From assembly GCA_963674745.2 (NCBI GenBank), contig CAXXDV010000001.1, forward strand, positions 352,001 to 416,000: DNA of 64,000 nucleotides, read 5' to 3'. The translations under genes were made by a program, and so were the position numbers. Of this stretch, positions 1 through 64,000 are shown piece after piece (within the stretch, counting starts at the first letter, position 1; the number at the start of each line of letters is the position of its first letter). The notes under the pieces are model-generated. The model was not told where the DNA came from. It did not search any database and worked only from the letters and a program-made list of their open reading frames with translations. The stretch is from Desulfosudaceae bacterium (lineage in GTDB: Bacteria > Desulfobacterota > Desulfobacteria > Desulfobacterales > Desulfosudaceae).

Positions 1-1631
1 CACGGCCGCCATCCTGGATAAACAAGGGCGTTTATGCGCCACGTGTGATGGAAGCGGACATCCGCGCCATACGGCGGTTATATCGTGAGAAGGGCTTTTA
101 TCATGCCCGAATAGAGGACGGCACAACCTTCAGTGATGACGGTTCCAGAGCAGATATCCTTATTGAAATTAACGAAGAGAATCAAGTATGGGTTTCATCG
201 GTCCGTTTTGATGGTTTGACGTCTGTACCAGAAGCGCAGGCCCTGCGGATGCTGCGGCTGTCTCCGGGAGTGGTTTTTAAAGACGAAGTCGTGCAGCGGG
301 ACCAGACCGAACTGGCCGCCCTGATTTCGGAAACCGGTCATCCCCATGTCCAGGTAAACTCGAGTGTAGCCATGTCTGACGACGGCAGGTCCGCGGATAT
401 CGTTTACCACATAAACGAGGGGCCCGAAGTAAAAATGGGCCGGACGTTTGTGACCGGCAATCTTCGCACCCGGCCGGGCATCATAAAACAGGAAATGGAA
501 CTGGCAAAAGAAGCGCCTTTCTCTCTGAAAAAACTGGTTAAAAGCCAGCAAAACCTGAGGTCTTTGCAGATATTCAAGTCGGTTGATTTTAAATCCGTAG
601 GCCTGAAAGAAAAAGAAGACCGCGTCCACCTGTTTGTAGAAACATTAGAAAATAAGCCTTTTTTTATCGAACTTGATATTGGTTACAACTCAGAACAGGG
701 CGGATGCGGGAAAGTAGCCCTGGGCGATCATAACCTGCTGGGCTTCAACCGGGACGGGTACTTCAGCGGGAAAATCAGTGAAACCGGTTATCGCGGCGAC
801 CTGGGCGTTCGTTCTCCTCGTTTTCTGTTTCCCCAAACATCTTCAGTCTTTAACCTGCATATCGAAAAATCAGAAGCTTTCAACCAGGACTTCGGCGTCA
901 GGACCCGGGGCGCCTCATTCGGCATCAACCGGCAGTGGCTACCGGCGTTATCCACCAGCATCGCGGCGGACACCGAAAAAAGGCGGCAGTACCCGCTCTC
1001 TTCGTCAGCGGCGGAAGATGAAATTTATGACAATCGCCAGACTGTTTCCCTGACGCCGGGTATTGTTTATAACACACGGGATAACAACATCATACCGACA
1101 AATGGCGTCATGGGCACATGTAATATAACCTTTTCCCGCGGCATCAACAACCAGCCGGATGATTTCATCAAATACCAGGGCTCGCTCCACTTCTACCACA
1201 CCCTTTTCGAACATATCACCCTTGCCGTAACCGGCAGGGCCGGATATATCGACCCTAAAAGCGCCTCAATCGCGGTTGCCGATGATCAGCTCTTCTTTTT
1301 GGGTGGCATATCTTCGGTGCGCGGATATCCCGAGAACCTGTTGCTGCGTGATGACAACGATGATCCGGTCGGCGGCCGCCGCTCTTTATCCGGGACCATT
1401 GAAGCCAGGATGCCGGTCAAAAACATTTTAAGCCTGGTCCTGTTTTATGATGCCGGCAAACTGGACCGCACCTACACACCGGCGGACACGGGAATCCGAT
1501 CTTCGGTGGGGCTGGGGCTGGGGTACCGGACACCGGTGGGGCCCTTGAGCCTTTATTACGGTTACAAACTCAACCGCAAACCCGGTGAAAGTTCCGGCCG
1601 GTTTCATTTTTCCATCGGCTATACGTTTTAG
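1..1631 (+). CDS. Omp85 family outer-membrane protein (BamA/TamA-like), 5' partial
   Basis: POTRA-like repeats (GNLRTRPGIIKQEM), VRGY motif, C-terminal FHFSIGYTF beta-signal. Frame is open from position 3, so the gene starts upstream of the window. Confidence 0.9.
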   Translation, partial: RPPSWINKGVYAPRVMEADIRAIRRLYREKGFYHARIEDGTTFSDDGSRADILIEINEENQVWVSSVRFDGLTSVPEAQALRMLRLSPGVVFKDEVVQRDQTELAALISETGHPHVQVNSSVAMSDDGRSADIVYHINEGPEVKMGRTFVTGNLRTRPGIIKQEMELAKEAPFSLKKLVKSQQNLRSLQIFKSVDFKSVGLKEKEDRVHLFVETLENKPFFIELDIGYNSEQGGCGKVALGDHNLLGFNRDGYFSGKISETGYRGDLGVRSPRFLFPQTSSVFNLHIEKSEAFNQDFGVRTRGASFGINRQWLPALSTSIAADTEKRRQYPLSSSAAEDEIYDNRQTVSLTPGIVYNTRDNNIIPTNGVMGTCNITFSRGINNQPDDFIKYQGSLHFYHTLFEHITLAVTGRAGYIDPKSASIAVADDQLFFLGGISSVRGYPENLLLRDDNDDPVGGRRSLSGTIEARMPVKNILSLVLFYDAGKLDRTYTPADTGIRSSVGLGLGYRTPVGPLSLYYGYKLNRKPGESSGRFHFSIGYTF

Positions 1632-1665
1632 AGGGTTCAAGGGGCCCATCGAATCCTTGAATCCT
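1632..1665. repeat. Short GG(A/G)TTCAAGG-type inverted repeat just after a stop codon
   Basis: AGGGTTCAAGG (1632-1642) vs CCTTGAATCCT (1655-1665); same family as 10987-11065. Confidence 0.6.
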
Positions 1666-1685
1666 TCAGAAGAGCCAGTCAACTA

Positions 1686-1714
1686 TTGAATTATGAGATC
1701 GTTTCTCATATAAT
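1686..1714 (+). promoter_or_regulatory. Sigma70 promoter with palindromic operator in the spacer
   Basis: TTGAAT(1686-1691)-N17-TATAAT(1709-1714); TATGAGA-N5-TCTCATA palindrome at 1692-1710. Confidence 0.7.
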
Positions 1715-1802
1715 AAATAGGATAATGCTTTTAACCCGCTTAAACGGTTACCACTTCTTTTCTGTAACGATTTCAGATTGATAAAAATAAAATGGAGGTT
1801 GC

Positions 1803-3155
1803 ATGGAGCACAAAGACGTCGTTAAAAAAGTAACTGAAATGCTGGTCAACGGTGACATCACCCCCTGGAATGCCGAAGAGGCGGCCGCGGAACAGGGGCT
1901 GGCCGTTCCGGAAAACATTACCGCCGGAGTCGAGGCGCGTCGGGCGTTTGTGGCGCATAAAACCGGGCATGAACTGCATCACCTGGTCATGCCGGAAAAG
2001 CCTTACCATGTCGCCTACCGCTGCCCCAAAGACAATACCCTGTGGACCCTGGCTGAAGGAGATATCTATACCAAGTGCACCCTTTGCGGGTCCGACCTGA
2101 AAATCCTGCCGGAAGACGAACGCCACAAACCCCTGGTCAACAGCTATATCGGCGGCGTGGAAGATTACTGCAGCTATTCCGGCCAGGTCTCTGTCAGCGG
2201 CGATGTGGAAAAAACCTTTCAAATCCTGCTGTGCTGGGGGCCGGGCGTGGGACACATGGGCATCGGCTCGGGCTGTTACAAGCTGAACAAATTCGGCCCC
2301 CTGGAAATCAAAGTCTCGGACTGGGGCATGGCCTGCCGTAACCTGGCTTTTGTGTTTGATGCGGAGACCGACCGTGAAAAGGCCCGCAACCTGATCCAGC
2401 AGAATCTGGACAACATTATCCCCAAAATCACCGAAAAGCATCTGGCCGACTGGAATGGCGAGATTGATTATGTGGATTTCTTATACAAACAGCACCATGC
2501 CGATCGTATCCTGCACTGCTGTTTTTATTCCCGGTTTGACAATCACCGGGGCCACGGCCAGACCTCCCATGCCACTGGTATGGCCAAACTTTTGATCGAT
2601 GACCTGTTCAAACAGAACAACATCCCCTGCCGGCTTTCAGTGGTCGGTATGGGACGGGACGGTGATCTCAAACCATCTCCCAGAAACCGGCGCGGCCGTT
2701 ATGTATCGGCCCAGCAGACTATTCCCGTGGCTGAATACGAAAAAATCATCGGCCGTCCCATCGAGGACTTTTTTTCCTATATTCACCTGGATCAACAAGG
2801 CGTGACCGAAGAAACCGGCTGGCCGGCCTATACCGGTATGGGCGGTGAAATCATTCCGGCCTTTTACCGGACCATGCGCTGCAATCCCCGGCCCTACATG
2901 GTGCCGAGTTTCCAGAAAGTATACGCCAGGATCGTCGGCAATGACCTGGTTTTCGGCGTGGAACTACCCAACGTTGAGGTTGGTATCACCTCCAGTCCGG
3001 AAGGCATTATTCCGCCAATCTCAAGAGAGATCCTGAAAATGTGGGGTATCGGCACAGCCAAGGAATTTGCCGCCGCTGCCGCGGCCATTACCCTGGGCGG
3101 TGAATTCAATTTTGCCACCCTGCACGTTCAGGAACGGATGTATACCGGAAAATAA
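1803..3155 (+). CDS. Divergent class I HMG-CoA reductase-fold protein with CxxD...CxxC zinc-ribbon insertion; canonical catalytic motifs absent
   Basis: SD GGAGG. Collinear resemblance to archaeal HMGR: MLVNGDITPW, EARRAFVAHKTG, NSYIGG, DLKPS..RGRYVSAQ, DLVFGVELPNVEVG, LGGEF. Confidence 0.7.
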   Translation: MEHKDVVKKVTEMLVNGDITPWNAEEAAAEQGLAVPENITAGVEARRAFVAHKTGHELHHLVMPEKPYHVAYRCPKDNTLWTLAEGDIYTKCTLCGSDLKILPEDERHKPLVNSYIGGVEDYCSYSGQVSVSGDVEKTFQILLCWGPGVGHMGIGSGCYKLNKFGPLEIKVSDWGMACRNLAFVFDAETDREKARNLIQQNLDNIIPKITEKHLADWNGEIDYVDFLYKQHHADRILHCCFYSRFDNHRGHGQTSHATGMAKLLIDDLFKQNNIPCRLSVVGMGRDGDLKPSPRNRRGRYVSAQQTIPVAEYEKIIGRPIEDFFSYIHLDQQGVTEETGWPAYTGMGGEIIPAFYRTMRCNPRPYMVPSFQKVYARIVGNDLVFGVELPNVEVGITSSPEGIIPPISREILKMWGIGTAKEFAAAAAAITLGGEFNFATLHVQERMYTGK

Positions 3156-3156
3156 A

Positions 3157-3870
3157 TTGTCCAGAATTATACCCATCCAAACGGCCACCCGGGTCGGGGA
3201 CATCACGATTCCCGGCCGGTATTGCCTGCCGCAGGGGACCGGGCCGTTTCCGTCGGTCATTGTTATGCACGGCAGTGACGGCTATAAGTTCAATCATTTG
3301 AAGATTGCCGAAAAACTGGCCGGCCAGGGTCTGGCGGCCTTTGTGCCGACATGGTTCGGCTACCATGAAACCCGGTCCCACTGGGATCACCTGCAACCGG
3401 AAGACATCCCGGCCACGATAGCCGACTTTCAACAACGCGCAAACGTGGACAAACATCGAACGGCCTTTCTGGGCGTCAGCCGGGGCGGCGGGTTGGCCCT
3501 GTATTATGGATCGCAGACCCCGGACACAAAAGCCATTGTCAACTACTTCGGCCTGACAGCCTGGGAAGGGGGGCTGGCCGAGTTGCCCCACCTGCCCCTG
3601 AACCCCGAAGACCACCTGGATTTTGTGCGGGATATTACCTGCCCCATCATCTCTTTTCACGGAGATGCCGACGATGTCGTACCCGTGACCAACACCTACC
3701 TGCTGGACAAAGTTTGCCGCCGATACGGTGTTACTCACGAATTCGTTATTTATCCCGGCATCAACCATTCGTTTATCTGGGATGACAGTGACAATGAAAA
3801 GTATGATCGAAATGCCCATAGGGATTCATGGGAAAGGGCCATAGGGTTTCTGAAGCAACAACTGTTTTAG
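3157..3870 (+). CDS. Dienelactone hydrolase family alpha/beta hydrolase
   Basis: VIVMHGSDG, GVSRGG nucleophile elbow, FHGDADDVVP, YPGINHSF. TTG start 1 nt after the upstream stop suggests translational coupling. Confidence 0.85.
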   Translation: MSRIIPIQTATRVGDITIPGRYCLPQGTGPFPSVIVMHGSDGYKFNHLKIAEKLAGQGLAAFVPTWFGYHETRSHWDHLQPEDIPATIADFQQRANVDKHRTAFLGVSRGGGLALYYGSQTPDTKAIVNYFGLTAWEGGLAELPHLPLNPEDHLDFVRDITCPIISFHGDADDVVPVTNTYLLDKVCRRYGVTHEFVIYPGINHSFIWDDSDNEKYDRNAHRDSWERAIGFLKQQLF

Positions 3871-3965
3871 GTTCGGGGTTCAGGGTTCGAGGTTCGGGGT
3901 TCAGGGCCATGGTGATTATATTGGACCTATGCCCTAAAACTTAACCACATAACCACATAATCACC
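3870..3965. repeat. Heptamer (GGTTCRG) tandem array followed by octamer (TAACCACA/TAATCACC) array
   Basis: ggttcggggttcagggttcgaggttcggggttcaggg at 3870-3906; cctaaaacttaaccacataaccacataatcacc at 3933-3965. Confidence 0.75.
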
Positions 3966-4041
3966 AAGACCTAAATCCCTGTTTTCCGGTACCGGGAACC
4001 ATCTACTTCCTCTGTTATTTGCTGTTATTTGTGTTATTTAC

Positions 4042-4070
4042 TTGACTTCTGTTCTGACACGCTATAGCGT
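4042..4070 (+). promoter_or_regulatory. Putative sigma70 promoter of the DEAD-box helicase
   Basis: TTGACT-N17-TAGCGT. Confidence 0.5.
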
Positions 4071-4111
4071 TGCATCAACAATTGGTGTTCCTGGTAGTAA
4101 TTAACCTGCGT

Positions 4112-4141
4112 AAGCCCCGGAATGACTCCGGGGCTTTTTTT
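4112..4141 (+). terminator. Intrinsic terminator within the helicase 5' leader
   Basis: AAGCCCCGGA-ATGAC-TCCGGGGCTT followed by a T-run. Confidence 0.8.
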
Positions 4142-4166
4142 ATTGGGACACAGAAAGAGGTACATA

Positions 4167-5405
4167 GTGAACTTTGAAGTATTTAATTTCCATCCTGCTG
4201 TCGCGGCAGGCGTCTTAAAGGCCGGTTACGTGACACCGACCCCGATTCAGGCCGAAGCGATTCCACCGATCATGAAACAAAAGGACGTCATGGGACGGGC
4301 CCAGACCGGCACCGGCAAAACAGCCGCTTTTGTTCTGCCGATTCTTCACCAGCTGATCAAACACCCACAAACCAAGTATCAGAAAAATGCCCCACAGGCA
4401 CTGATCATGGCCCCCACCCGTGAACTGGCCGAACAGATTCATCAGGCCATCAAAGACCTGGGGTGCAAAACCCGTATTAAAAGCGTCGCCGTTTACGGCG
4501 GTGTCAACATCAACCCGCAAATCCAGAAACTGAAACAGGCGAATATCGTCGTTGCCTGTCCCGGCCGGCTGCTGGATCACATTAATCGACGGACCGTTAA
4601 CCTTTCCCGGCTGCAGGTGCTGGTTCTTGATGAGGCCGACATGATGCTGGACATGGGCTTTCTGCCGGATGTCAGAAGGGTGCTGTCAGGCCTGCCCGAA
4701 AAACGCCAGACCATGCTTTTCTCAGCCACCATACCCGCCGAAATACGAAAGCTGTCCCGGGAAATCCTGCAGGATCCCGTTACCGTCCAAATCGGCACGA
4801 CCGCACCGGCAGAAACGGTCAAACATGCGCTCTACCCGGTGTCCCGGCATTTGAAAACAGCGCTTTTACTGGACATATTAAAGACCACCCCGACCCGATC
4901 GGTCCTGGTTTTCACCCGCACCAAATACAGCGCTCAAAAGCTTGAGAAAAAACTGGCCGGCGCCGGTTACCGGTCGACCTCTCTCCAGGGGAATCTTTCC
5001 CAGGTAAAACGCCAGGCCGCCCTGGACGGTTTCCGCAAAGGAAGGTTTCAAATCCTGGTTGCCACCGATATTGCCGCCCGGGGAATTGATGTTACCCGGG
5101 TATCCCATGTCATTAACTATGATATGCCGTCGACACCGGAAGCATACATTCACCGCATCGGCCGGACCGGTCGGGCAGACCGTGACGGGGAAGCGTTTAC
5201 CCTGGTCACCGGCGAAGACAGAGACATGGTCAAGGCCATCAATCGCGTCATCGGCACAAAAATTGAACAGCGGACCCAGGAAGCTTTTAATTACAAGACT
5301 CCGGCAGCGGCTGGTAACGGCAGCCCGGTCCGTCGGGCCAAACCCTTTCGCCAATTTCCCAAAAGACGTAAAACGACCGACAGGCAATGTGCGGCTGCAT
5401 GTTAG
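4167..5405 (+). CDS. rhlE: DEAD-box ATP-dependent RNA helicase (RhlE-like)
   Basis: Q motif TPIQ, AQTGTGKT, PTRELA, DEAD, SAT, ARGID, HRIGRTGR; GTG start after GAGG. Confidence 0.9.
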   Translation: MNFEVFNFHPAVAAGVLKAGYVTPTPIQAEAIPPIMKQKDVMGRAQTGTGKTAAFVLPILHQLIKHPQTKYQKNAPQALIMAPTRELAEQIHQAIKDLGCKTRIKSVAVYGGVNINPQIQKLKQANIVVACPGRLLDHINRRTVNLSRLQVLVLDEADMMLDMGFLPDVRRVLSGLPEKRQTMLFSATIPAEIRKLSREILQDPVTVQIGTTAPAETVKHALYPVSRHLKTALLLDILKTTPTRSVLVFTRTKYSAQKLEKKLAGAGYRSTSLQGNLSQVKRQAALDGFRKGRFQILVATDIAARGIDVTRVSHVINYDMPSTPEAYIHRIGRTGRADRDGEAFTLVTGEDRDMVKAINRVIGTKIEQRTQEAFNYKTPAAAGNGSPVRRAKPFRQFPKRRKTTDRQCAAAC

Positions 5406-5634
5406 CCCGAATATTTCATGAGATTTTTTGATTCGGGCGAGCCGATTTCACACCGAGCCCCTGGCTCCACCTGCTTTGTTGCAGCATGTTCGCGAATGTT
5501 GTAGGGGCGGCCCCCTGTGGCCGCCCGATTAAAGGGCACCCACAGGGGGGTGCCCCTACATAAATCGCATGCTGCGCCTCGCATGTGCAGCCAGGGGCTG
5601 GGGGCAAACTCGACTCGTGAAATAATCGGGTTAG
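5402..5634. mobile_element. MITE/REPIN-like nested inverted-repeat element containing a GTAG-type REP pair
   Basis: Outer IR TTAGCCCGAATATTTCATGAG / CTCGTGAAATAATCGGGTTAG (17/21); inner IRs AGCCCCTGGCT/AGCCAGGGGCT and GCAGCATG/CATGCTGC; core TGTAGGGGC...GCCCCTACA. Confidence 0.75.
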
Positions 5635-5699
5635 CCTGATCATTTGACCGACATGGGCGCGCCCTGCTATATTCTAAAAAAAACAGCGGAGGTGCGTCA

Positions 5700-6902
5700 A
5701 TGATCGTCGTATGTTTGGGGGGAACCGGGGGGATGGGCCGGTATGCCGCGCGAACGGCAGCGGCATTTGATTTTGTCGAACAAGTCATCATCGCCGACCT
5801 GAATGTCAAGGCGGCCGAATCGTTTGCTTCGGAACTGGGCCCAAAGGCCCGGGGTGTGGCCGTGGACGTTACCGACCCGGTCCTGTTAAGATCCGTCCTG
5901 GCCCGGGGCGATATCATCCTTAACACCGTAGGGCCTTTTTTCCGCTTCGGCGTCCCCATCTTAAAAGCAGCCATCGAAACCGGCAAAAGCTATATAGATA
6001 TCTGCGACGACTGGGAACCCACCCTGGAAATGCTTGATCTGCATGACCAGGCAGTCCAGGCCGGGATCACGGCTGTCATCGGCCTGGGTGCCAGCCCGGG
6101 CATCACCAACCTGCTGGCGGTCATGGCCATCAGGGAACTTGACCGGGCAGACAAAATTTACACGGTCTGGGATCTGGACAGCGCCAAACCGGAAACCATC
6201 GGCCCCAATCTCAGCGCGGCCATGGTGCACGGCATGCTGCAGTTGACCGGGAAAATACGGATCTGGGAAGACGGCGGCTACAAAGACGTCCGGCCGGTCC
6301 GTAAGATCCCTGTTGACTATCCCGGCATCGGCCGCCGCATTGCCTGGAGTATCGGTCATCCCGAGGCCATTACCCTGCCCCGCTATTTTCCGGACCTGAA
6401 AGCTTCCCGCAACCTCATGGTCACATCCGGCGCCAATATCTTTGGCCTATGGATCGTCGGCACCCTGGTCAACACCGGCATATTGTCCATTGAAAAAGCG
6501 GCCCGCATTGCCGAAAAAATCGAGGGCACCGGCGTGGGCCGCACGCCGGCCGATTTTATTCGGGAATCAAAATCCACGGGGCCATTGCGGCTGCCGCCTT
6601 TGTTCGCCCTGGCCGAAGGGGAGAAGGACGGCCGCCCGGCTGCCGTGGCCGTCACCGTCATCGGTGCCCCGACCGGCGGCATGGGCGGCGCCACCGGCGT
6701 ACCATTGGCCGCCGGACTGGCCATGTTCAAAGAAAACCTCAAACCCGGTGTTTTCGCGCCCGAAGGTGTCATCGACCCTGAAAAACTTCTGAATGTCATG
6801 GCCCCGCTATGCAATCCACCGTACAAAAACGCTTCGGAGATACTGGTTGTTACCAGATCGTGGGAAGACGGGGATATAAGGGAGAAGGTTTTAAAGTTTT
6901 AG
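5700..6902 (+). CDS. Saccharopine dehydrogenase-like NAD(P)-binding oxidoreductase
   Basis: GGTGGMG Rossmann motif, NTVGPF, YIDICDD, GLGASPGITN, HPE. Confidence 0.85.
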   Translation: MIVVCLGGTGGMGRYAARTAAAFDFVEQVIIADLNVKAAESFASELGPKARGVAVDVTDPVLLRSVLARGDIILNTVGPFFRFGVPILKAAIETGKSYIDICDDWEPTLEMLDLHDQAVQAGITAVIGLGASPGITNLLAVMAIRELDRADKIYTVWDLDSAKPETIGPNLSAAMVHGMLQLTGKIRIWEDGGYKDVRPVRKIPVDYPGIGRRIAWSIGHPEAITLPRYFPDLKASRNLMVTSGANIFGLWIVGTLVNTGILSIEKAARIAEKIEGTGVGRTPADFIRESKSTGPLRLPPLFALAEGEKDGRPAAVAVTVIGAPTGGMGGATGVPLAAGLAMFKENLKPGVFAPEGVIDPEKLLNVMAPLCNPPYKNASEILVVTRSWEDGDIREKVLKF

Positions 6903-7213
6903 GTTTTAAGTTTCAGGGTAGGAAATCGATCTTGGGTGGCAGAAACGAGTGGTTATGTGATTAAGTTTCAGGTGGTTGTTTTAGGTCAACAAAAAGCGAT
7001 ATTGGCAACCCGTTCGACCTGCCTGAAACCGCATTAAGCCTGACTTTCAACTTGTTTCAATTGCAACCCTATGAACTATCCCCCGCATAGCGGGCCATCC
7101 CCCAAGCCTCAAACCCCGTCCACATAACCACATAACCACATAATCACTTAATCACTTAATCACTTAATCACATAACCACTTAATCACATAACCACCTAAA
7201 ACTTTAAAACCTT
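6885..7213. repeat. Intergenic element bounded by a perfect 20-bp inverted repeat, with octamer arrays on opposite strands
   Basis: AAGGTTTTAAAGTTTTAGGT (6885-6904) / ACCTAAAACTTTAAAACCTT (7194-7213); (TAACCACA/TAATCACT)n at about 7121-7196. Confidence 0.8.
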
Positions 7214-7259
7214 TACCGCTGAATCCGGAGACGATCGTTTAGAATCTTTTTTGGAAAGG

Positions 7260-8000
7260 CTAAATCAACTTGAGTGAACTGCCCACCGTCCCCACCTTAT
7301 TCCCCTCACCGTCAAAAAGATAGGCGGCTGAAAGCATGACCGTAAAAACTTCACCGTCTTTTTTACGGTTTTTGATGCGGCCATAGAACCGGCCCTTTTT
7401 CTTTAAAGCCAGGCCGACCCGTTTTTCATCTTTGGGGTCATCGTAGATGATGCTGATGGGCTGATTAATCATTTCTTCAGGTGAATAGCCGAATCGCTTA
7501 TATGCGGCGGGGTTGAAACCGGTAATTTTGCGGTCATTGTCCACGGTAATCAGCATGGCCAGAGAACATTCAAAAATCGACCGGTACCGGGCCTCGCTCT
7601 CTTTTAAGGCTTTTTCCGCCAGGCGCTGTTCGGTCACATCCGAGACAGTCCCATTGATCACCTGCAGGTGACCGTTATCATCAAAACTGGTCCGCATGAT
7701 CTGGCTGAGGATCCGCGTTTCTCCGAATTTTTTCCGGATCCGGTGTTCCAGACGGTAGTAATCCGGCTCGGTGGTCTGGCTTAACGCTTTGATCAGATGC
7801 TTGACGCGATCAACGTCATCCGGATGAATCATCTTAAGGATGGTGGCAAAGGATTTATCAAACGTATCTTTATCAACACCGAAAATCTGGGCGGTGGTAT
7901 CGCCCAGCAAGACGATGTCTTCCTGAACGTTGATAATCCACCCGCCGATCAGTTTGGTCTGATGGGTTTTTAAAAAACCGATTTTATCATCATTTGTCAT
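7260..8000 (-). CDS. Tandem PAS/PAC-domain protein without output domain
   Basis: IHPDD..EHRIR..GTVSDVTE PAS/PAC; second PAS FNPAA..FGYSPEEM..RKKDGEVF; stop directly after. Confidence 0.8.
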   Translation of the reverse strand: MTNDDKIGFLKTHQTKLIGGWIINVQEDIVLLGDTTAQIFGVDKDTFDKSFATILKMIHPDDVDRVKHLIKALSQTTEPDYYRLEHRIRKKFGETRILSQIMRTSFDDNGHLQVINGTVSDVTEQRLAEKALKESEARYRSIFECSLAMLITVDNDRKITGFNPAAYKRFGYSPEEMINQPISIIYDDPKDEKRVGLALKKKGRFYGRIKNRKKDGEVFTVMLSAAYLFDGEGNKVGTVGSSLKLI

Positions 8001-8172
8001 TGTTCACGTCCTGTTCGGCGATACGCATTGTTCTGAATTTAAATACTTTTAATGCCAGGGACAACAAATTTCCAAATAGGCTTTACCCCGGGGCTGCATG
8101 TCGGATATATTCTTTTCGTACTTTGTCCGGGACCGGTTCCAGACTTAAAGACACCCTTAAGAATTCTCGCTG

Positions 8173-8201
8173 ATTATACCGGAAACGAACCGGAAAGTAA
8201 A
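8173..8201 (-). promoter_or_regulatory. Putative sigma70 promoter of the PAS gene
   Basis: Minus strand TTTACT-N17-TATAAT. Confidence 0.55.
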
Positions 8202-8276
8202 TGTGCAAAACAGGTCATCCATGGCTGGTAAATAGTGCCACAGCACCTGATTTCATTGTTTCAAAGAGGGGCTAAA

Positions 8277-9059
8277 ATGAACCAACAACTTGGAAATAAA
8301 GAGAAAAAAAATGTGGTTATGGTCGGCATCGGCCAGATGGGCGGGGTGTTCGCGCTGGGGTTTCTGCGGGCGGGGTACCCGGTTTTTCCGGTAACGCGTA
8401 ACATGCGACTCTCCGATTACGTGGGCCGGATTCCCGACCCCGAGATTGTCCTTCTGGCCGTACCCGAAAACACGATTGTCGAAGCAATCCGGCAGGTACC
8501 GGAAATATGGCGGGACCGACTCGGCTTTTTGCAGAATGAACTGTTACCCTATATCTGGAAGACCGAGGGCATTGTCAATCCCACGGCCATGGCGGTCTGG
8601 TTTGAAAAGAAAAAAGGGCGCGCCGTCAAAGTGTTTCAGCCCACACCGGTTTTCGGGCCCCATGCCGAAACGGTCTGCGATGCGCTGACCGCCCAGGGCA
8701 TTGCCTGCCGTATTCTTTCGGACCCGGACCAGCTGGTGCTGGAGCTGGTCAAAAAAAACCTGTATGTCCTGACCATCAATATTGCCGGGCTTTCCGCGGG
8801 CGGCACCACCGGCGAATTGTGGCGTAATCACGAACCCCTGGCCGTGGCCGTGGCCCAGGACGTGTTAACGGTCATGGCGCATCTGACAGGCCAGGCCCTG
8901 AACCGGGATGAAATGATCGAATTTCTGGCGGATATCCTGACCAGAATTCCGGATCACGGCTGCCGGGGACGCGTGGCTAAAGACCGGCTGAAGCGGATTT
9001 TAGAGATTGCCCGCAAGGGGGGGCTGGCTACGCCTGCCCTGGATAAAATTTCGGCATAA
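8277..9059 (+). CDS. Rossmann-fold protein, ketopantoate-reductase-like architecture
   Basis: VGIGQMG, LLAVPE, FLQNEL; ATG after GAGGGG. Confidence 0.55.
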   Translation: MNQQLGNKEKKNVVMVGIGQMGGVFALGFLRAGYPVFPVTRNMRLSDYVGRIPDPEIVLLAVPENTIVEAIRQVPEIWRDRLGFLQNELLPYIWKTEGIVNPTAMAVWFEKKKGRAVKVFQPTPVFGPHAETVCDALTAQGIACRILSDPDQLVLELVKKNLYVLTINIAGLSAGGTTGELWRNHEPLAVAVAQDVLTVMAHLTGQALNRDEMIEFLADILTRIPDHGCRGRVAKDRLKRILEIARKGGLATPALDKISA

Positions 9060-9075
9060 AAGGGACTCATTCTTT

Positions 9076-9199
9076 TCGTCATTCCGACCACCGAGCCGGA
9101 ATCCAGATCGGCCGGTGCTCATCCAGGGCTGCACAAAAATACATTATGAGAAAACCGTTCAATTTTTTTTCGACCCCGTGTCGGAGCCCGGGGTGACGA
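9076..9199. repeat. CGTC-type palindromic repeat pair between convergent genes
   Basis: TCGTCATTCCG..CGGAATCCAG (9076-9106) and GACCCCG..CGGGGTGACGA (9172-9199). Confidence 0.6.
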
Positions 9200-9217
9200 G
9201 GAATGGGAAGGCCCTTT

Positions 9218-9793
9218 TTACGAAGCCAGAAATGTCTGCATATAGACAAACTCATTCACGTCGATCAACTCACACGGCTCCAAGCCGATGCGCTGTTTGA
9301 GTTCGTCGGGTGAAAACCTGATCTCAAGCGGCGGGCCAAAAGGGGTTTCTTTCTTTTTAAATTCTACAATGGCCAGCCGGCCACCGATTTTTAACAGACG
9401 TTTGGCTTCATCGACAAAACCTTCCATATGCGACGGGGAAAACCCGTGCAGGACCATTGAGGTGTAAATCAAATCAAAGGCGGCCTCCGGCAGGGTCGTC
9501 TTTTGCGTAATATCCCCTACCTGGGGGTTGATGATCGTGCCTCGGGTTTCTTCTTTGAGTTCATTTATCAGCTCATCGTCCGGATCAAGGGCATAAACAA
9601 GGCCGGATTCGCCGGTTATTTCAGCAAACGCCCTGGCCATATACCCCTTCCCGCATCCGGCATCGAGAATGGTCTCGCCCGGCCCTATTTTTAAATTATC
9701 AGTGATGACTGTTTTATCTATCAGGCTTTCCGAAGATTTCCCCTTATGCTGGTGATGATGGCGTTGATCATGATGATGGTGGTGTGTGGACAT
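9218..9793 (-). CDS. Class I SAM-dependent methyltransferase with His-rich N-terminus
   Basis: ILDAGCGKG motif I, FDLI, LLKIGGRL; N-terminus HHHHHDQRHHHQH. Confidence 0.85.
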   Translation of the reverse strand: MSTHHHHHDQRHHHQHKGKSSESLIDKTVITDNLKIGPGETILDAGCGKGYMARAFAEITGESGLVYALDPDDELINELKEETRGTIINPQVGDITQKTTLPEAAFDLIYTSMVLHGFSPSHMEGFVDEAKRLLKIGGRLAIVEFKKKETPFGPPLEIRFSPDELKQRIGLEPCELIDVNEFVYMQTFLAS

Positions 9794-9807
9794 GCTGCTG
9801 CTCCTTC

Positions 9808-10932
9808 TTACCTTGCCGCCGTGTCTTGATTTTTGAATCCGCCCTGGTTGAGCGGGTTTCCGTTTTCTGTTTTCTGAATAATGGTAATATCCCGTTTGGG
9901 GTAGGGTATTTCGATACCCTCCCGGTCAAAGACCGCTTTCACCCGGTCGGTGACTTCAGAGATGGTATCCATGCGTTTTCTGGCATTGCTGATCCAGACC
10001 CGGAGCTGCAGATCCACAGAGGATTCGCCGAAATTCCGGACCACGACCTTTGGCGCCGGATCAGCCAGAACCCATTCCAGGGAACGGGTCACCTCGACGA
10101 TCAGGGCCTTGGCTTTGGCGATGTCCGTGTCATACGAAACCCCGATATTAACCCTGACCCGTATGGATGATGAGGTAGCGGTATAATTGACAATGTCCCG
10201 GGTCATGATGATGTTGTTGGGAATGATGATCTCAATATTGTCCGTATTCCTGATGGTCGTGGCCCGCAGACCGATGTTAATGACATCGCCCCAGGTGGCC
10301 GACCCAGCCGGTGCCTCCCAAAGCTCGATACGATCACCGACTTCAAAGGGGCGGTCGATCAACAACAGAACACCGGCGATGAAATTGGACAGGGTATCCT
10401 TGGCGGCAAAACCGATGGCCACACCGGCCACACCGGCCCCGGCCACAAATGGCATGATATTGACGCCTAGCGCATCCATAGCGATAATCACTGCTGCCGT
10501 ATAGATGATTATTCCGGAAAACTTGTCCAGGATATCAAAAACGATATCATCAACCCGGGTGTCTGTTTTGTCGGCCAGCCGTTGCTGCAAAAACTGAATA
10601 ACAATCTTGACCATGCTGTTCAGCGGCCCGGCCACCAGAAGGGTAAACACTGCCAGCAGAATTTTGTTCAGCAGGGGAAACTCGATAAAGGTCAATACAT
10701 ACATACCGGTGCCGAATAATACCGACAGGCCGACGATTTTTTTGACCAGCTTGAGGAACTGATCGCTGAATTGAAACAGCCGGATATTACGCCCCCGTTT
10801 CCTGAGGATCGTGATCGCCAGCCGCAACAGCAGCCAGACCACCAGGGCGACCACGCAGGCCGCCGCGATATTAAAAATAACCGTCCCCGGCGCAGCGTGT
10901 TTTAAAATTAACCCTTTTAGTGTGCTTATCAT
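9808..10932 (-). CDS. mscS: Small-conductance mechanosensitive channel (MscS family)
   Basis: GAGVAGVAIGFAAKDTLSNFIAG, PFEVGDRI, IGLRAT, IPN, IEIPYP. Confidence 0.9.
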   Translation of the reverse strand: MISTLKGLILKHAAPGTVIFNIAAACVVALVVWLLLRLAITILRKRGRNIRLFQFSDQFLKLVKKIVGLSVLFGTGMYVLTFIEFPLLNKILLAVFTLLVAGPLNSMVKIVIQFLQQRLADKTDTRVDDIVFDILDKFSGIIIYTAAVIIAMDALGVNIMPFVAGAGVAGVAIGFAAKDTLSNFIAGVLLLIDRPFEVGDRIELWEAPAGSATWGDVINIGLRATTIRNTDNIEIIIPNNIIMTRDIVNYTATSSSIRVRVNIGVSYDTDIAKAKALIVEVTRSLEWVLADPAPKVVVRNFGESSVDLQLRVWISNARKRMDTISEVTDRVKAVFDREGIEIPYPKRDITIIQKTENGNPLNQGGFKNQDTAAR

Positions 10933-10986
10933 TAGGATACCTCTTTATTTTATTTAAAGGTTTTTCAGCAATTCCAATTGGCACAC

Positions 10987-11065
10987 AGGGTTCAAGGATT
11001 CAAGGGGTCGAGGAGTCGAATTGCAGTTCACTTGACCCCTTGAATCCTTGATTCCTTGGCCCCTT
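10987..11065. repeat. Octamer-based inverted array (GGATTCAA-type ... TTGAATCC-type)
   Basis: agggttcaaggattcaaggggtcgaggagtcga ... cttgaccccttgaatccttgattccttggcccctt. Confidence 0.7.
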
Positions 11066-11123
11066 CCAAAGCCCATCGGCTTAACATTCATTTGTTTCAA
11101 CAAATCGGTGAATGGACCCAATG

Positions 11124-11384
11124 TCATAGGCCGAGCAAAGTGTCCAGCCGCCCCTCCTTTTCCAGGGCATGCAACTCATCGCAGTCGCCCACATGAACAC
11201 CGTCGATAAAAATCTGGGGGACCGTGGTCCGGCCCCCGCTTCGTTCAACCACTTCGTCAAGCCAGACCGGGTCCTGGTCCACCCGGCGCTCGACATAGGC
11301 AACGTTTTTTTTATTCAGCAGATTCTTGGCCCGAATGCAATAGGGGCAATAATCCATGGTATAAATTTCAACCGCTTTGGTCAT
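11124..11384 (-). CDS. grxC: Glutaredoxin 3
   Basis: CPYC, TVPQIFI, GDCDEL; start overlaps the upstream stop (ATGA). Confidence 0.9.
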   Translation of the reverse strand: MTKAVEIYTMDYCPYCIRAKNLLNKKNVAYVERRVDQDPVWLDEVVERSGGRTTVPQIFIDGVHVGDCDELHALEKEGRLDTLLGL

Positions 11385-12316
11385 TTCCCGCCTCCCTGCT
11401 GCTCGACTCTGCTGATAAATTCCAGCCATTTTTCCTTGAACACCGCGCCGGGCACGGCGTCCAGTGTCCGCAATTCCACAGTCGGCGCGCTCATATTAAG
11501 GCGGACATCGGTAAAAAGAGTTGTCATATGATAAAAAAAGGATTCGAAATTCGGGTTAACGGTCTGCCAGTATGGTATTTCAGCACCCAGCACCACCGCG
11601 TCCACCCCGACCCGCACAATATCCCGGGCCAGATCAGACGGGGTGGTTTCGGCTGTCGGCCGCTGATAGGGCATGCCGCAACGGCTGGGATCGGTGTTGT
11701 TCCAGATATCCCGCCGATCGGGCCCCATGCAGAAATCCGGGTCTTCCGCCAGACGGCACATCAAACCGAACAGGGTAGGCGTCTCATCAGTTTCCAGAAT
11801 CAGCGCGTGCAGGTGAATAGAAGCCGTACCCTTCATCATTTCGTGACCCCGGGTACCGCTTTTCTCCAGCCGTTTATGAAGATTCACGTATCGCTCGCTT
11901 GTCAGGCAGAGTGGCCCCGGCCCCCGCTCAGGAATATACGGTACCGCTGTGTAATCCACCCCGCACTCCCAGCGGATGGCATCATTGACGGTATCGATTT
12001 CCTTGAGGGTGGCGTCAAAATCGTTTCCGGCATCAGGCAGCAGGGGCATGCTGTGGTACTCGATCTGCCCGCCCGGTTCAAAGGTGACGTGCATGCCCCG
12101 GTCGTTTTCCAGGTACTTACCGTTGTGCGTAAAGCCCAGCTCGGCCAGGCATTTATGCATCTTTTTAACGCAGTTTTCAGTAGGTGGCTCCTTGGCCAGA
12201 AACTCGTATTCAAACCCGTAAGTGCGTTGTGCCCCGGGCGTCATCTTTTTCTCGATCCGATCCAGCAATTCTTTGCTATATACATCGATTAACTGCCGGC
12301 GGTCAATTTCAGTCAT
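11381..12316 (-). CDS. Glutamate--cysteine ligase family 2 (GCS2)-like carboxylate-amine ligase
   Basis: GFEYE, TFEPGGQIEY, MMKGTASIHLH, FTDVR, VELRTLD. Confidence 0.8.
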   Translation of the reverse strand: MTEIDRRQLIDVYSKELLDRIEKKMTPGAQRTYGFEYEFLAKEPPTENCVKKMHKCLAELGFTHNGKYLENDRGMHVTFEPGGQIEYHSMPLLPDAGNDFDATLKEIDTVNDAIRWECGVDYTAVPYIPERGPGPLCLTSERYVNLHKRLEKSGTRGHEMMKGTASIHLHALILETDETPTLFGLMCRLAEDPDFCMGPDRRDIWNNTDPSRCGMPYQRPTAETTPSDLARDIVRVGVDAVVLGAEIPYWQTVNPNFESFFYHMTTLFTDVRLNMSAPTVELRTLDAVPGAVFKEKWLEFISRVEQQGGGK

Positions 12317-12527
12317 TACGATATCCCTTATTGCCTCTTCAATCTTTCGTCACGAACATTCCACAGCGCTTTGGCTAATCACGGGCAAGCTGTCCGTGGC
12401 ACCCGTTTTCGTTCTGTTTTGTCCAAATAGCGGGTTGCGACGCAGCCACTTCAACCAGGAATTCAGCCCTGAAATACATGGAGCACGAATGCGCATGTTT
12501 TAAGGAAACTGATCAATACCCGATAAA

Positions 12528-12614
12528 CACTTAACCACCTAAACACATAACCACTTAATCACCTAATCATGACAAAAGGGCACGGCACGCCGTGCCCCTA
12601 CAACATTTGCGAAC
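12528..12614. repeat. Octamer array plus GTAG-type REP (minus orientation)
   Basis: Reverse complement of 12571-12614 is GTTCGCAAATGTTGTAGGGGCACGGCGTGCCGTGCCCTTTTGTC, near-identical to 24941-24985. Confidence 0.8.
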
Positions 12615-12639
12615 GACCGGTGAACCCCAAACCCAAAAT

Positions 12640-14535
12640 CTAACACCTACCCCCTATAAAATGCTCATACCACAGTGTAAACACAATCACCGCAAAAACC
12701 CGGTCGGCCCCGGATACCAAGGTGTGCGGCCCGATGTTTTTTGATGAACTGTCTCGGGTTTGAGCGGCAAATACGTCCGGGTCCACAACCCCCTGCCGGG
12801 CCACCATGTCGCCGCGGACCACCTCTTCAATGGCTTCAGGCAGGTTGTCCGGATCGGACAGCCAGTCGGCCATGGGAATGGTAAACGGCTGTTTTTTACG
12901 AAAGGCTGTGGCCCGGTCCAATATCCCGAATCGTTCAAAAGCCCGGCGGCAGACCACCTTTTCCATATCGGTAGCGATGTTTACTTTCAGGTTCACCGGC
13001 AGCCGGGCGGCAAACTCGGCCAGCCGGTAATCCAGAAACGGGGTCCGGGTTTCCAGGGAGTGCCGCATGGAGAGTTTGTCCAACCGCAGAATCACATAGT
13101 CCGGCAGCCGGGCCCGGCTTTCAAAGGCAATAGCCGTATTGACCGGATGACCGTCCGGATCTACCACAGGCAACGCATCGTCCGGGAAACGGGTGTCCGG
13201 ATAATCCTGCCCCAACAGCTGTTTTAATGATGACACGTCAAACAACTGCTCGCTCTGGATATAACGTTTGGCGGGATCACGATCCCGGACCGCCATATAT
13301 GGCGCCAGTTCGGGATAGACGGCGTCAAGCCGTTTTTGTTCGGCCGATCCCAGGACGGAATAGACAACCGCCGCCGCTTCGATGAGAAACTTGCGGTACC
13401 CGGCAAAGATCTCGTCCGCCCCTTCGCCGGTAACCACCACCTTCAAATGGCTTCCGGCCAGTTCACACACCTGGTCGGTGGGCAGGATCGTCCCCAGAGA
13501 AATCGGTTCTTCAATGGTTTCAACGATTCCGGGCAATCTCTCCAGCATCTGCCGGCCGCACATACGAACGATATGCTCACTCCCCGTAAACCGGTGCCGG
13601 TTGGCCGCCAGAAAAGTTTTTACCGCCTCCAGTTCATTATACGCCTGCTCTTCAAACGATATGGAAAACAGCCGCAGCGGTCCATGAAAATCCACGGCCC
13701 GGGCAGCTACAGCGGAAGAGTCAATGCCGCCGCTGAGCAATGCGCCGACTTCCACATCCGAACGCAGCCGGATACGGACTGCGTCGGAAAACAGGTCGTA
13801 AAATTCTTCTTCGGCTGTTTCGACCGTCATATCCGGATCAGGCCGATCGGGCATATGGTTCCAGTAACGACGGATCTCATGTTCACCGGTACGCAGGTCA
13901 TAAACCAGGTAACTTCCCGGCGGCAGACGGAACACGCCTTCGAACATGGTCTGGGAACCGGGCACATAGCGATAGGTAAAATATGTACCCACCCGGGACC
14001 GATTCAGCCCGGCCGGACGACCGCTGCCGGCCAGAAGAGGCTTGATTTCGGAAGCGAACACAAAACGATCGTCATGGACCGTATAATAAAGCGGCTTGAT
14101 ACCGAAACGATCGCGGAACAGCACCACTTGCTCGTTGACGGGATCAAAAACAGCGCCGGCATACATGCCGTTAAGGTGGTTTAAAAAATCAAGGCCCTTT
14201 TGGCGGTAGGCATGCAGAGCGACCTCGATGTCGCCTTTGGTGACAAACGGCTGATTTCCCAGTTCCTGCCGCAGCTCGATGTAATTATAAACCTGGCCGT
14301 TGCAGACGATGGCCGTTCCATCCGCCGGACAGACAATGGGCTGCATGCCGGTCTCAAGGTCCAGGATGGACAACCGCACCAGCCCCAGCCCCACCCGACG
14401 TTGTCCGGCAGCAAACACCCGCTGTTGCTGATCATCCGGCCCGCGATGACGCTGCAGCCCGCCCATATCTGCCAGACGATGCAACACCTCATCTTTACCC
14501 AGAGATTTCGTTATGATACCGCTGACCCCACACAT
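12640..14535 (-). CDS. asnB: Asparagine synthase (glutamine-hydrolysing) family amidotransferase
   Basis: MCG N-terminus, HRGPD, RDRFGIKPLYY, LSGGIDSS, TGEGADE, ETRTPFLD. Confidence 0.9.
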   Translation of the reverse strand: MCGVSGIITKSLGKDEVLHRLADMGGLQRHRGPDDQQQRVFAAGQRRVGLGLVRLSILDLETGMQPIVCPADGTAIVCNGQVYNYIELRQELGNQPFVTKGDIEVALHAYRQKGLDFLNHLNGMYAGAVFDPVNEQVVLFRDRFGIKPLYYTVHDDRFVFASEIKPLLAGSGRPAGLNRSRVGTYFTYRYVPGSQTMFEGVFRLPPGSYLVYDLRTGEHEIRRYWNHMPDRPDPDMTVETAEEEFYDLFSDAVRIRLRSDVEVGALLSGGIDSSAVAARAVDFHGPLRLFSISFEEQAYNELEAVKTFLAANRHRFTGSEHIVRMCGRQMLERLPGIVETIEEPISLGTILPTDQVCELAGSHLKVVVTGEGADEIFAGYRKFLIEAAAVVYSVLGSAEQKRLDAVYPELAPYMAVRDRDPAKRYIQSEQLFDVSSLKQLLGQDYPDTRFPDDALPVVDPDGHPVNTAIAFESRARLPDYVILRLDKLSMRHSLETRTPFLDYRLAEFAARLPVNLKVNIATDMEKVVCRRAFERFGILDRATAFRKKQPFTIPMADWLSDPDNLPEAIEEVVRGDMVARQGVVDPDVFAAQTRDSSSKNIGPHTLVSGADRVFAVIVFTLWYEHFIGGRC

Positions 14536-14637
14536 AATCAGCTTTCCTTGTTACCACTTGTCTATTTAAAACGTTGATTTACGTCGTAAACTCAAATATT
14601 GGCGTTTAATGAAAACCAGCAAAAATGACGTGCCGCC

Positions 14638-14680
14638 CTTAACCACTTAATCACCTAACCACATAAACACCCTGACACCT
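14638..14680. repeat. Octamer (TAACCACT/TAATCACC) array
   Basis: cttaaccacttaatcacctaaccacataaacacc. Confidence 0.65.
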
Positions 14681-14727
14681 CAAATGCATATCCGGCTGGC
14701 ACCGGAGACTGAATTATGGACAAATTT

Positions 14728-15366
14728 CTACTCATCAAGATTAGGCTCAATGGCGCAGGCCGTGCCGGTCTCGTATTGATCTTTAAAAACAGAGTTCGCC
14801 AGCATATTGAAGAAAAACATCAATTTGAATACCGCAAAAACACAGGTCTGCTCTGTGGTTGTATAAAGCTGTTCAAACGCTGCCGGCAGGTCCTTGTTCG
14901 GAAACGTTCCCTCATGGGTAAGGTATTGACACACCCATTGCAACGCCACCCACTCCCGGTGCTCAAATACATCCGGAGAAAGCTCGATCAACGCATTCAT
15001 CTCTTCCCTGGATAAACCGGCGGTTCGACCGAACCGCCTGTGGGCGGCCAGTCACTGGGGGCAACCGTTTCCCATGGCCGTAACGATCATGATTTTCTCC
15101 CGGAAGCCCGGAGGTATCGCCCGGAAAACATATACCCGCAGCAGGGGATAAGTGTACCGCAACAAATCGCCCGCCCGGAAAAGCAGGTGTCCCGGCCCCT
15201 GATAACGCCGCTTGTCCGCGTAACCCGATTGAGCGATCCGATCTTTTTCAAAAAACCGCGCATCATATCGCCGGCCGCCGGCGGTCCGGACAAACGAATA
15301 AGCAACTACCAACAGGGGCGACAGGCCCAGGACAATCAAGAAAGCAAAAATTATCTGTATCCACAT
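14728..15366 (-). CDS. Selenoprotein, AhpD/CMD-like with CxxU motif and N-terminal membrane anchor (212 aa)
   Basis: ORFs 15052-15366 and 14728-15000 are in frame across a single TGA: REKIMIVTAMGNGCPQ-U-LAAHRRFGRTAGLSREEM; hairpin downstream of the TGA. Confidence 0.85.
15019..15054 (-). promoter_or_regulatory. Sec UGA codon and bacterial SECIS element
   Basis: UGA, 13 nt, then GGCGGUUC-GGUC-GAACCGCC (8-bp stem, G-led loop). Confidence 0.8.
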
Positions 15367-15388
15367 TGCACTGATTCCTTATTTTAAC

Positions 15389-16207
15389 CTACGACAGGTC
15401 CACCAGTCCTGAAATCCGTCCGATGGCCCGGCTGATATAGGTTTCGTCTTCAACCACCACGTCTATGGCATCCGCCGGGCAAACCGTCGCGCACCGGCCG
15501 CATCCCCGGCACGCGTCCTGGTCAATGACCGCCCGGCCATCTTCAAGGGTTATGGCATTCACAAAACAGACATTGTCCGTGCATGTGCCGCAGCCCACGC
15601 ACTGGTCGGTCACGGCCACATGAACACCCGGCATGCGGGACACCTTGGAACTGATATCCGGTGTAATATCCGGCAGCATCTTCCACAGGCAGCAACAGGG
15701 ACAGCAGTTGCAGATGGTCATCAACCTGTCCGGAGGCCCCACGTTGAGCCAGACCGTGTCCAGTTTGTTGCGGCCGATCAGGTGTACCAATCCGGCTTCA
15801 CGACAGCGCCGGGCATGATCCAGGGCTTCTGCCTTGGTTACCTGCCGGCCGAACCGGGGATTGATGTCACTGGCCGCCGACCCCAGAAAAATGCAGCCGT
15901 ATTCTACCGGATAATCTTTGCAATGGGCCGAATCCCGACAGATGCAGAAATCCATGACCCAGTGAAAGGCGGCCTTTCTGATGAAGTGCTCCACCACCTG
16001 CGAGGGAACAGCCATGCTTTCCGGCTGTTCAACCGACCTGTTGACGGGAATGACCTCATCTTTCGGCAAATAGATGATTTCATCGCCCTCGAAAAGCATG
16101 TGCTCCACCACCCGGCCGATGGGACGGAAATGAGTCAGCCGGGCCAGGAGAAACCGGCCGGCAAAAGTCTTGTTGATCAGGGTTTTGATCCAGTAAGGAC
16201 TGCTCAT
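15389..16207 (-). CDS. 4Fe-4S dicluster ferredoxin-domain protein
   Basis: CICR...C...C, ICNCCPCCC, CVGCGTC, CRGCGRCATVCP. Confidence 0.85.
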   Translation of the reverse strand: MSSPYWIKTLINKTFAGRFLLARLTHFRPIGRVVEHMLFEGDEIIYLPKDEVIPVNRSVEQPESMAVPSQVVEHFIRKAAFHWVMDFCICRDSAHCKDYPVEYGCIFLGSAASDINPRFGRQVTKAEALDHARRCREAGLVHLIGRNKLDTVWLNVGPPDRLMTICNCCPCCCLWKMLPDITPDISSKVSRMPGVHVAVTDQCVGCGTCTDNVCFVNAITLEDGRAVIDQDACRGCGRCATVCPADAIDVVVEDETYISRAIGRISGLVDLS

Positions 16208-16345
16208 AAGATATCCCGTTGCATGATCATCATTTTTTTAGGAAACAAAAGCATGAAACAAACCGGATGACAGCTCAACCTGACGGGACGATACCTTGCG
16301 GTTTGCTTTTTCAAAGGGGCCGGACAACAATGACAATATTAAGGC

Positions 16346-17194
16346 CTAATAAGTATAAAACCCTTTGCCGGTTTTCTTGCCGAGCCAGCCGGCTTCCACG
16401 TATTTTCGTAATAAGGGGCAGGGCCGATATTTGGAGTCTTTGAACCCGTTATACAGGGTCTCCATAATCGCCAGGCAGGTATCCAACCCGATCAGGTCGG
16501 CCAGGGCCAGCGGTCCCATGGGATGGTTCATGCCCAGTTTCATGACGGTATCGATGCTTTCCCTGGTACCGACACCATGGTAGAGACAGTAGACGGCTTC
16601 GTTGATCATGGGCAGTAAAATGCGATTGGCGATAAATCCGGGGTAGTCATTGGCTTCAGCCGGCGTCTTGCCGAACTTTTCCGACAGGTCCCAGGTTGTC
16701 TTAAACGTCTCTTCAGACGTGGCCAGGCCCCGGATGACTTCCACCAGTTTCATGACCGGTACCGGGTTCATGAAATGCATGCCGATAACCAGTTCCGGAC
16801 GGGAAGTGGCGGCGGCGATCCGGCCGATGGGGATGGAAGAGGTATTGGTCGACAGGATAACGCCTTGCGGGCAGATTTTGTCCAGATCCTTGAAGATGCC
16901 AAGTTTAAGCGTTTCATTTTCTGTGGCGGCTTCGACCACGAAATCCGCTTTGGCCATATTTTTCAGGTCAACGGATGTCTCGATTCTCTGCAAGGCGGCA
17001 TCCATATCCGCTTGATCGAGTTTCCCCTTATCCACCGATCGTTTCAGGTTGGCGGTGATGGTTTCCAGCCCTTTTTGAACGAACCGCTCTTCAATATCGT
17101 GCATAATGACGTTCAGGCCGTTCATGGCAGCCACCTGAGCGATACCGTTACCCATCTGCCCGGCGCCGATGACACCAAATGTGTTGATTTCCAT
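16346..17194 (-). CDS. hbd: 3-hydroxybutyryl-CoA dehydrogenase
   Basis: GAGQMGNGIA, VEAATE, TNTSSI, GMHFMNP, GFIANR, HPMGPL. Confidence 0.95.
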   Translation of the reverse strand: MEINTFGVIGAGQMGNGIAQVAAMNGLNVIMHDIEERFVQKGLETITANLKRSVDKGKLDQADMDAALQRIETSVDLKNMAKADFVVEAATENETLKLGIFKDLDKICPQGVILSTNTSSIPIGRIAAATSRPELVIGMHFMNPVPVMKLVEVIRGLATSEETFKTTWDLSEKFGKTPAEANDYPGFIANRILLPMINEAVYCLYHGVGTRESIDTVMKLGMNHPMGPLALADLIGLDTCLAIMETLYNGFKDSKYRPCPLLRKYVEAGWLGKKTGKGFYTY

Positions 17195-17413
17195 TTTTTT
17201 CTCCCTGTAAAAATTTTCAGCCTTTCCGGCCATTATCAAAAAGGTCCCCCGGTCTCAGGGGGCAAGAAAAGGACCTGCCGATGTCCATCATCTATAACAG
17301 GGCCGGTATAATGCGTCAATATCCACAAAAACAAATTCCGGCTCACCATCACTTTGTATCTTTTTTTCAAAAACTGTTTTTGGGCACTGTTTAAGCCAAT
17401 CGGTCGCATTCTT

Positions 17414-19066
17414 TTAAAAATGCTGTGCCTGGGGAGAATCGGGAAAACGGGCAAAGCAGGCCCGGGCCTGATCAATCCGGCCCAGGTTGAGGTAAGTTGT
17501 TCCCAGGCAGAGGTTGAGCGGTTCGCTGTCTGGAAAGTGAGAAAGCCCCTGGCTCAAGATATCAAGGGATGCCCGGCTGTCTTGCTGCTGCTGATACAGC
17601 ATGCCCAGCCCCAGAAAAGCCCGGTGATCCGGGTACCATAGCAGTGCCTTGCGGTAAAGCTGTTCGGCCAGTTCCTGCTTTTTTTTAATTTGTGGATGGG
17701 CGGCATAATCGCCATGGGTAAAGGTCATGGCCAGCCGGGAATAAAAATCGGCGTGCCCGACGGCAAAATCGGGATCATCCATCAGGGTATGGGCCAGTGC
17801 GTATTCGGGCAGGCGTTCATAAAAAGCGTCCCGCAACCGTTGCCCAAATTCCATGACCGCTGACCGGGACAGGTCGGGATCGATCTCAAAATAAGGAATG
17901 TCTTCTGTCCGCTGCAGCCAGATGTCATCGGTCTGACCGCTGCGCTTCAAATAATCCTGGTAAAGAGCGGTACCCGGAAACAGGGTCAGCATGTAAAAAA
18001 CCGCGCTCAAGGGCTTGATCTCATCGATCAGGTCCAGCGAGGCCTGGATGGTGGCGTCGGTTTCTCCGGGTGAACCGTAAATAAAATAGGCCCGGGCCAT
18101 GATGCCATGGCGAACGGTTTGCGCAAAGGCCTGAAGGATACGTTTTTCGGAAATGCGCTTGTTCAATTTTTTACGGATTTCTCCGGAGCCGCTTTCCACC
18201 CCGTAGCTGATCTGGATGCAGCCGGCCCGGCGCATCCAGTAAAGAATTTCCGCATCCACCAGGTCGACCCGGGAAATGGCCGCCCAGGTGATGGGCAGGT
18301 TTTCCTTGATGATGGACCGGCAGACAGACAGGACAAGCGCCTTTTTCAAGGTAAAGGTATCATCGGAAACGAAAAAGAACCGGATGCCTTTTGCATACAG
18401 CCGTTGCAACTGGCGCACAAAATATCCCGCGGAATGAAACCGAACCCTGCGGCCCCAGAAGGCCGGTGAACCACAGAAGGTGCAGTTCTGCGGGCATCCC
18501 CGGCTGATGGCCACATGCTGGAAGGAAAAATACCGGGCCGGATCGGGCAGCTCGTCCAGGTCATCAATCAAATCCGGCGTACCGGTCTGGACAATCGCTT
18601 CGCCGTTCCGGTAGGCCAGGCCCTTGATGTTGGAAAGAGCCGGTTTTTGATCCGAGCCCAACGCCTCTATCAGATTCAAAAACGGATATTCACCCTCGCC
18701 GACAACGACATAATCGATCTGAGGGAAGTGGACCAGCAGGTGGTGCCACAAAAAGGTGGCGCCGACACCCCCGAAAACGGTAATAATGGTTGGATCGATT
18801 TTCTTGACCTGTTCGGCCATGTCGATACCGCCCCAGCGGTTGGCATGGACAATGGAAAACCCGACAATATCCGGTTTGATGTCATTCACAAATGAACAGA
18901 TATCGCCGGACGGGATACCCGGCTTGTACATATTCAGCAGCTGAACCCGGTGCCCGTGCTCGGATAACAAGGCGCCGATGGAGTAAAGCCCCATGGGAAC
19001 GGCGCTGACATCGGCCTCATCCGTCCGGTTGTCAAGAAAGCTGGGGTATACCAGAAGAATCTTCAT
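17414..19066 (-). CDS. B12-binding radical SAM protein with C-terminal TPRs
   Basis: MKILLVYP..PMGL, SRGCPQNCTFC, YGVESG, TPR-like tail. Confidence 0.85.
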   Translation of the reverse strand: MKILLVYPSFLDNRTDEADVSAVPMGLYSIGALLSEHGHRVQLLNMYKPGIPSGDICSFVNDIKPDIVGFSIVHANRWGGIDMAEQVKKIDPTIITVFGGVGATFLWHHLLVHFPQIDYVVVGEGEYPFLNLIEALGSDQKPALSNIKGLAYRNGEAIVQTGTPDLIDDLDELPDPARYFSFQHVAISRGCPQNCTFCGSPAFWGRRVRFHSAGYFVRQLQRLYAKGIRFFFVSDDTFTLKKALVLSVCRSIIKENLPITWAAISRVDLVDAEILYWMRRAGCIQISYGVESGSGEIRKKLNKRISEKRILQAFAQTVRHGIMARAYFIYGSPGETDATIQASLDLIDEIKPLSAVFYMLTLFPGTALYQDYLKRSGQTDDIWLQRTEDIPYFEIDPDLSRSAVMEFGQRLRDAFYERLPEYALAHTLMDDPDFAVGHADFYSRLAMTFTHGDYAAHPQIKKKQELAEQLYRKALLWYPDHRAFLGLGMLYQQQQDSRASLDILSQGLSHFPDSEPLNLCLGTTYLNLGRIDQARACFARFPDSPQAQHF

Positions 19067-19079
19067 GAAGCAGCCGATG

Positions 19080-20558
19080 TCAGGGTAAATATTTTCCCGG
19101 TCGAAAATACAGGGCCGGGTCACCCTTTTTCTTGGCCAGGGTCAGCGGCAGCTTAATGCCGTTTTCCTTTCCCTGGTCCTTCAAATAAACCGTTTCGGCA
19201 TGACTGCCCGCATACTTTCCCAGCTGGTAATCGGCCAGCGACTCGGGCACCGCGATCGTCAACCCGACCGTGACTTTGCAGCCATTTCCCCATCCCTGGA
19301 CCAGGTCAAACACGGGATCAAAATCAGAGGGAAGATTGGATTTTGAGTTCCACTCGATTTCTCTTAATTCCATGGCGGAGAGTTGCCCCAACGCCTCCAG
19401 AGAGAGGGAACGGTCTTCCGGATAAAGGACGGCGGTCACCCGTCCTTTATCGGCCATGACCCAGATATTGAAATCATAGTTGAAAACCCATTGACCGGTG
19501 ACGGTAACCCGTACCCCCTTTCCCTTCCAGGGGTTGTCGCTGACCTGCAGGTCCATGTTCTTATACATGATCTCACCGACCGTTTTGCCCCCCCTGTGCG
19601 GCGTAAGATCCAGGTAGGCGGTTTCAAACGGCAGCTTAATATCAACATTGCCTTCCCAGACTTCACCGGGCTCAATACGGATATCGGTATCGTCGAACCA
19701 GTACTCCGGCAACTGCCGGCCCTCCAGGTCCATGGCTTCAATACGATCCCGCTGATTCTGGGCAACGGAATCATGATGCACAGCTCCCGGAGGCGGGCCG
19801 GTCTCCGCCATCGGGCTGACATAAGTAGGGTCTTCCGCCATTTTAGCCATTTCAGCCGCGTATTGATTCTGTGAATACCCCGGCCCGGCCGACGGCCCGT
19901 TGTTTGTGGAAGAGGAATCGCTTCTGACAAGAAAGTATCCGACAAAAAAAACGACCACGAACCCCAGCAAGAGGGCGAACATTTTCCCGTTACCGCTCAA
20001 TATCCCGCCGGATGTGATGTGAGACTTGGCCGGAACGAAGGGTATGTCGGCGGCCGGATTCTTTCCGGCCGAAGGAGGTTCTTCTTCAGTCGCGGGTTCA
20101 ACGCTGGCATCATTCTTACCGTATTTGGCCACGATGATATGACACACCGGGCATTGGCCCATGCCGTCAAAGGCCGTAATCAGGGGGTCGTCCTGATTTT
20201 GTGCCTGATAACCGCAACCGGGGCAGGATGGCAGCTCAGAAGCCCCGTCGGTGTCAACAGGGCCGCGATCAACTGCCAATGCCATTGAAGACCTGGCCGG
20301 CGCCTGACCCTCCATCCATTCCAGGCGGCAATTCAGCCCGCAGTCTTTAATCATCTTTTGAAGCTGGAGGGCCTGCTGTTGACTCAAACCTTTTTGAATA
20401 ATCTTGGGCTTACCGCCAAGATAGGATTCTGCTTTCTCCCGGCTGACACCGAACCTGTCGACCAGGTCCGCCAGCGCCTGCTCACGGCTGACCCCTTCGG
20501 ACAGATCCGGGATCAGAACAACACGAAAACCTGATGTTGATTGTGTATTCATAATCAC
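19080..20558 (-). CDS. Hypothetical single-pass membrane protein with zinc-ribbon motif
   Basis: CPGC...CPVC followed by one hydrophobic helix (FALLLGFVVVFFVGYFLV). Confidence 0.7.
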   Translation of the reverse strand: MIMNTQSTSGFRVVLIPDLSEGVSREQALADLVDRFGVSREKAESYLGGKPKIIQKGLSQQQALQLQKMIKDCGLNCRLEWMEGQAPARSSMALAVDRGPVDTDGASELPSCPGCGYQAQNQDDPLITAFDGMGQCPVCHIIVAKYGKNDASVEPATEEEPPSAGKNPAADIPFVPAKSHITSGGILSGNGKMFALLLGFVVVFFVGYFLVRSDSSSTNNGPSAGPGYSQNQYAAEMAKMAEDPTYVSPMAETGPPPGAVHHDSVAQNQRDRIEAMDLEGRQLPEYWFDDTDIRIEPGEVWEGNVDIKLPFETAYLDLTPHRGGKTVGEIMYKNMDLQVSDNPWKGKGVRVTVTGQWVFNYDFNIWVMADKGRVTAVLYPEDRSLSLEALGQLSAMELREIEWNSKSNLPSDFDPVFDLVQGWGNGCKVTVGLTIAVPESLADYQLGKYAGSHAETVYLKDQGKENGIKLPLTLAKKKGDPALYFRPGKYLP

Positions 20559-20733
20559 CCCTGTTTTTTCATAACCATAACGGTATAATGTGTCAATAAA
20601 TTTAAAAATGCCCTTTAACCCGGATATTTGGCGGCCACTTCAGACGGCAAGGGGCCGGGCAGATTGCATCCCGTTGATTTTTGTCGTATCCTGACTAAAA
20701 TAAACCATTTTAAAACAGCAAAAGGACAACCAT

Positions 20734-21042
20734 ATGACAGCACAACCCAAAAAAAATGACTGGGTGTTTGTAGCAGTGGAGAATCCGGGCGGCCTGGAAC
20801 AGATCGTGGGCTACACGGATAAACCTTCGGGTGTTTCTTATATACCGGTTTTTACCAGCAAAGAGGACGCCCAGGCCTGCTTTATAAACCTGCCCCGGAA
20901 AGCCGGAAAAAAATACGAAATCCAGGCGATTTTATTTGAAGAGCTTGCCAAAGACGCCCTGGCCAACACATTTCTGCTGTTTCTGCTTGATGGTGAAGGT
21001 CATATCCAGGACAAAATCGATCCGGCCACGGTTGTTGGTTGA
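20734..21042 (+). CDS. Hypothetical protein
   Basis: SD AAGGA, 102-aa ORF, abuts the next gene. Confidence 0.75.
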   Translation: MTAQPKKNDWVFVAVENPGGLEQIVGYTDKPSGVSYIPVFTSKEDAQACFINLPRKAGKKYEIQAILFEELAKDALANTFLLFLLDGEGHIQDKIDPATVVG

Positions 21043-21046
21043 CCAA

Positions 21047-22330
21047 ATGGAAACAACGATGGTGTCACCCGGCAACCGACTTGAAGAACTGGCAAAAACC
21101 GCCAAAGCCACTTTTGACTTGACCGATCCGGACCATCAGACAAGCCTGCTGGACCTGGCCGACACATTGATGGCAGAGGCCATACCCATAGAGGATATCC
21201 AATCCGCGGCCGGTGAGAAAACAGCACCGCTGGAATTCAAAATAGCGGCCAAGCTGGTCCATTCTCGTACCTGGCTTTTGCGCCATAACCGGCCGCTTAA
21301 AATCGGCGTGGTATTTGCCATGTGGGGCGAGCAGAACCGCCTGCGGCCCAAAAGCCGTGACAACCCGCATGGCGAAGATTCTTTGGTGACGAAAATCCGC
21401 CAACTGGAGTGGCTCAGCAAAGGGACCGACCTTGACTGGCGCTTATACCCGGTTGATGACGGGTGCCCGTATGGGAGCGGCCGCATGGCCAGGAAAATTG
21501 CCGACGATTCTCCGGCAAACCATAACATAACAGTGATGTTTCTGGCAGATCATCTTCCTGCCGCCGAGGGCCCGCTTTCCGGCCTGGCGTCAGCAGACGA
21601 CTCGAAAAAGGCCGGCGCGATTATTCTCGGATGCAGTCAGGCCATATCCGATGGCGTGGAGGCGGTTATCTATACCGACGCGGACAATTCCGTGCACCTG
21701 GGACAAATCGGCCTGCTGCTGGAACCGTTTACAAAACAGAGCCTTAAAGTAGTACTCGGCAACCGTAAGCATCCGGACGCCGTTCTGGTTAAAGACGGCG
21801 CCCGCTGGGGCATCGGCATAAAAAACCTGCGCCACATGCAGCGCATGATCGGCCAGGCCATCTTCAGCCACAATATTCTTGATACCCAGGCTGCTTTTAA
21901 ATTGTATGAAAGCCGGTTGCTCCACGATATTATCGCCCACCCGACCGTGTATGATTTTTCTTTTGACACCGACTGGATATCGGCTTTTATCGCCAAAGAC
22001 GTGCCCTTTGCCCAGGTACCGTTCGCGTTTCTTGATTCCGCGGCCGAATCCGCCACAGCCAAACAGCAACCCATGACAACCTGGGAGACACTGTTGCTGG
22101 GGTTGTTGAAATCGTTGCGTCGGCATGACCTGCTAAAGACATCCGCCAGCCACAGGATGGCACAGGTTATTGATGAAGAAATCAATGATTATCGTGACCT
22201 GGAACTGATTATCGATCATTTGCCGCCCGAACTGGAAGATACGGTTGAAGCGGATTATGGCAACCCGGATGTGATGTCGCCGGAAGCCATGCAGGCATGG
22301 ATTCGAAGCCGCAAGGCAAAAGAGAGCTAA
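21047..22330 (+). CDS. Divergent GT-A/GT2 glycosyltransferase-like protein
   Basis: VDDGC, YTDAD (DxD), DTQAAFKLY, FSFDTD. Confidence 0.7.
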   Translation: METTMVSPGNRLEELAKTAKATFDLTDPDHQTSLLDLADTLMAEAIPIEDIQSAAGEKTAPLEFKIAAKLVHSRTWLLRHNRPLKIGVVFAMWGEQNRLRPKSRDNPHGEDSLVTKIRQLEWLSKGTDLDWRLYPVDDGCPYGSGRMARKIADDSPANHNITVMFLADHLPAAEGPLSGLASADDSKKAGAIILGCSQAISDGVEAVIYTDADNSVHLGQIGLLLEPFTKQSLKVVLGNRKHPDAVLVKDGARWGIGIKNLRHMQRMIGQAIFSHNILDTQAAFKLYESRLLHDIIAHPTVYDFSFDTDWISAFIAKDVPFAQVPFAFLDSAAESATAKQQPMTTWETLLLGLLKSLRRHDLLKTSASHRMAQVIDEEINDYRDLELIIDHLPPELEDTVEADYGNPDVMSPEAMQAWIRSRKAKES

Positions 22331-22356
22331 CCATTTATTTTTAAAACGTCAACGGC

Positions 22357-24879
22357 ATGGATGCCTTACGTCATTTCAATGCTTTTCAAATCAGGGAAGA
22401 TTACCGCCGGCCGGTCATTCCGCTGCTGATTGTTTTCACAGCCGGCTTGCTGTGCGGGGAACGGATTTTTCTGCCGGTTCTGCTTTCCGGTGGTATTATC
22501 GGCATCTGCCTGGCCGTCCTTTTCAAGCGAATTGTCCACCGGCAGACGGCCCTCTTTATTCCCCCGGCACTTTTCTTTTTTCTGGGTTGGCATGTCATGA
22601 CCGGGTTTTCTTTCCCGTCGTTCCCGGCCGGGCATGTCACCCGTTTTGCCGGCGAAACACGATGGACGATTACCGGTCGGATCATTGACGAGCCGGCTTC
22701 AGGTCCCGGCCGCCGCATCTTTTTTGTTAAACCACAATTTCTTGAACACGGCCGCCGGCTCATCCGGACCGCCGGGAACCTCCGTGTCACGATCTATGGC
22801 AACAACGGACCGGAGTTGGCCTGCGGTGCGATGATCCATTTTCAAAGCCGGATTATCCCGATTACCAACTTTGAAAACCCCGGCCGGTTTGATTATAAAC
22901 GTTACATGGCCTTTCAAAAGGTATTCGGACTGGCCTATACCGACGCCGACCGGGTCGAGGTGGTGTCCGCCAATGCCATCTCCGGCTTGCGGTCGATGGT
23001 GGCATCAGTACGAAAAGACATCGAAAAACAGATCGAAAAAAGCGGAAACGGCGTCCGGATCGGCATCTTAAAAGCCCTCATCATCGGGGACAAGCGTGAT
23101 CTGGACCCGGACGTGCGCGAGGCGTTTGCCAGGGCCGGGGTAAGCCACCTGCTGGCCATATCCGGCCTGCACATGGGCATCGTCGCCGGGTTGATATTTT
23201 TCGCGCTGGCCCGGATTTTTGCTTTTTTCCCGTTTCTGACCGGGCCGGGATGGGTAAAAAAAACGGCCGCCCTCTTTACCCTGCCGGGGGTTGTCTTCTA
23301 TGGTTTACTGGCCGGCATGTCGCCATCCACCCAGCGGGCGGTGATCATGACGACCGTATTTTTAATGGCCCTGGTGGCGGGCAGGCGGCATCAGCTGATA
23401 AACAGTCTGGCCCTGGCGGCACTTGTGATCCTGGCCGTCCACCCGCCTTCCCTGTTTGCTGTTTCCTTCCAACTCTCCTTTGCAGCGGTGTTTTTCATTG
23501 TCCTCGGCATGGACGCCGTGGAAGGTTTCCTCAACGGTCTAAAAAACAGGTGGCTCAAAAGGAGCGCGGCTTTCATACTGGTTTCGTTTTTCGCCATTGC
23601 CGGCACCTCGCCGTTGACCGCTCATTATTTCAACCAGGTGTCGTGGATCGGGCTGTTTACCAATTGTTTCATGATTCCCCTGGTCGGGTTTGCGGCCCTG
23701 CCCCTGGGGCTTGCCGGTGCGGCCATAAATGGTCTCTTTCCCGATTTATCCATGATGTTTTTCAAAGCCGGTGGCGGCATACTTTCCCTGGCCTTCAATA
23801 TTATTGAAAAAATCGCCGCCCTGCCCCATGTGTCCGTAAAAACCGTCACACCCGGATTAATTGAAACAGGCAGTTGTTACGCCCTTCTGCTGGCGGGTAT
23901 TATGGCGGTCAAACACAAACGTTTCTTTTTTCCCAAGGATCCCGAATCCCGGCCACCGACCATGCCGGTTGCCTTAAAGATCGCCTTGTCCCTGGCCGCC
24001 GTGGCCGTCATCATACTGATCGTTGACGCGGGTTACTGGGTCAACCGCCGCTTTCTTCATGATGACCTGCGGGTTACGGCCCTGGATGTCGGCCAGGGCA
24101 ATGCCGCCCTGGTGGAATTGCCCGGCGGCAAATGCATGCTGATCGACGGCGGCGGGTTTACCGGCAGTTCCACCTTTGATGTGGGGAAAATGATTGTGGC
24201 CCCTTTTTTGTGGCGCAACAAAATAGGCACGGTTGACACCGTTATCCTGACCCACCCGGACACGGACCACCTGGGGGGACTGGTCTATATTGCCGAACAT
24301 TTTCATGTCAAGGTCGTCTGGTCCACGGGTGAAACGGTTGAGACAGAACCTTTTCATCGATTCATGCGGGTGGTTCAAAAAAATCAAATAACAATGATTA
24401 AAAATACCCGGGCGGCGAAAGAGCGGGTGATCAATGGTGTCCGGATTGAAACGCTTTATCCACCCCGTGGTTTTCCGGACCGAAAAAAGGTCCAGCCCTG
24501 GCGGAATACCAACAACAACAGCCTGGTGACGCGTTTTGTCCTGGGTGACATCTCTTTTCTGTTTCCCGGTGACATCGAGGCAGAAGGTGAACGGGAACTG
24601 GCTGTTTTGTCTGAAGAAAACCTGGCCAGCACGGTTCTGATGGCGCCTCACCACGGCAGCCGGACCTCCAGCACGGCCTTTTTTCTTTCCATGATAAAAC
24701 CGGAAGTGGTGGTGGTCTCAACCGGCCGGCATAACCGGTTCGGGTGTCCCTGCCCGGATGTTCTGGATCGTTACGCGGCACTCGGCGCTGGTATTTTCCG
24801 TACTGACCTTGACGGAGCCGTGATCATGTCGACCAACGGCAAATCGTTACGGGTGACTACGCCCATGGCGGAAGAATGA
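22357..24879 (+). CDS. comEC: DNA internalization competence protein ComEC/Rec2
   Basis: NPGRFDY, HLLAISGLHMG, SFQLSF, LDVGQG, THPDTDH, HHGS. Confidence 0.95.
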   Translation: MDALRHFNAFQIREDYRRPVIPLLIVFTAGLLCGERIFLPVLLSGGIIGICLAVLFKRIVHRQTALFIPPALFFFLGWHVMTGFSFPSFPAGHVTRFAGETRWTITGRIIDEPASGPGRRIFFVKPQFLEHGRRLIRTAGNLRVTIYGNNGPELACGAMIHFQSRIIPITNFENPGRFDYKRYMAFQKVFGLAYTDADRVEVVSANAISGLRSMVASVRKDIEKQIEKSGNGVRIGILKALIIGDKRDLDPDVREAFARAGVSHLLAISGLHMGIVAGLIFFALARIFAFFPFLTGPGWVKKTAALFTLPGVVFYGLLAGMSPSTQRAVIMTTVFLMALVAGRRHQLINSLALAALVILAVHPPSLFAVSFQLSFAAVFFIVLGMDAVEGFLNGLKNRWLKRSAAFILVSFFAIAGTSPLTAHYFNQVSWIGLFTNCFMIPLVGFAALPLGLAGAAINGLFPDLSMMFFKAGGGILSLAFNIIEKIAALPHVSVKTVTPGLIETGSCYALLLAGIMAVKHKRFFFPKDPESRPPTMPVALKIALSLAAVAVIILIVDAGYWVNRRFLHDDLRVTALDVGQGNAALVELPGGKCMLIDGGGFTGSSTFDVGKMIVAPFLWRNKIGTVDTVILTHPDTDHLGGLVYIAEHFHVKVVWSTGETVETEPFHRFMRVVQKNQITMIKNTRAAKERVINGVRIETLYPPRGFPDRKKVQPWRNTNNNSLVTRFVLGDISFLFPGDIEAEGERELAVLSEENLASTVLMAPHHGSRTSSTAFFLSMIKPEVVVVSTGRHNRFGCPCPDVLDRYAALGAGIFRTDLDGAVIMSTNGKSLRVTTPMAEE

Positions 24880-24889
24880 ACAAGAGAAT

Positions 24890-24985
24890 GGGTTCGGGGT
24901 TCGGGGTTCGGGGTTTGGGGTGCGAGGTGGTTTTGGTGCCGTTCGCGAATGTTGTAGGGGCACGGCGTGCCGTGCCCTTTTTGTC
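24890..24985. repeat. Heptamer (GGGTTCG) array plus GTAG-type REP
   Basis: gggttcggggttcggggttcggggtttgggg then GTTCGCGAATGTTGTAGGGGCACGGCGTGCCGTGCCCTTTTTGTC. Confidence 0.8.
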
Positions 24986-25116
24986 AATTTTAGGAATGTA
25001 AAAATATATATGTGATCAGCCAGGCAATCATTGTGAAAGACGGCATAACTTGCTATAAAAATAAAATTGAACAAACGGTCCGTTCAGGTGAATGAACCTT
25101 TTGCCAGGAGATTGAT

Positions 25117-25968
25117 ATGACAATCGTATATGATCGACCTGTAAGCGAATTGATTCGCATCCGGCAATCCGCCAGAACACACACCGGTGAGGCCATCGCG
25201 CCGAACATGGCAAAGCGGTTGAATGATGCCTGCCAGCAACTCGACCTGGGCCTGGAAGGAGAAACGGCCCGATTCTCATTGATCGAAAAGCCCTTTGTTA
25301 AAGGCGCCAAAGTCCGCCTGGGCAACTATGGGCTGCAGAAAAACCCGCGGTATTTTTTTGTCGGCGCTGTTAGAAAATCGGACCTGGCCCGTCAGAGTTA
25401 CGGATACCTGATGGAACAGTTGGTGCTCAAAGCCACCGAACTGGGGCTGGGTACCTGCTGGATCGGATTTTTCGACCGCCGATTTTTTGCTGACGTTGCG
25501 GTGGCCGGCGACGAAATTTTTCCGGCCACCTGCACGGTCGGCCACACCGCCGACCGGCGGTTGTTTGAAAAAATCAGCCGGACGGCCATCCGGGCGGATC
25601 ATCGCAAAAGCCCTGAGAGGCTTTTTTTTGAAAACGGTTTTGGCACCCCGCTGATGTTAAGGGACGATGACCCTTACCGGGAAATTCTGGAAATGGTCCG
25701 GCTGGCGCCCTCTTCCGGCAACTCCCAGCCCTGGCGGATTGTTAAAGAAAAAGGCGCGTCGGTCTGGCACTTTTTCATGACAAAAGCAAAAAATATTTAT
25801 TTTAAGGCCGGCCTGCACCATATTGACCTTGGCATCGCCATGTGCCACTTTGAACTGGCTGCCGGAGAACACGGTTTATCCGGATTGTGGGTGCACTCAC
25901 CGCCCGACATGAAAAACATCCCGGATAACACATTTTACACCATGAGCTGGATAGAAAACGGTAACTGA
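25117..25968 (+). CDS. Nitroreductase family protein (two-domain type)
   Basis: RQSAR, LGLGTCWIG, RLAPSSGNSQPW, IDLGIAMCHF. Confidence 0.85.
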   Translation: MTIVYDRPVSELIRIRQSARTHTGEAIAPNMAKRLNDACQQLDLGLEGETARFSLIEKPFVKGAKVRLGNYGLQKNPRYFFVGAVRKSDLARQSYGYLMEQLVLKATELGLGTCWIGFFDRRFFADVAVAGDEIFPATCTVGHTADRRLFEKISRTAIRADHRKSPERLFFENGFGTPLMLRDDDPYREILEMVRLAPSSGNSQPWRIVKEKGASVWHFFMTKAKNIYFKAGLHHIDLGIAMCHFELAAGEHGLSGLWVHSPPDMKNIPDNTFYTMSWIENGN

Positions 25969-25994
25969 TCATTAGAAAGGAGAAGATAGCCAGG

Positions 25995-26996
25995 ATGCGA
26001 CAGAATTCACGACGCCTGTTAGGGGGACTGACGGTTACGGTTCTGATAATGCTGACCACGGGTGGTTGCTCTTTAATTACCACATATTTCGGCTTTCGGG
26101 ATATTCCGGTTGAAGACCTGCAAACGGAGTATGCCAACAGCGAATCAGAATTTATTCCTGTCAACGATATGATGGTACATGTCCGTGACGAGGGAAGCGG
26201 CCCGGTACTGGTCCTGCTTCACGGCATTCTGTCCTCTTTGCATACCTGGGACGGTTGGGTACCGACCCTGTCCCAGGACTACCGGGTCATTCGCCTGGAC
26301 CTGCCGGGCTTCGGGCTGACCGGGCTGCCGGGCAACGGTTCGGGTGATTTTTCTCTTGAACTGGTCACGGATACGGTTTTGAAAATACTGGCCGACCGTC
26401 ATGTTGAAAAGGCAACCTTTATCGGCAACTCCTTCGGCGGTGAGGTCAGCTGGCGCCTGGCGGTAGAGCACCCCGAACTGGTGGAACGGGTGGTTCTGAT
26501 TGACGCCAAATCATTTCCCCAGAAATGGCCTTTTGTGCTGAACCTGGTCAGACGCCCCCCCTTAAGAACCTTCTCATCATTCACCATCCCCCGCTACTCG
26601 GTTGCCATCGGTCTTTACCAGGTTTATGGCGACGACGGCCGCCTTTCCCAAGACACCATTACACGTTACCACCATATGATGCTGCGCCCGGGCAACCGGA
26701 AAGCCATGCTGGAAGTAATGGACTGGATAGAAGAAAATGAACGGCCCGATGGTGCCGAACCGGAAGCCGGCCTCTATAAAATCAGTCAGCCCCTGATGAC
26801 CATGTGGGGCAAAAAGGATGCCTGGATCCCTTATGAAAAAGTCGGCAAACAGTGGGAAGCAGCTTATCCCGACGCCACCCACGTCGTTTATAAAGACGCG
26901 GGGCATATTCCCATGGAAGAGATTCCGTCCCAGACATTGATGGATTTGCTGGCTTTTCTGGACGCCACGAACCAATCCCTGGGCTATACGGAATAA
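25995..26996 (+). CDS. Alpha/beta hydrolase, probable lipoprotein
   Basis: Lipobox-like TTGGC, LLHG, DLPGFG, GNSFGG, GHIPMEE. Confidence 0.85.
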   Translation: MRQNSRRLLGGLTVTVLIMLTTGGCSLITTYFGFRDIPVEDLQTEYANSESEFIPVNDMMVHVRDEGSGPVLVLLHGILSSLHTWDGWVPTLSQDYRVIRLDLPGFGLTGLPGNGSGDFSLELVTDTVLKILADRHVEKATFIGNSFGGEVSWRLAVEHPELVERVVLIDAKSFPQKWPFVLNLVRRPPLRTFSSFTIPRYSVAIGLYQVYGDDGRLSQDTITRYHHMMLRPGNRKAMLEVMDWIEENERPDGAEPEAGLYKISQPLMTMWGKKDAWIPYEKVGKQWEAAYPDATHVVYKDAGHIPMEEIPSQTLMDLLAFLDATNQSLGYTE

Positions 26997-28987
26997 CCGG
27001 AAAACCCGGACTGCTGCAACTGATACAACTGGAAGTAATACCCCTTCCCGGCCATCAGGTCTTCATGGGAACCGGATTCGATGATGCGGCCGCGGTAAAG
27101 GACCAGAATGTTGGTCGCGTAACGTACGGTGGACAGGCGGTGGGCGATGATCAGGGCGGTCCTGTCCCGGGTCAGGTTTTCCAGAGCCTGGCGGATCATC
27201 AGATCGGTTTCCAGATCGATATAGGATGTGGCCTCGTCAAAGATAATCAGATCGGGGTCATGGGCCAGCGCCCTGGCAATGGAGAGCAACTGCCGCTGTC
27301 CACTGGAAAAGGTGCTGCCCTTCTGGGTCACGGGCGCGTCGATGCCGCCGTCCAGGGCGTCTACCAGGGACCGGCAGCGGGCCATGTCAATGATCCGTGC
27401 CAGGTCTTTGTCATCAATGTCCGTTCGGCCGAAAGCGATATTGTCACGAATGGTACCGGAGAAAAGAAACGGATCCTGGGACACCAGCCCTGTTTGTGAT
27501 CTCAATACCCGCGAGGGCACCTGCCGGATATCCGTACCATTGATCAGGATATTCCCCCGGTCAACATCATAAAAGCGAAGAATCAGATTAGCGATGGATG
27601 TTTTTCCGGCGCCTGTGGGGCCGACAATGGCCAGGGTTTCGCCCCGGGACACGGAAAAAGAGATATCATTGAGCACCGGTTCTTCCGGCAGATAAGCAAA
27701 AGATACGTTTTTTACATCGATTCGGTTAATACGGAAATCCGCGGCCGGCGACACCGCCATCTCCGGCTGGGCCAATCGGGTATCCGTGTCCAGCACCATG
27801 AATATGCGTTCGGCCGAAGAGATGGCGTTCTGGGTAATATTGAATTTCTCGGCCATATCCCTCAGGGGGCGGAAAAACATTTTAATGTACGTAATAAATG
27901 CCACCAGTACACCGATAGTCATGGTTTCGGAAAGCACCCCCCGTCCGCCGAAATAGATGATGATGGCCAGCGATAAAGCCCAGAGCAGATCGATAACCGG
28001 CATGAACACGGCAAACACGTGGATCTGCTTGATACCGGCCTGATAATAATCCCTGTTGACGGCCTGAAACTTTCGGTAATTATCAGCAAGCCGCGAAAAA
28101 AGTTGAAGCACGCTGATGCCTTCGATGGTCTCAGACGTGTTGGCATTGATTTCCGCGATCTTTACCCGCATATACCGGTACGGTTCCCGGGCCGCAGTGG
28201 CAAAATAAGTGGCCGCCAGGGCCACCAGCGGAATCACCATCAAACAGGCCAGGGCCAGTTTCCAGGACAGCATCATCATGACCACAACGATGCCGATAAT
28301 CAGAAACAAATCGTTAAACACAAAAGCAATGACCGAGGTGAACATTTCGTGCATGTTCTGGATATCGTTGGTGGCCCGGGTAACCAGCCGTCCCACGGGA
28401 TTCTTATAAAAATATTCCAGGCTCTGGTTCTGGATATGGGAGAACACTCTCATCCGTAGAAGATGCATGGTTTTCTGGCCGGCATATTCCATGATGAGCA
28501 CCTGGGCGGTATTCAATAAAAACATGGCCAGGGCCACCGCCACGATCAGACCGGCCGCCAGGGCCGTGCGGGTTATATCCTTAGCCCTCAATACCGCGAT
28601 ATCTTCGCCTTTCATTTCATCGAGGCGATCCAGGAGAATCATGGCCGAATTCCCGTCAATGCGGGTAAACAGCGGCCGATAGGTCTTGGTGATGTTTCTT
28701 TTTTGCCCGGTGTCCAGGTCGATACGCAGATACCGGTGCTGGGTCTCGCCCTTCCCGCCCGAAACGCCATCGGCCGATACCGGCGGGGGGACGATATAGC
28801 GGTCAATGGCGGTTTTGATAATCAGGGGGGCCGCCAGGTTCAGCAGGGTAACCAGGATGATAATCCCTATCGCGCCCAGAATCACAAACAGCTGAGGCCG
28901 GATAAAAGGATAGAGCCGCGCCAGAAGCCGGATGTCCCGTTTTTTGCCCGGCTGTTTTTCTCCAAAGGCGTCTGTAAACTTACTCAT
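26984..28987 (-). CDS. ABC exporter, fused permease/ATPase (heterodimer subunit B)
   Basis: TM domain, GPTGAGKT, FSSGQRQ, DEAT, IAHR. Confidence 0.9.
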   Translation of the reverse strand: MSKFTDAFGEKQPGKKRDIRLLARLYPFIRPQLFVILGAIGIIILVTLLNLAAPLIIKTAIDRYIVPPPVSADGVSGGKGETQHRYLRIDLDTGQKRNITKTYRPLFTRIDGNSAMILLDRLDEMKGEDIAVLRAKDITRTALAAGLIVAVALAMFLLNTAQVLIMEYAGQKTMHLLRMRVFSHIQNQSLEYFYKNPVGRLVTRATNDIQNMHEMFTSVIAFVFNDLFLIIGIVVVMMMLSWKLALACLMVIPLVALAATYFATAAREPYRYMRVKIAEINANTSETIEGISVLQLFSRLADNYRKFQAVNRDYYQAGIKQIHVFAVFMPVIDLLWALSLAIIIYFGGRGVLSETMTIGVLVAFITYIKMFFRPLRDMAEKFNITQNAISSAERIFMVLDTDTRLAQPEMAVSPAADFRINRIDVKNVSFAYLPEEPVLNDISFSVSRGETLAIVGPTGAGKTSIANLILRFYDVDRGNILINGTDIRQVPSRVLRSQTGLVSQDPFLFSGTIRDNIAFGRTDIDDKDLARIIDMARCRSLVDALDGGIDAPVTQKGSTFSSGQRQLLSIARALAHDPDLIIFDEATSYIDLETDLMIRQALENLTRDRTALIIAHRLSTVRYATNILVLYRGRIIESGSHEDLMAGKGYYFQLYQLQQSGFSGYSV

Positions 28988-30722
28988 CCCGCCCCTCTTC
29001 CAACTGTTGAATCTTCCAGGCACCGGCATAGTAACCGTTTATCCGCAACAGTTCCTCGTGGGTGCCGCGTTCGATGATGCAGCCCTCTTTTAAGACGATA
29101 ATATCATCCGCGAACCTGGCCATGGACGGCCGGTGAGAAATCAACAGGACCGTCTTACCCCGGGTAACCAGGCCCAGGGCATCCATGATGCCGTCCGCCG
29201 TTTCCGGATCCACCTGGCTGACCGGGTCATCAAGTATCAGTACCGGCGACCGATGATAAAAAGCCCGGGCCAGTGCGACCCGCTGTTTCTGACCGCCGGA
29301 CAGGATAACCCCTTTTTCGCCGGTCAGGGTGTTAAACCCCTCGGGAAAGGTGCTGATGGTTTTGTAAAGCCCGGCATTTCGGCAGGCTTCCACCAGCCGG
29401 GGATCATCATCCGGCACCGACGGATCGAAGGTGATGTTTTCCCGGATGGTGGCGGAAAACAGAAACGGTTCCTGGGGCATGAGCGTTATCAAGCGGCACA
29501 GGTCATCGATTTTTATCTGTTGAATATCCCGGCCGTCGATTTTGATGCTGCCCGCCTGGGGATCATACCGTCTGGCCAGCAGACCCGCCAGGGTGGACTT
29601 GCCGCTGCCCGGGGGCCCCAGCACAAACAGGGTCTTTCCCGCCGGCAGGGTCAGGCTGACATCCTTCAGGCTGGGCGTACCGCCGGCAGTATAGGAGAAA
29701 GTGACCCTGTCGCAGGTGATATCCCGTTGCACACCGGAAACGGTCACGGCATCCGGGGCGTCGACAATGGCGGGCACAGCCGTCAGCACCTGATTGATCC
29801 TGTCCAGGGAGGCCCGGCCGCGCTGAATCATGTTGGTCACCCAGCCCATGGCCATCATGGGCCAGGTCAGCATGGCCAGGTAGCTGATAAAAGCCACAAA
29901 ATCACCGGCGGTGATTACGGACGTAATCGTCTGGCGGCCGCCGACATAAAGCACGATGGCGGTACTGACATTGGCGAAAAAAACCATCATGGGAAAAAAA
30001 GTACCGGTTACCCGGGTCAGCCGGATATTCTGCCGGATATACCGGCTGGAGGTTTCTTCAAACATTGCCAGTTCCGTTTCCTGGCGGGCAAAGGCCTTGA
30101 TGACCCGGATTCCGGAAAACCGTTCCCGGACGACTTCCGTCATGTCGGAAAAAGAGGCCTGGACCCCCTGATACAGACGGTGCATGCGCCGGCCGAAAAT
30201 GCGTGTAAAAATAACGATCAGGGGCATGGGAATGAGGCTGTAAAGGGTCAGCTCAACGTTGATGTAGGCCATAAAACCGATGGCCGCGATGCCCAGAAAG
30301 ACGGCGTCGGTCAGGGCCACCAGTCCGAAACCGCTGGCCATGCGGATATGATTGATGTCATTGGTGACGCGCGCCATCAGGTCTCCGGTGGAAATCTTAT
30401 CAAAATAGGCGGCATCCAGTGTCTGAATATGGGCAAAAAGCCGGTCTCTCAAATCCCGTTCGATTTTCCGGGAGGCGCCGATCAGGCAGCGACGCCAGAT
30501 ATAACGGAAAACAACAATGACCGAGGCCAAAAGCAGGATCAGCAACGCATAATGCAGCAGTCTGCGGGCGTCAATGGCCAGGTAGGTCAGGTCATCAATG
30601 GCGTGTTTGGTGACGCGCGGAATCAGCAGCTGCAGAATATCCACCAGCACCAGGCTGAAGACACCGGTGGCGATAATTCCGGCATTTTCCTTTAACAGGT
30701 ATCTGGCACTGGCTTTTGACAA
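28980..30722 (-). CDS. ABC exporter, fused permease/ATPase (heterodimer subunit A)
   Basis: GPPGSGKS, LSGGQKQR, degenerate Walker B LDDP, ISHR. Confidence 0.9.
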   Translation of the reverse strand: MSKASARYLLKENAGIIATGVFSLVLVDILQLLIPRVTKHAIDDLTYLAIDARRLLHYALLILLLASVIVVFRYIWRRCLIGASRKIERDLRDRLFAHIQTLDAAYFDKISTGDLMARVTNDINHIRMASGFGLVALTDAVFLGIAAIGFMAYINVELTLYSLIPMPLIVIFTRIFGRRMHRLYQGVQASFSDMTEVVRERFSGIRVIKAFARQETELAMFEETSSRYIRQNIRLTRVTGTFFPMMVFFANVSTAIVLYVGGRQTITSVITAGDFVAFISYLAMLTWPMMAMGWVTNMIQRGRASLDRINQVLTAVPAIVDAPDAVTVSGVQRDITCDRVTFSYTAGGTPSLKDVSLTLPAGKTLFVLGPPGSGKSTLAGLLARRYDPQAGSIKIDGRDIQQIKIDDLCRLITLMPQEPFLFSATIRENITFDPSVPDDDPRLVEACRNAGLYKTISTFPEGFNTLTGEKGVILSGGQKQRVALARAFYHRSPVLILDDPVSQVDPETADGIMDALGLVTRGKTVLLISHRPSMARFADDIIVLKEGCIIERGTHEELLRINGYYAGAWKIQQLEEGRDE

Positions 30723-30735
30723 TTTGAGATCCGGT

Positions 30736-32076
30736 TTAAAGCTGTTTCAAAAGCTGATTGGCGGCGGTCAGCAAGGGGTCCCAGACCGGGCCAAACGGCG
30801 GCGCGTAAGCCAGATCGCACTGGGCGAACCGTTCCACAGTCATGCCCGCGCAAAGCGCCGCGGCCGCGGCATTAATGCGGTGAGCCACGCCTTCTTTACC
30901 AACTATTTGGGCGCCCAGCAGACGACCGGAGGCTTTATCACCCACCAGTTGCACCTTGATGGGCGTCGACCCCGCGTGGGCGTGGGCCCTTGAACGGGAG
31001 GTAATGACCACTTTGGCCGGGTCAAATCCCGCCTGGCCGGCTTCTTTGACGTTCAAACCGGTTCGGGCAACCTGGAGATCAAAAGCCCTGAAGACGGCAG
31101 TGCCGGTGATGCCGGGAAGGTCGACCGGTCTGCCGCAGACATGATCGGCCACCGCCCATCCGGCCCGGTTGGCCCGCAACGCCAGCGGCACCCAGACTTT
31201 TTGTCCGGTGACCATGTGAACGGCGTCGGCGCAATCGCCGGCGGCATAGATGTTTTCGTCAGATGTCCGCATCTGGTGGTCCACCGCGATGGCGTTGTGA
31301 GGCCCGAGCACGAGGCCCGCTTCAGCCGCCATCCGGCTGTTGGGGGTGACACCGATGGCTGACAGGATCATATCGCCCGCCACCGTCACCTTGTCACAGA
31401 CAGCGGCCAGGCGATCGTCCTCGGACACGATACGGTCTAAAACCGTCCCGCAATGCAGGGTCACGTCATGGGTTTCCACTTCCTGTTGAACGACTTGGGC
31501 CAGTTCGGGTTCCATCCAGGGGAGAAACACCGGTCGGGGTTTGATCATGGTCACGCCGATGTCCCTTGAGCGCAAGGCTTCGGCCATTTCCAGGCCGATA
31601 TACCCCATGCCGACAATAACGGCCTGGCGCACATCCCGTGTCTCCAGCCATTGCTTGATGGCCCTGCCGTCGGCCAGGCTTTTCAAGGCCAGCACACCCG
31701 GCGCGTCCGCGCCCGGAACATCCGGCATGATCGGGGCGGCACCGACGGCGATCAACAGTTTGTCATAATCCATGGTAAACGACTGACCGCTGTCGTTGAC
31801 GCCCGAAACCCGGCGCGATGCCGGATCAATAGCCGTAACGTCGTGGCCGGTCAGCAGGTTAATCTTCTGTTTTTCTCTGAATACCTGGGCCTGGCGAACC
31901 ACCAGCACATCCATGGGTTTTTCCGTGTCAGCGATATTATACGGCATACCGCAGGCACTGTAAGACACGTCATTTGTTTTCTCCAGAACGGTAATATCCA
32001 TATCAGGATCACTCCGCCTGGCCCTGCTGGCCGCGCTCATGCCGGCCGCGTCTCCACCGATAATAACAAATCGCAT
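30736..32076 (-). CDS. CoA-disulfide reductase / NADH oxidase family flavoprotein
   Basis: GGDAAGMSAA, SYSACGMPY redox Cys, GMGYIGLE, AAGDC, DLAYAPPF. Confidence 0.9.
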   Translation of the reverse strand: MRFVIIGGDAAGMSAASRARRSDPDMDITVLEKTNDVSYSACGMPYNIADTEKPMDVLVVRQAQVFREKQKINLLTGHDVTAIDPASRRVSGVNDSGQSFTMDYDKLLIAVGAAPIMPDVPGADAPGVLALKSLADGRAIKQWLETRDVRQAVIVGMGYIGLEMAEALRSRDIGVTMIKPRPVFLPWMEPELAQVVQQEVETHDVTLHCGTVLDRIVSEDDRLAAVCDKVTVAGDMILSAIGVTPNSRMAAEAGLVLGPHNAIAVDHQMRTSDENIYAAGDCADAVHMVTGQKVWVPLALRANRAGWAVADHVCGRPVDLPGITGTAVFRAFDLQVARTGLNVKEAGQAGFDPAKVVITSRSRAHAHAGSTPIKVQLVGDKASGRLLGAQIVGKEGVAHRINAAAAALCAGMTVERFAQCDLAYAPPFGPVWDPLLTAANQLLKQL

Positions 32077-32228
32077 CAGCAAACTCCTGCGGGCGAAAGG
32101 CCCCCTGTTTTCGTTTTTATTACAGACCATCATACAGACTCGGATTTTAAACCGCAAGCCATGTTCCAACACATCGCGGCAACTCAAAATCCCAAGGCTG
32201 AAGCCCGTTTTCATTAAAGATTGTCTCA

Positions 32229-32257
32229 TTGACTTTCCAAATATCCGTTGTTAGGGT
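32229..32257 (+). promoter_or_regulatory. Putative sigma70 promoter with extended -10
   Basis: TTGACT-N17-TAGGGT with TG at -15/-14. Confidence 0.5.
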
Positions 32258-32265
32258 GCCCTATT

Positions 32266-34266
32266 ATGGAAAAAGGAACCATCGTTGAATACATCGACCG
32301 GCAGCGTATGATCTGCTCGGTTGTTCTGGAATCTGCCCCGGTCGGGGACAAACGGCTCCACCTGTATACCGAAAACAACCGGGCGGTCAATCTGCCCGGG
32401 CGGCGCATTACCTATGCCGGCGGCCGGCTGGATATGGGCTTGACCCGACAGCAGATGGCCGATCAGTTGAAGGAGACGGCTGCCAGGCGAAACGCCCTGA
32501 TGGAACAGATTGATGTTTCCGCCCTGTGGGACCTGGTCAATCCGGAAGCCGAATGGGTGTCTCTGGCCACCCTGAAGGAGTTGTGCTTTTCCGGTCAAGC
32601 CTCGGCTGATCATGAATCGGCCGTGGTCAGGGCCATGTTTGAGGACAGCCTTTATTTCAAGTTCGATCATAACCGGTTTTTGCCGCATTCCCCGGAACAG
32701 ATCAAAGCCATTACCATCCGCAAAGAAAGAGAAGAAAAAATCAAACGCATCATTAATGAAGGCTCCCAATGGTTGAAAAAAGTGATGTCCGGCGGATCGG
32801 TGGAACTGTCCGACGATGAGCGGGAATACGTCAAAATCTTGAAAAACTATTATATATTCGAACAGGAGGCCGAGGAAAAAGCGCTGGCCAAAGAAATGCT
32901 GGCCAGGGCAGGCGGCATCTCCCGGGACGCCATTTTTTCTTTGATGGTGCGTCTGGGCGTATGGGATTCCAATGAAAATAACGACTTATACAGATATGGC
33001 GTCTCCACCGCATGGCCTCCTGAAATCACTTCCCGGGCCGAGCATATCAGCACCGCCCGGGCCGGTTTTATCGCCGGAAAGGACCGGCTGGACCTCTCGG
33101 ACCTGTATGTTTTTACCATTGACGGCAGTACGACAGCTGATTTTGATGATGCCTTGAGTATCGAGATAGAAGATGACGGCGTCTGCCGGGTGGGTGTTCA
33201 CATCAGCGACGTCGCTCAATATATTAAAAAAGAAGATGCCATTGACCGGGAAGCGCTGAATCGTGGCAGTTCCATCTATACGGCGGACCAGAAAATCCCG
33301 ATGTTACCGCCGGTTTTGTCCGAAGACACCTGCAGCCTTATGGCGGGTGCGAAACGGCCGGCCATTTCAGTACTAATGCGTTTTTCCCTTTTCGCGGAAC
33401 TGCTGGACTATGACATTGTCCCTTCGGTCATACGGGTGGATCACCATTTATCATACAGTGAAGCCGACCGGAATCTGGAGCAGGACACAAGGCTGAAGAA
33501 GCTCAATGAACTGACAACCCGATTATGCCAGCGACGGATTCAGGCCGGTGCCATGCAGATCATAATTCCCGACCTGCTCATTCAGTTTATTGATAAAGGT
33601 CGGGTCAAGGTCAGTTGCGTGGAAGCCATCAGCCCGTCACGGATGCTGGTGGCGGAAATGATGATCACCGCCAACTGGCTTTTTGCCAGATTCCTGTCCG
33701 ACCACCACGTGCCGGGCGCATTCCGTGCCCAGGCAGAACCGAAACAGCGACTGGTAAAAAAGGCGGACGCCCCCGGAACGCTTGTCCAGAACTGGCTGCA
33801 ACGCAAGATGATCGCCCGGGTCGCCCTGGGCATTGAACCGGGCCCCCACGCCGGTCTGGGGCTGGAAGCCTACACCACAGCGACATCCCCCATACGCAAG
33901 TACCTTGACCTGATGACGCAACGCCAGGTGAGATCTGTCCTGGGGCTTGAGACCGCCTATACCCCTGAAGAAGTCCAGGGCATCCTCCAGGCCCTGGAAC
34001 CGCGGCTGAGCGGTGTGGCCAGAATACAGCAGGCGCGTCAGCGTTACTGGACTTTGAAATATCTGGAGACAAAAATCGGCGCCAAAGAAGAAGCCGTTGT
34101 GCTGGACCGATTCATGAACGATTATTCCGTGCTGCTCCCTGACTATCTGCTGGAGTGCCGCCTGCCGAAAACATCCGGCACCGATATCAAGTCCAAAGAC
34201 CTGATCCAGGTCACCATCCAGCATGTTAATGCCAGGAACAATACCATATCCATCTTCTTCGGCTAG
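32266..34266 (+). CDS. RNB-domain exoribonuclease (RNase II family)
   Basis: TIDGSTTADFDDALS, HISDV, TSPIRKYLDL. Confidence 0.9.
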   Translation: MEKGTIVEYIDRQRMICSVVLESAPVGDKRLHLYTENNRAVNLPGRRITYAGGRLDMGLTRQQMADQLKETAARRNALMEQIDVSALWDLVNPEAEWVSLATLKELCFSGQASADHESAVVRAMFEDSLYFKFDHNRFLPHSPEQIKAITIRKEREEKIKRIINEGSQWLKKVMSGGSVELSDDEREYVKILKNYYIFEQEAEEKALAKEMLARAGGISRDAIFSLMVRLGVWDSNENNDLYRYGVSTAWPPEITSRAEHISTARAGFIAGKDRLDLSDLYVFTIDGSTTADFDDALSIEIEDDGVCRVGVHISDVAQYIKKEDAIDREALNRGSSIYTADQKIPMLPPVLSEDTCSLMAGAKRPAISVLMRFSLFAELLDYDIVPSVIRVDHHLSYSEADRNLEQDTRLKKLNELTTRLCQRRIQAGAMQIIIPDLLIQFIDKGRVKVSCVEAISPSRMLVAEMMITANWLFARFLSDHHVPGAFRAQAEPKQRLVKKADAPGTLVQNWLQRKMIARVALGIEPGPHAGLGLEAYTTATSPIRKYLDLMTQRQVRSVLGLETAYTPEEVQGILQALEPRLSGVARIQQARQRYWTLKYLETKIGAKEEAVVLDRFMNDYSVLLPDYLLECRLPKTSGTDIKSKDLIQVTIQHVNARNNTISIFFG

Positions 34267-34410
34267 TTCCCGGCCACAAATGGTCTTTTTCCGCAATCTC
34301 TACGCCAAACTGCGTTGCTTTTTGTGCGGCGTACTTACATTTCGCATCCGCAAAGCGCCTTGTTTTCCTTCCCCTTGCTAAAAAATCCTCATTTTTGAAC
34401 TGGAAACTGA
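34263..34410. mobile_element. Degenerate MITE-like element (about 150 bp)
   Basis: Imperfect terminal IRs TAGTTCCCGGCCACAAATG / CATTTTTGAACTGGAAACTG; non-coding; begins at the RNB stop codon. Confidence 0.5.
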
Positions 34411-34521
34411 CTTAAACAAAGCCGGATAACATGGATAGATCAATACCTGTTAAATTAAATACGACCTTCTAAATTACCTGGGCGCCTTGAGATCATTCTT
34501 GATTTGGAATCGCTACCGGAA

Positions 34522-36189
34522 TTATTGGGCGTGATTGGTAAATTCTGAATCGTCTTCCGGAACGATAAAGGGATTGAACCTGAATTCCGCGGTGGGCGGC
34601 AGTGTCCGGCGGAATTGCTTTATGGCCTTGACGACGTCTTCTAGATAGCGGGTATCGGTGACATAAAAATCGATATAATTAATGATGCTGCTGGCGAACG
34701 GTTCCATAAGGCGCGGATTCTTTCCCGGATAATAAGCGCCGATTTTCAACCACTCACCGGGAAGGCGGTTAAACCAGGAATTGGTCACCATCACCAAGTG
34801 GACTTCTTTGTGTCGGGCCAGTTCCGCCACACATTCCAGGCTGTTTTTTTCAAGGCCGCATTGCAGGGCGTCTTTTGATCCGGCACCCCATAAATCCAGT
34901 ACATAGCTTGCGTTTTGATAAGAGACCAGCCCGAAATCATTGACTGCCACAGGCTGCGGGTAATACTCCGTCACCAGGCGATGCATCTGGTAATGATGAC
35001 GATATATCCAGTTGGATATATAAGGAATCAGGCCTGTGGTAACCAGAGAGGACACCAGCAGGAGCAAAAGCGGTATGCCCAAAAAAGCGACCGGCCAGCG
35101 TTTTCGGCTCACGCGCCGATGTAAGAATGCCAACATATCAGACAGATAAAAATAAAGGGTGCCGACCGTTAGAGCAGCAAGGATATAGGCCTCGTAACGG
35201 AAGATGGGAAGCGGACTGACGTGCCCGAACACCATATATAGCAGTCCCCCGGAAACCAGCACCAGGGCCGGTCCATGAAAAGACCGGTAGCGCCTGACAA
35301 CAGCCGCCGGCAGAAGACTGAAAATAAGCAGGACCAGGGGCAGACAGAATGGATTGGTAAAATTTTCCACCAGGTTGACACCGATATTACTGGCGGGATT
35401 GATCGAGCCATTCTGGTGGACTGTTTTCGCCGCAATAGAGGTCGGCAGAAAGCCGATATCATGCGCATAAAGATAAAGGGAAAACACGCCCAGGGTCATG
35501 ACAACGCCCAGGCCGGCAAATAAAGCTTTGACCCGGTGTCCCCGGACAAACAGGTAAATTACAGCGGGGCAGACAATAGCCAAACACTCATAACGGATCA
35601 GGGGGGCAAACAGCAGGCCGATCATCAGCAACGGATGGATCCGCCCGGTTCGGGTTTCGTGTATCAGCCCGAAAAGGACCAGCAGCGTCAGCAGCATCTG
35701 TAACGGTGTTTCCATGCCGATGAACACCATGAGAATCAGACTGTTGATAAAAACAAGCAAAGCCAGGAGGGTATTGACAAACACCTTTCCCCGCCGGGTT
35801 TTAAGTGCCTTGGGAAGCCGAAAATAGGCAGCAAAAAGGATATTATGCTGGATACCGATGATGGCGATGACGATACCCAGGTTCAGACCCAGGACCGCCC
35901 ATTCAAAAAACGGCAGTGCCGTCAAAGGCGCCAGGATGAACGGCCATAATATACTCGAGCACGGTGCCGAAATTTCCCCGGGATTAAAACCATAAATACC
36001 CGACCATATATTCCTGGCCTGCTCAAAAAGGAGATAGGCGTCATCAAACAGAAAAACAAAAACCCCGTCGTTGAGGCGGAGAATAAGTACAAGTTCTAGG
36101 GCAAAAAAAACCACTACCGTCAATAACGGCCAGCGGAATGACAGGCCATCCATCCGGGGTTGGACTTCCCTTGAGTCGTCTTTTTGCAT
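34522..36189 (-). CDS. Polytopic membrane protein, putative GT-C glycosyltransferase
   Basis: DDAY after TM1, GFNPGE, GMETPL, RYE, many hydrophobic segments. Confidence 0.7.
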   Translation of the reverse strand: MQKDDSREVQPRMDGLSFRWPLLTVVVFFALELVLILRLNDGVFVFLFDDAYLLFEQARNIWSGIYGFNPGEISAPCSSILWPFILAPLTALPFFEWAVLGLNLGIVIAIIGIQHNILFAAYFRLPKALKTRRGKVFVNTLLALLVFINSLILMVFIGMETPLQMLLTLLVLFGLIHETRTGRIHPLLMIGLLFAPLIRYECLAIVCPAVIYLFVRGHRVKALFAGLGVVMTLGVFSLYLYAHDIGFLPTSIAAKTVHQNGSINPASNIGVNLVENFTNPFCLPLVLLIFSLLPAAVVRRYRSFHGPALVLVSGGLLYMVFGHVSPLPIFRYEAYILAALTVGTLYFYLSDMLAFLHRRVSRKRWPVAFLGIPLLLLLVSSLVTTGLIPYISNWIYRHHYQMHRLVTEYYPQPVAVNDFGLVSYQNASYVLDLWGAGSKDALQCGLEKNSLECVAELARHKEVHLVMVTNSWFNRLPGEWLKIGAYYPGKNPRLMEPFASSIINYIDFYVTDTRYLEDVVKAIKQFRRTLPPTAEFRFNPFIVPEDDSEFTNHAQ

Positions 36190-36194
36190 ATTAA

Positions 36195-37445
36195 CTAATG
36201 TTTGAAGCTGCGCTGACCGGTGAACACCATCGTCGCCCCGGCCTGGTTGCAGGCTTCTATGGACTGGTAATCATTCAGGGAGCCGCCGGGATGGATGATT
36301 GCGGTGACACCTTCCTGAAGTCCTACGTCAACCCCGTCACGAAAAGGGAAAAAGGCGTCACTGACCATGGCCGCGCCGATGAGCCCCCCTTTTTCCGCGG
36401 CCACTTTCCGGTTGATGGCGTCAACTTTTTCCCGGCTGTCCAGCTCCTTATACGGAACGTCATACATTTCAACCGCATAACGATCAGCCAGTTTACGATA
36501 GGCCTTGTCCCGGGCGATTTCAGCCACACCCACCCGGTCCTGCTCGCCGGTCCCGATGCCGACAGTGGCCTCGTCCTTGACATAGATAACCGAATTGGAC
36601 GTAATACCGGCTTCAACCAGCCAGCCGAACAGCATGTCCCGATACTCATCCTCAGTGGGTTCGCGCTTGATACTGTATTTTTTGTCCTGATATGTACACT
36701 CGGCCGGCAAAAGGTCTTCTTTTGACAGTACCTGGGACACAAAGGACCACTGGGCGATGATACCACCGTCAATCAGGCTTTTAAAATCAACACAGCGTTT
36801 GTTGACAAACGACTGAAGCTGCTCGATGTTTTTGATCCGGATGACCCGCAGATTTTTTCGACCGGACAGGATATCCATGGCGCCCTCTTCATATTCGGGG
36901 GCCACAACCACCTCGGCGTATTGAGCGGCCACGGATTCAGCCGTGACTTTGTCTACCGCCCGGTTGAGCGCGATACAACCGCCGAAAGCAGCAATCCTGT
37001 CGGCCATGTACGCCCGGGCATAAGCGGTTTCCAGGGAGGCCGCCCTGGCCACCCCGCAGGGATTGTTGTGCTTGACGATCACAGCAGTCGCCTTATCATG
37101 AAAATATCTCAATATATTCAAAGCGTTATCAGCGTCTGTCAGGTTTGTTTTGCCGGGATGTTTGCCGGACTGAAGCAGTTCCACGTCCGAAGCCAGGTAT
37201 TGACCGGGCTGGATGGTTTCGGTTTCGCCCAGCATCAGGTTGCCGTTGACAAGCCGGTACAGGGCCGCTTCCTGACCGGGATTTTCACCATACCGGAGCC
37301 CTTTTTCCACACCTTCAATGCGCCAGGTGACCTTTTCAAAAAAAAGGGTTTGCCGCTTACTGCCGTCAACAAAGCTGACCTCCATCTGCGGCGGAAAATG
37401 GTCGTCCATAATCGTTCGATAGGCTTGTTTCATATCTTTTCCCAT
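36195..37445 (-). CDS. purH: PurH-family AICAR transformylase-domain protein lacking the N-terminal MGS-like domain
   Basis: LRYGENPGQ, VKHNNPCG, AAFGG, SNS, SDAFFPF, GQRSFKH. Confidence 0.85.
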   Translation of the reverse strand: MGKDMKQAYRTIMDDHFPPQMEVSFVDGSKRQTLFFEKVTWRIEGVEKGLRYGENPGQEAALYRLVNGNLMLGETETIQPGQYLASDVELLQSGKHPGKTNLTDADNALNILRYFHDKATAVIVKHNNPCGVARAASLETAYARAYMADRIAAFGGCIALNRAVDKVTAESVAAQYAEVVVAPEYEEGAMDILSGRKNLRVIRIKNIEQLQSFVNKRCVDFKSLIDGGIIAQWSFVSQVLSKEDLLPAECTYQDKKYSIKREPTEDEYRDMLFGWLVEAGITSNSVIYVKDEATVGIGTGEQDRVGVAEIARDKAYRKLADRYAVEMYDVPYKELDSREKVDAINRKVAAEKGGLIGAAMVSDAFFPFRDGVDVGLQEGVTAIIHPGGSLNDYQSIEACNQAGATMVFTGQRSFKH

Positions 37446-37734
37446 GGTTTTCTCCCGTCAGTAGGTTTTCGTGTTCCAAGTGTGCCTTTGGCGCAGGGGG
37501 CATCATTCGGCAGCCCCATCCCGGCAGCGGCAACACATCGTCTGCCATGGTAAGTCATGGGGGCAGCTACAGTCAACTTCTCAACCCGAATTATTTACCG
37601 CCTCACCGGCCACCAAGTTTTTTATAAGACGGCCATATATTGCAAACAGAATATAGTCTATGTTATACAATTATTTATATCAATCTGTGCAAATTTTTAC
37701 TAACTATTTAATTATAATATAATATCAAAAAACC

Positions 37735-39357
37735 GTGCGTATTCTTTTATCATCCCCATTTAAACCGTTTGGCATTGACGGTAAGTACGGCCGGAAAGAG
37801 GCCCTGGCGGAAATTTTTCATAATCAATTAACGCTCAAACAGGGCGCGTTCTCAGTAAGGAATTTTACAACATCAAATGCATTACATGTAATCGCCAACA
37901 ATATCGATACGCCGACAACGGTACTGGACTGCCCTACATTAAAGCAATATATAAAAGAAATCCGAAATGATTATGATGTCATAGGAATAAGTGCGCAGTT
38001 ACCGAATTTTAACCAACTGAAAAAAATGCTACACGTCACCCGTCAGTATGCCCCTAAGTCTCGAATTGTCGTGGGTGGATTTGTAGCGGCGATCCCGGAC
38101 TTAAAAAATCAAATAGATGCGGATGACATCTGTAAAGGAGAGGGTATCGGCTTTATGCGCAACCTGCTGGGACTGCCCCCTGAATACAGATATCAAAACC
38201 CGCGCAGTATTTTTTCAGAAACAAAAGAAATCTTCGGGGTACCGGTCATCGGATTAAAAAGGCCGTTAATGGTAGTCGGCCTCGGGTGTACTTATGGTTG
38301 CGATTTTTGCAGTACCAGTCATTTTTTCGGAAAGAAGCATATTAACCTTTTAGATTCCGGAAAAGATATTTTTAACGAAATTTTATTTTTAAATGAAAAA
38401 TATCCGGATGCCACCATTGGCTGTGTAGGGGATGATAATTTTTTAGTTGACCTTGAACGGGCCGACGAGCTCAGGAAGTGCCTTGTAAAAAGCGGGCAGG
38501 CAGTCAAACTATATATATTCGCATCAGCAGACAAAATCGTTGATTTCGGTATTGAAAAACTGGCCGAAACCGGGGTGGATATCGTTTGGATCGGCCGAGA
38601 GAGCAAATTTTCCGCTTATAATAAAAATCGGAATATTAATTACAAAGCGCTTATCGCGGAAATGAAAAAATACGGCATCAAAACCATCATGAGTTCAATG
38701 TTGCTGGTTGATTCGCATTCAAAAGAAAATATCTACGATGATATTGATGCGCATATTGCCGCGGAACCGGTTTTCAGTCAGTTCCTGTTTTACACCCCCA
38801 CACCAGGAACGCCCCTTTATCAACGGTTTTTATTAGAGGGACGAATCAACACCGAACTGGCCTATGAGGATTATAACGGCCGAAATGCTTCATTAATTAT
38901 CCATCCGGCATTTTCCCCCCAGGAGGCAGAGAAAGTTCAAGATTTCGCATATCAAAGGGATTATGAAAGATTAGGGCCTTCACTGGTCCGCTATATTGAG
39001 ACGAATTTTACCGGATGGCTGCATATGAAGGATTCAAATAAACAGATATTACGTACCAGGGCCGAGACCTTTGCTAAAAAAATGTGGCAATACAGGGCGC
39101 TTTTGCATGCTATCGAACTTTTATCTTCCAGTAAACTGCACAAGGAAATGGCCAAGGATGTTCGCCGCCAGATAGAACTTTCTTTTGGGAAAACAACCAT
39201 TACCGAAAAAGCGATTGCCACGGGATTATGTATCAGCGGTAAAATCAGGGAAGCCCGGACATCGCTTTGGGGGGACAACATGCAGCCTTCATCTTATAAA
39301 TTTTATTTTAATCACACGCCATCGAAAAAAATTATCATGAAACGGATGGTGATTTAG
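37735..39357 (+). CDS. B12-binding radical SAM protein (AT-rich gene)
   Basis: MRILLSSP, IVVGG, GLGCTYGCDFC, DDNF, PTPGTPLY. Confidence 0.85.
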   Translation: MRILLSSPFKPFGIDGKYGRKEALAEIFHNQLTLKQGAFSVRNFTTSNALHVIANNIDTPTTVLDCPTLKQYIKEIRNDYDVIGISAQLPNFNQLKKMLHVTRQYAPKSRIVVGGFVAAIPDLKNQIDADDICKGEGIGFMRNLLGLPPEYRYQNPRSIFSETKEIFGVPVIGLKRPLMVVGLGCTYGCDFCSTSHFFGKKHINLLDSGKDIFNEILFLNEKYPDATIGCVGDDNFLVDLERADELRKCLVKSGQAVKLYIFASADKIVDFGIEKLAETGVDIVWIGRESKFSAYNKNRNINYKALIAEMKKYGIKTIMSSMLLVDSHSKENIYDDIDAHIAAEPVFSQFLFYTPTPGTPLYQRFLLEGRINTELAYEDYNGRNASLIIHPAFSPQEAEKVQDFAYQRDYERLGPSLVRYIETNFTGWLHMKDSNKQILRTRAETFAKKMWQYRALLHAIELLSSSKLHKEMAKDVRRQIELSFGKTTITEKAIATGLCISGKIREARTSLWGDNMQPSSYKFYFNHTPSKKIIMKRMVI

Positions 39358-39542
39358 TTGATTTTTTATTTATGATAATTTTCTCGATGCCTATGAGATA
39401 TCTCATAAATCGAAAAATCCGGAAGCGGTGTTAAACAAACAACTTTGTTCAGAGAAACAGGTGAGCAACTGCCGGTTGCAGATGTCGGTTCGACCTGCTC
39501 CCGGTTAAACAAAAAATAACAGAGGGAATCATACGAGCGGCT

Positions 39543-40841
39543 ATGCAAACCGATAATATCTGCAAAAAACGCATCACATGCAGAATCTGCGGATCGGAAA
39601 AACTGATACCGGTCATCGATCTGGGACAGCAGTGTCTGGCATCGGTTTTTGAATCCGGTACCCCTCCGGACTGGTTACGGCAGCCTTATCCGCTGGCACT
39701 CGTCCGTTGTGACGCCGAAGATGGCTGCGGACTGGTCCAACTGGGACACAGCATCGCCCCCGGGGTGCTTTACCGGCATTATGGATACCGCTCCGGCATC
39801 AACGAGCGGATGCGGCAGAACCTGGTCGACATCGCTCGAGTCGTGGAAAATATGGCCGGCCTGCAGCCGGGGGACACGGTTTGCGATATCGGCTGCAATG
39901 ACGGCACGTTTCTGGCGTCTTTATCCCCAGCGACAGACAGGTTGGGGATCGATCCGGCCGAAAACGTCATCAAATCCGCAAGAGATAAAGGGCTTGATGT
40001 GATCTGCGATTTTTTTTCCCGGCAAATCTATGAAAATGTCCGGCCTGGCGTCAAAGCCAAGATCGTTTCCACGATTGCCATGTTTTATGATCTGGACAAC
40101 CCGGCCGGATTTGTCAGCGACGTGGCCGGCGTCCTGGCAGATGAGGGGGTCTGGGTCATGGAAATGGCCTATTTCCCGTTTATGCTGAAAAACCACTCTT
40201 TCGACAACATCTGCCATGAACACCTGGCATATTACTGTCTGAAACAACTGGAGTGGCTTTTTGACCAGGAGGGCCTTAAGATCCATGGCGTGGAATTTAA
40301 TGATATCAACGGCGGCAGTATCCGCCTGTTTATCCGGAAAAGTGCTGCCGGCCCGGTGCCGGAGACCACCCTCGGCGAACTGGCACGGATCCGTCAGCAG
40401 GAGCAGGCGCTCGGCCTTGAAACAAGCGCGCCCTATACGGCTTTTTACGAATCGGCCCTGGTTGTTCGGGATGACTTAAAACAGTTATTAAACGATATCC
40501 GGAAAGAAGGGAAAACCGTTTATGCTTACGGCGCATCCACAAAAGGTAATATTATTCTTCAGTTCTGTGACATCGACAACCGGCTGATCCGCAAAGCGGC
40601 CGACCGGAACCCGGAAAAATGGTTTGCCAGGACGCCGGCGACGGATATTGAAATCATATCCGAGCAGCAGGCCCGGGATGAAAAACCGGACTTTTTCCTG
40701 GTCCTGCCATGGTCATTTGTAGATATTTTTAAGGAACGAGAGGCCGATTTCCTCAAAAACGGCGGGAAGTTCATACTGCCACTGCCCGACGTCCGACTGA
40801 TAGGAAACAATGGTGATGAAACAGCCATGCCCGTCATCTGA
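39543..40841 (+). CDS. NDP-sugar C-methyltransferase family (Zn-binding N-terminus, SAM domain, C-methyltransferase C-terminus)
   Basis: CRICG...C..CGLVQL, DIGCNDG, FDNICHEH, YGASTKG, LPW. Confidence 0.85.
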   Translation: MQTDNICKKRITCRICGSEKLIPVIDLGQQCLASVFESGTPPDWLRQPYPLALVRCDAEDGCGLVQLGHSIAPGVLYRHYGYRSGINERMRQNLVDIARVVENMAGLQPGDTVCDIGCNDGTFLASLSPATDRLGIDPAENVIKSARDKGLDVICDFFSRQIYENVRPGVKAKIVSTIAMFYDLDNPAGFVSDVAGVLADEGVWVMEMAYFPFMLKNHSFDNICHEHLAYYCLKQLEWLFDQEGLKIHGVEFNDINGGSIRLFIRKSAAGPVPETTLGELARIRQQEQALGLETSAPYTAFYESALVVRDDLKQLLNDIRKEGKTVYAYGASTKGNIILQFCDIDNRLIRKAADRNPEKWFARTPATDIEIISEQQARDEKPDFFLVLPWSFVDIFKEREADFLKNGGKFILPLPDVRLIGNNGDETAMPVI

Positions 40842-41556
40842 TATGGTCATCTGCCTGCCGACCTACAATGAACGATGGAATGTCGCCGACCTGGTTGAAC
40901 GGATCCGAAGGCTCCCCCTGTCGGTGGACATCCTGTTTATTGATGACAACTCGCCGGACGGCACCGGTATGGCGCTTGACCGTATCGTCAACCGGGAAAC
41001 CGGCGTACATGTGATTCACCGGAATCGCCGAATGGGTGTGGGCAGCGCCCATCAGGCAGCGATCCGGTTCGGTTATCAGCAGGGATATCATACCCTGATC
41101 ACCATGGACGCCGATGGCACCCACGATCCCGAAGACATCCCCCGCCTGGTTGAAGCCGCCGACAAAGCCGACGTCGTCGTGGGTTCCCGTTTTCTGCCCG
41201 CGGCCGCCGATCACAGAAAACACCGGGAGGCGCTCCAAAGCCGGCTGGTTCACCGGCTGACCGCCTGGCTATTGAACCTGTCCGGCGATATGAGCAACGC
41301 TTTCCGATTGTATCGCCTGGGCAAGATTGCCCCTGAGATTTTTGACTACTGCAAGTCTGACAGCTATGCTTTTTTCCCCGAAAGCCTTTATTATCTTCAT
41401 CATAATGGACAAATCATCAAGGAGGTCCCGGTAAACCTCGCTCCTCGGAAGGCCGGAAAGTCAAAAAAAAGACCCCGGGATATTGGCGAATGGATTTTCA
41501 GGCTGGCGTTCCTACATGCCCGGAGGGAATTGAGATTAAATGGCTTTTTCCAATAA
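40810..41556 (+). CDS. Polyprenol-phosphate glycosyltransferase (Ppm1/DPM1-like GT2)
   Basis: PTYNE, IDDNSPDGT, MDADGTH, GSRF, R..GKSK. Confidence 0.85.
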   Translation: MVMKQPCPSSDMVICLPTYNERWNVADLVERIRRLPLSVDILFIDDNSPDGTGMALDRIVNRETGVHVIHRNRRMGVGSAHQAAIRFGYQQGYHTLITMDADGTHDPEDIPRLVEAADKADVVVGSRFLPAAADHRKHREALQSRLVHRLTAWLLNLSGDMSNAFRLYRLGKIAPEIFDYCKSDSYAFFPESLYYLHHNGQIIKEVPVNLAPRKAGKSKKRPRDIGEWIFRLAFLHARRELRLNGFFQ

Positions 41557-43318
41557 AAAACTGTTCCTGCTCTGCCTGCTGCTTATAACAGCGGACTGGC
41601 TTATATACGGACAAGCCCTCTCCTTCGGCCTCATCACTCAAGATGATTTTATAACCATTAACTACCCAAAAATCCACCCCAACCTCTTATCCCGGCCAAT
41701 GACCATATTCACCACTCCAATGCCCGAAAGTGCCTTCTTCTGGATGCCCGTTAGCGGCCTCTCGTTTCTTACGGACATTCTGATCTGTCCGTCCAGTTAC
41801 CATGTTCTTCACCTGACGAATCTCATTCTACATGCCTGTAATGCCATCATTCTTTTTCTCCTTTTGCATTATACAACAAAAAAAACCTGGGCAGGTTTTC
41901 TGGTGGCACTCATTTTCACGGTACATCCTTTGAATGTTGAAACGGTCGTAGTGATTACCAACAGGGCAGCCCTGCTGTCCACGTTCTTCTGGATGATGAC
42001 TATCGTGGCTTACGTATATTACGCACAACACCCGTCAGCTTGTCGATACGGCCTGATGATCATGTTTTTCGTTCTCGGCCTGATGGCCAAACCGTCCATT
42101 GCCGGTTATGTTTTCTTCCTGCCACTGCTCGATCTCTGGCCACTATACCGATGGCAACTTTCCGAAAAAAACAGCACCACCACAAGAACCAAATTTGCCA
42201 TTTCATCAACAAAAAAACTGATCTTCGAAAAAATCCCGCTCTTTGTCCTGGCCATCGGATGGGGCATGATGACCTCATATTTTTTTACCCGCATACCGTA
42301 TTACCGGTCTCCGGTCTTCGCCGAAGCCAAAACCCATATTTTTTCCAGGATCTTCAACCTCCCGGTATCCTGGTGCGGATACCTTTATAAATTTTTAGCT
42401 CCCATAAGGCTGAATTATTTCACACCGGCCCCGCCTCTGGAAAATTTTTCCATCGGCCAAGGACTTGCCGCCGCGCTGATGATTGCTGTGATCACCCTTT
42501 TTCTGTTAATTTTTCTTCGTAGATACAAACCCCTTGTAACAGGGTGGTTGTGGTTTTTAATTTGCATTACACCAGCGGCCCTGACCAACGCGCTGATGCA
42601 GAATTTTATTACCGGCCGCTACGCCTATTTCCCTATGATCGGCCTGGCAATAACAGTGGTGTGGGGTCTGTCCAGACTTGCGAAAAGGCTATCGACGAAG
42701 AGAAAACGCCTTATCCAATGGGCCCTTATCGCGCTGACGCTGGTTTTCCTCGGTCTGGCCCGGGAGCAGACGGGAAACTGGGAGAGCCTGATCTCGCTTT
42801 ACAGGCACGCGATCAGCATCGATCCGGACAAAAGCATCCACCATCTGAACCTGGGCAAAGCGCTCTATCAGAATAGGGAACTTGAGCAGGCCGTTGTCCA
42901 GTTCCACATTGCGCAAAAGCTTTGCCCGCAATGTCCCGAGCCGCTTATCAATCTCGGTTTAACTTACCGGGCCCTGAATAAGTCACAACATGCACTGATG
43001 TACTTTGAAAAGGCCCGATCCATTCAGCCGAACGATATGATTATCAATCAAAACCTGGCGACACTTTACCTGCAACAAAACCGATCTGCCGAAGCGATCA
43101 CCCTCTTGAAGGGGCTGCTTGACTGCCGGCCCGAATACTCCGTCAGCATCACCTATCATCTGGCGATGATTTACGCCCGCCAGAATAATTCTGAAAAAGC
43201 CGTCTTCTGGCTTAAAAAAAGTGCTGAAAAAAATCCGGTCGTGCTGGCCATGGCTGAACAGGAACCGGTTTTTGACAGTATCAAAAAAACGGATCAATGG
43301 CGTGATCTGCGGCCCTGA
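41540..43318 (+). CDS. TMTC-like membrane glycosyltransferase with C-terminal TPRs
   Basis: QDD loop, HLTNLILH, HPLNVETV, MAKP, EKIP, RYAYFP, TPR repeats. Confidence 0.8.
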   Translation: MAFSNKKLFLLCLLLITADWLIYGQALSFGLITQDDFITINYPKIHPNLLSRPMTIFTTPMPESAFFWMPVSGLSFLTDILICPSSYHVLHLTNLILHACNAIILFLLLHYTTKKTWAGFLVALIFTVHPLNVETVVVITNRAALLSTFFWMMTIVAYVYYAQHPSACRYGLMIMFFVLGLMAKPSIAGYVFFLPLLDLWPLYRWQLSEKNSTTTRTKFAISSTKKLIFEKIPLFVLAIGWGMMTSYFFTRIPYYRSPVFAEAKTHIFSRIFNLPVSWCGYLYKFLAPIRLNYFTPAPPLENFSIGQGLAAALMIAVITLFLLIFLRRYKPLVTGWLWFLICITPAALTNALMQNFITGRYAYFPMIGLAITVVWGLSRLAKRLSTKRKRLIQWALIALTLVFLGLAREQTGNWESLISLYRHAISIDPDKSIHHLNLGKALYQNRELEQAVVQFHIAQKLCPQCPEPLINLGLTYRALNKSQHALMYFEKARSIQPNDMIINQNLATLYLQQNRSAEAITLLKGLLDCRPEYSVSITYHLAMIYARQNNSEKAVFWLKKSAEKNPVVLAMAEQEPVFDSIKKTDQWRDLRP

Positions 43319-44752
43319 TCAGCGATAGACAATCAACTTCATACCGGTGACACATTTGCCAATAATATCCGCCGGGCCGGTTAGGTTTAACAGGTACCGT
43401 TTCAGCCGCCGGGGATGAAAGTAGTATCGCCGGTAAAATGTTTTGATCATGGCACAGATCCGGGCTTCGTCGATCCCGGCGGTCCAGAGGGTTATCCTGG
43501 AATTGGCCTCCGGCGCCCGGACGAATCTCTGGAACCATTCACGGTCATAGTTCGGATCATCGCTGGCTTCTTCAAAAATTCTCGTCCCGGGAAAAGGAAT
43601 AAGCGGATTACAGAAGACATAATCCGCGTCAAGCTTGAAAACAAAACTGAAGGTGTTCTGAATGTTCTCTTCTGTCTCCCAGGGGAAACCTATGATAATA
43701 TTAGCGACTGACATCACCCCGCTATTCCGGCACATGGAAAACGCCTGATCAATCTGTTCTCGGGAGATGTGCTTGTTGATTCGCCTCAAGGTATAAGCAT
43801 TAGCGGATTCAATGCCGAACTGGATGCGCTCGCAACCGGCCGAGGCCATTTCCCTCAACAACTCCCGATCAATACAGTCCACGCGCGTCTGGCAGGACCA
43901 GGGCAAACAGACCCCGCTTTTTTTTATAAACCGGCAGAGATCAAATACATGGTCCCGGGAAAAGGTGAACACGTCGTCGCTGAACTGTATGGAGCGATAC
44001 CCCATATCTTTACAGACCAGCATTTCTTCGGTCACCAGAGAAGAATCGCGAGGCAGAAAATAGCGCTCCTGGTTGTTGCAGAAACTGCAGTTATAAGGAC
44101 AGCCGCGGCTGGCCACCATCAAGGCGCATGGATGATGACGATTTACAGAGAATCGATGTTGTTTTATGTCAAGCACGCTTCTATCCGGAAACGGCAACGC
44201 GTCGAGAGCGCTTTTATCGAGCCAGGTCGGCGGCGTTTGCACTATCCGGCCCATCACCCGGCAGGTCGTCCCTGGAATACCGTCCAACGACCGGGATTGC
44301 CGCACCCGTTCGACAATCTCCATCAGCGGAATTTCGCCCTGCCCCTGAACGGTAATGTCGAACCGTCCACGTTCCAGCGTGTCTTCGGGGTAAGTCCACA
44401 TGTGCGGTCCCCCTCCGACGATAATCGTATCCGGAAGATACTTACGGATGGTATCCGTCAGCAGGCAGGTACCGTACCAGAAAGGGGAAATCACGGAAAG
44501 GGCGATGATGTCCGGCTGAAACTGCTTCAAATGATCGATAAACCGCCCAATTTTAGGTTGGTTTGGTGTCTGAAAGTTGAAAAGGTCAACCTCTGCCCGG
44601 GTATTCTCCTCCAGATAACTCTTGATGTATAACAAGCCCAAAGGCGGGGCGAAATCATGCATACGAAATGCAATACGATCATTAATACTCGGGAATATCA
44701 TGCGGCCCGTTTGGGGGGGATTAATCAGCAGTATGCGAATATGTCCGGACAT
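43319..44752 (-). CDS. B12-binding radical SAM protein
   Basis: ILLINPP, PPLGLLY, GGPH, SRGCPYNCSFC, FGIES. Confidence 0.9.
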   Translation of the reverse strand: MSGHIRILLINPPQTGRMIFPSINDRIAFRMHDFAPPLGLLYIKSYLEENTRAEVDLFNFQTPNQPKIGRFIDHLKQFQPDIIALSVISPFWYGTCLLTDTIRKYLPDTIIVGGGPHMWTYPEDTLERGRFDITVQGQGEIPLMEIVERVRQSRSLDGIPGTTCRVMGRIVQTPPTWLDKSALDALPFPDRSVLDIKQHRFSVNRHHPCALMVASRGCPYNCSFCNNQERYFLPRDSSLVTEEMLVCKDMGYRSIQFSDDVFTFSRDHVFDLCRFIKKSGVCLPWSCQTRVDCIDRELLREMASAGCERIQFGIESANAYTLRRINKHISREQIDQAFSMCRNSGVMSVANIIIGFPWETEENIQNTFSFVFKLDADYVFCNPLIPFPGTRIFEEASDDPNYDREWFQRFVRAPEANSRITLWTAGIDEARICAMIKTFYRRYYFHPRRLKRYLLNLTGPADIIGKCVTGMKLIVYR

Positions 44753-44959
44753 AATTACCGTAATTTAGTGCACCGTTTTAAAAACATTAAAAAACTTCGG
44801 AGAGCAAGTCAAACCAAATATCTTTCTGCCTTGCCGTTCCCGGCGATGGATGGCGGTTGAAACGACAGGATTTCGATATAATCGGAACAGGGCACAGGTT
44901 GAAAAGTTACACCAGGTTTACCTCACGCGGCCGGCTTCGTCAAGCAGATCATATCGGCC

Positions 44960-45860
44960 GAAAATGGTTATCGGTTATAGAAATAAACCCGGGTCGGAGG
45001 TTGTAGCGTATCCCCCCAGAAACGGGTCCTGATTTTCCGAAAACGCCGAACAAACTCAGGCCGAATGCCGCCAAACGCTCAAAAGCCGTTGTCGGTCCGA
45101 AGTCGCTTTCAATATCGGCCAGAATCATCGCCGGCGTCCCCCGCATTTCCGGACTGGGGAGCAGGCGAGACATGACCCGGAGTAATATATGGATTCAACA
45201 CCCATTTCGGCCAGTTTCTCAGCGCCAAAAGCCACCCCTTTATCGGCCGACGCGAAAATAAACAGCCGATATTACTTTCCCGATCTGATGATACCTTTTC
45301 GCAATTCTTCGGCGCATTGCAGATCCAGCAGAAAGTTATCATCACCCAGAATGCTGACGGCGTCGGTCCGATGAAGTTTTGTGGCCCTTTCGATTTCTTT
45401 AAAAAGTACTTTACCGGACTTAAAGAAACGGATATGTCGTTTACCGAAAAAGTGCCTCGGGCAGCAGAAATCACCCCCATACGAACACCCCAGTCCCACT
45501 GCGATATGGGGCGAGCCAAGACGTCGCAGGGGCACCCCCATGGCCTCCCGCACTTGACTTACGGTATCCGGATTTTTAAATTTAAAATGTTCCGGCAAGC
45601 CCAGCAAGTGACGCACAAATGTGATTCCCTCGCCCACGCAGACATGGTCCACTTCCAGTATTTTCTCGATGTCGGGTATGGCCGCACAGAAACCGCCAAT
45701 AACGACAAGTGATCGCGGGGACAACGTCCTGATCGTCTCGACCATTTTTTTGACTTTTAGAAAATTGGGCTTAATGGCGCTGATATCGACAATATCGTGC
45801 CACTTTCTAACCTCCTTCTGCCCCCCCCTGAAGAAGGGGAAGTCCAGCACAGTCACCGGC
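44960..45860 (-). pseudogene. Decayed paralog of the radical SAM gene at 37735
   Basis: N-terminus missing; cluster motif reads CSYGGDFC; in-frame TAA (SGK*YRLFIFASADK); jumps to C-terminal-like ILADIESDFGPTT after a large deletion. Confidence 0.85.
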
Positions 45861-46070
45861 GTATCATCTTGATCTGGTGAACAAAAAAGGTTTTCAGTAT
45901 ATGATGATTTATCGAAAAATCCAATTATCGGGTCGTAATATTTTCCTTTAGCCCGTCGTCAAGGACAAATAACGGTCAAAAAAAACTTTTCTTTTGGCGA
46001 ACGCTTGTGTATCTTCTTCATATAAAAAACGCCTCCAAAGAGGCATCATGCTGAACAATAACAACTTCTG

Positions 46071-47489
46071 ATGAAACCTTATCGCGTACTTTTTATTAAA
46101 CCACCTGACAGCGACGTAAATGTTCTTGCACTGGATGTCCCGTTGGGAATATTATACCTGTCCGCCTGTTTAAAAAAAGATCTCGGCCAGAAGGTAGCAG
46201 TTGATTTTATTGACCTGCGCCTGGAAAAAACCGCCCCTCAGCCTCTGACCGCAAAGATAAAATCCTTTTCTCCGGACCTGATCGGCATCAGCCTGCTGGC
46301 TTTTAACCGGCTTTTTATTAAACGGTACATCTCACTGATCAAGGAGCTAGAGCCTTCGGCCGCCATTGTCATTGGCGGTCCCGGCGCCACCTATGGCTAT
46401 GATGAATTCCTCCAACAACACCCGGAAATTGACGCCGCAGTGCTTTGGGAGGGTGAGGCTTCCTTTCCGCGGCTGGTCAAAGCGTTTATGTCAGGCGGTG
46501 ATATTAAAACCGTCAGCGGTATCGCCTGCCGGGAAGGCGACCGGGTCGTTCTTACCGAAAAAGCCGATTACATCCAGAATCTGGACAGCCTGCCCTTTCC
46601 CGACTACGATTTGATTCCTTTTGAACGATACTGGGGAGAAGAACCGCAACCGCAAATGAACGGTGTACTTGCCGACAAAAAATACACGCACATCATCAGT
46701 TCCCGGGGCTGCCCGTTTAACTGCATCTACTGCCACAAGATATTCGGCCAAAAATTAAGAAGCCGCAGTCCGGAAAACTTTGTCAATGAAATCAGATGGC
46801 TCAATCAGGCCTACGGTGTCCGGGAATTTCACATTGTGGATGATAATTTCAACTTTGACCGGGAGCGGATGCACATTATTCTGAATATGATCATCGACAA
46901 TCAGCTGGACATCAAGATGGCCTTTCCCAATGGCTTGAGGGCAGACATGCTGGAACCCGAGGATCTGGACCTGTTGAAAAAAGCCGGTGCTTACATGGTC
47001 ACCTTCGCCGTCGAAACAGCTTCTCCACGGCTCCAGAAAATCATCCGGAAAAACCTGAATATTGATAAGGTGACTGAAAATATCAATTACGCCGCATCCA
47101 TCGGCCTGATTGTGAAAAGTTTTTTTATGCTTGGGTTTCCCGGTGAAACACCGGAAGAAATTCATCAGACCATCAATTATGCCGTAAAATCAAAACTTGA
47201 CCTGGCCCATTTCTTTACCGTTACCCCTTTTCCCGGTACTGCTTTAAGACAGTTGGCCGAGGAGACCTATCCGGACTGGCAGGATCAGGCGCTTTATCAC
47301 TACTGGCCGGACGAACCTTTTTACCAGCAGGCCACCGGCTACAACCTCAACCGCATGCAGAAAAAGGCATACCTGAGGTTCTATGGATCACCCCGGATGT
47401 TCAAAACATTCTACAAGTCCCCACTGAAACTGAAACGGCTGAAAAAATGGGCCCTGTTTGCTGCCCAAATTCTCTGGAAAAAGAACTAA
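46071..47489 (+). CDS. B12-binding radical SAM protein
   Basis: VLFIKPP, VPLGILYL, GGP, SRGCPFNCIYC, DDNF, PFPGT. Confidence 0.9.
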   Translation: MKPYRVLFIKPPDSDVNVLALDVPLGILYLSACLKKDLGQKVAVDFIDLRLEKTAPQPLTAKIKSFSPDLIGISLLAFNRLFIKRYISLIKELEPSAAIVIGGPGATYGYDEFLQQHPEIDAAVLWEGEASFPRLVKAFMSGGDIKTVSGIACREGDRVVLTEKADYIQNLDSLPFPDYDLIPFERYWGEEPQPQMNGVLADKKYTHIISSRGCPFNCIYCHKIFGQKLRSRSPENFVNEIRWLNQAYGVREFHIVDDNFNFDRERMHIILNMIIDNQLDIKMAFPNGLRADMLEPEDLDLLKKAGAYMVTFAVETASPRLQKIIRKNLNIDKVTENINYAASIGLIVKSFFMLGFPGETPEEIHQTINYAVKSKLDLAHFFTVTPFPGTALRQLAEETYPDWQDQALYHYWPDEPFYQQATGYNLNRMQKKAYLRFYGSPRMFKTFYKSPLKLKRLKKWALFAAQILWKKN

Positions 47490-47499
47490 CCCGGATATA

Positions 47500-50151
47500 T
47501 CAACGTGTTCTGTCATCCGGCCCGTAGGCCTCTACCTCGTTCAACGACAGTACACACATGCCCGAAGCTTTTATATTGATATACCGCAGGGATTCTACCG
47601 GTTCAAAGACCAGTGCCTGGCAGTCTTTCCGGCTTAAAGTGCGGATCCGGGTTTCCCGCCACTGATTGCCATCCTCAGAAATTGACACGACCAGAGGCGG
47701 GCAATTGAGCTGATCATCGAAAAAGCCGGTACACAAGAAAATCCGCTCCACTAGAAATGAACGCCCCAGATCAACCTGCCACCAGGGTGTTTCCTGCCGA
47801 TCGGTAAAAAAACAAGAATCCATTCCCCGGCCGCCGTCAACCGCGTGACGGCTGTTGTAGAGATAAGGATAACCCGGTTTATGACTGCTCATCTGCGTCG
47901 CCTTGCCGAATGCCAGATTGATCGGCGCTGATGCCGGCCGAGACCGCCAACTGTAACGGGTACCGAGGTTGTCGCCGGTATAAAGGCTGGCATACCATAA
48001 CCAAAACAGACCGGCCCCCACGATAATGCCGGCGATGGCGATACCCGCCCCGTAAAACCCGGAGACACGCCGTATACCGACCAGGATGATCACCATACCC
48101 AGCGTCAGGCAGCTGATCACCATACCGTAAAAAGCGGCACTGCTCCAATATCGAAATTCTACTGTATGCTTACCGGGGGTAAGCCAAACAGCGTGGGCCA
48201 CACCGTTGGCCGGCCAGGTAACTGTTTTTCGGCCATCTACACGGGCCTGCCAGTGTCCGGAACGGGGGTATGAAAACACAAAAAATGACGGGCGGCAGGC
48301 TGTGGCGGAAAAAACCATTCGATTATAGGCGCTGTAGGTCAGATTGACCTGATCTTGTACAGATTCACAATTTTCATATTTCAAGGGTGAGACGGGTAAA
48401 GCTGAAAAGCCTTCAATAATAACCTCGTCCGCCTGCCGGTCGTCGTTCAACATCCGATATGCTTCATCAATATCAGAAGCAACGCTAAAGCGACGGTATA
48501 TTTTTGCCAGATCCGGCGCCATGAAATAGTTGTTTAACTGACGGACGATAATGCGGCTACCCGCGTGCTGGTTTAAAAAAAATACCGGTTGAAAATTAAT
48601 GGCTGCTTTTTTTTGCGCCAGGATCTGATCATATGTCAGTGTTTTCTCTTTTGGCACAATGGCATAAGGGCCAAAACGAAAGAAAACCAGCAACTGGACA
48701 ACCGTGAACACGGCCAGAAGAAGCCCAGCACCCCTGCGATGACCGGCAGGGAAAAAACAAACCGACACCAGGCACAGGATAACCAGGCTGATTGTCAGAG
48801 AAAACGGTCTGACCCATCCCGGAATGGATCGGATATGATACGGACAGCCATAGTTGACATTTTCAAAAAAATGGCCCGGCAGGCAGAGATAAACCACTAC
48901 CAGAATAAAAGCCACTATGGCCGTAACGGCCACCGGGTTGAACGGCGTGCCCCCGCCCGGCTCTGAAACAGTTGCCGCCAGCCATGTCAGAACCATCATA
49001 AACAGAAGGGGAAGCATGAGGGCGATCCGCCCCGGCCCGCGAAGGGCCGAAATCAGGGGAATATGTTCCCAGGCCCAGCGATGAACCGTTGTCAGGGGAC
49101 CCTGCATGTAAAAACAGACGATAACAATGACTCCGAGCAGGGCCCAGATCACCGGCGGCACTTTTATCCGGAAAAAGACCAACACCACCGGCGCGATCAC
49201 GGCGATCAGGAAAAGCGGCGATCCGCCGAACATGGAAAATCCCGACCCCAGGGGGAAAAAGAAATTATTCAGAAAACCCGGCAGGGTGTCGGTCCATTGA
49301 ACAGCCCATTGATAGGTCTGATCAACCCTGCCCGAGCTGTTGCGCATATAATCCCAGAAAAAAGGCAACAGGTAGGCGGATGAAAGCAGCATACCCGTGC
49401 CACAAAAAAGCCCGGTTTTCCCCCAGAAACGGACAATTTCTTTCAAACCGCTTTTTTTTGCACCCCTTGAAATCGAATTGTAAAGAAACGGCAAAGTCAA
49501 AGCGAATATCACCGTCCCAATCACACCATAAAACACCATGGGCGGAAAATCACTGGTAATCAGCCAGTAAGTGGTGCCGACAATCAGCAACGGGGGGCGC
49601 CAGCCGGTTTGTTTCAGGTAATAACAGCCGATGGCGCTACAGAGCAACAATGTACCGGTATATGCTTCCAGGGCGGTAGCGTTCCAGAAGATCGCCAGCA
49701 TGCGAAGGTTATAAACAGTAATCAGCGAAAAGATAAAAGCCGTGGTCGGCCCCAGCCGCATTTGCTTTAGAAACCGGAACAGGCAAAAATGGCAGAAGGC
49801 CAAGATGATCAACCTGAAAAGGGTAATCCATTCCAGCGAATACCCCTGCCAGAAACCCGGCATAAATGTGGCCAGGTAACCCATGGGATGATAGAGCTGG
49901 GCATGCGGATAAACCGAAGACTGGCCGTAATAACAGGCCGGGGCGTACAGCGGGAAAGAACCGCTTTTTACGGAAAACAACAGATCAAGCTGGTGATATA
50001 CATGATAATTGATATAATCGCTACCGAGCGACTGGCTGGAAACAAACGGCAACATCCAGTAAAACAGTACCAACGGCAGCAGAAATATTATCAGGTGAAC
50101 AAAACCGTTTTCTGAGAATCGTTTTTTCAATGTTAGATAAAATTGTCCCAT
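47500..50151 (-). CDS. YfhO-like polytopic membrane protein with C-terminal discoidin/F5-8 domain
   Basis: Many TMs, WQARVDG..GKHTVEFRY YfhO-type motif, NLAFGK..PWWQVDLG..LNEVEAY. Confidence 0.8.
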   Translation of the reverse strand: MGQFYLTLKKRFSENGFVHLIIFLLPLVLFYWMLPFVSSQSLGSDYINYHVYHQLDLLFSVKSGSFPLYAPACYYGQSSVYPHAQLYHPMGYLATFMPGFWQGYSLEWITLFRLIILAFCHFCLFRFLKQMRLGPTTAFIFSLITVYNLRMLAIFWNATALEAYTGTLLLCSAIGCYYLKQTGWRPPLLIVGTTYWLITSDFPPMVFYGVIGTVIFALTLPFLYNSISRGAKKSGLKEIVRFWGKTGLFCGTGMLLSSAYLLPFFWDYMRNSSGRVDQTYQWAVQWTDTLPGFLNNFFFPLGSGFSMFGGSPLFLIAVIAPVVLVFFRIKVPPVIWALLGVIVIVCFYMQGPLTTVHRWAWEHIPLISALRGPGRIALMLPLLFMMVLTWLAATVSEPGGGTPFNPVAVTAIVAFILVVVYLCLPGHFFENVNYGCPYHIRSIPGWVRPFSLTISLVILCLVSVCFFPAGHRRGAGLLLAVFTVVQLLVFFRFGPYAIVPKEKTLTYDQILAQKKAAINFQPVFFLNQHAGSRIIVRQLNNYFMAPDLAKIYRRFSVASDIDEAYRMLNDDRQADEVIIEGFSALPVSPLKYENCESVQDQVNLTYSAYNRMVFSATACRPSFFVFSYPRSGHWQARVDGRKTVTWPANGVAHAVWLTPGKHTVEFRYWSSAAFYGMVISCLTLGMVIILVGIRRVSGFYGAGIAIAGIIVGAGLFWLWYASLYTGDNLGTRYSWRSRPASAPINLAFGKATQMSSHKPGYPYLYNSRHAVDGGRGMDSCFFTDRQETPWWQVDLGRSFLVERIFLCTGFFDDQLNCPPLVVSISEDGNQWRETRIRTLSRKDCQALVFEPVESLRYINIKASGMCVLSLNEVEAYGPDDRTR

Positions 50152-50781
50152 CTCAATTTTTATAAGGCAGCCACCTTCCCAAATTGTTTAATATATAACA
50201 CATTGTATGAAAATATAAAGTTTGGTCGGTTTTCAATGTTTGAACATATCAGCGCTGCGCAAATTATTGTGAGATATCACCGTCCGGATTTTCTCATTTA
50301 TTAGTTAGAAAGGGTATGCTATTCAATATTTAAATTGATATTCGGAATCCGGCATGCCTTGCCAGTATTAACCTGTTCAGCAACACAAACAGCCAGACGT
50401 TTTCCCATGTCATATATCACCGCCCCCCGGAGTGCAGGGTTTCATTTTACTGGATGCCGAATCCGAATTTTAATCAAATGCAAGAACAGGGCGCAGTATG
50501 ACTGGAACCGGGTCCATGTCACCTGTCTTCAGTCCCGAATGAAAAAAATGTTGGAAATTTTGTCCATACCTAGCCTATGTATTGATAAGAAATTCGACGA
50601 ATATCTTGTTCCAGGCTGGCTTCACCCGGCCATTAGCTGTTACCGGCCTCTGGCCCGGATAAGGAAGAAAACATTATGCCACAATTTTCCGGTGTAAACG
50701 GCAGGGGCCAAGGGCCTTCTGAAACGGATGGCTCAGTGCAGGGGCCGACCACAGCCCTGGACATTATAGAAACGAGTTGGT

Positions 50782-52178
50782 ATGCCCAGAATACTGCTTA
50801 TTAAGCCCTATTCTTACAGCGACGTCATCACCCCCCCCCCCTGGGACTGGGTTACTTGGCGGCGAATCTGGATCAGAACACCGAGGTAATGATTTTTGAC
50901 GGTGTCCGGGACCAGTTGACACCCTCAAAGCTGACGGAGACAATCAAATTGTTTCAACCGGACATGGTCGGGTTATCAATTGTGTCTGCAGCATCAAAGA
51001 CGGTCCTTGATGATATCCGGGTTGTCCGTCGCCTTCTGCCCGACGCCGTCATTGTCGCCGGCGGTCCGCACCCCAGCCTGTTGCCCCACGAATTCAACGC
51101 GGCCGCGGAGGACAGTATTGACTATATATTACGTGGCGATGCTGAAACGGCATTCAGGATGCTGGTGGCGCGATGCTGGAATCAACGCAGCCGGGATATT
51201 TCCAGCCGGGACATCGCGGATATCCCGGGAATCTGGTCAAAAACACGGGACGGTATGGTTTCTTCGGATATACCGCTCAACCAGGCCTGTGATGAACTCG
51301 GCATCCCGGCATGGGATTTAATGCCGCCGGCCGAATATCCCAGGGTTCCTCAGGGGGAATTTTTCAAAAATTTTCCTGTGGCCCCGGTAATTACCAGTCG
51401 TGGATGTCCCTTTGAATGCGGTTTCTGCAGCGTGGCGGCTTTGAAGGGAAAAACGGTTCGGTTTCGCAGCCCCGACCTGATCGCCGACGAAATTCAACTC
51501 CTGAAAAACAAATTCGGCGTAAAAGAAATCCAGTTTGTTGACGACAATCTTACGGTTTCCAAAGAACACGTGCTGAGCGTCTGCGAAGCCATGCTAAACA
51601 GGAATCTAGACATTCCCTGGTCTTGCCCCAACGGTGTTCGAGTCGATACCCTGGATGATGACATTGTCGAGGCCATGAAAGCTGCCGGATGTTATTCTGT
51701 TTCCGTTGGTCTGGAAACCGCCAATCCCGACGTTCTGGAACGAATGAACAAGCATCTTGATCCGGATAAAGCCATCGAAGCCGTTCACCGGGTTGCCCGC
51801 AAAAAGATAGAGGTCAACGGCTTTTTTATTTTAGGTTATCCAGGCGACAATGAGGCGAACATTAAAGACACGATCCGCCTGGCCAAACGACTGCCTTTGA
51901 CCCGGGCACACTTCATGCTTTTTACGCCTTTCCCGGGTAGCCGGGAATACGAACGGCTGTCCCGGGTTTCCGGGAATCGTGTACCACATGACGCCACTTT
52001 TGCCCAGGTCTCTTATGTGCCACACGGGATGACGAAAAAGGATCTTAAACGTCTTCACCGACGGGCATTTATCGAATTCTACGCCCGTCCTGCTGCCGCT
52101 TGGAAGCTGGTGAAGGCAGTAAATTCTCTGAACGGGCTTTACTATTTTCTGCGAAGAACGTTTCACTGGTTGGGATAA
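50782..52178 (+). CDS. B12-binding radical SAM protein, frameshifted at a C11 tract
   Basis: MPRILLIKP...VITPP | LGLGYLAA split across 50831-50841; GGPH, SRGCPFECGFC. Confidence 0.85.
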
Positions 52179-53426
52179 ATGGCCGGAACAGGCAACACCA
52201 TCATACTGCTCAATCCGCCTTATCGGAAAAAGATACTGCGGGATTACTACTGCTCCACATTTCCCAAAGCGCCATATTACTGGCAGCCCATTGATCTGCT
52301 GTCTGTGGCGGCCATTCTAAACGGCAAAGCGGATATCCAGGTAATCGATGCTGTTGCCCGGCGACTGACGGCAAGCCAGGTTGAAAGTATCATGGCCGAA
52401 CAGGCGCCTCGAGCCGTATTCATGCTGGTTTCCTCTTTAACGAAAGACGCCGATCTGACGCTGGCCAAAAGGATCAAGAAACCGGGACGACGAATCGTAA
52501 TCGGGGGAGAAATCGCACTTGCCCCTGATTTCGACTTTGCACAACATGATGCCGTTGACGGCCTGCTGCTGGACTTTACCGATGAGGGGGCGGTTGGATT
52601 CATTGCCGGTGAAAATCCAACCGGCAGGTTGAGAACCCCGTGGCATGCCCCCGCCACGCCACGAATCGGACACCGATATAACCTGGGCATAATGCCCCAT
52701 CACCTTCTGGATAATAGCCGATACCGTCTGCCGCTCTGGCAGGGCCGTTTTTATTCCCTGCTGACAGATTTCGGTTGCCCCTTTAACTGCCGTTTCTGTA
52801 ACTCAGGAAGACAATCCATCGGTTTCAAGTTAAGGGATTTGGCGGAAGTCGCAGAAGAAGCCAGGCAGCTAAAAAGACTCGGGGCAAAAAAAATCTTTAT
52901 CAAGGACATGACTTTTGGGGCAGACCGGTCTCATGCCGAATCGGTTTTATCCATACTGGCGCCCTATGGTTTCAGACTGAGGGGATACCTGCGGGCCGAC
53001 CTGATAACCCAGAAGTTTGCCGGTTTGTTGAAAGCGGCCGGGTTTGAACTGGCACAGATCGGTGTGGAGCGCCCCCTGGAAGACGTCAGACGCGGTTTAG
53101 GAAAAAATATTCCCGACGCAGTTATCGCCGACGCCTTTCAAATTCTACGCCGGATCGGAATTGATGCCGGCGCTCACTTTATCGTCGGTTTTGAGGGTGA
53201 CGGCACAGGAACAGCAGGCGCCTGTATCAAACAAGCCCGGGCCCTTGGAGCGGCTTATTGTTCCATCAATATTTATCAACATCGTCTGGGGGCATCCGCC
53301 CTGCCGGCATTATCCGGCTGGGGGAAACACGCACTCTCTCTTTGCGCCGGTTTTAACATGGCCAGATATAACGGCCGCCGTCAAATAAGCTGCCTATGGA
53401 AAAATATGAGGGCCGGGAACAGATAA
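52179..53426 (+). CDS. B12-binding radical SAM protein (divergent)
   Basis: ILLNPP, GCPFNCRFC, IGVE; directly abuts the upstream gene. Confidence 0.8.
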   Translation: MAGTGNTIILLNPPYRKKILRDYYCSTFPKAPYYWQPIDLLSVAAILNGKADIQVIDAVARRLTASQVESIMAEQAPRAVFMLVSSLTKDADLTLAKRIKKPGRRIVIGGEIALAPDFDFAQHDAVDGLLLDFTDEGAVGFIAGENPTGRLRTPWHAPATPRIGHRYNLGIMPHHLLDNSRYRLPLWQGRFYSLLTDFGCPFNCRFCNSGRQSIGFKLRDLAEVAEEARQLKRLGAKKIFIKDMTFGADRSHAESVLSILAPYGFRLRGYLRADLITQKFAGLLKAAGFELAQIGVERPLEDVRRGLGKNIPDAVIADAFQILRRIGIDAGAHFIVGFEGDGTGTAGACIKQARALGAAYCSINIYQHRLGASALPALSGWGKHALSLCAGFNMARYNGRRQISCLWKNMRAGNR

Positions 53427-53460
53427 TATTGTCTGGTTTCCCCGGACAGCGTCAAGATGG

Positions 53461-53706
53461 CCGAAAATTATAATTTTCTCGTTTAAAAAACCTGTTTCTT
53501 TTAACCTGTAACCCCGGACCGCATCCCTGCCTGTGAATAAAACGCATTGGGAAACCGCGGGAATAGAACAGGTTTTCCGGGACAAAACACTGACCGTTCG
53601 ACCGGAAAAACCGGTTGTAGCACGTTATATCCGTATCGCTGCTTCAGGAACATACCGCTTGTGTTTAAATGAAGTGGCGATTTACCCACTGCTTCCTGAA
53701 AACTGA
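53461..53706 (+). pseudogene. Relic discoidin-domain fragment paralogous to the C-terminus of 47500-50151
   Basis: KIIIF..FNL*P..HWET..PVVARYIRIAASGTYRLCLNEVAIY vs RIFL..LNCPP..QWRE..PVESLRYINIKASGMCVLSLNEVEAY. Confidence 0.75.
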
Positions 53707-53779
53707 CGGTTTTTTAACAATAATGAATTTAATCAGTGATTTTGGGTTGACAATCCGCCATTCAGCGTCACAATATGCC

Positions 53780-53930
53780 ATATGGGCACCTCTAAAAATT
53801 GTCTTAGGGCCCGATGTCGGTGTTGTGCTCAAATTTTAATCCTCGAGATACTTCAATGTATTCCTCCGGTTAAAATTTTCACACGCCTTGACCTCGAACC
53901 AGAATGCTATTTTTTAAAAGTAGCCCATAT
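53780..53930. mobile_element. MITE-like element upstream of iscU
   Basis: Terminal IRs ATATGGGCACCTCTAAAAAT / ATTTTTTAAAAGTAGCCCATAT; internal dyad AAATTTTAATC..GGTTAAAATTT. Confidence 0.65.
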
Positions 53931-53960
53931 AAATAAGACAATAACAGTCAGGAGAAACAG

Positions 53961-54482
53961 ATGCTTTATTCAAAAACAGTCATGGATCACTTCAGAAGCC
54001 CCAGAAATGTCGGCGAAATCGAAGACGCTGACGGTGTTGGCGAGGTCGGCAACCCCATTTGCGGGGACATGATGACCATCTACATCAAAGTCGTGGATGA
54101 ACATATAAAAGACATTAAATTCCAGACTTTCGGGTGCGGCTCCGCCATTGCGGTATCGAGCATGCTGACGGAAATCGCCATGGGTAAATCAATTGAAGAG
54201 GCCAAGAAAATCACCAACAAGGACGTGGCCGAAGCGTTGGACGGTCTGCCCAAAAACAAGCTGCACTGCTCCAACCTGGGCGCTGACGCCCTGCAGATGG
54301 CCATAAAAGACTACGAAGACAGGAAAGCGGGCATCGTCCGGCCGAGAGAAGAGCACCGGGAAAAACATGTCCATATCCATGAAGACGGTTCCTGCCATTG
54401 CCCCTACTGTGATTCGGAAGTGGATCAGGATGCCAAGTTCTGCAATGCCTGCCTGTCGGACATCGACGAAGATGAGCATTAA
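53961..54482 (+). CDS. iscU: Fe-S scaffold IscU/NifU-N with His-rich linker and C-terminal zinc ribbon
   Basis: MDHF..PRNVG, CGD, FGCGSAIA, HCSN; tail HVHIHE, CPYC..CNAC. Confidence 0.9.
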   Translation: MLYSKTVMDHFRSPRNVGEIEDADGVGEVGNPICGDMMTIYIKVVDEHIKDIKFQTFGCGSAIAVSSMLTEIAMGKSIEEAKKITNKDVAEALDGLPKNKLHCSNLGADALQMAIKDYEDRKAGIVRPREEHREKHVHIHEDGSCHCPYCDSEVDQDAKFCNACLSDIDEDEH

Positions 54483-54541
54483 ACATGTGTGCTTAATTAA
54501 TAGCCGCCTTTAATTTGCACCAAGACTACACGGAGTCAGCC

Positions 54542-55709
54542 ATGAGCAAAATCAATCTGGACCATATATCCGCCAGCCATTTGTTACCGGAAGTGCAGGA
54601 GGCCATGATCAAGGCCATTCAAGGGACGCTGGGCAACCCCTCCAGCCAGAACATGGAAGGGGAACGCGCGTCCGCCATGCTGGGAAAAGCCCGGGAATCA
54701 GTCGCCGGCCTGATCAATGCCCAATACCCGACTGAAGTTGTTTTTAACTCCTGCGGCACCGAATCCATCAACCACGCCATCAAGGGCGTGGCCAGAGCCA
54801 ACACTAAAAAAGGCAACCATATTGTCACCTCCAATATTGAACATAACGCCGTCAACCGCAGCTTAAAACGACTGATGCAGCTGGGGTGCAAAAGTACCGC
54901 CGTCGCCGTTGACAACAAGGGGCTGGTTGATCCGGAAGAGGTGGCCCGGGCCATTACCGACGAAACGATACTTGTGTCGATCATGCACAGCAACAACGAA
55001 ATCGGCACCATCCAACCCCTCAAGGAAATCGCTCAAATTACCAGAGAAAAAAAGGTGATCCTGCACACCGATGCCGTGGATTCTGTTGGTATCGTGCCGA
55101 TTGATGTCGAGGACCTGGGCGTTGACCTGATGAGCTTTGCCTCAAACCCCTTTTACGGCCCGACCGGAGTGGGTGGACTGTACATCCGGCGCGGTACCAA
55201 CGTCTGGCCCATTATCGACGGCGGGGTCCAGGAAAAAAAACCGTCGGGCCGGCACGGAAAACCTGATCGGCATTATCGGCATGGGCGTGGCTTCAGACCT
55301 GGCCCGTCGCGACATGAATGACAGGCTGACCCATCTCAAAAAGCTGAAAAGCCTCCTGTTGAACGAGTTGCCCAATTATGTCGATGAATACATCATTAAC
55401 GGCGACGTGGAAAACGGCCTGCCCAACCTGGTGTCTGTCTCCCTCAAATATATCGAGGGCGAAAGCATCATGCTCATGCTGGATGATGAAGGCTTTACCG
55501 TATCCACCCGGTCTGCCTGCGCCACCGGTTCGCTGCGGGCATCCCATGTACTGATGGCCATCGGCCTGGACCATGCCGACGCCCAGGGTACCCTGGTCAT
55601 TACCCTGGGAGTGGAAAACACCGAGGACGACATCATCAACTTTTTAAAAGCCCTTAAAAGCATCGTGGATTCACTTCGGGCCATGTCCCCGCTGTACAAA
55701 AATCGATAA
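54542..55709 (+). CDS. iscS: Cysteine desulfurase (IscS/NifS)-like protein lacking the PLP lysine; frameshift at an A8 tract
   Basis: GNPSS, GTESIN, IEH, NNEIG, RAGTEN, SACAT; FASNPFYGP replaces SxHKxxGP; frame break at 55233-55240. Confidence 0.85.
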
Positions 55710-56043
55710 TCCCAAAGATTACCCGTCCATCCGCAAAGGAACGCGTAATTTATACAGGAATCAATCCGTTGCCTGATTTTCATTGGTAAAGGAATAACTG
55801 GAAAAATATTGACATACATTGCCGGTCTTGCTAAGAAGAATGTCCATAAGCATTTTTTTTGACAACATCGCTGTGTGCGTTTCCCGGTTCAATAGAGTTA
55901 AACAAAGGTCTTCTGAACTCTTTTCCATGCCATTACAACGGTGTTATCAAAAACCCAACCGGCACTGAGGGTGAGCTACCATACTGATATCACATAAATT
56001 GACACCATAGCTGTTCTCTTAATGATTTTTTAATGGGGGGGCC

Positions 56044-57561
56044 ATGACAAAATATCGTACTGTCTTTCATTTCCTGTTGATCCTGCTGGGTTTGTCATTA
56101 CCCGTGGGGGCGGCGCAGGATGCCCGGCAAAACGGGCAGGCCATGTTCCGCATGGGGGTATTCGCCTATGAAAGCGGAGACTATAAAACCGCTGAAAGCT
56201 ATCTCAAGCAGGCGCTTGTATCCGATGAAAACAACGCCTATGTCAATTATTATCTGGGCAATGTCTATCTGCATACCGGAAACTATTCCCGGGCGGCGGT
56301 GTTTTTTGACAAAACCCGGAGCCTGGATAAAAGCCTGCCCGACCTGGCTTATAACTGGGCCTATGTCAATTTCAAGCTGAACAATTTCGACGCAGCCGGG
56401 CAATTGTTTGAAAAGCTGACGGCCTCGGAACCCGACAATGTCCTGGCCCATTACTACGCCGGCCTGTCTTTATTCAAGCAGGGCAAATATCAGCCGGCCC
56501 TACCGTTTTTAGACCGGGCCGTACGGATGAATACGCCTGTCAGCTGCCACGCCGATTATCATGCGGCCCTATGTGATCTGCAGCTCAAGAACACGGATTC
56601 AGCCAGAGATCGCCTGACACGCGTTCAGGAAAATACCGCCGAAGAAGACCTGCGCCGGGCCGCGACCGATCTTCTGGAAAGAATCAGGCGTGGTGAGCAA
56701 CCCGGAAAGCGCTATGCCCTGACGGCCAAGCTGGGCTGGGAGTATGACGATAATGAAGCCCTGGAGCCCATCGACGACAACGATCTTTTCGCGGATGACG
56801 CCGATTATATTTTCAGCGGCTTCCTGTCAGCATCCTATGACCTGATCCGGACAGACCGTTTTATCTTTGGGGCCGGTTACAGCCATTACCTGACGATCCA
56901 TAAAGAAATCGAAGAGTACGATCTGTCGGCCAGCCTGTTTGACGTTTACGCCCGGTATCGCCGCAATGCCTATACCTATTCCTTTCAATACAACCCCGAC
57001 TATTACTGGCTGGACTCCGAGAGTTACCTGTGCCGGCATGAGTTCAGGTTTATTGTCAGCCGGATGTTTGACAATGTTTTAACGGAATTCACCGGCATCC
57101 ACAGGCGGGACAACAACATGTATGACCCCGATAAAGACGGTTATGCCAACGAGGTTTTTTTCAGGTGCCGGTACAGCCTGCCGGAAGAAAAAGGGGAACT
57201 GCGGGCCGGTCTGGGTTATGAGGTAAATACCGCCGACCATCGGGACCATGATTACAAGACCATCGGCACCGAACTGGCGGCGGCCTTCAACCTCGGCTGG
57301 GAGGTTTGCCTGACGCTCAGCGGCGAATGCGACTTTCAGCAATACGATCACACGGATTCTTTTTACGGAAAAAAGCGGGACGACACCCGGTTTATCGGAA
57401 ACATCCTGCTGTCCCGGAACATTTTCAACGACATGATCGCGGCCCATATCGGCTATGAGTACACCCGGAACAGATCGAACATAGATGATTTCAGTCAGTA
57501 CAACGCCAATTTCGATTATGAAAGTAATGCCGTCAAAGTTTTCCTGACGCTCACCATTTAA
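56044..57561 (+). CDS. TPR-containing outer-membrane beta-barrel protein (Slam/DUF560-like architecture)
   Basis: Signal peptide, TPRs, GWEYDDN barrel start, alternating aromatic strands, terminal VFLTLTI. Confidence 0.65.
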   Translation: MTKYRTVFHFLLILLGLSLPVGAAQDARQNGQAMFRMGVFAYESGDYKTAESYLKQALVSDENNAYVNYYLGNVYLHTGNYSRAAVFFDKTRSLDKSLPDLAYNWAYVNFKLNNFDAAGQLFEKLTASEPDNVLAHYYAGLSLFKQGKYQPALPFLDRAVRMNTPVSCHADYHAALCDLQLKNTDSARDRLTRVQENTAEEDLRRAATDLLERIRRGEQPGKRYALTAKLGWEYDDNEALEPIDDNDLFADDADYIFSGFLSASYDLIRTDRFIFGAGYSHYLTIHKEIEEYDLSASLFDVYARYRRNAYTYSFQYNPDYYWLDSESYLCRHEFRFIVSRMFDNVLTEFTGIHRRDNNMYDPDKDGYANEVFFRCRYSLPEEKGELRAGLGYEVNTADHRDHDYKTIGTELAAAFNLGWEVCLTLSGECDFQQYDHTDSFYGKKRDDTRFIGNILLSRNIFNDMIAAHIGYEYTRNRSNIDDFSQYNANFDYESNAVKVFLTLTI

Positions 57562-57577
57562 TATTCAGGAGTCAACC

Positions 57578-58567
57578 ATGACAGAATTCAATAACAGTTT
57601 TTTGCGGGGCTGGTTACCGATCGTGCTGATCTTGACGACTGTCAGCCTTGTCTGGGGGATTAACAACGCTCAAGCCCGGGATGGAGTCATACCCGATGAT
57701 CTGCCCCTGGAATCAACCTTCTGGCCGGGGCCCGGTAGAAGCGTGGGGGTGGTCGATGTCATTCAGGGGAAAGCCGTTGTCCAGCATGAAAATGAAAAGC
57801 GGGGATACCTGGTCAGCAAAGGGATGAACCTGTACAACGGCGACACCCTTTACACATCCGGTGATTGTCACCTGGAAATGTCGCTCAACGACGGCAGCAA
57901 CATGGTGCTTTCTTCCGGCACGCAGATCGTCATTGATAAAAGCATTTACGATCCCGCCTCCGGAAGCCGGCTCTCCTTTTTCCAGATGCTGTCCGGCAAG
58001 GCCCGTTACATGGTCAAGAAACTGGCCGACTACAAACATTCCCAGTTCAACGTCAAGACAAAATCATCCGTCGTGGGCGTCCGGGGATCGGACTTTGTCA
58101 TTGAAATCAGCCAGGAGGGCGACAAAATCGTCATCACCGCCCTGGGCCACACCATTCTGGAGATATTTGATCCAGCCAACCCCCTGACGGAACCGGTCAT
58201 AGTCACCTCCTTTCAGCAGCTGATCACCGTACTGGGCCAGGTCCTGGGTGAGCCGGTGGACATCTCAAGTGAAGAAGTCATGAAACTGCTTCAGGAGCTG
58301 GGCCTGCTCTTATCCGGCGGCGGCGGCCAGGGCGGAGAAGGAACCGGCGGCGGCGGGGGCTTTATTCCCCACGGCGGAACCTGGCAGGGTCCGCCGGTTG
58401 GAGGAGGAATTCAATATTTACCCGGCTGGAATCCTTTCTTGCCCATACTGCCGCCACCGATCTTCGGCCCCGGCCCCAATGACCCTTTTTATAACGACCC
58501 GGGCGCCTGGATAAGGCCGCCCTTGACACTCCCCCTGCCGGACATGCCCGATATACCCATGGATTAG
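57578..58567 (+). CDS. Secreted FecR-domain protein with Gly/Pro-rich tail
   Basis: Signal peptide, LYNGDTLYT, LNDGS, FNVKTKSSVVGVRGSDF. Confidence 0.8.
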   Translation: MTEFNNSFLRGWLPIVLILTTVSLVWGINNAQARDGVIPDDLPLESTFWPGPGRSVGVVDVIQGKAVVQHENEKRGYLVSKGMNLYNGDTLYTSGDCHLEMSLNDGSNMVLSSGTQIVIDKSIYDPASGSRLSFFQMLSGKARYMVKKLADYKHSQFNVKTKSSVVGVRGSDFVIEISQEGDKIVITALGHTILEIFDPANPLTEPVIVTSFQQLITVLGQVLGEPVDISSEEVMKLLQELGLLLSGGGGQGGEGTGGGGGFIPHGGTWQGPPVGGGIQYLPGWNPFLPILPPPIFGPGPNDPFYNDPGAWIRPPLTLPLPDMPDIPMD

Positions 58568-58618
58568 GGGCTTTAGTATAATTAAATAAATTTTGACCCA
58601 AAGCAGGAGACAAGCGTC

Positions 58619-61609
58619 ATGAAAAATATCAGGCTCATTTTGTTAACCCTATTTATCGCCGTGCTGGCCGCCCTGCCGGCAACAGCGGCCGTCTACTATG
58701 TAGACATTGTAAACGGCACCGATGATCCCTTCAACGGTTTAACCCCGGGCACGGGCGCCTGGAAGACCATTCATTACGCGGTCGACGAGATTGTTGCCTC
58801 AACCGGTGGAAATGGTGATACCCTGAATATTGCGGCCGGTACGTACTCTGTATCTGCTTTAGTGCCCGGCGGCGAGTCTGACAGCCCACTGACGTTTAAC
58901 GGTTGGAGCAACTCCTCTATCCTCGGAGACCCGGCCGGCGGTACCATAATTGACCTGAACTCAGCTGTTTCATGGGCCAACGGGATTCAGCTGGACTTTT
59001 GCTCCAATGTCACCGCCAGTAACCTCGAAATTACAAATGCTTATAACAACGGCATTTATGCCGACGGATGCACGGGCACCGCCATCACCCGGTGCGACAT
59101 CCATAACAACAGCAATTTTGGTGTTTACCTCAACAACTGCAACAACACCAATACGGTCAGTCGTAACCGGGTTTATGACAACCCGAACGGCATTGGTGTT
59201 TATGCGCAAGAGGAAAACGATCCCTGCTCGCCTTTGATCGTTAACAACCTGATTGTCACGCCGGAAGAGAGCATGTTCCAGGGCATCATGGTAATATCAA
59301 CCGGTTACACTTACCCTGCCTTTGCCTCTCCCACGATATTTCACAACACCATTGACGGCGGCGGTAACGACGGCATTTATCTTTTTACATTCGGCCCTTT
59401 TGCTATAACCAACCCGAACATTCAATACAATATCATTACCGGTTTCGGTAACAACGGTATTAACGGTGGTACTGACGGCTACGGCGGCCAGCTCAACCCG
59501 ACCCTGAATTATAATGACCTTTTTGGAAATTCAACGGCTTATTCCGGCACCGGCATTGGGCCGGGGCCTAACAGCATTGCTGTTGATCCCGTTTATTCCG
59601 GCGGTGGTTTTGAGTTAGATCCTTCCTCGCCCTGCATCGACGCGGCCACCACTTCCAACATCACCGAGGATATCGACGGCACGGTCCGCCCCCAGGGGAC
59701 AGCCCCGGATATGGGCTGTTATGAATATCCCAGCGGCGTTATCACTCCGGAGCCGGTGGCCTATCCCGGCATAACGGTTCTGCCCTATGAAGGACTGGAG
59801 ACCAGTGAAGACGGCAACAGGGCCACGTTCACGGTAAAACTCGACACCCTCCCCTCGGCCCCGGTAGTGATCCCCATTACCAGTTCCGATACGGGTGAAG
59901 GCGCGGTTTTGCCGGCATCTCTGACGTTTACCGCCAACAACTGGTTTACCCCCCAGACCGTGGTTGTCAGGGGGGTTGATGACAGCCTGGTCGACGGCGA
60001 TATCCCTTATACCGTCGGTGTCGGTCCGGCCGTCTGCAACACCTTTGATTACAACGGGCGGAGCGGACATGATGTCAATGTAACCAACCTCGATAACGAC
60101 AGTGCCGATATCATTGTCGACCCGACCTCGGGTTTGAGGACCTCCAAGTTCGGCGGCAGTGATACCTTCACGGTGGTGCTGAACAGCCAGCCCATCGCAC
60201 CGGTGGCGGTTTCGCTGTCCAGTTCCGACACAAGCCTCGGCATTCCCTCTCCAGAGGCGCTTACCTTCACCCCGGACAACTGGAGCCGGCCGCAGACCGT
60301 CACGGTTACCGGCCAGGACAACGGGATCGAAGAAGACGCCCCGTATACGATTATTACCGCACCTGCGGTAAGCCAGGACCCGATTTACAACGATCTTGAT
60401 GCTGACGATGTCGAGGTTGTCAATGTCTACAACATGCCCCCGGATCAACCCGGCTATGTTTTCCCGCAGCCTTTTCAGATGTTCCCGCCGGGAACATCGA
60501 TTACCCTGAGAGGCAGCACCTTTTATGATCCCGAGGGTGATAGGCATGATCAAAGCTGGTGGCGGATCGCGCCGCTCAACCGGGGCGCTTTCGGGTGCGA
60601 AGAATACCCGGGATTTTTTGAACATATCTCAGGCACTGATTTGACATCATACACCATCCCCACCCAGAACCTGAAACCGGGCGTGGTTTATGTCTGGATC
60701 GTCGGTTACAAAGACGAGGGAAGCGGGGCTTTCACCTGGTCGGACCTGGATGAGAGAGTGAAGAACACGTTTATGATCGGGGTAGAAGAAACGATTGACC
60801 TGCCGCCGGTCCCACCGGGCACAACTGCGGCCTATTTTGTCATGCTCTCCTGCCATCACTATATTCCCGACAATTCCAGCGCCCTGGCCGTTATTGGGGA
60901 TGATTTAACCGGTGGTTATGACAGCCGTTATTACCGCATCGGCACATATGACCCCTTACAGAATGACGGCGGCTATAAGGAGTATCCCGGGTTCAGCCTC
61001 CTTCCCGGTACCGCTTTCTGGGTGTTGGCCAGAAACGGCCTGGCCATCGACCTGACCGGTATTGCCATGACCACTGCCGAAGACGTGGATCTTCCGCTGA
61101 TGTTCAACAGCAATAATAATAACGGCTGGAACATGATCGGCCCGCCGAACAACCAGAATTATCCCTGGGGCAATGTTCAAGTCGTTGTGTTTTCTCAATC
61201 CAATCTCTGCGAACCCGAATTCGGTCCGGTCACAATCGGTGAGCTTGATCCCAACAACCCTTATATCGACACCCGACTGCTGGAATGGGACGGACAGGGC
61301 TATAATGAAGTATCCATGATGATGGCGGGTTATGGTTACTGGGTAAAAGTCAGGCAGCCGAGAATAAACCTGCGGTTTCCGGTCAGCGCCCAGGCATCTC
61401 TGAAAAACCCGGATGTTCTGATGGCCGTCGGCATGAATAAAATCAAAGAAACCGCCGGGGAGCTCTTTTCACCGAATGAAGCCCTGGCGGACGATCAGAA
61501 CGATATGCCGCCGGCTCCCATGGCGACAATCGACAGTGACGGAGTCAACGCTTCTTTCGGTTCGTCATCCGGTGGTAACTGCTTTATCGAAAGCTTGAGG
61601 GATAAATAG
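58619..61609 (+). CDS. Large secreted protein: parallel beta-helix, two Calx-beta-like repeats, C-terminal GGNCFI sorting-like motif
   Basis: Signal peptide, AWKTIHYA, Asn-rich helix repeats, SPCIDA..DMGCYE, duplicated LTFT..NW..PQTV, SSSGGNCFIESL. Confidence 0.8.
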   Translation: MKNIRLILLTLFIAVLAALPATAAVYYVDIVNGTDDPFNGLTPGTGAWKTIHYAVDEIVASTGGNGDTLNIAAGTYSVSALVPGGESDSPLTFNGWSNSSILGDPAGGTIIDLNSAVSWANGIQLDFCSNVTASNLEITNAYNNGIYADGCTGTAITRCDIHNNSNFGVYLNNCNNTNTVSRNRVYDNPNGIGVYAQEENDPCSPLIVNNLIVTPEESMFQGIMVISTGYTYPAFASPTIFHNTIDGGGNDGIYLFTFGPFAITNPNIQYNIITGFGNNGINGGTDGYGGQLNPTLNYNDLFGNSTAYSGTGIGPGPNSIAVDPVYSGGGFELDPSSPCIDAATTSNITEDIDGTVRPQGTAPDMGCYEYPSGVITPEPVAYPGITVLPYEGLETSEDGNRATFTVKLDTLPSAPVVIPITSSDTGEGAVLPASLTFTANNWFTPQTVVVRGVDDSLVDGDIPYTVGVGPAVCNTFDYNGRSGHDVNVTNLDNDSADIIVDPTSGLRTSKFGGSDTFTVVLNSQPIAPVAVSLSSSDTSLGIPSPEALTFTPDNWSRPQTVTVTGQDNGIEEDAPYTIITAPAVSQDPIYNDLDADDVEVVNVYNMPPDQPGYVFPQPFQMFPPGTSITLRGSTFYDPEGDRHDQSWWRIAPLNRGAFGCEEYPGFFEHISGTDLTSYTIPTQNLKPGVVYVWIVGYKDEGSGAFTWSDLDERVKNTFMIGVEETIDLPPVPPGTTAAYFVMLSCHHYIPDNSSALAVIGDDLTGGYDSRYYRIGTYDPLQNDGGYKEYPGFSLLPGTAFWVLARNGLAIDLTGIAMTTAEDVDLPLMFNSNNNNGWNMIGPPNNQNYPWGNVQVVVFSQSNLCEPEFGPVTIGELDPNNPYIDTRLLEWDGQGYNEVSMMMAGYGYWVKVRQPRINLRFPVSAQASLKNPDVLMAVGMNKIKETAGELFSPNEALADDQNDMPPAPMATIDSDGVNASFGSSSGGNCFIESLRDK

Positions 61610-61616
61610 CGGGGCT

Positions 61617-63128
61617 GTGATGAAAATCAACATCGGTGATTTTCTTTCCCGGCGGGCGCGGCTCAGCCCGAATAAGGAAGGACTGGTTCTGGGTGATGTA
61701 CGCCTGACCTATGACCAGATGAATCGGCGTTGCAACCGGCTTGCCCAGGCCATGAGAAAACTGGGCATCGGGCAAGGCGACCGGGTGGCCATACTGGCTT
61801 TAAATGACCCGGAATATTTTGATCTTTACTTCGGGCTGGGAAAAATCGGGGCCATCATGGTTCCGCTCAATCACCGGCTGGCCGGCCCCGAGATCGAATA
61901 CATCATCAACGACTGCCAGGCGAAAGTGCTGATTTTCAGCGAGGCCTTTGAATCGGTAGTCGATTCCGTACGCGCGGACACTCCCTGCGAACACATGGTC
62001 GGCACCATGGAAAATCCGCCGGATTATGCCAAAAGCTATGCCGACCTGACCGGGGAAGCATCCGAGGATGAGCCGGAAATCGTTTGTGGTGACGATGATA
62101 CCCTGACCATCCTTTATACCTCGGGCACCACCGGACGGCCCAAAGGCGCACAACTGACCCACAACGGTTATTTCGGTACATCGGTCACCCTGCGGTCCAC
62201 CTTCGGAGAAATCGGCGATGTCATTCTCATGCCCCTGCCCCTGTTTCATATCGGCGCCCTGGCGCCGGTTCCCATGTGTGTTCATTTCGGCATGAAAATG
62301 GTCTTTCAGCAATCATTCGATCCCCATAACTTCCTGGAATTGCTGGGGCGGGAAAAGGTGTCCTGGTTCGGTTCGGTCCCCCAGATTCTCATGTTTCTGC
62401 GCCAGATTCCGGGATATGAAAAATATGACTGGTCCTCGGTAAAAATGGCCCTGGTTTATGCCGCACCGGTGCCGGTGACCCTGATCAAGGCTTATGCCGA
62501 GGCCGGTATCGAAATCCGCCAGCTTTACGGCCTGACCGAATGCACCGGCCCGGCCACGGTGATTGACGGTAAGAATGCCCTTAATAAAGCCGGGTCCTGC
62601 GGCCCGCCCTTTTTCCACAACGACATACGCCTGGTAGACATGAATGGGAAAATTGTTGCCCCAGGTGAAAAAGGGGAAGTACTTATCGCCGGCACCAACC
62701 TGATGAAGGGTTACTGGAACCGTCCCGAGGCCACCGCCGAAACCCTCAAGGACGGGTGGCTCTACACCGGCGACATCGGCATGATGGACGAAGACGGGTT
62801 TTTATACATCCTGGACCGGAAAAAAGACCTGATCATTTCCGGCGGCGAAAACATCTACCCGGCGGAAATCGAAGACATGCTGCTGGGGCATCCGGCTGTC
62901 GCGGACGCGGCCGTGATCGGTTTTGCCGATGAGAAATGGGGTGAATCCATCAAAGCCGTGGTGGTGTTAAAACCGGAAGAATCGCTCACGGAAAATGAAC
63001 TGATCGACTGGTGCCAGGGGAAAATCGGCCGCTTTAAAATCCCCAAAAATGTGGTTTTCACCGACCAGATTCCCCGGACCCCCACCGGCAAAATCCTCAA
63101 GCGAGTGCTCAGGGACCAGTATAATTAA
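61617..63128 (+). CDS. Long-chain fatty acid--CoA ligase family
   Basis: YTSGTTGRPKG, YGLTE, GWLYTGD, DRKKDLIISGGENIYPAEIE, GKI. Confidence 0.9.
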   Translation: MMKINIGDFLSRRARLSPNKEGLVLGDVRLTYDQMNRRCNRLAQAMRKLGIGQGDRVAILALNDPEYFDLYFGLGKIGAIMVPLNHRLAGPEIEYIINDCQAKVLIFSEAFESVVDSVRADTPCEHMVGTMENPPDYAKSYADLTGEASEDEPEIVCGDDDTLTILYTSGTTGRPKGAQLTHNGYFGTSVTLRSTFGEIGDVILMPLPLFHIGALAPVPMCVHFGMKMVFQQSFDPHNFLELLGREKVSWFGSVPQILMFLRQIPGYEKYDWSSVKMALVYAAPVPVTLIKAYAEAGIEIRQLYGLTECTGPATVIDGKNALNKAGSCGPPFFHNDIRLVDMNGKIVAPGEKGEVLIAGTNLMKGYWNRPEATAETLKDGWLYTGDIGMMDEDGFLYILDRKKDLIISGGENIYPAEIEDMLLGHPAVADAAVIGFADEKWGESIKAVVVLKPEESLTENELIDWCQGKIGRFKIPKNVVFTDQIPRTPTGKILKRVLRDQYN

Positions 63129-64000
63129 TTATCCGTTCTTCCAGTCCACCAGTTCGGTCAGCACCATCATGCCGTCGTGGCTCTGGCCCGAAAAAATGGT
63201 GCCGCTCTGCCCGACGTCGAGCACATTGCTGACACCGGCAGTGGCCACGGCATCACGGAGCTGCTCTTTGCGATCGGGCGGGAAAATGCTGACCGTGGAC
63301 ACCCCGTGATGCAGGTATGGCAGGGCGTCGGACAGGGATTGGACCTGGCGGACAATCACCATGCGCTGCATGGTCAGACAGGACAGGGGAAACTCCCGTT
63401 TGACCACGATGACGCCGGATGCGAATTTCCCGTCCCGTTTGTTGACATACCAGTCGGCATCGATGAGCATGCCCCGCATCAAACGTTTGATCTCACCTTC
63501 AAAAAACGGTTCGATATAATTTGGCGCATAATCATCAAAAAGGGCCAGGGCCTGCTGCAGGGCTTCGGCATAGGCCTGAAGCTGATCGTCATCCCCTTCC
63601 ACATAATGAATCTGTGAGGCAATACAGGCTTTCTGGTTGGCCACCAGCGAGTCGGCCACGGTTTTGGCGGCCAGAACGTTCAGGTCATTCCCGAAGGCTT
63701 CTTTGCCGATCATGGTAAGGCCGTAACGGGGGTTGAAGGTCAGGACCTTGGTGAACACGGCCCGTTTCTTGACTGACTCCACGGCGTCGGGCGCGCCCCA
63801 GACAACAATCCGGTCAAAACTTTCAGGCATGAAAAAAGCCGATTCAATGGCTTCATCCCCTCCAGGCCAATACACGATGGACAGGTTTTTTGTAACGGGG
63901 TGGTCCGGCCGGGCGGCGACCAGGGCCAGGGCCAGCAGGGCGCCCGGCATGGTGGCGCCGTATGGGGATTTGATTACGGCCGGTGATTTGGTCAATACCG
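63129..64000 (-). CDS. LuxC-like acyl-CoA reductase (aldehyde dehydrogenase fold), 5' partial
   Basis: VYWPGG, VVWG..AV, FNPRYG, NQKACIAS catalytic Cys, HDGM. Confidence 0.75.
   Translation of the reverse strand, partial: VLTKSPAVIKSPYGATMPGALLALALVAARPDHPVTKNLSIVYWPGGDEAIESAFFMPESFDRIVVWGAPDAVESVKKRAVFTKVLTFNPRYGLTMIGKEAFGNDLNVLAAKTVADSLVANQKACIASQIHYVEGDDDQLQAYAEALQQALALFDDYAPNYIEPFFEGEIKRLMRGMLIDADWYVNKRDGKFASGVIVVKREFPLSCLTMQRMVIVRQVQSLSDALPYLHHGVSTVSIFPPDRKEQLRDAVATAGVSNVLDVGQSGTIFSGQSHDGMMVLTELVDWKNG

Follow-up and report, generated by a model that had tools for sequence, protein, structure and literature searches.

An HMG-CoA reductase-fold protein without the reductase machinery, encoded next to a serine hydrolase in Desulfosudaceae bacterium

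We analysed a 64,000-nucleotide stretch of the genome of Desulfosudaceae bacterium (hereafter the window), in which an open reading frame at positions 1803..3155 of the forward strand (stop codon TAA at 3153-3155) encodes a 450-amino-acid protein, called X here, with the fold of HMG-CoA reductase (HMGR) but without its reductase machinery. The initial annotation had described this frame as intact, with a good Shine-Dalgarno sequence and a strong promoter. The first two points are borne out: the frame yields all 450 residues, and a GGAGG read directly from the sequence (1794..1798, forward strand) is separated by a 4-nt spacer from the ATG at 1803. The promoter is a candidate only. A sigma-70-like match, TTGAAT-17-TATAAT (1686..1714, forward strand; 10/12 matches), is suitably placed 89 nt 5' of the start codon, but two promoter-like sites were found in the region against 2.5 expected from shuffles, so the match taken alone is no evidence of a promoter. 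One nucleotide after the X stop codon, a TTG at 3157 opens a gene for a 237-amino-acid serine hydrolase of the dienelactone hydrolase family (3157..3870, forward strand), the only gene in the window linked to X. Its Ser108-Asp172-His204 set is invariant in 17 orthologues, and among solved structures the putative dienelactone hydrolase 3F67 comes nearest to it (4e-14). The two genes are likely co-transcribed and translationally coupled, and their transcript possibly ends at a terminator-like hairpin followed by a T-run (4112..4136, forward strand; 10 pairs, 7 GC), a consensus match only, which overlaps the longest-ORF start of the following gene. Sequencing data listed for positions 1600-4100 comprised three DNA-type entries, all of one study, and no RNA. 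A complex predicted between X and this hydrolase gave ipSAE values of 0.00 and 0.00, the mark being 0.32, which speaks neither for nor against binding.

Single-sequence searches with X were weak: Pfam gave PF00368 at 19 bits (cut-off 27), TIGR00533 scored 17.2 bits against a curated cut-off of 441.8, and phmmer against the PDB, Pfam and NCBIfam returned sub-threshold matches or none. A family profile was therefore required. Built from 43 sequences and compared with the PDB, it matched the archaeal HMGR 6HR7 over profile positions 103-443 (E=4.3e-25) and human and plant HMGRs at about 1e-12, which supports the end-to-end likeness to class I HMGR that had been proposed by eye. The AlphaFold and Foldseek comparison suggested at the same time gave a concordant answer: the AF2 model (pLDDT 92.4, pTM 0.91) retrieved 6HR8 (E=6.8e-20, TM 0.64/0.72) and human HMGR (about 1e-16). 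VIA-align against 48,161 chains returned 6HR7 (Z 30.6, 327 residues aligned, rmsd 4.4), the class II HMGR 6DIO (Z 26.2, 337 residues) and 7N7S (Z 24.0), the next best match standing at Z 10. Some relatives of X pass the PF00368 cut-off (among them P0122, 46.6 bits, and P0123, 36.1 bits) and about half of the relatives listed carry a precomputed PF00368 label, while the ESM Atlas returned only X's own cluster, named 'hypothetical protein', with PF00368 on 33% of its members. X is thus a true homologue of class I HMGR and has the HMGR three-domain fold.

In the AF2 model, residues 1-63 (1803..1991) form three N-terminal helices (H3-16, H21-30 and H37-54), which align weakly by profile with 6HR7 residues 27-72. 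The first part of the large, substrate-binding domain spans residues 103-180 (2109..2342), where VNSYIGG aligns with the HMGR ENVIG motif, WGPG stands for TTEG and the invariant Arg179 is found; residues 181-278 (2343..2636) make up the small ferredoxin-like domain, the NADPH-binding S-domain of HMGR, with ferredoxin-like VIA matches covering about 172-303; and residues 279-450 (2637..3152, all on the forward strand) complete the large domain and end at the residue aligned with His866. The terminal His helix had been described as absent. The helix is in fact present (H419-442); the loss of His866 is real, the chain ending there with Lys450.

Excerpts of a 2025 study (PMC11948995) give the HMGR catalytic tetrad as Glu559, Lys691, Asp767 and His866 in human numbering, and excerpts of another (PMC7503714) place the NADPH contacts in DAMGxN, GTxGGG and the C-terminal Asn870 and Arg871. 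We compared these motifs with X by profile alignment to 6HR7 and by alignment with 26 canonical PF00368 proteins, and both confirm all the motif exchanges claimed for X (WGPG, NHRGHG, DLK, RCN and the loss of GTVGGG). TTEG is replaced by WGPG, which puts Pro147 at the Glu559 position; this position is Pro or Thr across the family, and residue 147 is never Glu in the 76 core members. DKK is replaced by Asp288-Leu289-Lys290, with Leu289 at catalytic Lys691; among the 76 core and 8 sister-clade sequences, 82 have Leu at position 289, one has Val and one has Met (75 Leu and one Val in the core). GQD is replaced by Arg359-Cys360-Asn361, with Asn361 at Asp767, and Lys450 at the His866 position is the last residue of X. 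On the cofactor side, DAMGMN is replaced by NHRGHG (residues 247-252), altering four of its five NADPH contacts (D653, M655, M657 and N658), GTVGGG reads ITSSPEG, and the chain, by stopping at the His866 position, lacks the segment with Asn870 and Arg871. The tetrad-bearing motifs are kept in 26 of the 26 canonical proteins sampled. Positions retained by X are Asp690 (Asp288), Lys692 (Lys290), the RG(K/R) after the cis-loop, the E-x-G of PSIEVG and the (A/G)GE(L/F) helix. Judged from these alignments, X combines a retained HMGR fold with other residues at all four catalytic positions and in both NADPH motifs.

A census of 76 core X and 8 sister-clade sequences revealed residues invariant in 84/84: R179, G250-H251, D286, D288, N295, R297, G345, M346, E349, P362, N390, E392 and E400. 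Three motifs stand out. Firstly, Arg249-Gly250-His251 (2547..2555, forward strand), at the former nicotinamide-side loop, stands where DAMGMN has A-M-G-M; RGH is found in 76/76 core members and GH in 84/84. Secondly, Asp286-Gly-Asp288-Leu289-Lys290 (2658..2672, forward strand) corresponds by alignment to the HMGR cis-loop D690-K691-K692. Thirdly, Gly345-Met-Gly-Gly-Glu349 (2835..2849, forward strand) places Glu349 at the position of HMGR Asn755. Conservation reaches at least 97% at 80 of the 450 positions across six phylum-level groups and peaks in segments 288-298, 343-353, 384-394, 117-127, 427-437, 249-259 and 359-369, which align with HMGR active-site elements; segment 288-298 is one of the two most conserved 11-residue stretches (both 0.95). 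By alignment, then, a new invariant set composed of Arg179, Arg249-Gly-His251, Asp286-x-Asp288-Leu-Lys290 and GMGGGlu349 occupies the old active-site segments. Of the proposed NHRGHG signature, the R249-G250-H251 part is invariant in the core and the remainder is not family-wide. The HCC motif is not conserved across the family either: H238 and C239 are clade-specific, and C240 is replaced in the Aminicenantes/KSB1 subfamily, as are H231, H232 and H441. His251 is the only universal residue among the His and Cys residues listed, and the His/Cys metal catalysis that had been put forward is not supported. We considered and rejected a second metal site formed by His231, His232, Cys240 and His441. 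These residues co-vary and are present in 50 sequences of four clades, a covariation that follows one phylogenetic split and hence counts as a single event. In the model, His231/232 lie at the tip of the hairpin E220-231/E234-245 and Arg249-His251 at the far end of its second strand; being at opposite strand ends, His231/232 are unlikely to share one site with the universal pocket.

Between the N-terminal helices and the large domain, residues 64-102 (1992..2108, forward strand) form an inserted beta-rich, putative zinc knuckle (C74-P-x-D77 ... C92-x-x-C95), with four candidate metal ligands set in two knuckles. The insert of about 35 residues with CPKD...CTLC that had been noticed is confirmed at about 39 residues: opposite profile positions 63-103, 6HR7 has no more than 4 residues, and the AF2 model builds the knuckle as short strands with pLDDT 93-96. 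C74, C92 and C95 are present in 76/76 core members. At position 77 Asp predominates (63 members), the others having Glu (5), Cys (4), His (3) or Asn (1); in P0123 the knuckle reads CPKC...CRRC. Pfam zinc-ribbon models gave no match to the knuckle. We infer that Cys3+Asp forms a structural zinc site, since the sister clade, in which the knuckle is absent from 8/8 members, keeps the same new pocket residues.

The 76 sampled members of the X clade are patchily distributed among Desulfobacterota, Scalindua/Pirellulaceae, Thermoplasmatota archaea, KSB1 and Aminicenantes; X occurs in about 90 species genomes. The dN/dS of X against 5 relatives is 0.04-0.14; values around 0.1 support the earlier suggestion of selection on the gene, and X is under purifying selection. 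In the tree, the X clade sits on a long branch. It joins the uncharacterised sister clade (P0158, P0161, P0166, P0168, P0177 and P0180-P0182, from DPANN-type archaea and others) at 100/100 support, and none of the 26 canonical sequences falls within this grouping. All 8 sister-clade members resemble X in G-H, D-x-D-L/M-K/R, GM..E, P362, N390, E392 and E400; they differ in having neither the zinc knuckle nor Arg249, and are 22-25% identical to X. SucC-like, SucD-like and X-like genes occur together in 3/3 metagenome loci of this clade, and a canonical HMGR (348-366 bits) follows the X-like gene in both loci with downstream sequence. The sister gene thus lies between a SucCD-like ligase and a canonical HMGR, whereas X lies beside beta-oxidation-type genes. 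That the family is undescribed, as first supposed, agrees with its naming as hypothetical in every source and with our literature searches, in which only the FcrA paper was relevant among those on HMGR-like or HMGR-homologue proteins, none dealt with the X family, and none joined hydroxymethylglutaryl-CoA reductase with Scalindua; the excerpts of a preprint about the fatty-acid synthase in archaea (10.1101/2024.07.05.601840) mention neither HMGR nor zinc, hydrolase or thioesterase.

In Planctomycetes, genes for a thiolase, a 3-hydroxyacyl-CoA dehydrogenase and X follow one another in this order on one strand, the dehydrogenase being present in 14/16 Scalindua-group and 2/2 Pirellulaceae loci and the thiolase in 13/16 and 2/2; kin share context, so neither these nor the other locus counts are independent events. 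NCBIfam names the first best as archaeal-type thiolase PRK06064 (428 bits, over its cut-off of 420) and the second as 3-hydroxybutyryl-CoA dehydrogenase (346 bits, short of its cut-off of 408). The Planctomycete dehydrogenase carries an N-terminal CxxC...CxxC extension. A reading of this extension as DUF35, a zinc ribbon followed by an OB fold, found no support: Pfam gave only weak generic zinc-ribbon matches (E 0.003-0.06), AF2 a pLDDT of 54, and a profile search against the PDB nothing below E 0.6. Among 32 Desulfobacterota-group entries, the hydrolase is directly downstream of X in 16, and MaoC upstream (7), an SDR (7), an HGD-type pair (6) and a CoA-transferase (5) recur; by best score the SDR is a 3-hydroxybutyrate dehydrogenase and the transferase of FadX/3-oxoacid type, with every score under its curated cut-off. 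The spacer from X to the hydrolase is 1-4 nt in 10 of the 16 hydrolase-bearing loci. An apparent X-hydrolase fusion in locus L029 (659 aa) was discarded: on translation X stops at ...LYTGR*. The long ORF arises as an artefact of an alternate frame in this GC-rich genome, and its tail is the downstream hydrolase. Some Desulfobacterota clusters also hold a TRAP transporter, a sigma-54 activator and MarR, and several contain a CoA-transferase or acyl-CoA ligase. No WS/DGAT was found among the neighbour clusters annotated around X.

These neighbours point to the 3-hydroxybutyryl-CoA/acetoacetyl-CoA node and small 3-hydroxyacyl-CoA metabolism, as read from NCBIfam names that, except for the thiolase subfamily, all score below curated cut-offs. 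Acyl-CoA neighbour clusters were found only once in 22 Aminicenantes-group entries, 3.5 kb off and on the opposite strand, and were absent from the 3 Thermoplasmatota loci and the KSB1 locus, so that context supports the idea only in two lineages and the sister clade. Upstream of X in 8 Aminicenantes-group loci lies a gene for a 129-aa protein, probably unrelated, since it has a signal-peptide-like N-terminus and belongs to no Pfam family. The host genome (99.96% complete) yielded no match over the PF00368 cut-off and none to the N-domain of HMG-CoA synthase (HMG_CoA_synt_N), and it encodes IspH of the MEP route (299 bits). Judged by HMG-CoA synthase and PF00368, the host is without the mevalonate pathway.

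Our preferred reading, to which we give an even chance, is that X is a functional rather than a decayed enzyme, built on the class I HMGR fold, whose former HMG-CoA pocket still takes up a small thioester of the 3-hydroxyacyl-CoA type while hydride transfer from NAD(P)H has been given up. Asp, Glu, His, Arg, Lys and Asn abound in the conserved set, the pattern of a pocket doing chemistry. From the alignment to HMGR we infer that His251, Glu349, Asp288, Lys290 and Arg179 lie close together. The retained Asp288 and Lys290 (HMGR Asp690 and Lys692) and the invariant Arg179 would still hold the hydroxyacyl moiety, a role that for Arg179 we assume by analogy. The new residues Glu349 (Asn755 in HMGR) and His251 (Met657 in HMGR, where the nicotinamide would be placed) would serve as nucleophile or general base towards the thioester. 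A non-redox reaction would result, for instance transfer of CoA from one hydroxy acid to another, hydrolysis of the thioester or a retro-aldol cleavage. CoA transfer is ranked first because it alone fits the ligase - X-like - HMGR operon of the sister clade, although a second CoA-transferase would be partly redundant in the several Desulfobacterota clusters that already have a CoA-transferase or ligase. In this genome X would be made together with the serine hydrolase, which would probably act just before or after it. A dinucleotide or other cofactor may still bind, since the small domain is retained and folds confidently in the model. The earlier idea of a different reaction on a CoA-type substrate thus gains from CoA-thioester neighbourhoods in two phyla and in the sister clade, the reaction itself being putative.

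X might instead still be an NAD(P)H-dependent acyl-CoA or aldehyde reductase with migrated catalytic residues, turning a 3-hydroxyacyl-CoA into an aldehyde or diol, with Glu349 serving for Glu559, Lys290 for Lys691 and His251 or a C-terminal Lys/Arg for His866. In its favour, X preserves the complete two-domain layout of HMGR with the S-domain, together with Asp288 and Lys290, the acidic Glu349 and His251 are at pocket positions, and an aldehyde product would suit the Fe-type alcohol dehydrogenases and the tartronate-semialdehyde-reductase-like gene found near X (at least 3 loci each); excerpts of the FcrA study (PMC11948995) also show that the fold can switch acyl-CoA substrate. We nevertheless find this reading unlikely, given that all four catalytic positions are replaced, four of five DAMGMN contacts altered, GTVGGG turned into ITSSPEG and the Asn870/Arg871 segment gone, while FcrA, as described in those excerpts, and 26/26 canonical PF00368 proteins keep the tetrad-bearing motifs.

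Loss of the tetrad would also be expected of a non-catalytic subunit or regulator, a pseudoenzyme binding a CoA ester or a partner enzyme (hydrolase, thiolase or dehydrogenase, for example) with the knuckle as docking element, in the manner of DUF35, which scaffolds the archaeal thiolase/HMG-CoA synthase complex. The 1-nt spacer to the hydrolase here (1-4 nt in 10/16 loci) and the tight Planctomycete linkage to a dehydrogenase with a CxxC...CxxC extension agree with this. Yet the 80 highly conserved positions are concentrated on former active-site segments; many in the conserved set are Asp, Glu, His, Arg, Lys or Asn. Aminicenantes, KSB1 and Thermoplasmatota have no conserved partner gene, and the sister clade keeps the pocket set without the knuckle; a pseudoenzyme is therefore distinctly improbable. 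That X is an ordinary HMGR or an FcrA-type fatty acyl-CoA reductase that only looks divergent is hardly credible and already contradicted by sequence: against the PF00368 label on about half of the listed relatives and the scores of P0122 and P0123 stand those of X itself (19 bits vs 27, 17 vs 442), its missing tetrad, a host with IspH and no HMG-CoA synthase, the 100/100 separation of X and its sister clade from 26 canonical sequences, and the published excerpts on FcrA, whose homologues keep the tetrad, certain of them with a 10-strand N-terminal domain, neither of which X has.

To our knowledge, the HMGR fold has long been regarded as a one-reaction fold. In FcrA the substrate changed and the chemistry stayed the same, according to excerpts of the 2025 report (PMC11948995). 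In X the scaffold and pocket are kept and every hydride-transfer residue is replaced by a strictly conserved set, so X probably marks a change of chemistry. A broader claim, which we regard as doubtful, would make X together with its sister clade the third functional class of this fold, with cofactor-independent CoA-thioester transfer or cleavage on small 3-hydroxy acids by a Glu/His/Asp set that replaces the hydride-transfer tetrad, preferably as a new type of CoA-transferase. If this were true, anaerobic bacteria and archaea of sediments would use X to connect free acids of the 3-hydroxybutyrate type with the acetoacetyl-CoA node; in DPANN archaea the X-like protein would attach scavenged hydroxymethylglutarate to CoA and so supply the true HMGR encoded next to it, with the SucCD-like ligase regenerating the donor, providing reduced genomes with a salvage entry to isoprenoid lipid synthesis. 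In marine anammox bacteria and sulfate reducers X has C4 hydroxyacyl-CoA enzymes as neighbours, so it may supply a step still missing from their handling of ketone-body or polyhydroxybutyrate-type carbon. Gene transfer has carried the family into no fewer than five phyla of bacteria and two lineages of archaea from anoxic habitats. PF00368-labelled relatives are open to mis-annotation as HMG-CoA reductase, which could falsely suggest a mevalonate pathway in MEP-only bacteria.

X shares its fold with class I HMGR (EC 1.1.1.34; PF00368, TIGR00533; Methanothermococcus thermolithotrophicus 6HR7/6HR8, human 1DQ8), the enzyme targeted by statins, including the N-terminal helices, the large domain and the ferredoxin-like small domain; it differs in the replaced tetrad, in xxRGHG for DAMGMN and in the knuckle of about 39 residues after the N-terminal helices. 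The fold is also common to class II HMGR (Delftia acidovorans 6DIO, Z 26.2), but by profile score X is nearer class I, and EEPSV, DAMGAN, GND and a C-terminal GH, present in 12/12 class-II-like proteins of the same phylum, are all missing from X. FcrA (Grossi et al., ISME J 2025, PMC11948995) is described in the available excerpts as an HMGR-related fatty acyl-CoA reductase, a relative of class I HMGR in bacteria without the mevalonate pathway, which uses NADPH, no longer takes HMG-CoA as substrate and has homologues that conserve the HMGR tetrad; a 10-strand N-terminal lipid-carrier (Lad) domain belongs to certain FcrA only, including the characterised ones. Like X, FcrA would thus be an HMGR fold turned to other acyl-CoA substrates, and is in this sense a precedent. 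Unlike FcrA as published in those excerpts, the description by which we set the two apart (some of the 26 canonical sequences may be FcrA), X has no tetrad, and its N-terminus consists of three helices and the knuckle of about 39 residues with no Lad domain, an absence that alone would not exclude FcrA membership. Taken on its residues, X is neither HMGR nor FcrA.

We established that the 450-aa protein X, encoded at window 1803–3155 (+), shares the HMG-CoA reductase (HMGR) fold, as the initial annotation had proposed from alignment by eye. Scans with the single sequence stayed below threshold (PF00368, 19 bits versus 27; TIGR00533, 17 versus 442) and phmmer with X found no match in the PDB. 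A 43-sequence family profile recovered archaeal class I HMGR (6HR7, E=4.3e-25, profile positions 103–443) and the human and plant enzymes at about 1e-12. An AF2 model (pLDDT 92.4, pTM 0.91) retrieved HMGRs at all top Foldseek ranks (6HR8, 6.8e-20), and structural alignment to 48,161 chains placed class I 6HR7 first at Z 30.6, with class II 6DIO and 7N7S at Z 26.2 and 24.0; the best non-HMGR match reached Z 10 and is confined to the ferredoxin-like small domain. A match to the HMGR fold was thus found by profile, Foldseek and all-chain comparison; every spatial statement on the pocket below is made by alignment to HMGR.

The gene is an intact ORF with a TAA stop and a GGAGG 4 nt upstream of its ATG, as previously described. 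For the strong promoter claimed with them, the promoter-like TTGAAT-17-TATAAT at 1686–1714 is not proof by itself, since shuffled sequence would give 2.5 such sites where the region has 2. Compared with five relatives (74–80% identity), dN/dS is 0.04–0.14, with dS near saturation.

We then compared residues by profile alignment and by aligning, in MAFFT, 23 X-type proteins with 26 canonical PF00368 proteins, the latter drawn from genomes of the host's phylum. Class-specific motifs are intact in 26/26 canonical sequences. In X, all four positions of the catalytic tetrad (human numbering, after PMC11948995) are replaced: Glu559 (TTEG) by Pro147 (WGPG), Lys691 (DKK) by Leu289, Asp767 (GQD) by Asn361 and His866 by Lys450, the final residue; Asp690 and Lys692 are retained as Asp288 and Lys290. 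With respect to the NADPH and HMG contacts listed in PMC7503714, D653, M655, M657 and N658 of DAMGMN are altered and G656 is kept, and Asn870 and Arg871 lack equivalents, since X terminates at the position of His866. GTVGGG reads ITSSPEG. Two new polar residues appear, His251 for Met657 and Glu349 for Asn755. An inserted segment, residues 64–102, stands opposite only four residues of 6HR7. Both the motif replacement and the insert reported initially are therefore present.

A word-indexed search returned 349 relatives at E<=1e-3; among the 120 listed, almost all are 450–455 aa and every named one is 'hypothetical'. An exhaustive search, clustered at 50%, gave only 61 representatives, with many fragments among them, and scanning the genome collection yielded 92 confirmed loci, 80 of them retained. 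The residue census covers 76 core members and 8 sequences of a sister clade of DPANN-type archaeal and other sequences. C74, C92 and C95 are invariant in the core (76/76), position 77 being Asp (63), Glu (5), Cys (4), His (3) or Asn (1), a range compatible with a predicted metal knuckle. R249-G250-H251, within the NHRGHG segment highlighted earlier, is likewise found in 76/76. The 'HCC' motif is not a family feature: H238 is confined to two groups, Desulfobacterota and Pirellulaceae, and C239 to the first of them. Q230-H231-H232, C240 and H441 co-occur in four clades (50 sequences) and are jointly replaced in Aminicenantes and KSB1. Conserved in 84/84 are R179, G250, H251, D286, D288, N295, R297, G345, M346, E349, P362, N390, E392, G394 and E400. 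The seven most conserved 11-residue windows (288–298, 343–353, 384–394, 117–127, 427–437, 249–259 and 359–369) are the segments aligned with HMGR active-site elements.

An IQ-TREE analysis (49 rows, columns 106–450) united 17 core rows in a single clade (100/100). Core and 6 sister rows together form a clade (100/100) on a branch of 1.39 changes per column, separate from all canonical rows; long-branch joins were flagged and the exact attachment point is unsure. Thermoplasmatota copies (46–48% identity to the window protein; one, L051, on a 2.3-Mb chromosome record, the others L048 and L052) adjoin Planctomycete copies inside the bacterial radiation (100/100), which indicates gene transfer between bacteria and archaea. 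X occurs in 9/151 sampled genomes of the host's order and was not found in a same-genus genome (99% complete) or a same-family genome. One copy in that order (G094:C204:3572–4915 (−)) carries a single in-frame TGA; this copy could be a pseudogene, or the TGA could be recoded or result from a sequencing error. In the host genome (99.96% complete), X itself is the sole PF00368 signal (18.8 bits), the HMG-CoA synthase N-domain has no match, and IspH is present.

Gene neighbourhoods were compared by calling ORFs on all loci with a simple caller, clustering by BLASTP and annotating representatives; counts cover the 76 loci where the ORF picker recovered X (L002, L003, L029 and L031 left out), come from related genomes and are not independent, and substrate names are mostly sub-cut-off NCBIfam ranks. 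The Scalindua group (16 loci) and Pirellulaceae (2) share one layout on one strand, thiolase, 3-hydroxyacyl-CoA dehydrogenase, X. The dehydrogenase (best model 3-hydroxybutyryl-CoA dehydrogenase, 346 bits, under the 408 cut-off) is near X in 14/16 and 2/2 loci, and the thiolase (archaeal-type PRK06064 subfamily, 428 bits versus a cut-off of 420) in 13/16 and 2/2; two of the misses, L055 and L076, have a short flank or partial gene. At L043:6728–7030 (+) and 15 other such loci the dehydrogenase bears a conserved N-terminal extension of about 95 aa, CxxC...CxxC then beta-rich; its DUF35-like look by eye was unconfirmed by Pfam, a fold attempt (pLDDT 54) or a PDB profile search.

Among 32 Desulfobacterota-group rows, a hydrolase lies directly downstream of X in 16 (plus, hand-checked, the window and L029), a MaoC hydratase upstream in 7, an SDR nearby in 7 (best model 3-hydroxybutyrate dehydrogenase, 177 bits, under the 258 cut-off), MarR in 6, a divergent HGD/BCR-family pair in 6 and a FadX/3-oxoacid-type CoA-transferase in 5; individual clusters add a TRAP transporter, a sigma-54/PAS activator, acyl-CoA ligases or an Fe-type alcohol dehydrogenase. 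The HGD/BCR pair (410 + 352 aa; L015:4421–6742 (−), also L011, L012, L020, L022 and L035) lies divergently upstream; models for 2-hydroxyisocaproyl-CoA dehydratase, double-cubane reductase and benzoyl-CoA reductase B/C match it only weakly, and no activator ATPase gene was seen among the annotated neighbours. In the Aminicenantes-group (22), Thermoplasmatota (3) and KSB1 (1) rows we found no conserved acyl-CoA neighbour, the exception being one dehydrogenase 3.5 kb from X in L062. In L051 an alpha/beta hydrolase adjoins X divergently. Eight Aminicenantes-group loci (L075:4899–5288 (+) and 7 equivalents) encode, on the strand of X and 158–455 nt ahead of it, a 129-aa protein that has a signal-peptide-like N-terminus and matches no Pfam family.

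In the window, the hydrolase (3157–3870 (+), 237 aa, TTG start one base past the X TAA) fell outside the automatic ORF calls and was checked by hand. It belongs to the dienelactone-hydrolase family of serine hydrolases, and its Ser108-Asp172-His204 triad is intact in 17/17 orthologues; the solved structures closest to it are putative dienelactone hydrolases, and it resembles type-I acyl-CoA thioesterases weakly. Since no NCBIfam model matches, it looks like an unnamed subfamily travelling with X in Desulfobacterota. A strong terminator-like hairpin (4112–4136 (+), 10 pairs, T-run) falls among the opening codons of the DEAD-box helicase gene if its longest ORF (start 4122) is taken, so that the helicase probably starts further downstream. 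In the GC-rich L029, a 659-aa frame (8054–10033 (+)) overlaps X out of frame and enters the downstream hydrolase; it mimics an X-hydrolase fusion, a reading that was rejected, and automatic ORF callers could mis-annotate it.

Scanning metagenome contigs with a sister-clade alignment gave 3 loci, in each of which a SucC-like gene precedes a SucD-like gene and then the X-like gene; in the two loci with sequence further downstream, the X-like gene is followed by a canonical HMGR gene (348 and 366 bits). One operon is preceded, at L113:251–2780 (+), by two ORFs, one a weak AMP-binding-like match and the other for an aldehyde-dehydrogenase/LuxC-like acyl-CoA reductase, which could extend its pathway.

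Both bacterial contexts produce or use small 3-hydroxyacyl-CoA or acetoacetyl-CoA, and the sister clade adjoins an enzyme using HMG-CoA, itself a 3-hydroxyacyl-CoA. Most simply, then, the X pocket would still accept a 3-hydroxyacyl-CoA ester and have lost hydride chemistry. Our first choice for the replacement reaction is CoA transfer, in which Glu349 would carry the acyl group or CoA and His251 would act as base; we prefer it because it accounts for the ligase – X-like – reductase gene order with no futile cycle. Hydrolysis and retro-aldol cleavage are possible alternatives to CoA transfer. Two rival readings are a reductase whose catalytic residues have migrated and a non-catalytic subunit.

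We found no paper on the X family. The nearest published precedent is FcrA, an HMGR-related fatty acyl-CoA reductase (PMC11948995), and the published FcrA tree might show further HMGR-like clades. The defining features of FcrA that were tested are missing from X. With HMGR proper X has the fold in common, and the other HMGR-defining features tested are missing from X.

Follow-up and report, generated by a model that had tools for sequence, protein, structure and literature searches.

An AhpD/CMD-like gene of a Desulfosudaceae bacterium, stored as two proteins, probably encodes a membrane-anchored selenoprotein

Whether a TGA codon in the middle of an AhpD-like gene ends that gene or encodes selenocysteine (Sec) is the question raised by one locus in a 64,000-nucleotide stretch of DNA from a Desulfosudaceae bacterium (hereafter the window). 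For this locus the protein database holds two separate proteins, P0271 and P0272, of 104 and 90 aa. An earlier note, made from the letters of the stretch, had proposed a single gene split by the ORF caller, and reading 15366..14728 with TGA as U indeed gives 212 residues, in which the sole in-frame TGA is codon 105 (15054..15052) and the true stop is a TAG (14730..14728). The TGA falls where that note had placed it with the strand unstated, at the second Cys of the AhpD/CMD motif (NGCPQ-U-LAAH, minus strand), and the frame continues past it with the family-typical GLSREE and REWVALQW, the continuation previously described. Based on comparison with related genes, we consider it highly probable that the locus is a single gene, encoding a membrane-tethered AhpD/CMD thiol/selenol oxidoreductase of 212 residues, in which the UGA of codon 105 is read as selenocysteine. 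The gene and its immediate signals are:

14728..15366, minus strand (15366..14728): coding sequence of the predicted AhpD/CMD-like selenoprotein, 212 codons including Sec105, and the TAG stop
15052..15054, minus strand: predicted Sec105 codon, an in-frame UGA at the second Cys of C-x-x-C
15375..15380, minus strand: Shine-Dalgarno-like AAGGAA within the 22-nt spacer preceding the ATG, read from the sequence

Two ORFs overlap the locus on the plus strand (14716-15015 and 15040-15387); they gave no Pfam match and were taken as antisense shadows.

A homologue search with the read-through protein as query, restricted to proteins of near length, returned 0 matches, the window's own protein included, because, as a search for shorter proteins showed, the gene is deposited there in two halves. 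The proposed split was thereby substantiated: the halves are P0271 and P0272, there is no full-length entry, and only the read-through protein matches Pfam and TIGRFAM families, namely PF02627 (CMD; 33.1 bits against a cut-off of 23, residues 83-144) and TIGR00778 (AhpD core domain; 33.1 bits against a cut-off of 27.8), neither half alone giving a Pfam match at E<=1. The catalytic signature E-x11-C-x-x-C-x3-H is known from the M. tuberculosis AhpD literature, and its counterpart here lies across the TGA:

15040..15099, minus strand: active-site signature E90-x11-C102-P-Q-U105-x3-H109, from an alignment of 86 sequences

Across these 86 aligned sequences H109 is invariant, while R89, E90, N100, C102 and C/U at 105 are each conserved in 90% or more. 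An AlphaFold2 model (mean pLDDT 92.5, pTM 0.87) shows an N-terminal membrane helix followed by a helical bundle of the AhpD type, with C-x-x-U at the N-terminus of helix 103-115, and the top Foldseek matches were all AhpD/CMD structures at probability 1.00, with modest E-values (best 3.3e-3, none <=0.001). The AhpD/CMD membership with a CxxU centre that had been claimed thus finds agreement in two domain matches above cut-off, in the fold, and in the Cys/Sec pairing described below.

Between the UGA and the next, internal ATG lie 17 codons that specify both the conserved segment RFGR-x-AGLS and the invariant His109, so they must be translated and the ribosome must read through the UGA. This makes it very unlikely that translation simply terminates here, with Sec decoding lacking or lost, or selenium limiting, to leave a 104-residue membrane peptide and possibly an independent 90-residue protein, even though the database holds exactly these two products and termination at a Sec-UGA under selenium limitation is a known outcome. 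That neither half matches any Pfam family alone, and that the AhpD fold is modelled confidently across the two halves, likewise speak against it. A further point for termination is that Sec machinery went unseen in the 64-kb window, in which no tRNA was found and the 42 ORFs scanned gave no SelA, SelB or SelD domain; with only 64 kb of a 2,694,360-bp contig covered, this counts for little.

If instead UGA105 is decoded as Sec, relatives should be informative at this column. We took the best 150 representatives from an exhaustive HMMER search, of which 99 cover the TGA column. Homologues with Cys at this position, which the earlier note had suggested seeking, make up 96 of these 99, the others carrying Trp, Phe and Val (1 each); 20 of the 150 are N-terminal fragments ending exactly one residue before the column (C-x-x-stop), 30 are C-terminal fragments starting at query positions 107-150, and 1 is of another kind. 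N-halves recovered by the search for shorter proteins also end C-x-x (6/6). At the DNA level, the codon at this column in 20 related genomic loci is TGA in 16 and TGC or TGT in 4; tblastn matches to these loci cross the TGA in one frame over residues 1-212, with 52-59% identity and the downstream frame intact. The closest relatives among them are from MAGs of Desulfobacterota and Actinomycetota, and Deltaproteobacteria and Actinobacteria are named in the available text of PMC1794560 among three selenoprotein-rich groups. We regard the comparative evidence for a predicted selenocysteine at codon 105 as strong.

The same observations bear on two other readings of the TGA. The assembly does contain sequence errors, with at least one gene, NifS-like, apparently frameshifted at an A8 run, and the TGA is a single base from TGC and TGT, so a Cys codon might have mutated or been miscalled, leaving a dead gene or an ordinary CxxC protein. 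Such an origin is extremely improbable given that the TGA recurs at the equal column in 16 of 20 independent loci from two phyla, that 20 representative fragments and all six closer N-halves stop at C-x-x, that the frame beyond remains intact at the identity given above, and that a position-specific hairpin (see below) accompanies the TGA and never the Cys codons. Equally hard to credit is the proposal that UGA stands for a standard amino acid, whether because the whole genome uses an altered code (tables 4 or 25) or because Trp or Cys is inserted by read-through locally. The frame is open with TGA as any residue and 1 of 99 relatives does carry Trp, but TGA is an ordinary stop in the source genome, ending 9 of the 42 long ORFs in the 64-kb window, and 8 of the 20 homologous genes at related loci have a further TGA as the true stop. 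Read-through is needed by the AhpD-like gene only: it is the only TGA-split ORF pair in the window uncovered by other long ORFs, and the 64 kb yielded no second candidate selenoprotein gene. That the column is the catalytic Cys in 96 of 99 relatives, and that the SECIS-like hairpin is specific to TGA forms, further argue against a standard residue and for selenocysteine.

Bacterial Sec decoding would call for an RNA element just 3' of the UGA, and the following structures lie there:

15019..15038, minus strand: putative bacterial SECIS upper stem-loop, 8 bp with a GGUC apical loop
15008..15051, minus strand: extended SECIS-like helix, in which the lower pairs CUGG/CCAG and GCC/GGU flank the upper stem

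The hairpin GGCGGUUC-GGUC-GAACCGCC (15038..15019) has a perfect 8-bp stem and a 4-nt loop, folds at -13.8 kcal/mol alone, and begins 13 nt past the UGA, as had been claimed, with its loop beginning 21 nt past it. When the 50 nt from the UGA are folded, the minimum-energy structure adds the CUGG/CCAG and GCC/GGU pairs, starting right after the UGA (-21.2 kcal/mol); these lower helices are weakly supported, with 62-64% of cells paired across 12 sequences. The bSECIS model as outlined in PMC13188914 (legend to Fig. 2) comprises an apical loop of 3-9 nt, an upper stem of 4-16 bp, a G in the first two loop positions, a UGA-to-loop distance of 16-37 nt and a minimum free energy <= -7.5 kcal/mol. So far as the model is set out there, the window's hairpin (loop 4 nt, stem 8 bp, spacing 21 nt, -13.8 kcal/mol) falls within every one of these ranges, as do the hairpins of 17/17 TGA genes.

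Taken from the window's sequence alone, the RNA evidence is only suggestive. In its 66-nt context the single sequence gives z = -1.41, with 18 of 200 shuffles folding equally well, and the minimum-energy fold is a competing structure; among synonymous recodings of the window's gene, 9% give a hairpin at least as stable and 28% retain at least 6 bp in register, and therefore the amino-acid sequence itself favours the stem. Rfam gave 0 matches over the whole window at gathering scores, and around the site at E<=10 two chance-level, uninformative matches. Since the recoding controls discriminate weakly for one sequence, we relied on cross-species conservation and codon choice. The genes compared were 17 TGA genes, the window's own and those of 16 related loci, which are mutually related, so that counts over them are not independent. 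All 17 have a hairpin at the equal position (6-10 bp, -7.9 to -13.8 kcal/mol), with apical loops of GGUC in 11, GGUCG in 5 and GGAA in 1, whereas the four Cys genes form just 1-2 bp there (hairpin in 0/4). The 7-bp core is paired in every one of the 12 sequences aligned, and two pairs show double compensatory changes; over the whole structure 77.8% of cells are paired in these 12 sequences, as against 31-44% with partners slid. Codon choice is likewise skewed: the Gly codon of the loop is GGT in 16 of the 17 TGA genes (38/303 Gly codons, or 12.5%, elsewhere in those genes), and the Phe codon is TTC in all 17 (107/177 elsewhere). These comparative data raise the putative SECIS hairpin well above chance.

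The experimentally characterised SECIS of E. coli fdhF (NC_000913.3) has an identical GGUC apical loop and lies, as here, within the coding sequence directly 3' of the UGA. Its loop starts 18 nt past the UGA, against 21 nt in the window's hairpin, which is thus one codon further. The window's stem is perfect, without the bulged U that serves as a SelB contact in fdhF, and SelB binding is here a prediction. By analogy with the established bacterial Sec pathway, SelB-GTP-Sec-tRNA(Sec) would bind the hairpin and bring Sec to the UGA.

Two features outside the catalytic domain set this protein apart:

15292..15360, minus strand: N-terminal hydrophobic membrane helix (about residues 3-25), from hydropathy and AlphaFold2 helix 2-29
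14752..14754, minus strand: Cys205, a conserved tail cysteine in the disordered C-terminal tail

The N-terminal transmembrane helix noted earlier holds up as a prediction, residues 3-25 being strongly hydrophobic (mean Kyte-Doolittle 2.67 over 19 residues in the helix) and AlphaFold2 placing a helix at 2-29. No positive charges precede this helix and three follow it (R27, R32, R33), and by the positive-inside rule the catalytic domain of proteins in the window's clade would face the cytoplasm. The tail at 202-212 has pLDDT <50 (AlphaFold2). In a quick IQ-TREE tree with SH-aLRT support only, the window's protein falls in a well-supported 19-row clade (SH-aLRT 99) that includes 17 Sec forms and whose features are the N-terminal membrane helix and the conserved tail Cys. 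Judged by these sequence features, the clade is possibly a distinct membrane-anchored subfamily of AhpD/CMD selenoproteins. The tail Cys is present in 13 of the 17 Sec forms and lacking in two short-tailed proteins (L005, L006) and in two fusions to GcvH (L014, L016). In both fusions CMD and GCV_H lie in one frame, with the lysine in VES-x-K, and the GcvH domain occupies the place of the tail cysteine found in most other relatives.

The GcvH fusions hint that lipoamide is the electron donor, as it is for mycobacterial AhpD, and the replacement of the tail cysteine by GcvH points to recharging by a swinging arm. In M. tuberculosis, according to the available text of PMC12440151, AhpD and AhpC exchange electrons with the lipoic acid that E2 subunits carry. 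If M. tuberculosis AhpD chemistry applies here, the selenolate of Sec105 would attack an oxidised substrate, for which a hydroperoxide and a peroxiredoxin-type partner with its cysteine oxidised are candidates; the adduct would be resolved by Cys102 into an intramolecular selenenylsulfide, which a dithiol donor would reduce, with recharging through a swinging dithiol or thiol arm (lipoamide in the mycobacterial case). Substrate, electron donor and membrane topology are inferred for this protein. A scan of 42 long ORFs in the window and of 72 ORFs flanking the gene at related loci turned up no AhpC-type peroxiredoxin. A bolder proposal, which we put forward tentatively and consider improbable on present evidence, is that the 19-row clade is an undescribed subfamily of cytoplasmic-face AhpD-type peroxidases or reductases acting on membrane-borne oxidants such as lipid hydroperoxides, recharged by the tail Cys or by a lipoylated GcvH arm. 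If true, the clade would be a functional bacterial counterpart, on a different fold, of the eukaryotic membrane-protecting selenoenzyme GPX4, and most of its members would at present escape notice in databases, each being filed as a pair of 'hypothetical' half-proteins.

How does this protein relate to those already described? AhpD/CMD-type CxxU selenoproteins have been known since 2005, and the earlier note was right that AhpD-like selenoproteins had precedent, as the available portions of prokaryotic selenoproteome surveys describe them (PMC1088965, PMC2398784). The CxxU families named in the surveys, in the parts available, are 'AhpD-like' (COG2128/TIGR01926), 'CMD domain-containing / CMD-like' (PF02627), 'distant AhpD homolog' (NF041047) and 'AhpD-related hypothetical protein 1' (NF041238) (PMC1088965, PMC2398784, PMC1976440, PMC1794560, PMC13188914), and seven AhpD-like selenoprotein genes are reported from Olavius symbionts in the accessible part of PMC1976440. 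With the surveyed proteins, as far as those sources describe them, the window's protein shares the PF02627/TIGR00778 domain, the predicted Sec at the second position of C-x-x-U, abundant Cys homologues, a SECIS-like element just 3' of the UGA and a host among the Deltaproteobacteria/Desulfobacterota. It differs in its clade's N-terminal membrane helix and conserved tail Cys, and in scoring far below the curated NCBIfam subfamily cut-offs: 15.3 bits against 191.95 for TIGR00777 (AhpD proper, M. tuberculosis type), 13.2 against 81.8 for TIGR01926 (COG2128, the AhpD-like family of the surveys), 18.5 against 110 for NF041047 (GSU3128 family, the 'distant AhpD homolog') and 11.8 against 310 for NF053654 (YciW-related (seleno)protein), while NF041238 does not figure in the six-family list at E<=1 and so falls short of its cut-off. 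The PF02627 domain and CxxU motif of the table entry 'CMD-like protein' in PMC13188914 are both present here, and the window's protein is a candidate member of that family.

Among characterised structures, the best matches are P. aeruginosa AhpD / PA0269 (7xw1, 2ijc, 2o4d), both by profile (6e-21 for 7xw1 to 1e-20) and by structure (TM 0.68-0.75 over the target, 0.75 for 7xw1), although these are soluble CxxC proteins of ~145 residues without membrane helix or tail, at ~19% identity. M. tuberculosis AhpD (1knc, 1gu9, 1me5) shares the Glu-x11-Cys-x-x-Cys/Sec-x3-His signature and an all-helical fold, yet matches weakly in structure (TM 0.41-0.49; 2-3e-4 in the PDB profile search); the window's protein differs from it in its predicted Sec for Cys, its predicted membrane anchor and the lack of an AhpC-type gene among the neighbouring ORFs scanned. 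The lipoyl-carrier fusion of L014/L016 matches the use of lipoamide as AhpD reductant in the M. tuberculosis AhpC / lipoamide (DlaT) / Lpd system. No new principle is involved, since Sec decoding, SECIS type and CxxU chemistry are all as previously described; what the case would add is a membrane-anchored branch to the AhpD/CMD CxxU selenoproteins. The AhpD-like gene and at least 20 representative relative clusters stand in public sets as truncated or split 'hypothetical proteins' without a domain call, and therefore the redox function and selenium use of these Desulfobacterota and Actinomycetota are under-counted.

Immediately upstream lies an Fe-S protein gene:

15389..16207, minus strand: Cys-rich 272-aa protein with a C-terminal 2x[4Fe-4S] ferredoxin domain, from Fer4 family matches

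This gene (16207..15389) ends 22 nt before the ATG of the AhpD-like gene on the same strand, the tight linkage described earlier. The 22-nt spacer shows no terminator-like site; the two genes are probably co-transcribed. The earlier note had gone further and suggested a ferredoxin-coupled membrane redox module, in which the Fe-S neighbour would drive a disulfide/selenenylsulfide reductase at the membrane, a scheme compatible with Sec decoding. This part found no support in conserved gene order. A Fer4 gene adjoins in only 1 of the 20 related loci (L002), where its stop overlaps the AhpD-like start by 4 nt, an arrangement that, like the short spacer in the window, would favour such a scheme; the L002 protein is, however, 27-28% identical to the window's Fe-S protein and thus a distant paralogue, and orthologues of the latter (60-79% identical) are widespread in Desulfobacterota. 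Neither L001 (Desulfosalsimonadaceae) nor L003/L004 (Desulfosudaceae) has a Fer4 neighbour at the AhpD-like locus, though two relatives of the Fe-S protein are named from just these families, and neighbours at other related loci vary (enoyl-CoA hydratase, radical SAM, KatG/TetR, AFOR/HD). On this evidence a ferredoxin-driven unit seems unlikely. Relatives of the Fe-S protein itself number 3442 and go under the names 'ferredoxin' or '4Fe-4S binding protein'. It has 18 invariant Cys including C-N-C-C-P-C-C-C, 10 of them beyond the ferredoxin set; these extra cysteines (among them C-P-C in CNCCPCCC) could hold a further cluster or a redox disulfide, which would count in favour of the proposed module.

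The minus-strand AhpD/CMD-like gene is a predicted selenoprotein gene that carries a conserved bacterial SECIS (the RNA hairpin 3' of a Sec-UGA), a membrane anchor and a tail cysteine. With TGA read as U, 15366..14728 (minus strand) gives a 212-residue protein with only one in-frame TGA, around which the residues are FREKIMIVTAMGNGCPQ-U-LAAHRRFGRTAGLSREEMNALIELSPDVFEHREWVALQW. The ATG is preceded by AAGGAA and lies 22 nt past the stop of the gene for a 272-residue Fer4 protein (16207..15389), and strong hydrophobicity was observed over residues 3-25. Every sequence element on which the earlier note had built its reading (TGA, hairpin, hydrophobic N-terminus and 22-nt linkage to the Fer4 gene) is present.

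Elements of the predicted selenoprotein gene
15054..15052, minus strand: in-frame TGA, codon 105, from translation
15038..15019, minus strand: stem-loop GGCGGUUC-GGUC-GAACCGCC, 13 nt past the UGA
14730..14728, minus strand: true stop TAG, from the sequence

A changed genetic code was excluded, since TGA is the stop of 9 of the 42 long ORFs in the window, no other window gene needs read-through, and TGA is also a normal stop in related genes, with a second TGA serving as a real stop in 8 of 20.

Neither half of the protein alone matched any family, while the read-through protein reaches 33.1 bits against both Pfam CMD (PF02627; cut-off 23) and the AhpD core domain TIGR00778 (cut-off 27.8); its scores fall far below the cut-offs of curated subfamily models, including those for the three '(seleno)protein'-type AhpD relatives in NCBIfam against which it scored at all. 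An AlphaFold2 model from an 86-sequence alignment (mean pLDDT 92.5, pTM 0.87) comprises a helix at 2-29, a helical bundle at residues 58-193 and a disordered tail at 202-212, and has C-x-x-U at the N-terminal end of helix 103-115. The closest matches by structure and by sequence profile were P. aeruginosa AhpD (7xw1), PA0269, Atu0492, the debrominase Bmp8 and S. pneumoniae AhpD, with M. tuberculosis AhpD also among them but more distant. The window protein bears the signature E90-x11-C102-x-x-U105-x3-H109, the AhpD proton-relay and dithiol motif, whose conservation was checked in the alignment.

A near-length homologue search came back empty and missed even the protein of the window itself. 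When 1.84 billion representatives were searched exhaustively with HMMER, 176 relatives emerged at E<=0.001, the best 150 of which were classified at the UGA column.

Residue at the UGA column, best 150 of 176 relatives
Cys: 96
Trp, Phe or Val: 3 (1 each)
N-terminal fragments ending one residue before the column, all in C-x-x: 20
C-terminal fragments that begin within query positions 107-150: 30
Unrelated in respect of the column: 1

Homologues with Cys at the TGA position, which the proposal of a hidden selenoprotein implies, were found, in 96 of the 99 column-covering relatives among these best 150; of the same 99, 98 retain His109, 93 retain Glu90 and 89 the first Cys. A search among shorter proteins revealed that the window gene is itself stored as two proteins, P0271 (104 aa) and P0272 (90 aa), on a 2,694,360-bp contig, thus confirming that the ORF caller had split it. 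Closer relatives (60-85% identical) are likewise stored as halves, and all six N-halves end in C-x-x.

One scan of GTDB species genomes yielded 20 related loci, with TGA at the column in 16 and TGC or TGT in 4. The TGA loci belong to MAGs of Desulfobacterota (L001-L006, which are 52-59% identical to the window) and Actinomycetota and to a few unclassified MAGs; of the Cys loci, L008 is from a Geothermincola MAG and L018-L020 are from three Bacteroidales MAGs. In a quick maximum-likelihood tree built from 86 sequences, all 17 Sec forms (the 16 TGA loci and the window gene) share one clade (SH-aLRT 99) with the Cys forms P0002, a protein-database relative, and L008, and two changes suffice for the Sec label on this tree.

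Folded alone, the window hairpin forms a perfect 8-bp stem with a 4-nt loop (-13.8 kcal/mol), and the minimum-energy fold of its 50-nt context (-21.2 kcal/mol) adds lower pairs beginning directly after the UGA. The minimum-energy fold of the 66-nt context is a competing hairpin, and 18 of 200 shuffles fold as well as this context (z = -1.41). When the 16 codons after the UGA were synonymously recoded, 9% of recodings held an equally stable hairpin and 28% retained 6 bp or more in an unchanged register; the peptide R-F-G-R-T-A-G alone predisposes to the stem. Taken singly, the window sequence exceeds chance only weakly, so that it is the comparison with relatives that carries the case. No useful match for the hairpin region came from Rfam.

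Across all 17 TGA genes, a 6-10 bp hairpin occurs in the same place, its stem starting 11-15 nt after the UGA and its loop at nt 21, with energies of -7.9 to -13.8 kcal/mol and loops of GGUC (11), GGUCG (5) or GGAA (1); only 1-2 pairs form at this position in the 4 Cys genes. In an ungapped alignment of the 12 sequences with four-nucleotide loops, a 7-bp core is paired in 12 of 12, and 77.8% of cells pair overall versus 31-44% with partners slid by 1-3 columns. Two core pairs show two-sided changes (G-C to A-U once at one; G-C to A-U four times, with G-U twice, at the other), and the lower helices are poorly conserved. In 16 of 17 TGA genes the loop Gly codon is GGT, which accounts for only 38 of the 303 Gly codons in the rest of these genes; the Phe codon is TTC in 17 of 17, versus 107 of 177 elsewhere in them. 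This codon choice points the same way as the conservation of the hairpin. These hairpin and codon counts are not independent events, as the sequences are related, yet two phyla are covered and protein identity falls as low as ~33%. A published model of the bacterial SECIS, as given in a figure legend (PMC13188914), sets four constraints, and the hairpin agrees with each of them. The hairpin shares its loop tetranucleotide with the E. coli fdhF SECIS (NC_000913.3), but its loop lies one codon further from the UGA.

Families of prokaryotic C-x-x-U selenoproteins have been named since 2005 as AhpD-like, CMD-domain, 'distant AhpD homolog' and 'AhpD-related'; the same sources describe such AhpD/CMD proteins as frequent in Deltaproteobacteria and mention 7 AhpD-like selenoprotein genes in Olavius symbionts (PMC1088965, PMC2398784, PMC1794560, PMC1976440, PMC13188914). 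A 2026 database paper counts 57,630 selenoproteins from bacteria and sorts them into 111 families and subfamilies (PMC13326102). On this sequence evidence, the window gene is very probably a genuine, mis-annotated selenoprotein gene of an already known kind.

The upstream Fe-S protein belongs to a large, well-conserved family of 3442 relatives, whose members carry the names 'ferredoxin' or '4Fe-4S binding protein'. This family shows high conservation in Desulfobacterota, with orthologues 60-79% identical and 18 invariant cysteines, including C-N-C-C-P-C-C-C. Its N-terminal domain of ~190 residues (gene at 15389-16207, minus) is uncharacterised, has no Pfam model and holds 10 invariant cysteines (C88, C90, C96, C105, C166, C168, C169, C171-C173; motif CNCCPCCC). 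Co-transcription of the two genes in the window is likely, because the spacer is 22 nt and holds no terminator-like site. The dedicated ferredoxin-coupled membrane module proposed earlier is not supported: a Fer4 protein adjoins the AhpD-like gene in only 1 of 20 loci (L002) and is only 27-28% identical to the window Fe-S protein. Downstream of the AhpD-like gene, at the contig end, L002:6059-6514 is a second weak match to the window Fe-S protein (22% identity, E = 2.8e-4).

Neighbours of the AhpD-like gene at other loci
L001: enoyl-CoA hydratase
L003, L004: radical SAM
L005: catalase-peroxidase and TetR
L006: TetR
L009, L010: aldehyde:ferredoxin oxidoreductase and HD protein

The catalase-peroxidase gene (L005:945-3128) is KatG-type and lies upstream of the selenoprotein gene, and the TetR regulators lie convergently downstream (L005:4457-5218, L006:2414-3163), a weak hint of an oxidative-stress context.

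In the window's clade no positive charge precedes the hydrophobic helix and two or three follow it, so that by the positive-inside rule the catalytic domain would be cytoplasmic; flanking charges are ambiguous in the actinobacterial clade. Read from their sequences, three Cys relatives (P0004, P0018, P0042) have lipoprotein-like signals, the Cys form L008:3581-4210 a twin-arginine-like RRSFL motif (RR-x-FL), and the Bacteroidales Cys forms L018-L020 a C-terminal hydrophobic tail. The wider family seems to be membrane-associated in general, but topology may differ among its members.

Two uncultured-bacterium MAGs encode a complete GcvH lipoyl-carrier domain in frame after the Sec-containing domain (L014:4860-5867 and L016:4917-5933; GCV_H E = 5e-35 and 3e-34), with the lysine of VES-x-K, the lipoyl-lysine motif, present. 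A conserved cysteine of the flexible, disordered C-terminal tail occurs in 13 of 17 Sec forms, namely the window protein (Cys205, 14752-14754), L001-L004, L007, L009-L013, L015 and L017; those without it are the GcvH fusions and the short-tailed L005 and L006. Since AhpD and AhpC of M. tuberculosis are described as exchanging electrons with lipoic acid on E2 subunits (PMC12440151), we infer that the C-x-x-U centre would be recharged by a mobile arm bearing a thiol or dithiol. The GcvH fusions, as a Rosetta-stone-type link, point to lipoamide as a putative electron donor. A literature search for papers naming both AhpD and GcvH found no description of such a fusion.

Elsewhere in the window, a NifS-like cysteine desulfurase gene (54515-55709, plus strand) consists of two overlapping frames, with Aminotran_5 model positions 1-229 in 54515-55321 and 245-369 in 55137-55709; its break, near a run of eight A at 55233-55240, reflects a true frameshift or else an indel in the assembly, and shows the assembly to contain errors. 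Six B12-binding radical SAM genes (17414-19123, 37735-39357, 43319-44752, 46071-47489, 50856-52178 and 52179-53426) are accompanied by genes for TPR proteins, glycosyltransferases and methyltransferases, an asparagine-synthase-like gene (12640-14535) and a GCS2-like ligase (11381-12316).

Follow-up and report, generated by a model that had tools for sequence, protein, structure and literature searches.

Can an IscS homolog that lacks the Schiff-base Lys, and whose reading frame is interrupted in the assembly, still serve the IscU scaffold encoded directly upstream of it, and where would the sulfur come from? The question is raised by a gene pair in the window, by which the whole analyzed stretch of 64,000 nucleotides is meant. 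The homolog is designated here as IscS*, and the following features of its gene are needed for the argument, with counts referring to the homologs aligned below.

54542..55709, plus strand: Lys-less IscS homolog (IscS*), 388 aa when read across the frame break
55070..55081, plus strand: DAVD, in which the ring-binding Asp177 is kept and Asp180 replaces Gln (Asp180 in 119 of 120)
55145..55150, plus strand: Asn202-Pro203, replacing His-Lys, of which the Lys is the Schiff-base Lys
55233..55240, plus strand: run of 8 A at which the frame is broken, with one base fewer in short-read contigs
55509..55520, plus strand: R323-S-A-C326, a clade-specific invariant Arg and the retained loop Cys (each in 120 of 120)
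55596..55598, plus strand: Val352, replacing the substrate-carboxylate Arg (Arg in 0 of 120)

A match to PF00266 places IscS* in the class V PLP fold (fold-type I) with a group I loop, and its model is predicted to have a normal fold (pLDDT 88.8, TM 0.90-0.94 to NFS1/IscS). The codon at 55148-55150 is CCC (Pro), giving MSFASNPFYGPTG at the site where solved desulfurases read SAHKMYGPKG. The protein reads HTDAVDS at the DAVQ motif, and TRSACATG 3′ of the frame break. An earlier note on this DNA had claimed a Pro at the Schiff-base Lys, the change of DAVQ to DAVD and the retention of the loop Cys (RSACAT), and all three are read exactly so.

Contigs of the public runs X1 and X2 span the IscS* gene with no other letter changed and with one base omitted at 55233; both runs come from one sample, possibly the source sample of the window. 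Because these contigs differ from the gene in the window only at 55233, the frameshift most likely arose in the assembly, and the Pro codon is genuine. The loss of Lys had been claimed to be independent of the frameshift, and the CCC codon kept in the contigs of X1 and X2 bears this out, as do the homologs described next. The dN/dS ratios against five relatives are 0.05-0.17 before the frame break and 0.11-0.21 after it, and the frames of IscS* orthologs are open. Judged by these ratios, both halves of the gene are under purifying selection.

The pocket was aligned among the best 120 of 7,982 matches to the intact ortholog from genome G002. Among these 120 proteins, the Schiff-base position is occupied by Pro in 100, Thr in 16, Ala in two, Ser in one and Tyr in one, and by Lys or Asp in none. 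The earlier note had regarded orthologs that all retain Lys as a sign of pseudogene decay, and what was found is their complete opposite. The His preceding the Schiff-base position is Asn in all 120, the Gln of DAVQ is Asp in 119, and the substrate Arg is replaced by Val, Leu, Met or Ile in all 120. The roles of the pocket residues other than Lys and Cys, the role of the substrate Arg included, are presumed here to be those of E. coli IscS. The loop Cys is retained in every one of the 120 proteins, and the residue three positions before it is always Arg, where most canonical enzymes have Gly. H101, D177, G72 and T73 are invariant as well.

A wider set of 166 group-I proteins was composed of 143 of 150 representatives (seven were too short and were dropped) and 23 others. 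Lys, Arg and Cys are all kept in 141 of them, while 22 have lost both Lys and Arg and kept Cys; eight of these 22 belong to the IscS* clade. Loss of Lys without Arg, or of Arg without Lys, is seen in only two proteins, and one is without Cys. Judged from these alignments, the erosion of the pocket in the IscS* clade is fixed and coordinated. The intact ortholog P0004 falls below the curated desulfurase cut-offs, with 435.6 against 530.75 for TIGR03402 and 340.4 against 643.2 for TIGR02006. By its sequence, IscS* is outside the active desulfurase family, because two defining residues fail.

The partner of IscS* is a scaffold protein with all of its cluster ligands.

53961..54482, plus strand: iscU/MisU-type scaffold gene, 173 aa, with ligands C34, D36, C59, H102 and C103 intact
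54246..54260, plus strand: LPKNK motif, residues 96-100 of IscU, at the position of E. coli LPPVK
54354..54452, plus strand: His-rich linker and five-Cys tail (C145, C147, C150, C161, C164) of IscU, a putative metal site predicted as a small beta-ribbon

The IscU protein exceeds the TIGR03419 cut-off of 187.9 with 196.3 bits and contains a NifU_N domain with the Cys-Gly-Asp, Cys and His-Cys ligands, all of which are invariant among 60 aligned IscUs. The LPKNK motif, which had been put forward as a special feature, is present, and LPKNKLHC is found in 117 of 120 IscU homologs. Its special status is ruled out by LPKQK in A. fulgidus IscU; LPPQK is seen in 7C8M.

The His-rich linker (H132-H140) and the CPYC/CNAC tail (C147-P-Y-C150, then C161-N-A-C164) were also found as claimed. 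A fifth Cys, C145, absent from the earlier note, is invariant in 60 of the 60 aligned IscUs, in which two tail His residues are near-invariant. The label "zinc-ribbon" stands in part: the CxxC-x10-CxxC pattern is present in 119 of 120 homologs, while the match to PF13240 is weak (E 7e-5, 22.9 bits), below the Pfam cut-off of 25, and "zinc" is for that reason a guess. In the model, the tail forms a small beta ribbon, predicted with modest confidence, and the linker that carries it is disordered. A word-limited search among proteins of 30-94 aa revealed no stand-alone homolog of the tail, and a search of the Atlas gave one weak match (0.79), which serves as a lead only.

Of 308 confirmed loci, the best 80 were surveyed for the two genes; according to record titles, these are mostly from Desulfobacterales and related Desulfobacterota. 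The iscU gene lies directly upstream of the IscS* gene in 72 of these 80, the other eight being cut by contig ends, and 67 of the 72 paired IscUs have the ribbon pattern. The residue at the Lys position could be parsed in 65 loci, and it is Lys in none. No other gene is a conserved neighbor in these 80 loci, each occurring in 16 or fewer; in particular, none of the E. coli-type ISC neighbors hscA, hscB, fdx and iscA is conserved there. The idea of a heterodimer with a tandem Lys-bearing IscS was rejected, as such a gene was not found beside IscS* in any of the 80 loci, nor in any of the 22 loci of another Lys-less type.

Other Lys-less IscS proteins were observed during the survey. A second type from the same order has HTDAVA, TGSACASK and Val at the Arg position (L146 3269-5502, L151 4215-5784, L152 1400-3523; also L147, L148, L150 and L153). 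It is accompanied by a plain IscU in three loci and, in two, by a gene which we take, by eye from its sequence, to be Rrf2/IscR-like. A third type with SGHQFYGPKG is encoded directly upstream of a ribbon-less IscU (L157-L172 and others); in the same scan, 29 of 80 loci have two genes for Lys-bearing desulfurases, which in nearly every case lie in tandem. A scan seeded with P0315 revealed no close relatives of that protein, the best being about 55%. The ribbon tail was not seen on the IscU of other Lys-less types, either in three pairs from the order or in 14 IscU-bearing Lys-less loci.

The DNA around the pair in the window shows two further features upstream of iscU.

53747..53774, plus strand: sigma-70-like site TTGACA-16-CACAAT, matching 10/12 of the consensus, a candidate promoter upstream of the repeat
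53780..53930, no strand assigned: MITE-like repeat, about 150 bp long, whose terminal inverted repeats are imperfect and 19 nt in length

Seven sigma-70-like sites were found, against 3.2 expected by chance. The MITE-like repeat is dispersed, with 37 matches in the genome including the copy in the window, and it is not part of the conserved iscU-iscS* unit. Farther upstream (window 43319-53426), a YfhO-like membrane protein is encoded in a cluster with four or more genes for B12-binding radical SAM proteins; a link between these radical SAM genes and the pair was ruled out, since the neighborhood is not conserved in other genomes. Downstream (window 56044-61609), genes for a TPR protein, a FecR-domain protein and a 996-aa beta-helix protein follow in a row.

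The pair from G002 was modeled as a complex including 2Fe-2S and Zn. The predicted complex scores 0.68, against 0.06 for the best control; of the 157 solved complexes, 116 reach the mark used, as do two of 215 mismatched pairs. At least 80% of contacts agree among the runs, and the partner pLDDT is at least 76. The predicted interface comprises residues 303-315, 324-333, 344-348 and 380-386 of IscS* and residues 33-39 and 55-63 of IscU, with no residue of the IscU tail named. In the model, the Cys loop sits on the cluster-ligand face of IscU, although passing the mark may reflect the likeness to solved IscS-IscU structures. The 25 interface residues of IscS* have a mean conservation of 0.93, against 0.80 overall. 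By this measure, which does not depend on the model score, the IscU-binding face is retained while the pocket of IscS* is rebuilt. The tail with its five Cys and its His residues probably serves as a flexible site for a metal, Zn or Fe, outside the IscS*-IscU interface.

The closest known system is IscS2-IscU from Archaeoglobus fulgidus (PDB 4EB5, 4EB7 and 4HVK, with the D199K variant in 4R5F). The likeness to A. fulgidus IscS had been pointed out in the earlier note, and it proved closer than claimed: IscS* and the 4EB5 chain share the absence of the Schiff-base Lys, the change of His to Asn, the loss of Gln and of the substrate Arg, and the kept loop Cys. A. fulgidus IscU is the best solved match to the window IscU (70% identity, 122 columns, rmsd 1.3, for the modeled G002 ortholog), and identity between IscS* and A. 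fulgidus IscS is about 44%. The systems differ in several respects. IscS* has Pro or Thr where A. fulgidus IscS has Asp in place of the Lys; its Gln is replaced by Asp, and an invariant Arg precedes the Cys; the gene order iscU-iscS differs from that of A. fulgidus, and the five-Cys/His tail of the window IscU is absent from the 153-aa A. fulgidus IscU.

The IscS* clade is fully supported in every tree, on a long stem, and P0259 groups apart from it throughout. In the LG tree, the clade is placed among other Lys-less, mostly bacterial-type proteins (with cluster names including Nitrospirae and Chloroflexi), apart from the group holding P0259, a protein whose best PDB match is 4EB5 and which served as a proxy for A. 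fulgidus IscS, whose own sequence was outside the tree. A quick tree with a mixture model left the sister of the clade open, and union with the P0259 group was not rejected by the AU test (p 0.52); a common origin with the archaeal group is therefore possible.

The best PDB sequence matches of IscS* are 9WEP, 9WER, 9WEW, 9WF8, 9WFB, 9WFE and 9WFY. These are near-identical 406-aa desulfurases which vary at pocket positions, and Ile at position 9 and Val at the substrate Arg match the IscS* clade. Unlike IscS*, the five entries with alignments shown keep Lys; 9WFY includes IscU. This series may stem from work on degenerate IscS. No paper on the IscS* clade, on a "pseudoenzyme" IscS or on this series was found in the literature searched, most subscription journals lying outside it.

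A Lys-less IscS beside IscU is thus already known from A. fulgidus and, in the available part of PMC7585200, from Methanosarcina acetivorans, where IscS1 is Lys-less and its partner is the unusually long IscU1 of 24.2 kDa; the latter is likened by description. What is new is a Desulfobacterales clade with a fixed Asp/Asn/Arg pocket, a five-Cys IscU tail and evidence for the pair as a possible sole assembly system. In the available excerpts of a 2022 review, IscS of the sulfate reducer A. fulgidus, with Asp199, binds PMP and has no desulfurase activity, the use of sulfide is proposed, and the D199K variant still carries PMP (PMC8918507).

It is likely, by analogy, that the IscS*-IscU pair works like the A. 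fulgidus pair. The main reading, given a probability of about 0.6, is that a catalytically dead IscS aids IscU in making clusters with sulfide as the sulfur source, which is also the proposal for A. fulgidus. IscS*, stripped of the catalytic Lys, His, Gln and the substrate Arg, would dock on its IscU partner as in the model, and its loop Cys326 would be lent as a transient ligand to the growing [2Fe-2S] cluster on IscU. The sulfur of the cluster would be sulfide made by the cell and not cysteine sulfur, with an internal supply suggested by dsrA. From the A. fulgidus pair, we infer that IscS* has no desulfurase activity and that its Cys has a ligand role. IscS* may possibly bind a B6 vitamer loosely, because H101, D177, G72 and T73 are invariant. 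According to the accessible text of PMC13015791, sulfide feeds IscU without IscS in an E. coli iscS mutant; the retention of IscS* therefore needs explaining.

Two other systems help to place this reading. The MIS system (MisS-MisU; Clostridium-type NifU, TIGR03419) resembles the pair in that it consists of just two genes and its IscU-like scaffold has a single domain. MisS is a described cysteine desulfurase in the available portion of a 2026 review (PMC13066941), whereas IscS* is without the catalytic residues and below all curated desulfurase cut-offs. In the same portion, the SMS system (SmsBC) makes clusters from sulfide with no desulfurase (PMC13066941). SmsBC are SufB/SufC-type proteins unrelated to the pair, and we infer that the link between SMS and the pair is functional.

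The pair was found in 44 of 121 genomes of the order, a carrier being defined by an ortholog above 580 bits or as the genome of the window (43), with G064 added, in which a contig-cut IscS* copy has Ser at the Lys position. Counts based on 43 carriers leave out G082 as uncertain, because a locus containing unread bases in this genome includes a canonical nifS-like gene. SmsB is present in 10 of 43 carriers against 43 of 77 non-carriers. Both NifU and SufB are absent from 8 of 43 carriers, spanning seven families, against 1 of 77 non-carriers, and of the genomes that lack NifU, SufB is present in 4 of the 12 carriers but in 14 of the 15 non-carriers. The Fisher p values for co-occurrence are 0.001-0.003 and overstate the significance, since related genomes are not independent.

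A tentative possibility is that the pair is a sulfide-fed route which replaces SmsBC: the dead, Arg-bearing IscS would capture HS- at its loop Cys and present it to IscU, the IscU tail would be a rubredoxin-like iron site for iron supply or electron uptake, and the pair would be the sole system in some sulfate reducers. As a speculation, the tail could act as an electron sink, its putative Fe(Cys)4 site taking electrons from the oxidation of Fe2+; such a sink would be needed because assembly from sulfide offers no persulfide to reduce.

Whether a desulfurase acts behind the pair was considered in a survey of nine genomes. The genome of the window is 99.96% complete in three contigs and contains dsrA; no match to SufB/D and no three-domain NifU were found in it. 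A single Lys-bearing group-I desulfurase is encoded there, by itself and away from the pair, which answers the check for a Lys-containing paralog proposed earlier, and sulfur could be donated in trans by this enzyme. Lys-bearing desulfurases were found in G000, G044, G071, G129 and G082. None was found in G077, G084, G115 and G064, draft assemblies of 93-99% completeness in 50-210 contigs, two of which share a genus; IscS* and SerC are the only class-V PLP proteins found in them, and all four contain dsrA. In these four sampled genomes of sulfate reducers, which are among the eight carriers without NifU and SufB, the pair is the only Fe-S assembly machinery found. Genome content thus supports independence of the pair from a desulfurase, as the earlier note had proposed for it, although the Lys-bearing desulfurase in the genome of the window qualifies that proposal.

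Some related genes were seen in passing. A stand-alone Lys-bearing group-I desulfurase is encoded at L001 7995-9134 (G000:C1); its loop reads SAGAACH, it scores below the equivalog cut-offs for NifS and IscS, and similar copies are present in many relatives. In G077, about 100 codons of a decayed nifS remain as a fragment in the middle of a contig (L255 2364-2675), while the IscU-IscS* pair of this genome is intact.

The strongest rival is a SufE-like persulfide relay, in which Cys326, aided by Arg323, would take sulfane sulfur from a desulfurase, TusA/DsrE, rhodanese or polysulfide and pass it to IscU. It is consistent with the invariance of the Cys and its neighboring Arg in the best 120 of 7,982 matches, and with the stand-alone Lys-bearing desulfurase in the genome of the window and several carriers. 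It is nevertheless unlikely, because a sulfur-carrier gene is never a conserved neighbor in the best 80 of 308 loci and no Lys-bearing desulfurase was found in four carriers; a donor such as inorganic polysulfide is unaffected by either point.

Strict mutual exclusion of the pair with NifSU was ruled out. Among the 121 genomes, NifU is present in 93 and SufB/D in 53, and of the 44 carriers 31 have three-domain NifU, as do 62 of the 77 non-carriers (p 0.26), so the pair is an addition in most genomes. This retention of NifU would agree with an accessory role, in which the pair stores, repairs or hands on clusters, or senses iron through the tail, and housekeeping assembly is left to NifSU, Mrp/ApbC or other proteins. 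Mrp/ApbC-type proteins were found in three of five genomes checked, but no match was seen in G115 and G064. In these two and in G084, neither SufB nor NifU was found and the search for NifU_N proteins gave the IscU of the pair alone, and every IscU ligand is invariant, all of which makes an accessory role improbable. The genome of the window has two NifU_N matches, and several carriers encode short proteins resembling NifU_N. One such stand-alone protein of 145 aa, with TGTCGD...HEHC and the Cys, Asp and His ligands, was observed at L002 7465-7902 (G000:C3), and similar ones are present in several relatives.

Lys-less PMP enzymes occur in other families. IscS* could likewise be an active B6 enzyme with a rebuilt pocket, holding PLP or PMP non-covalently, with Asp180, Asn202 and Arg323 functional and sulfur from cysteine or another substrate. 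The invariant H101, D177, G72 and T73 and the fixation of the new residues would suit such an enzyme, but Lys and the substrate Arg are lost together. In the accessible part of PMC8918507, A. fulgidus IscS, with similar losses, is inactive, and its D199K variant is still PMP-bound. A rebuilt enzyme is thus very improbable. A decaying pseudogene, which the frameshift in the assembly might suggest, can be dismissed in view of the contigs of X1 and X2, the conservation among homologs with open frames, and dN/dS ratios of 0.05-0.21.

The reading of a dead IscS that aids IscU with sulfide has consequences for annotation and for the family. Proteins of the IscS* clade are publicly labeled "cysteine desulfurase", which likely misleads metabolic reconstructions. 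One member of the clade, P0042, is named at its source as from Desulfosudis oleivorans, so material for tests exists. Cluster assembly on the desulfurase-inactive A. fulgidus IscS-IscU is listed as open in the part of the 2022 review available (PMC8918507), and the self-contained function of IscU-like MIS systems awaits validation in that of the 2026 review (PMC13066941). The pair described here is common in one order, under selection, under-represented together with SmsB, and the sole system found in four sulfate reducers, and the IscS* clade is evidence of a comparative kind that a pair like this can suffice by itself.
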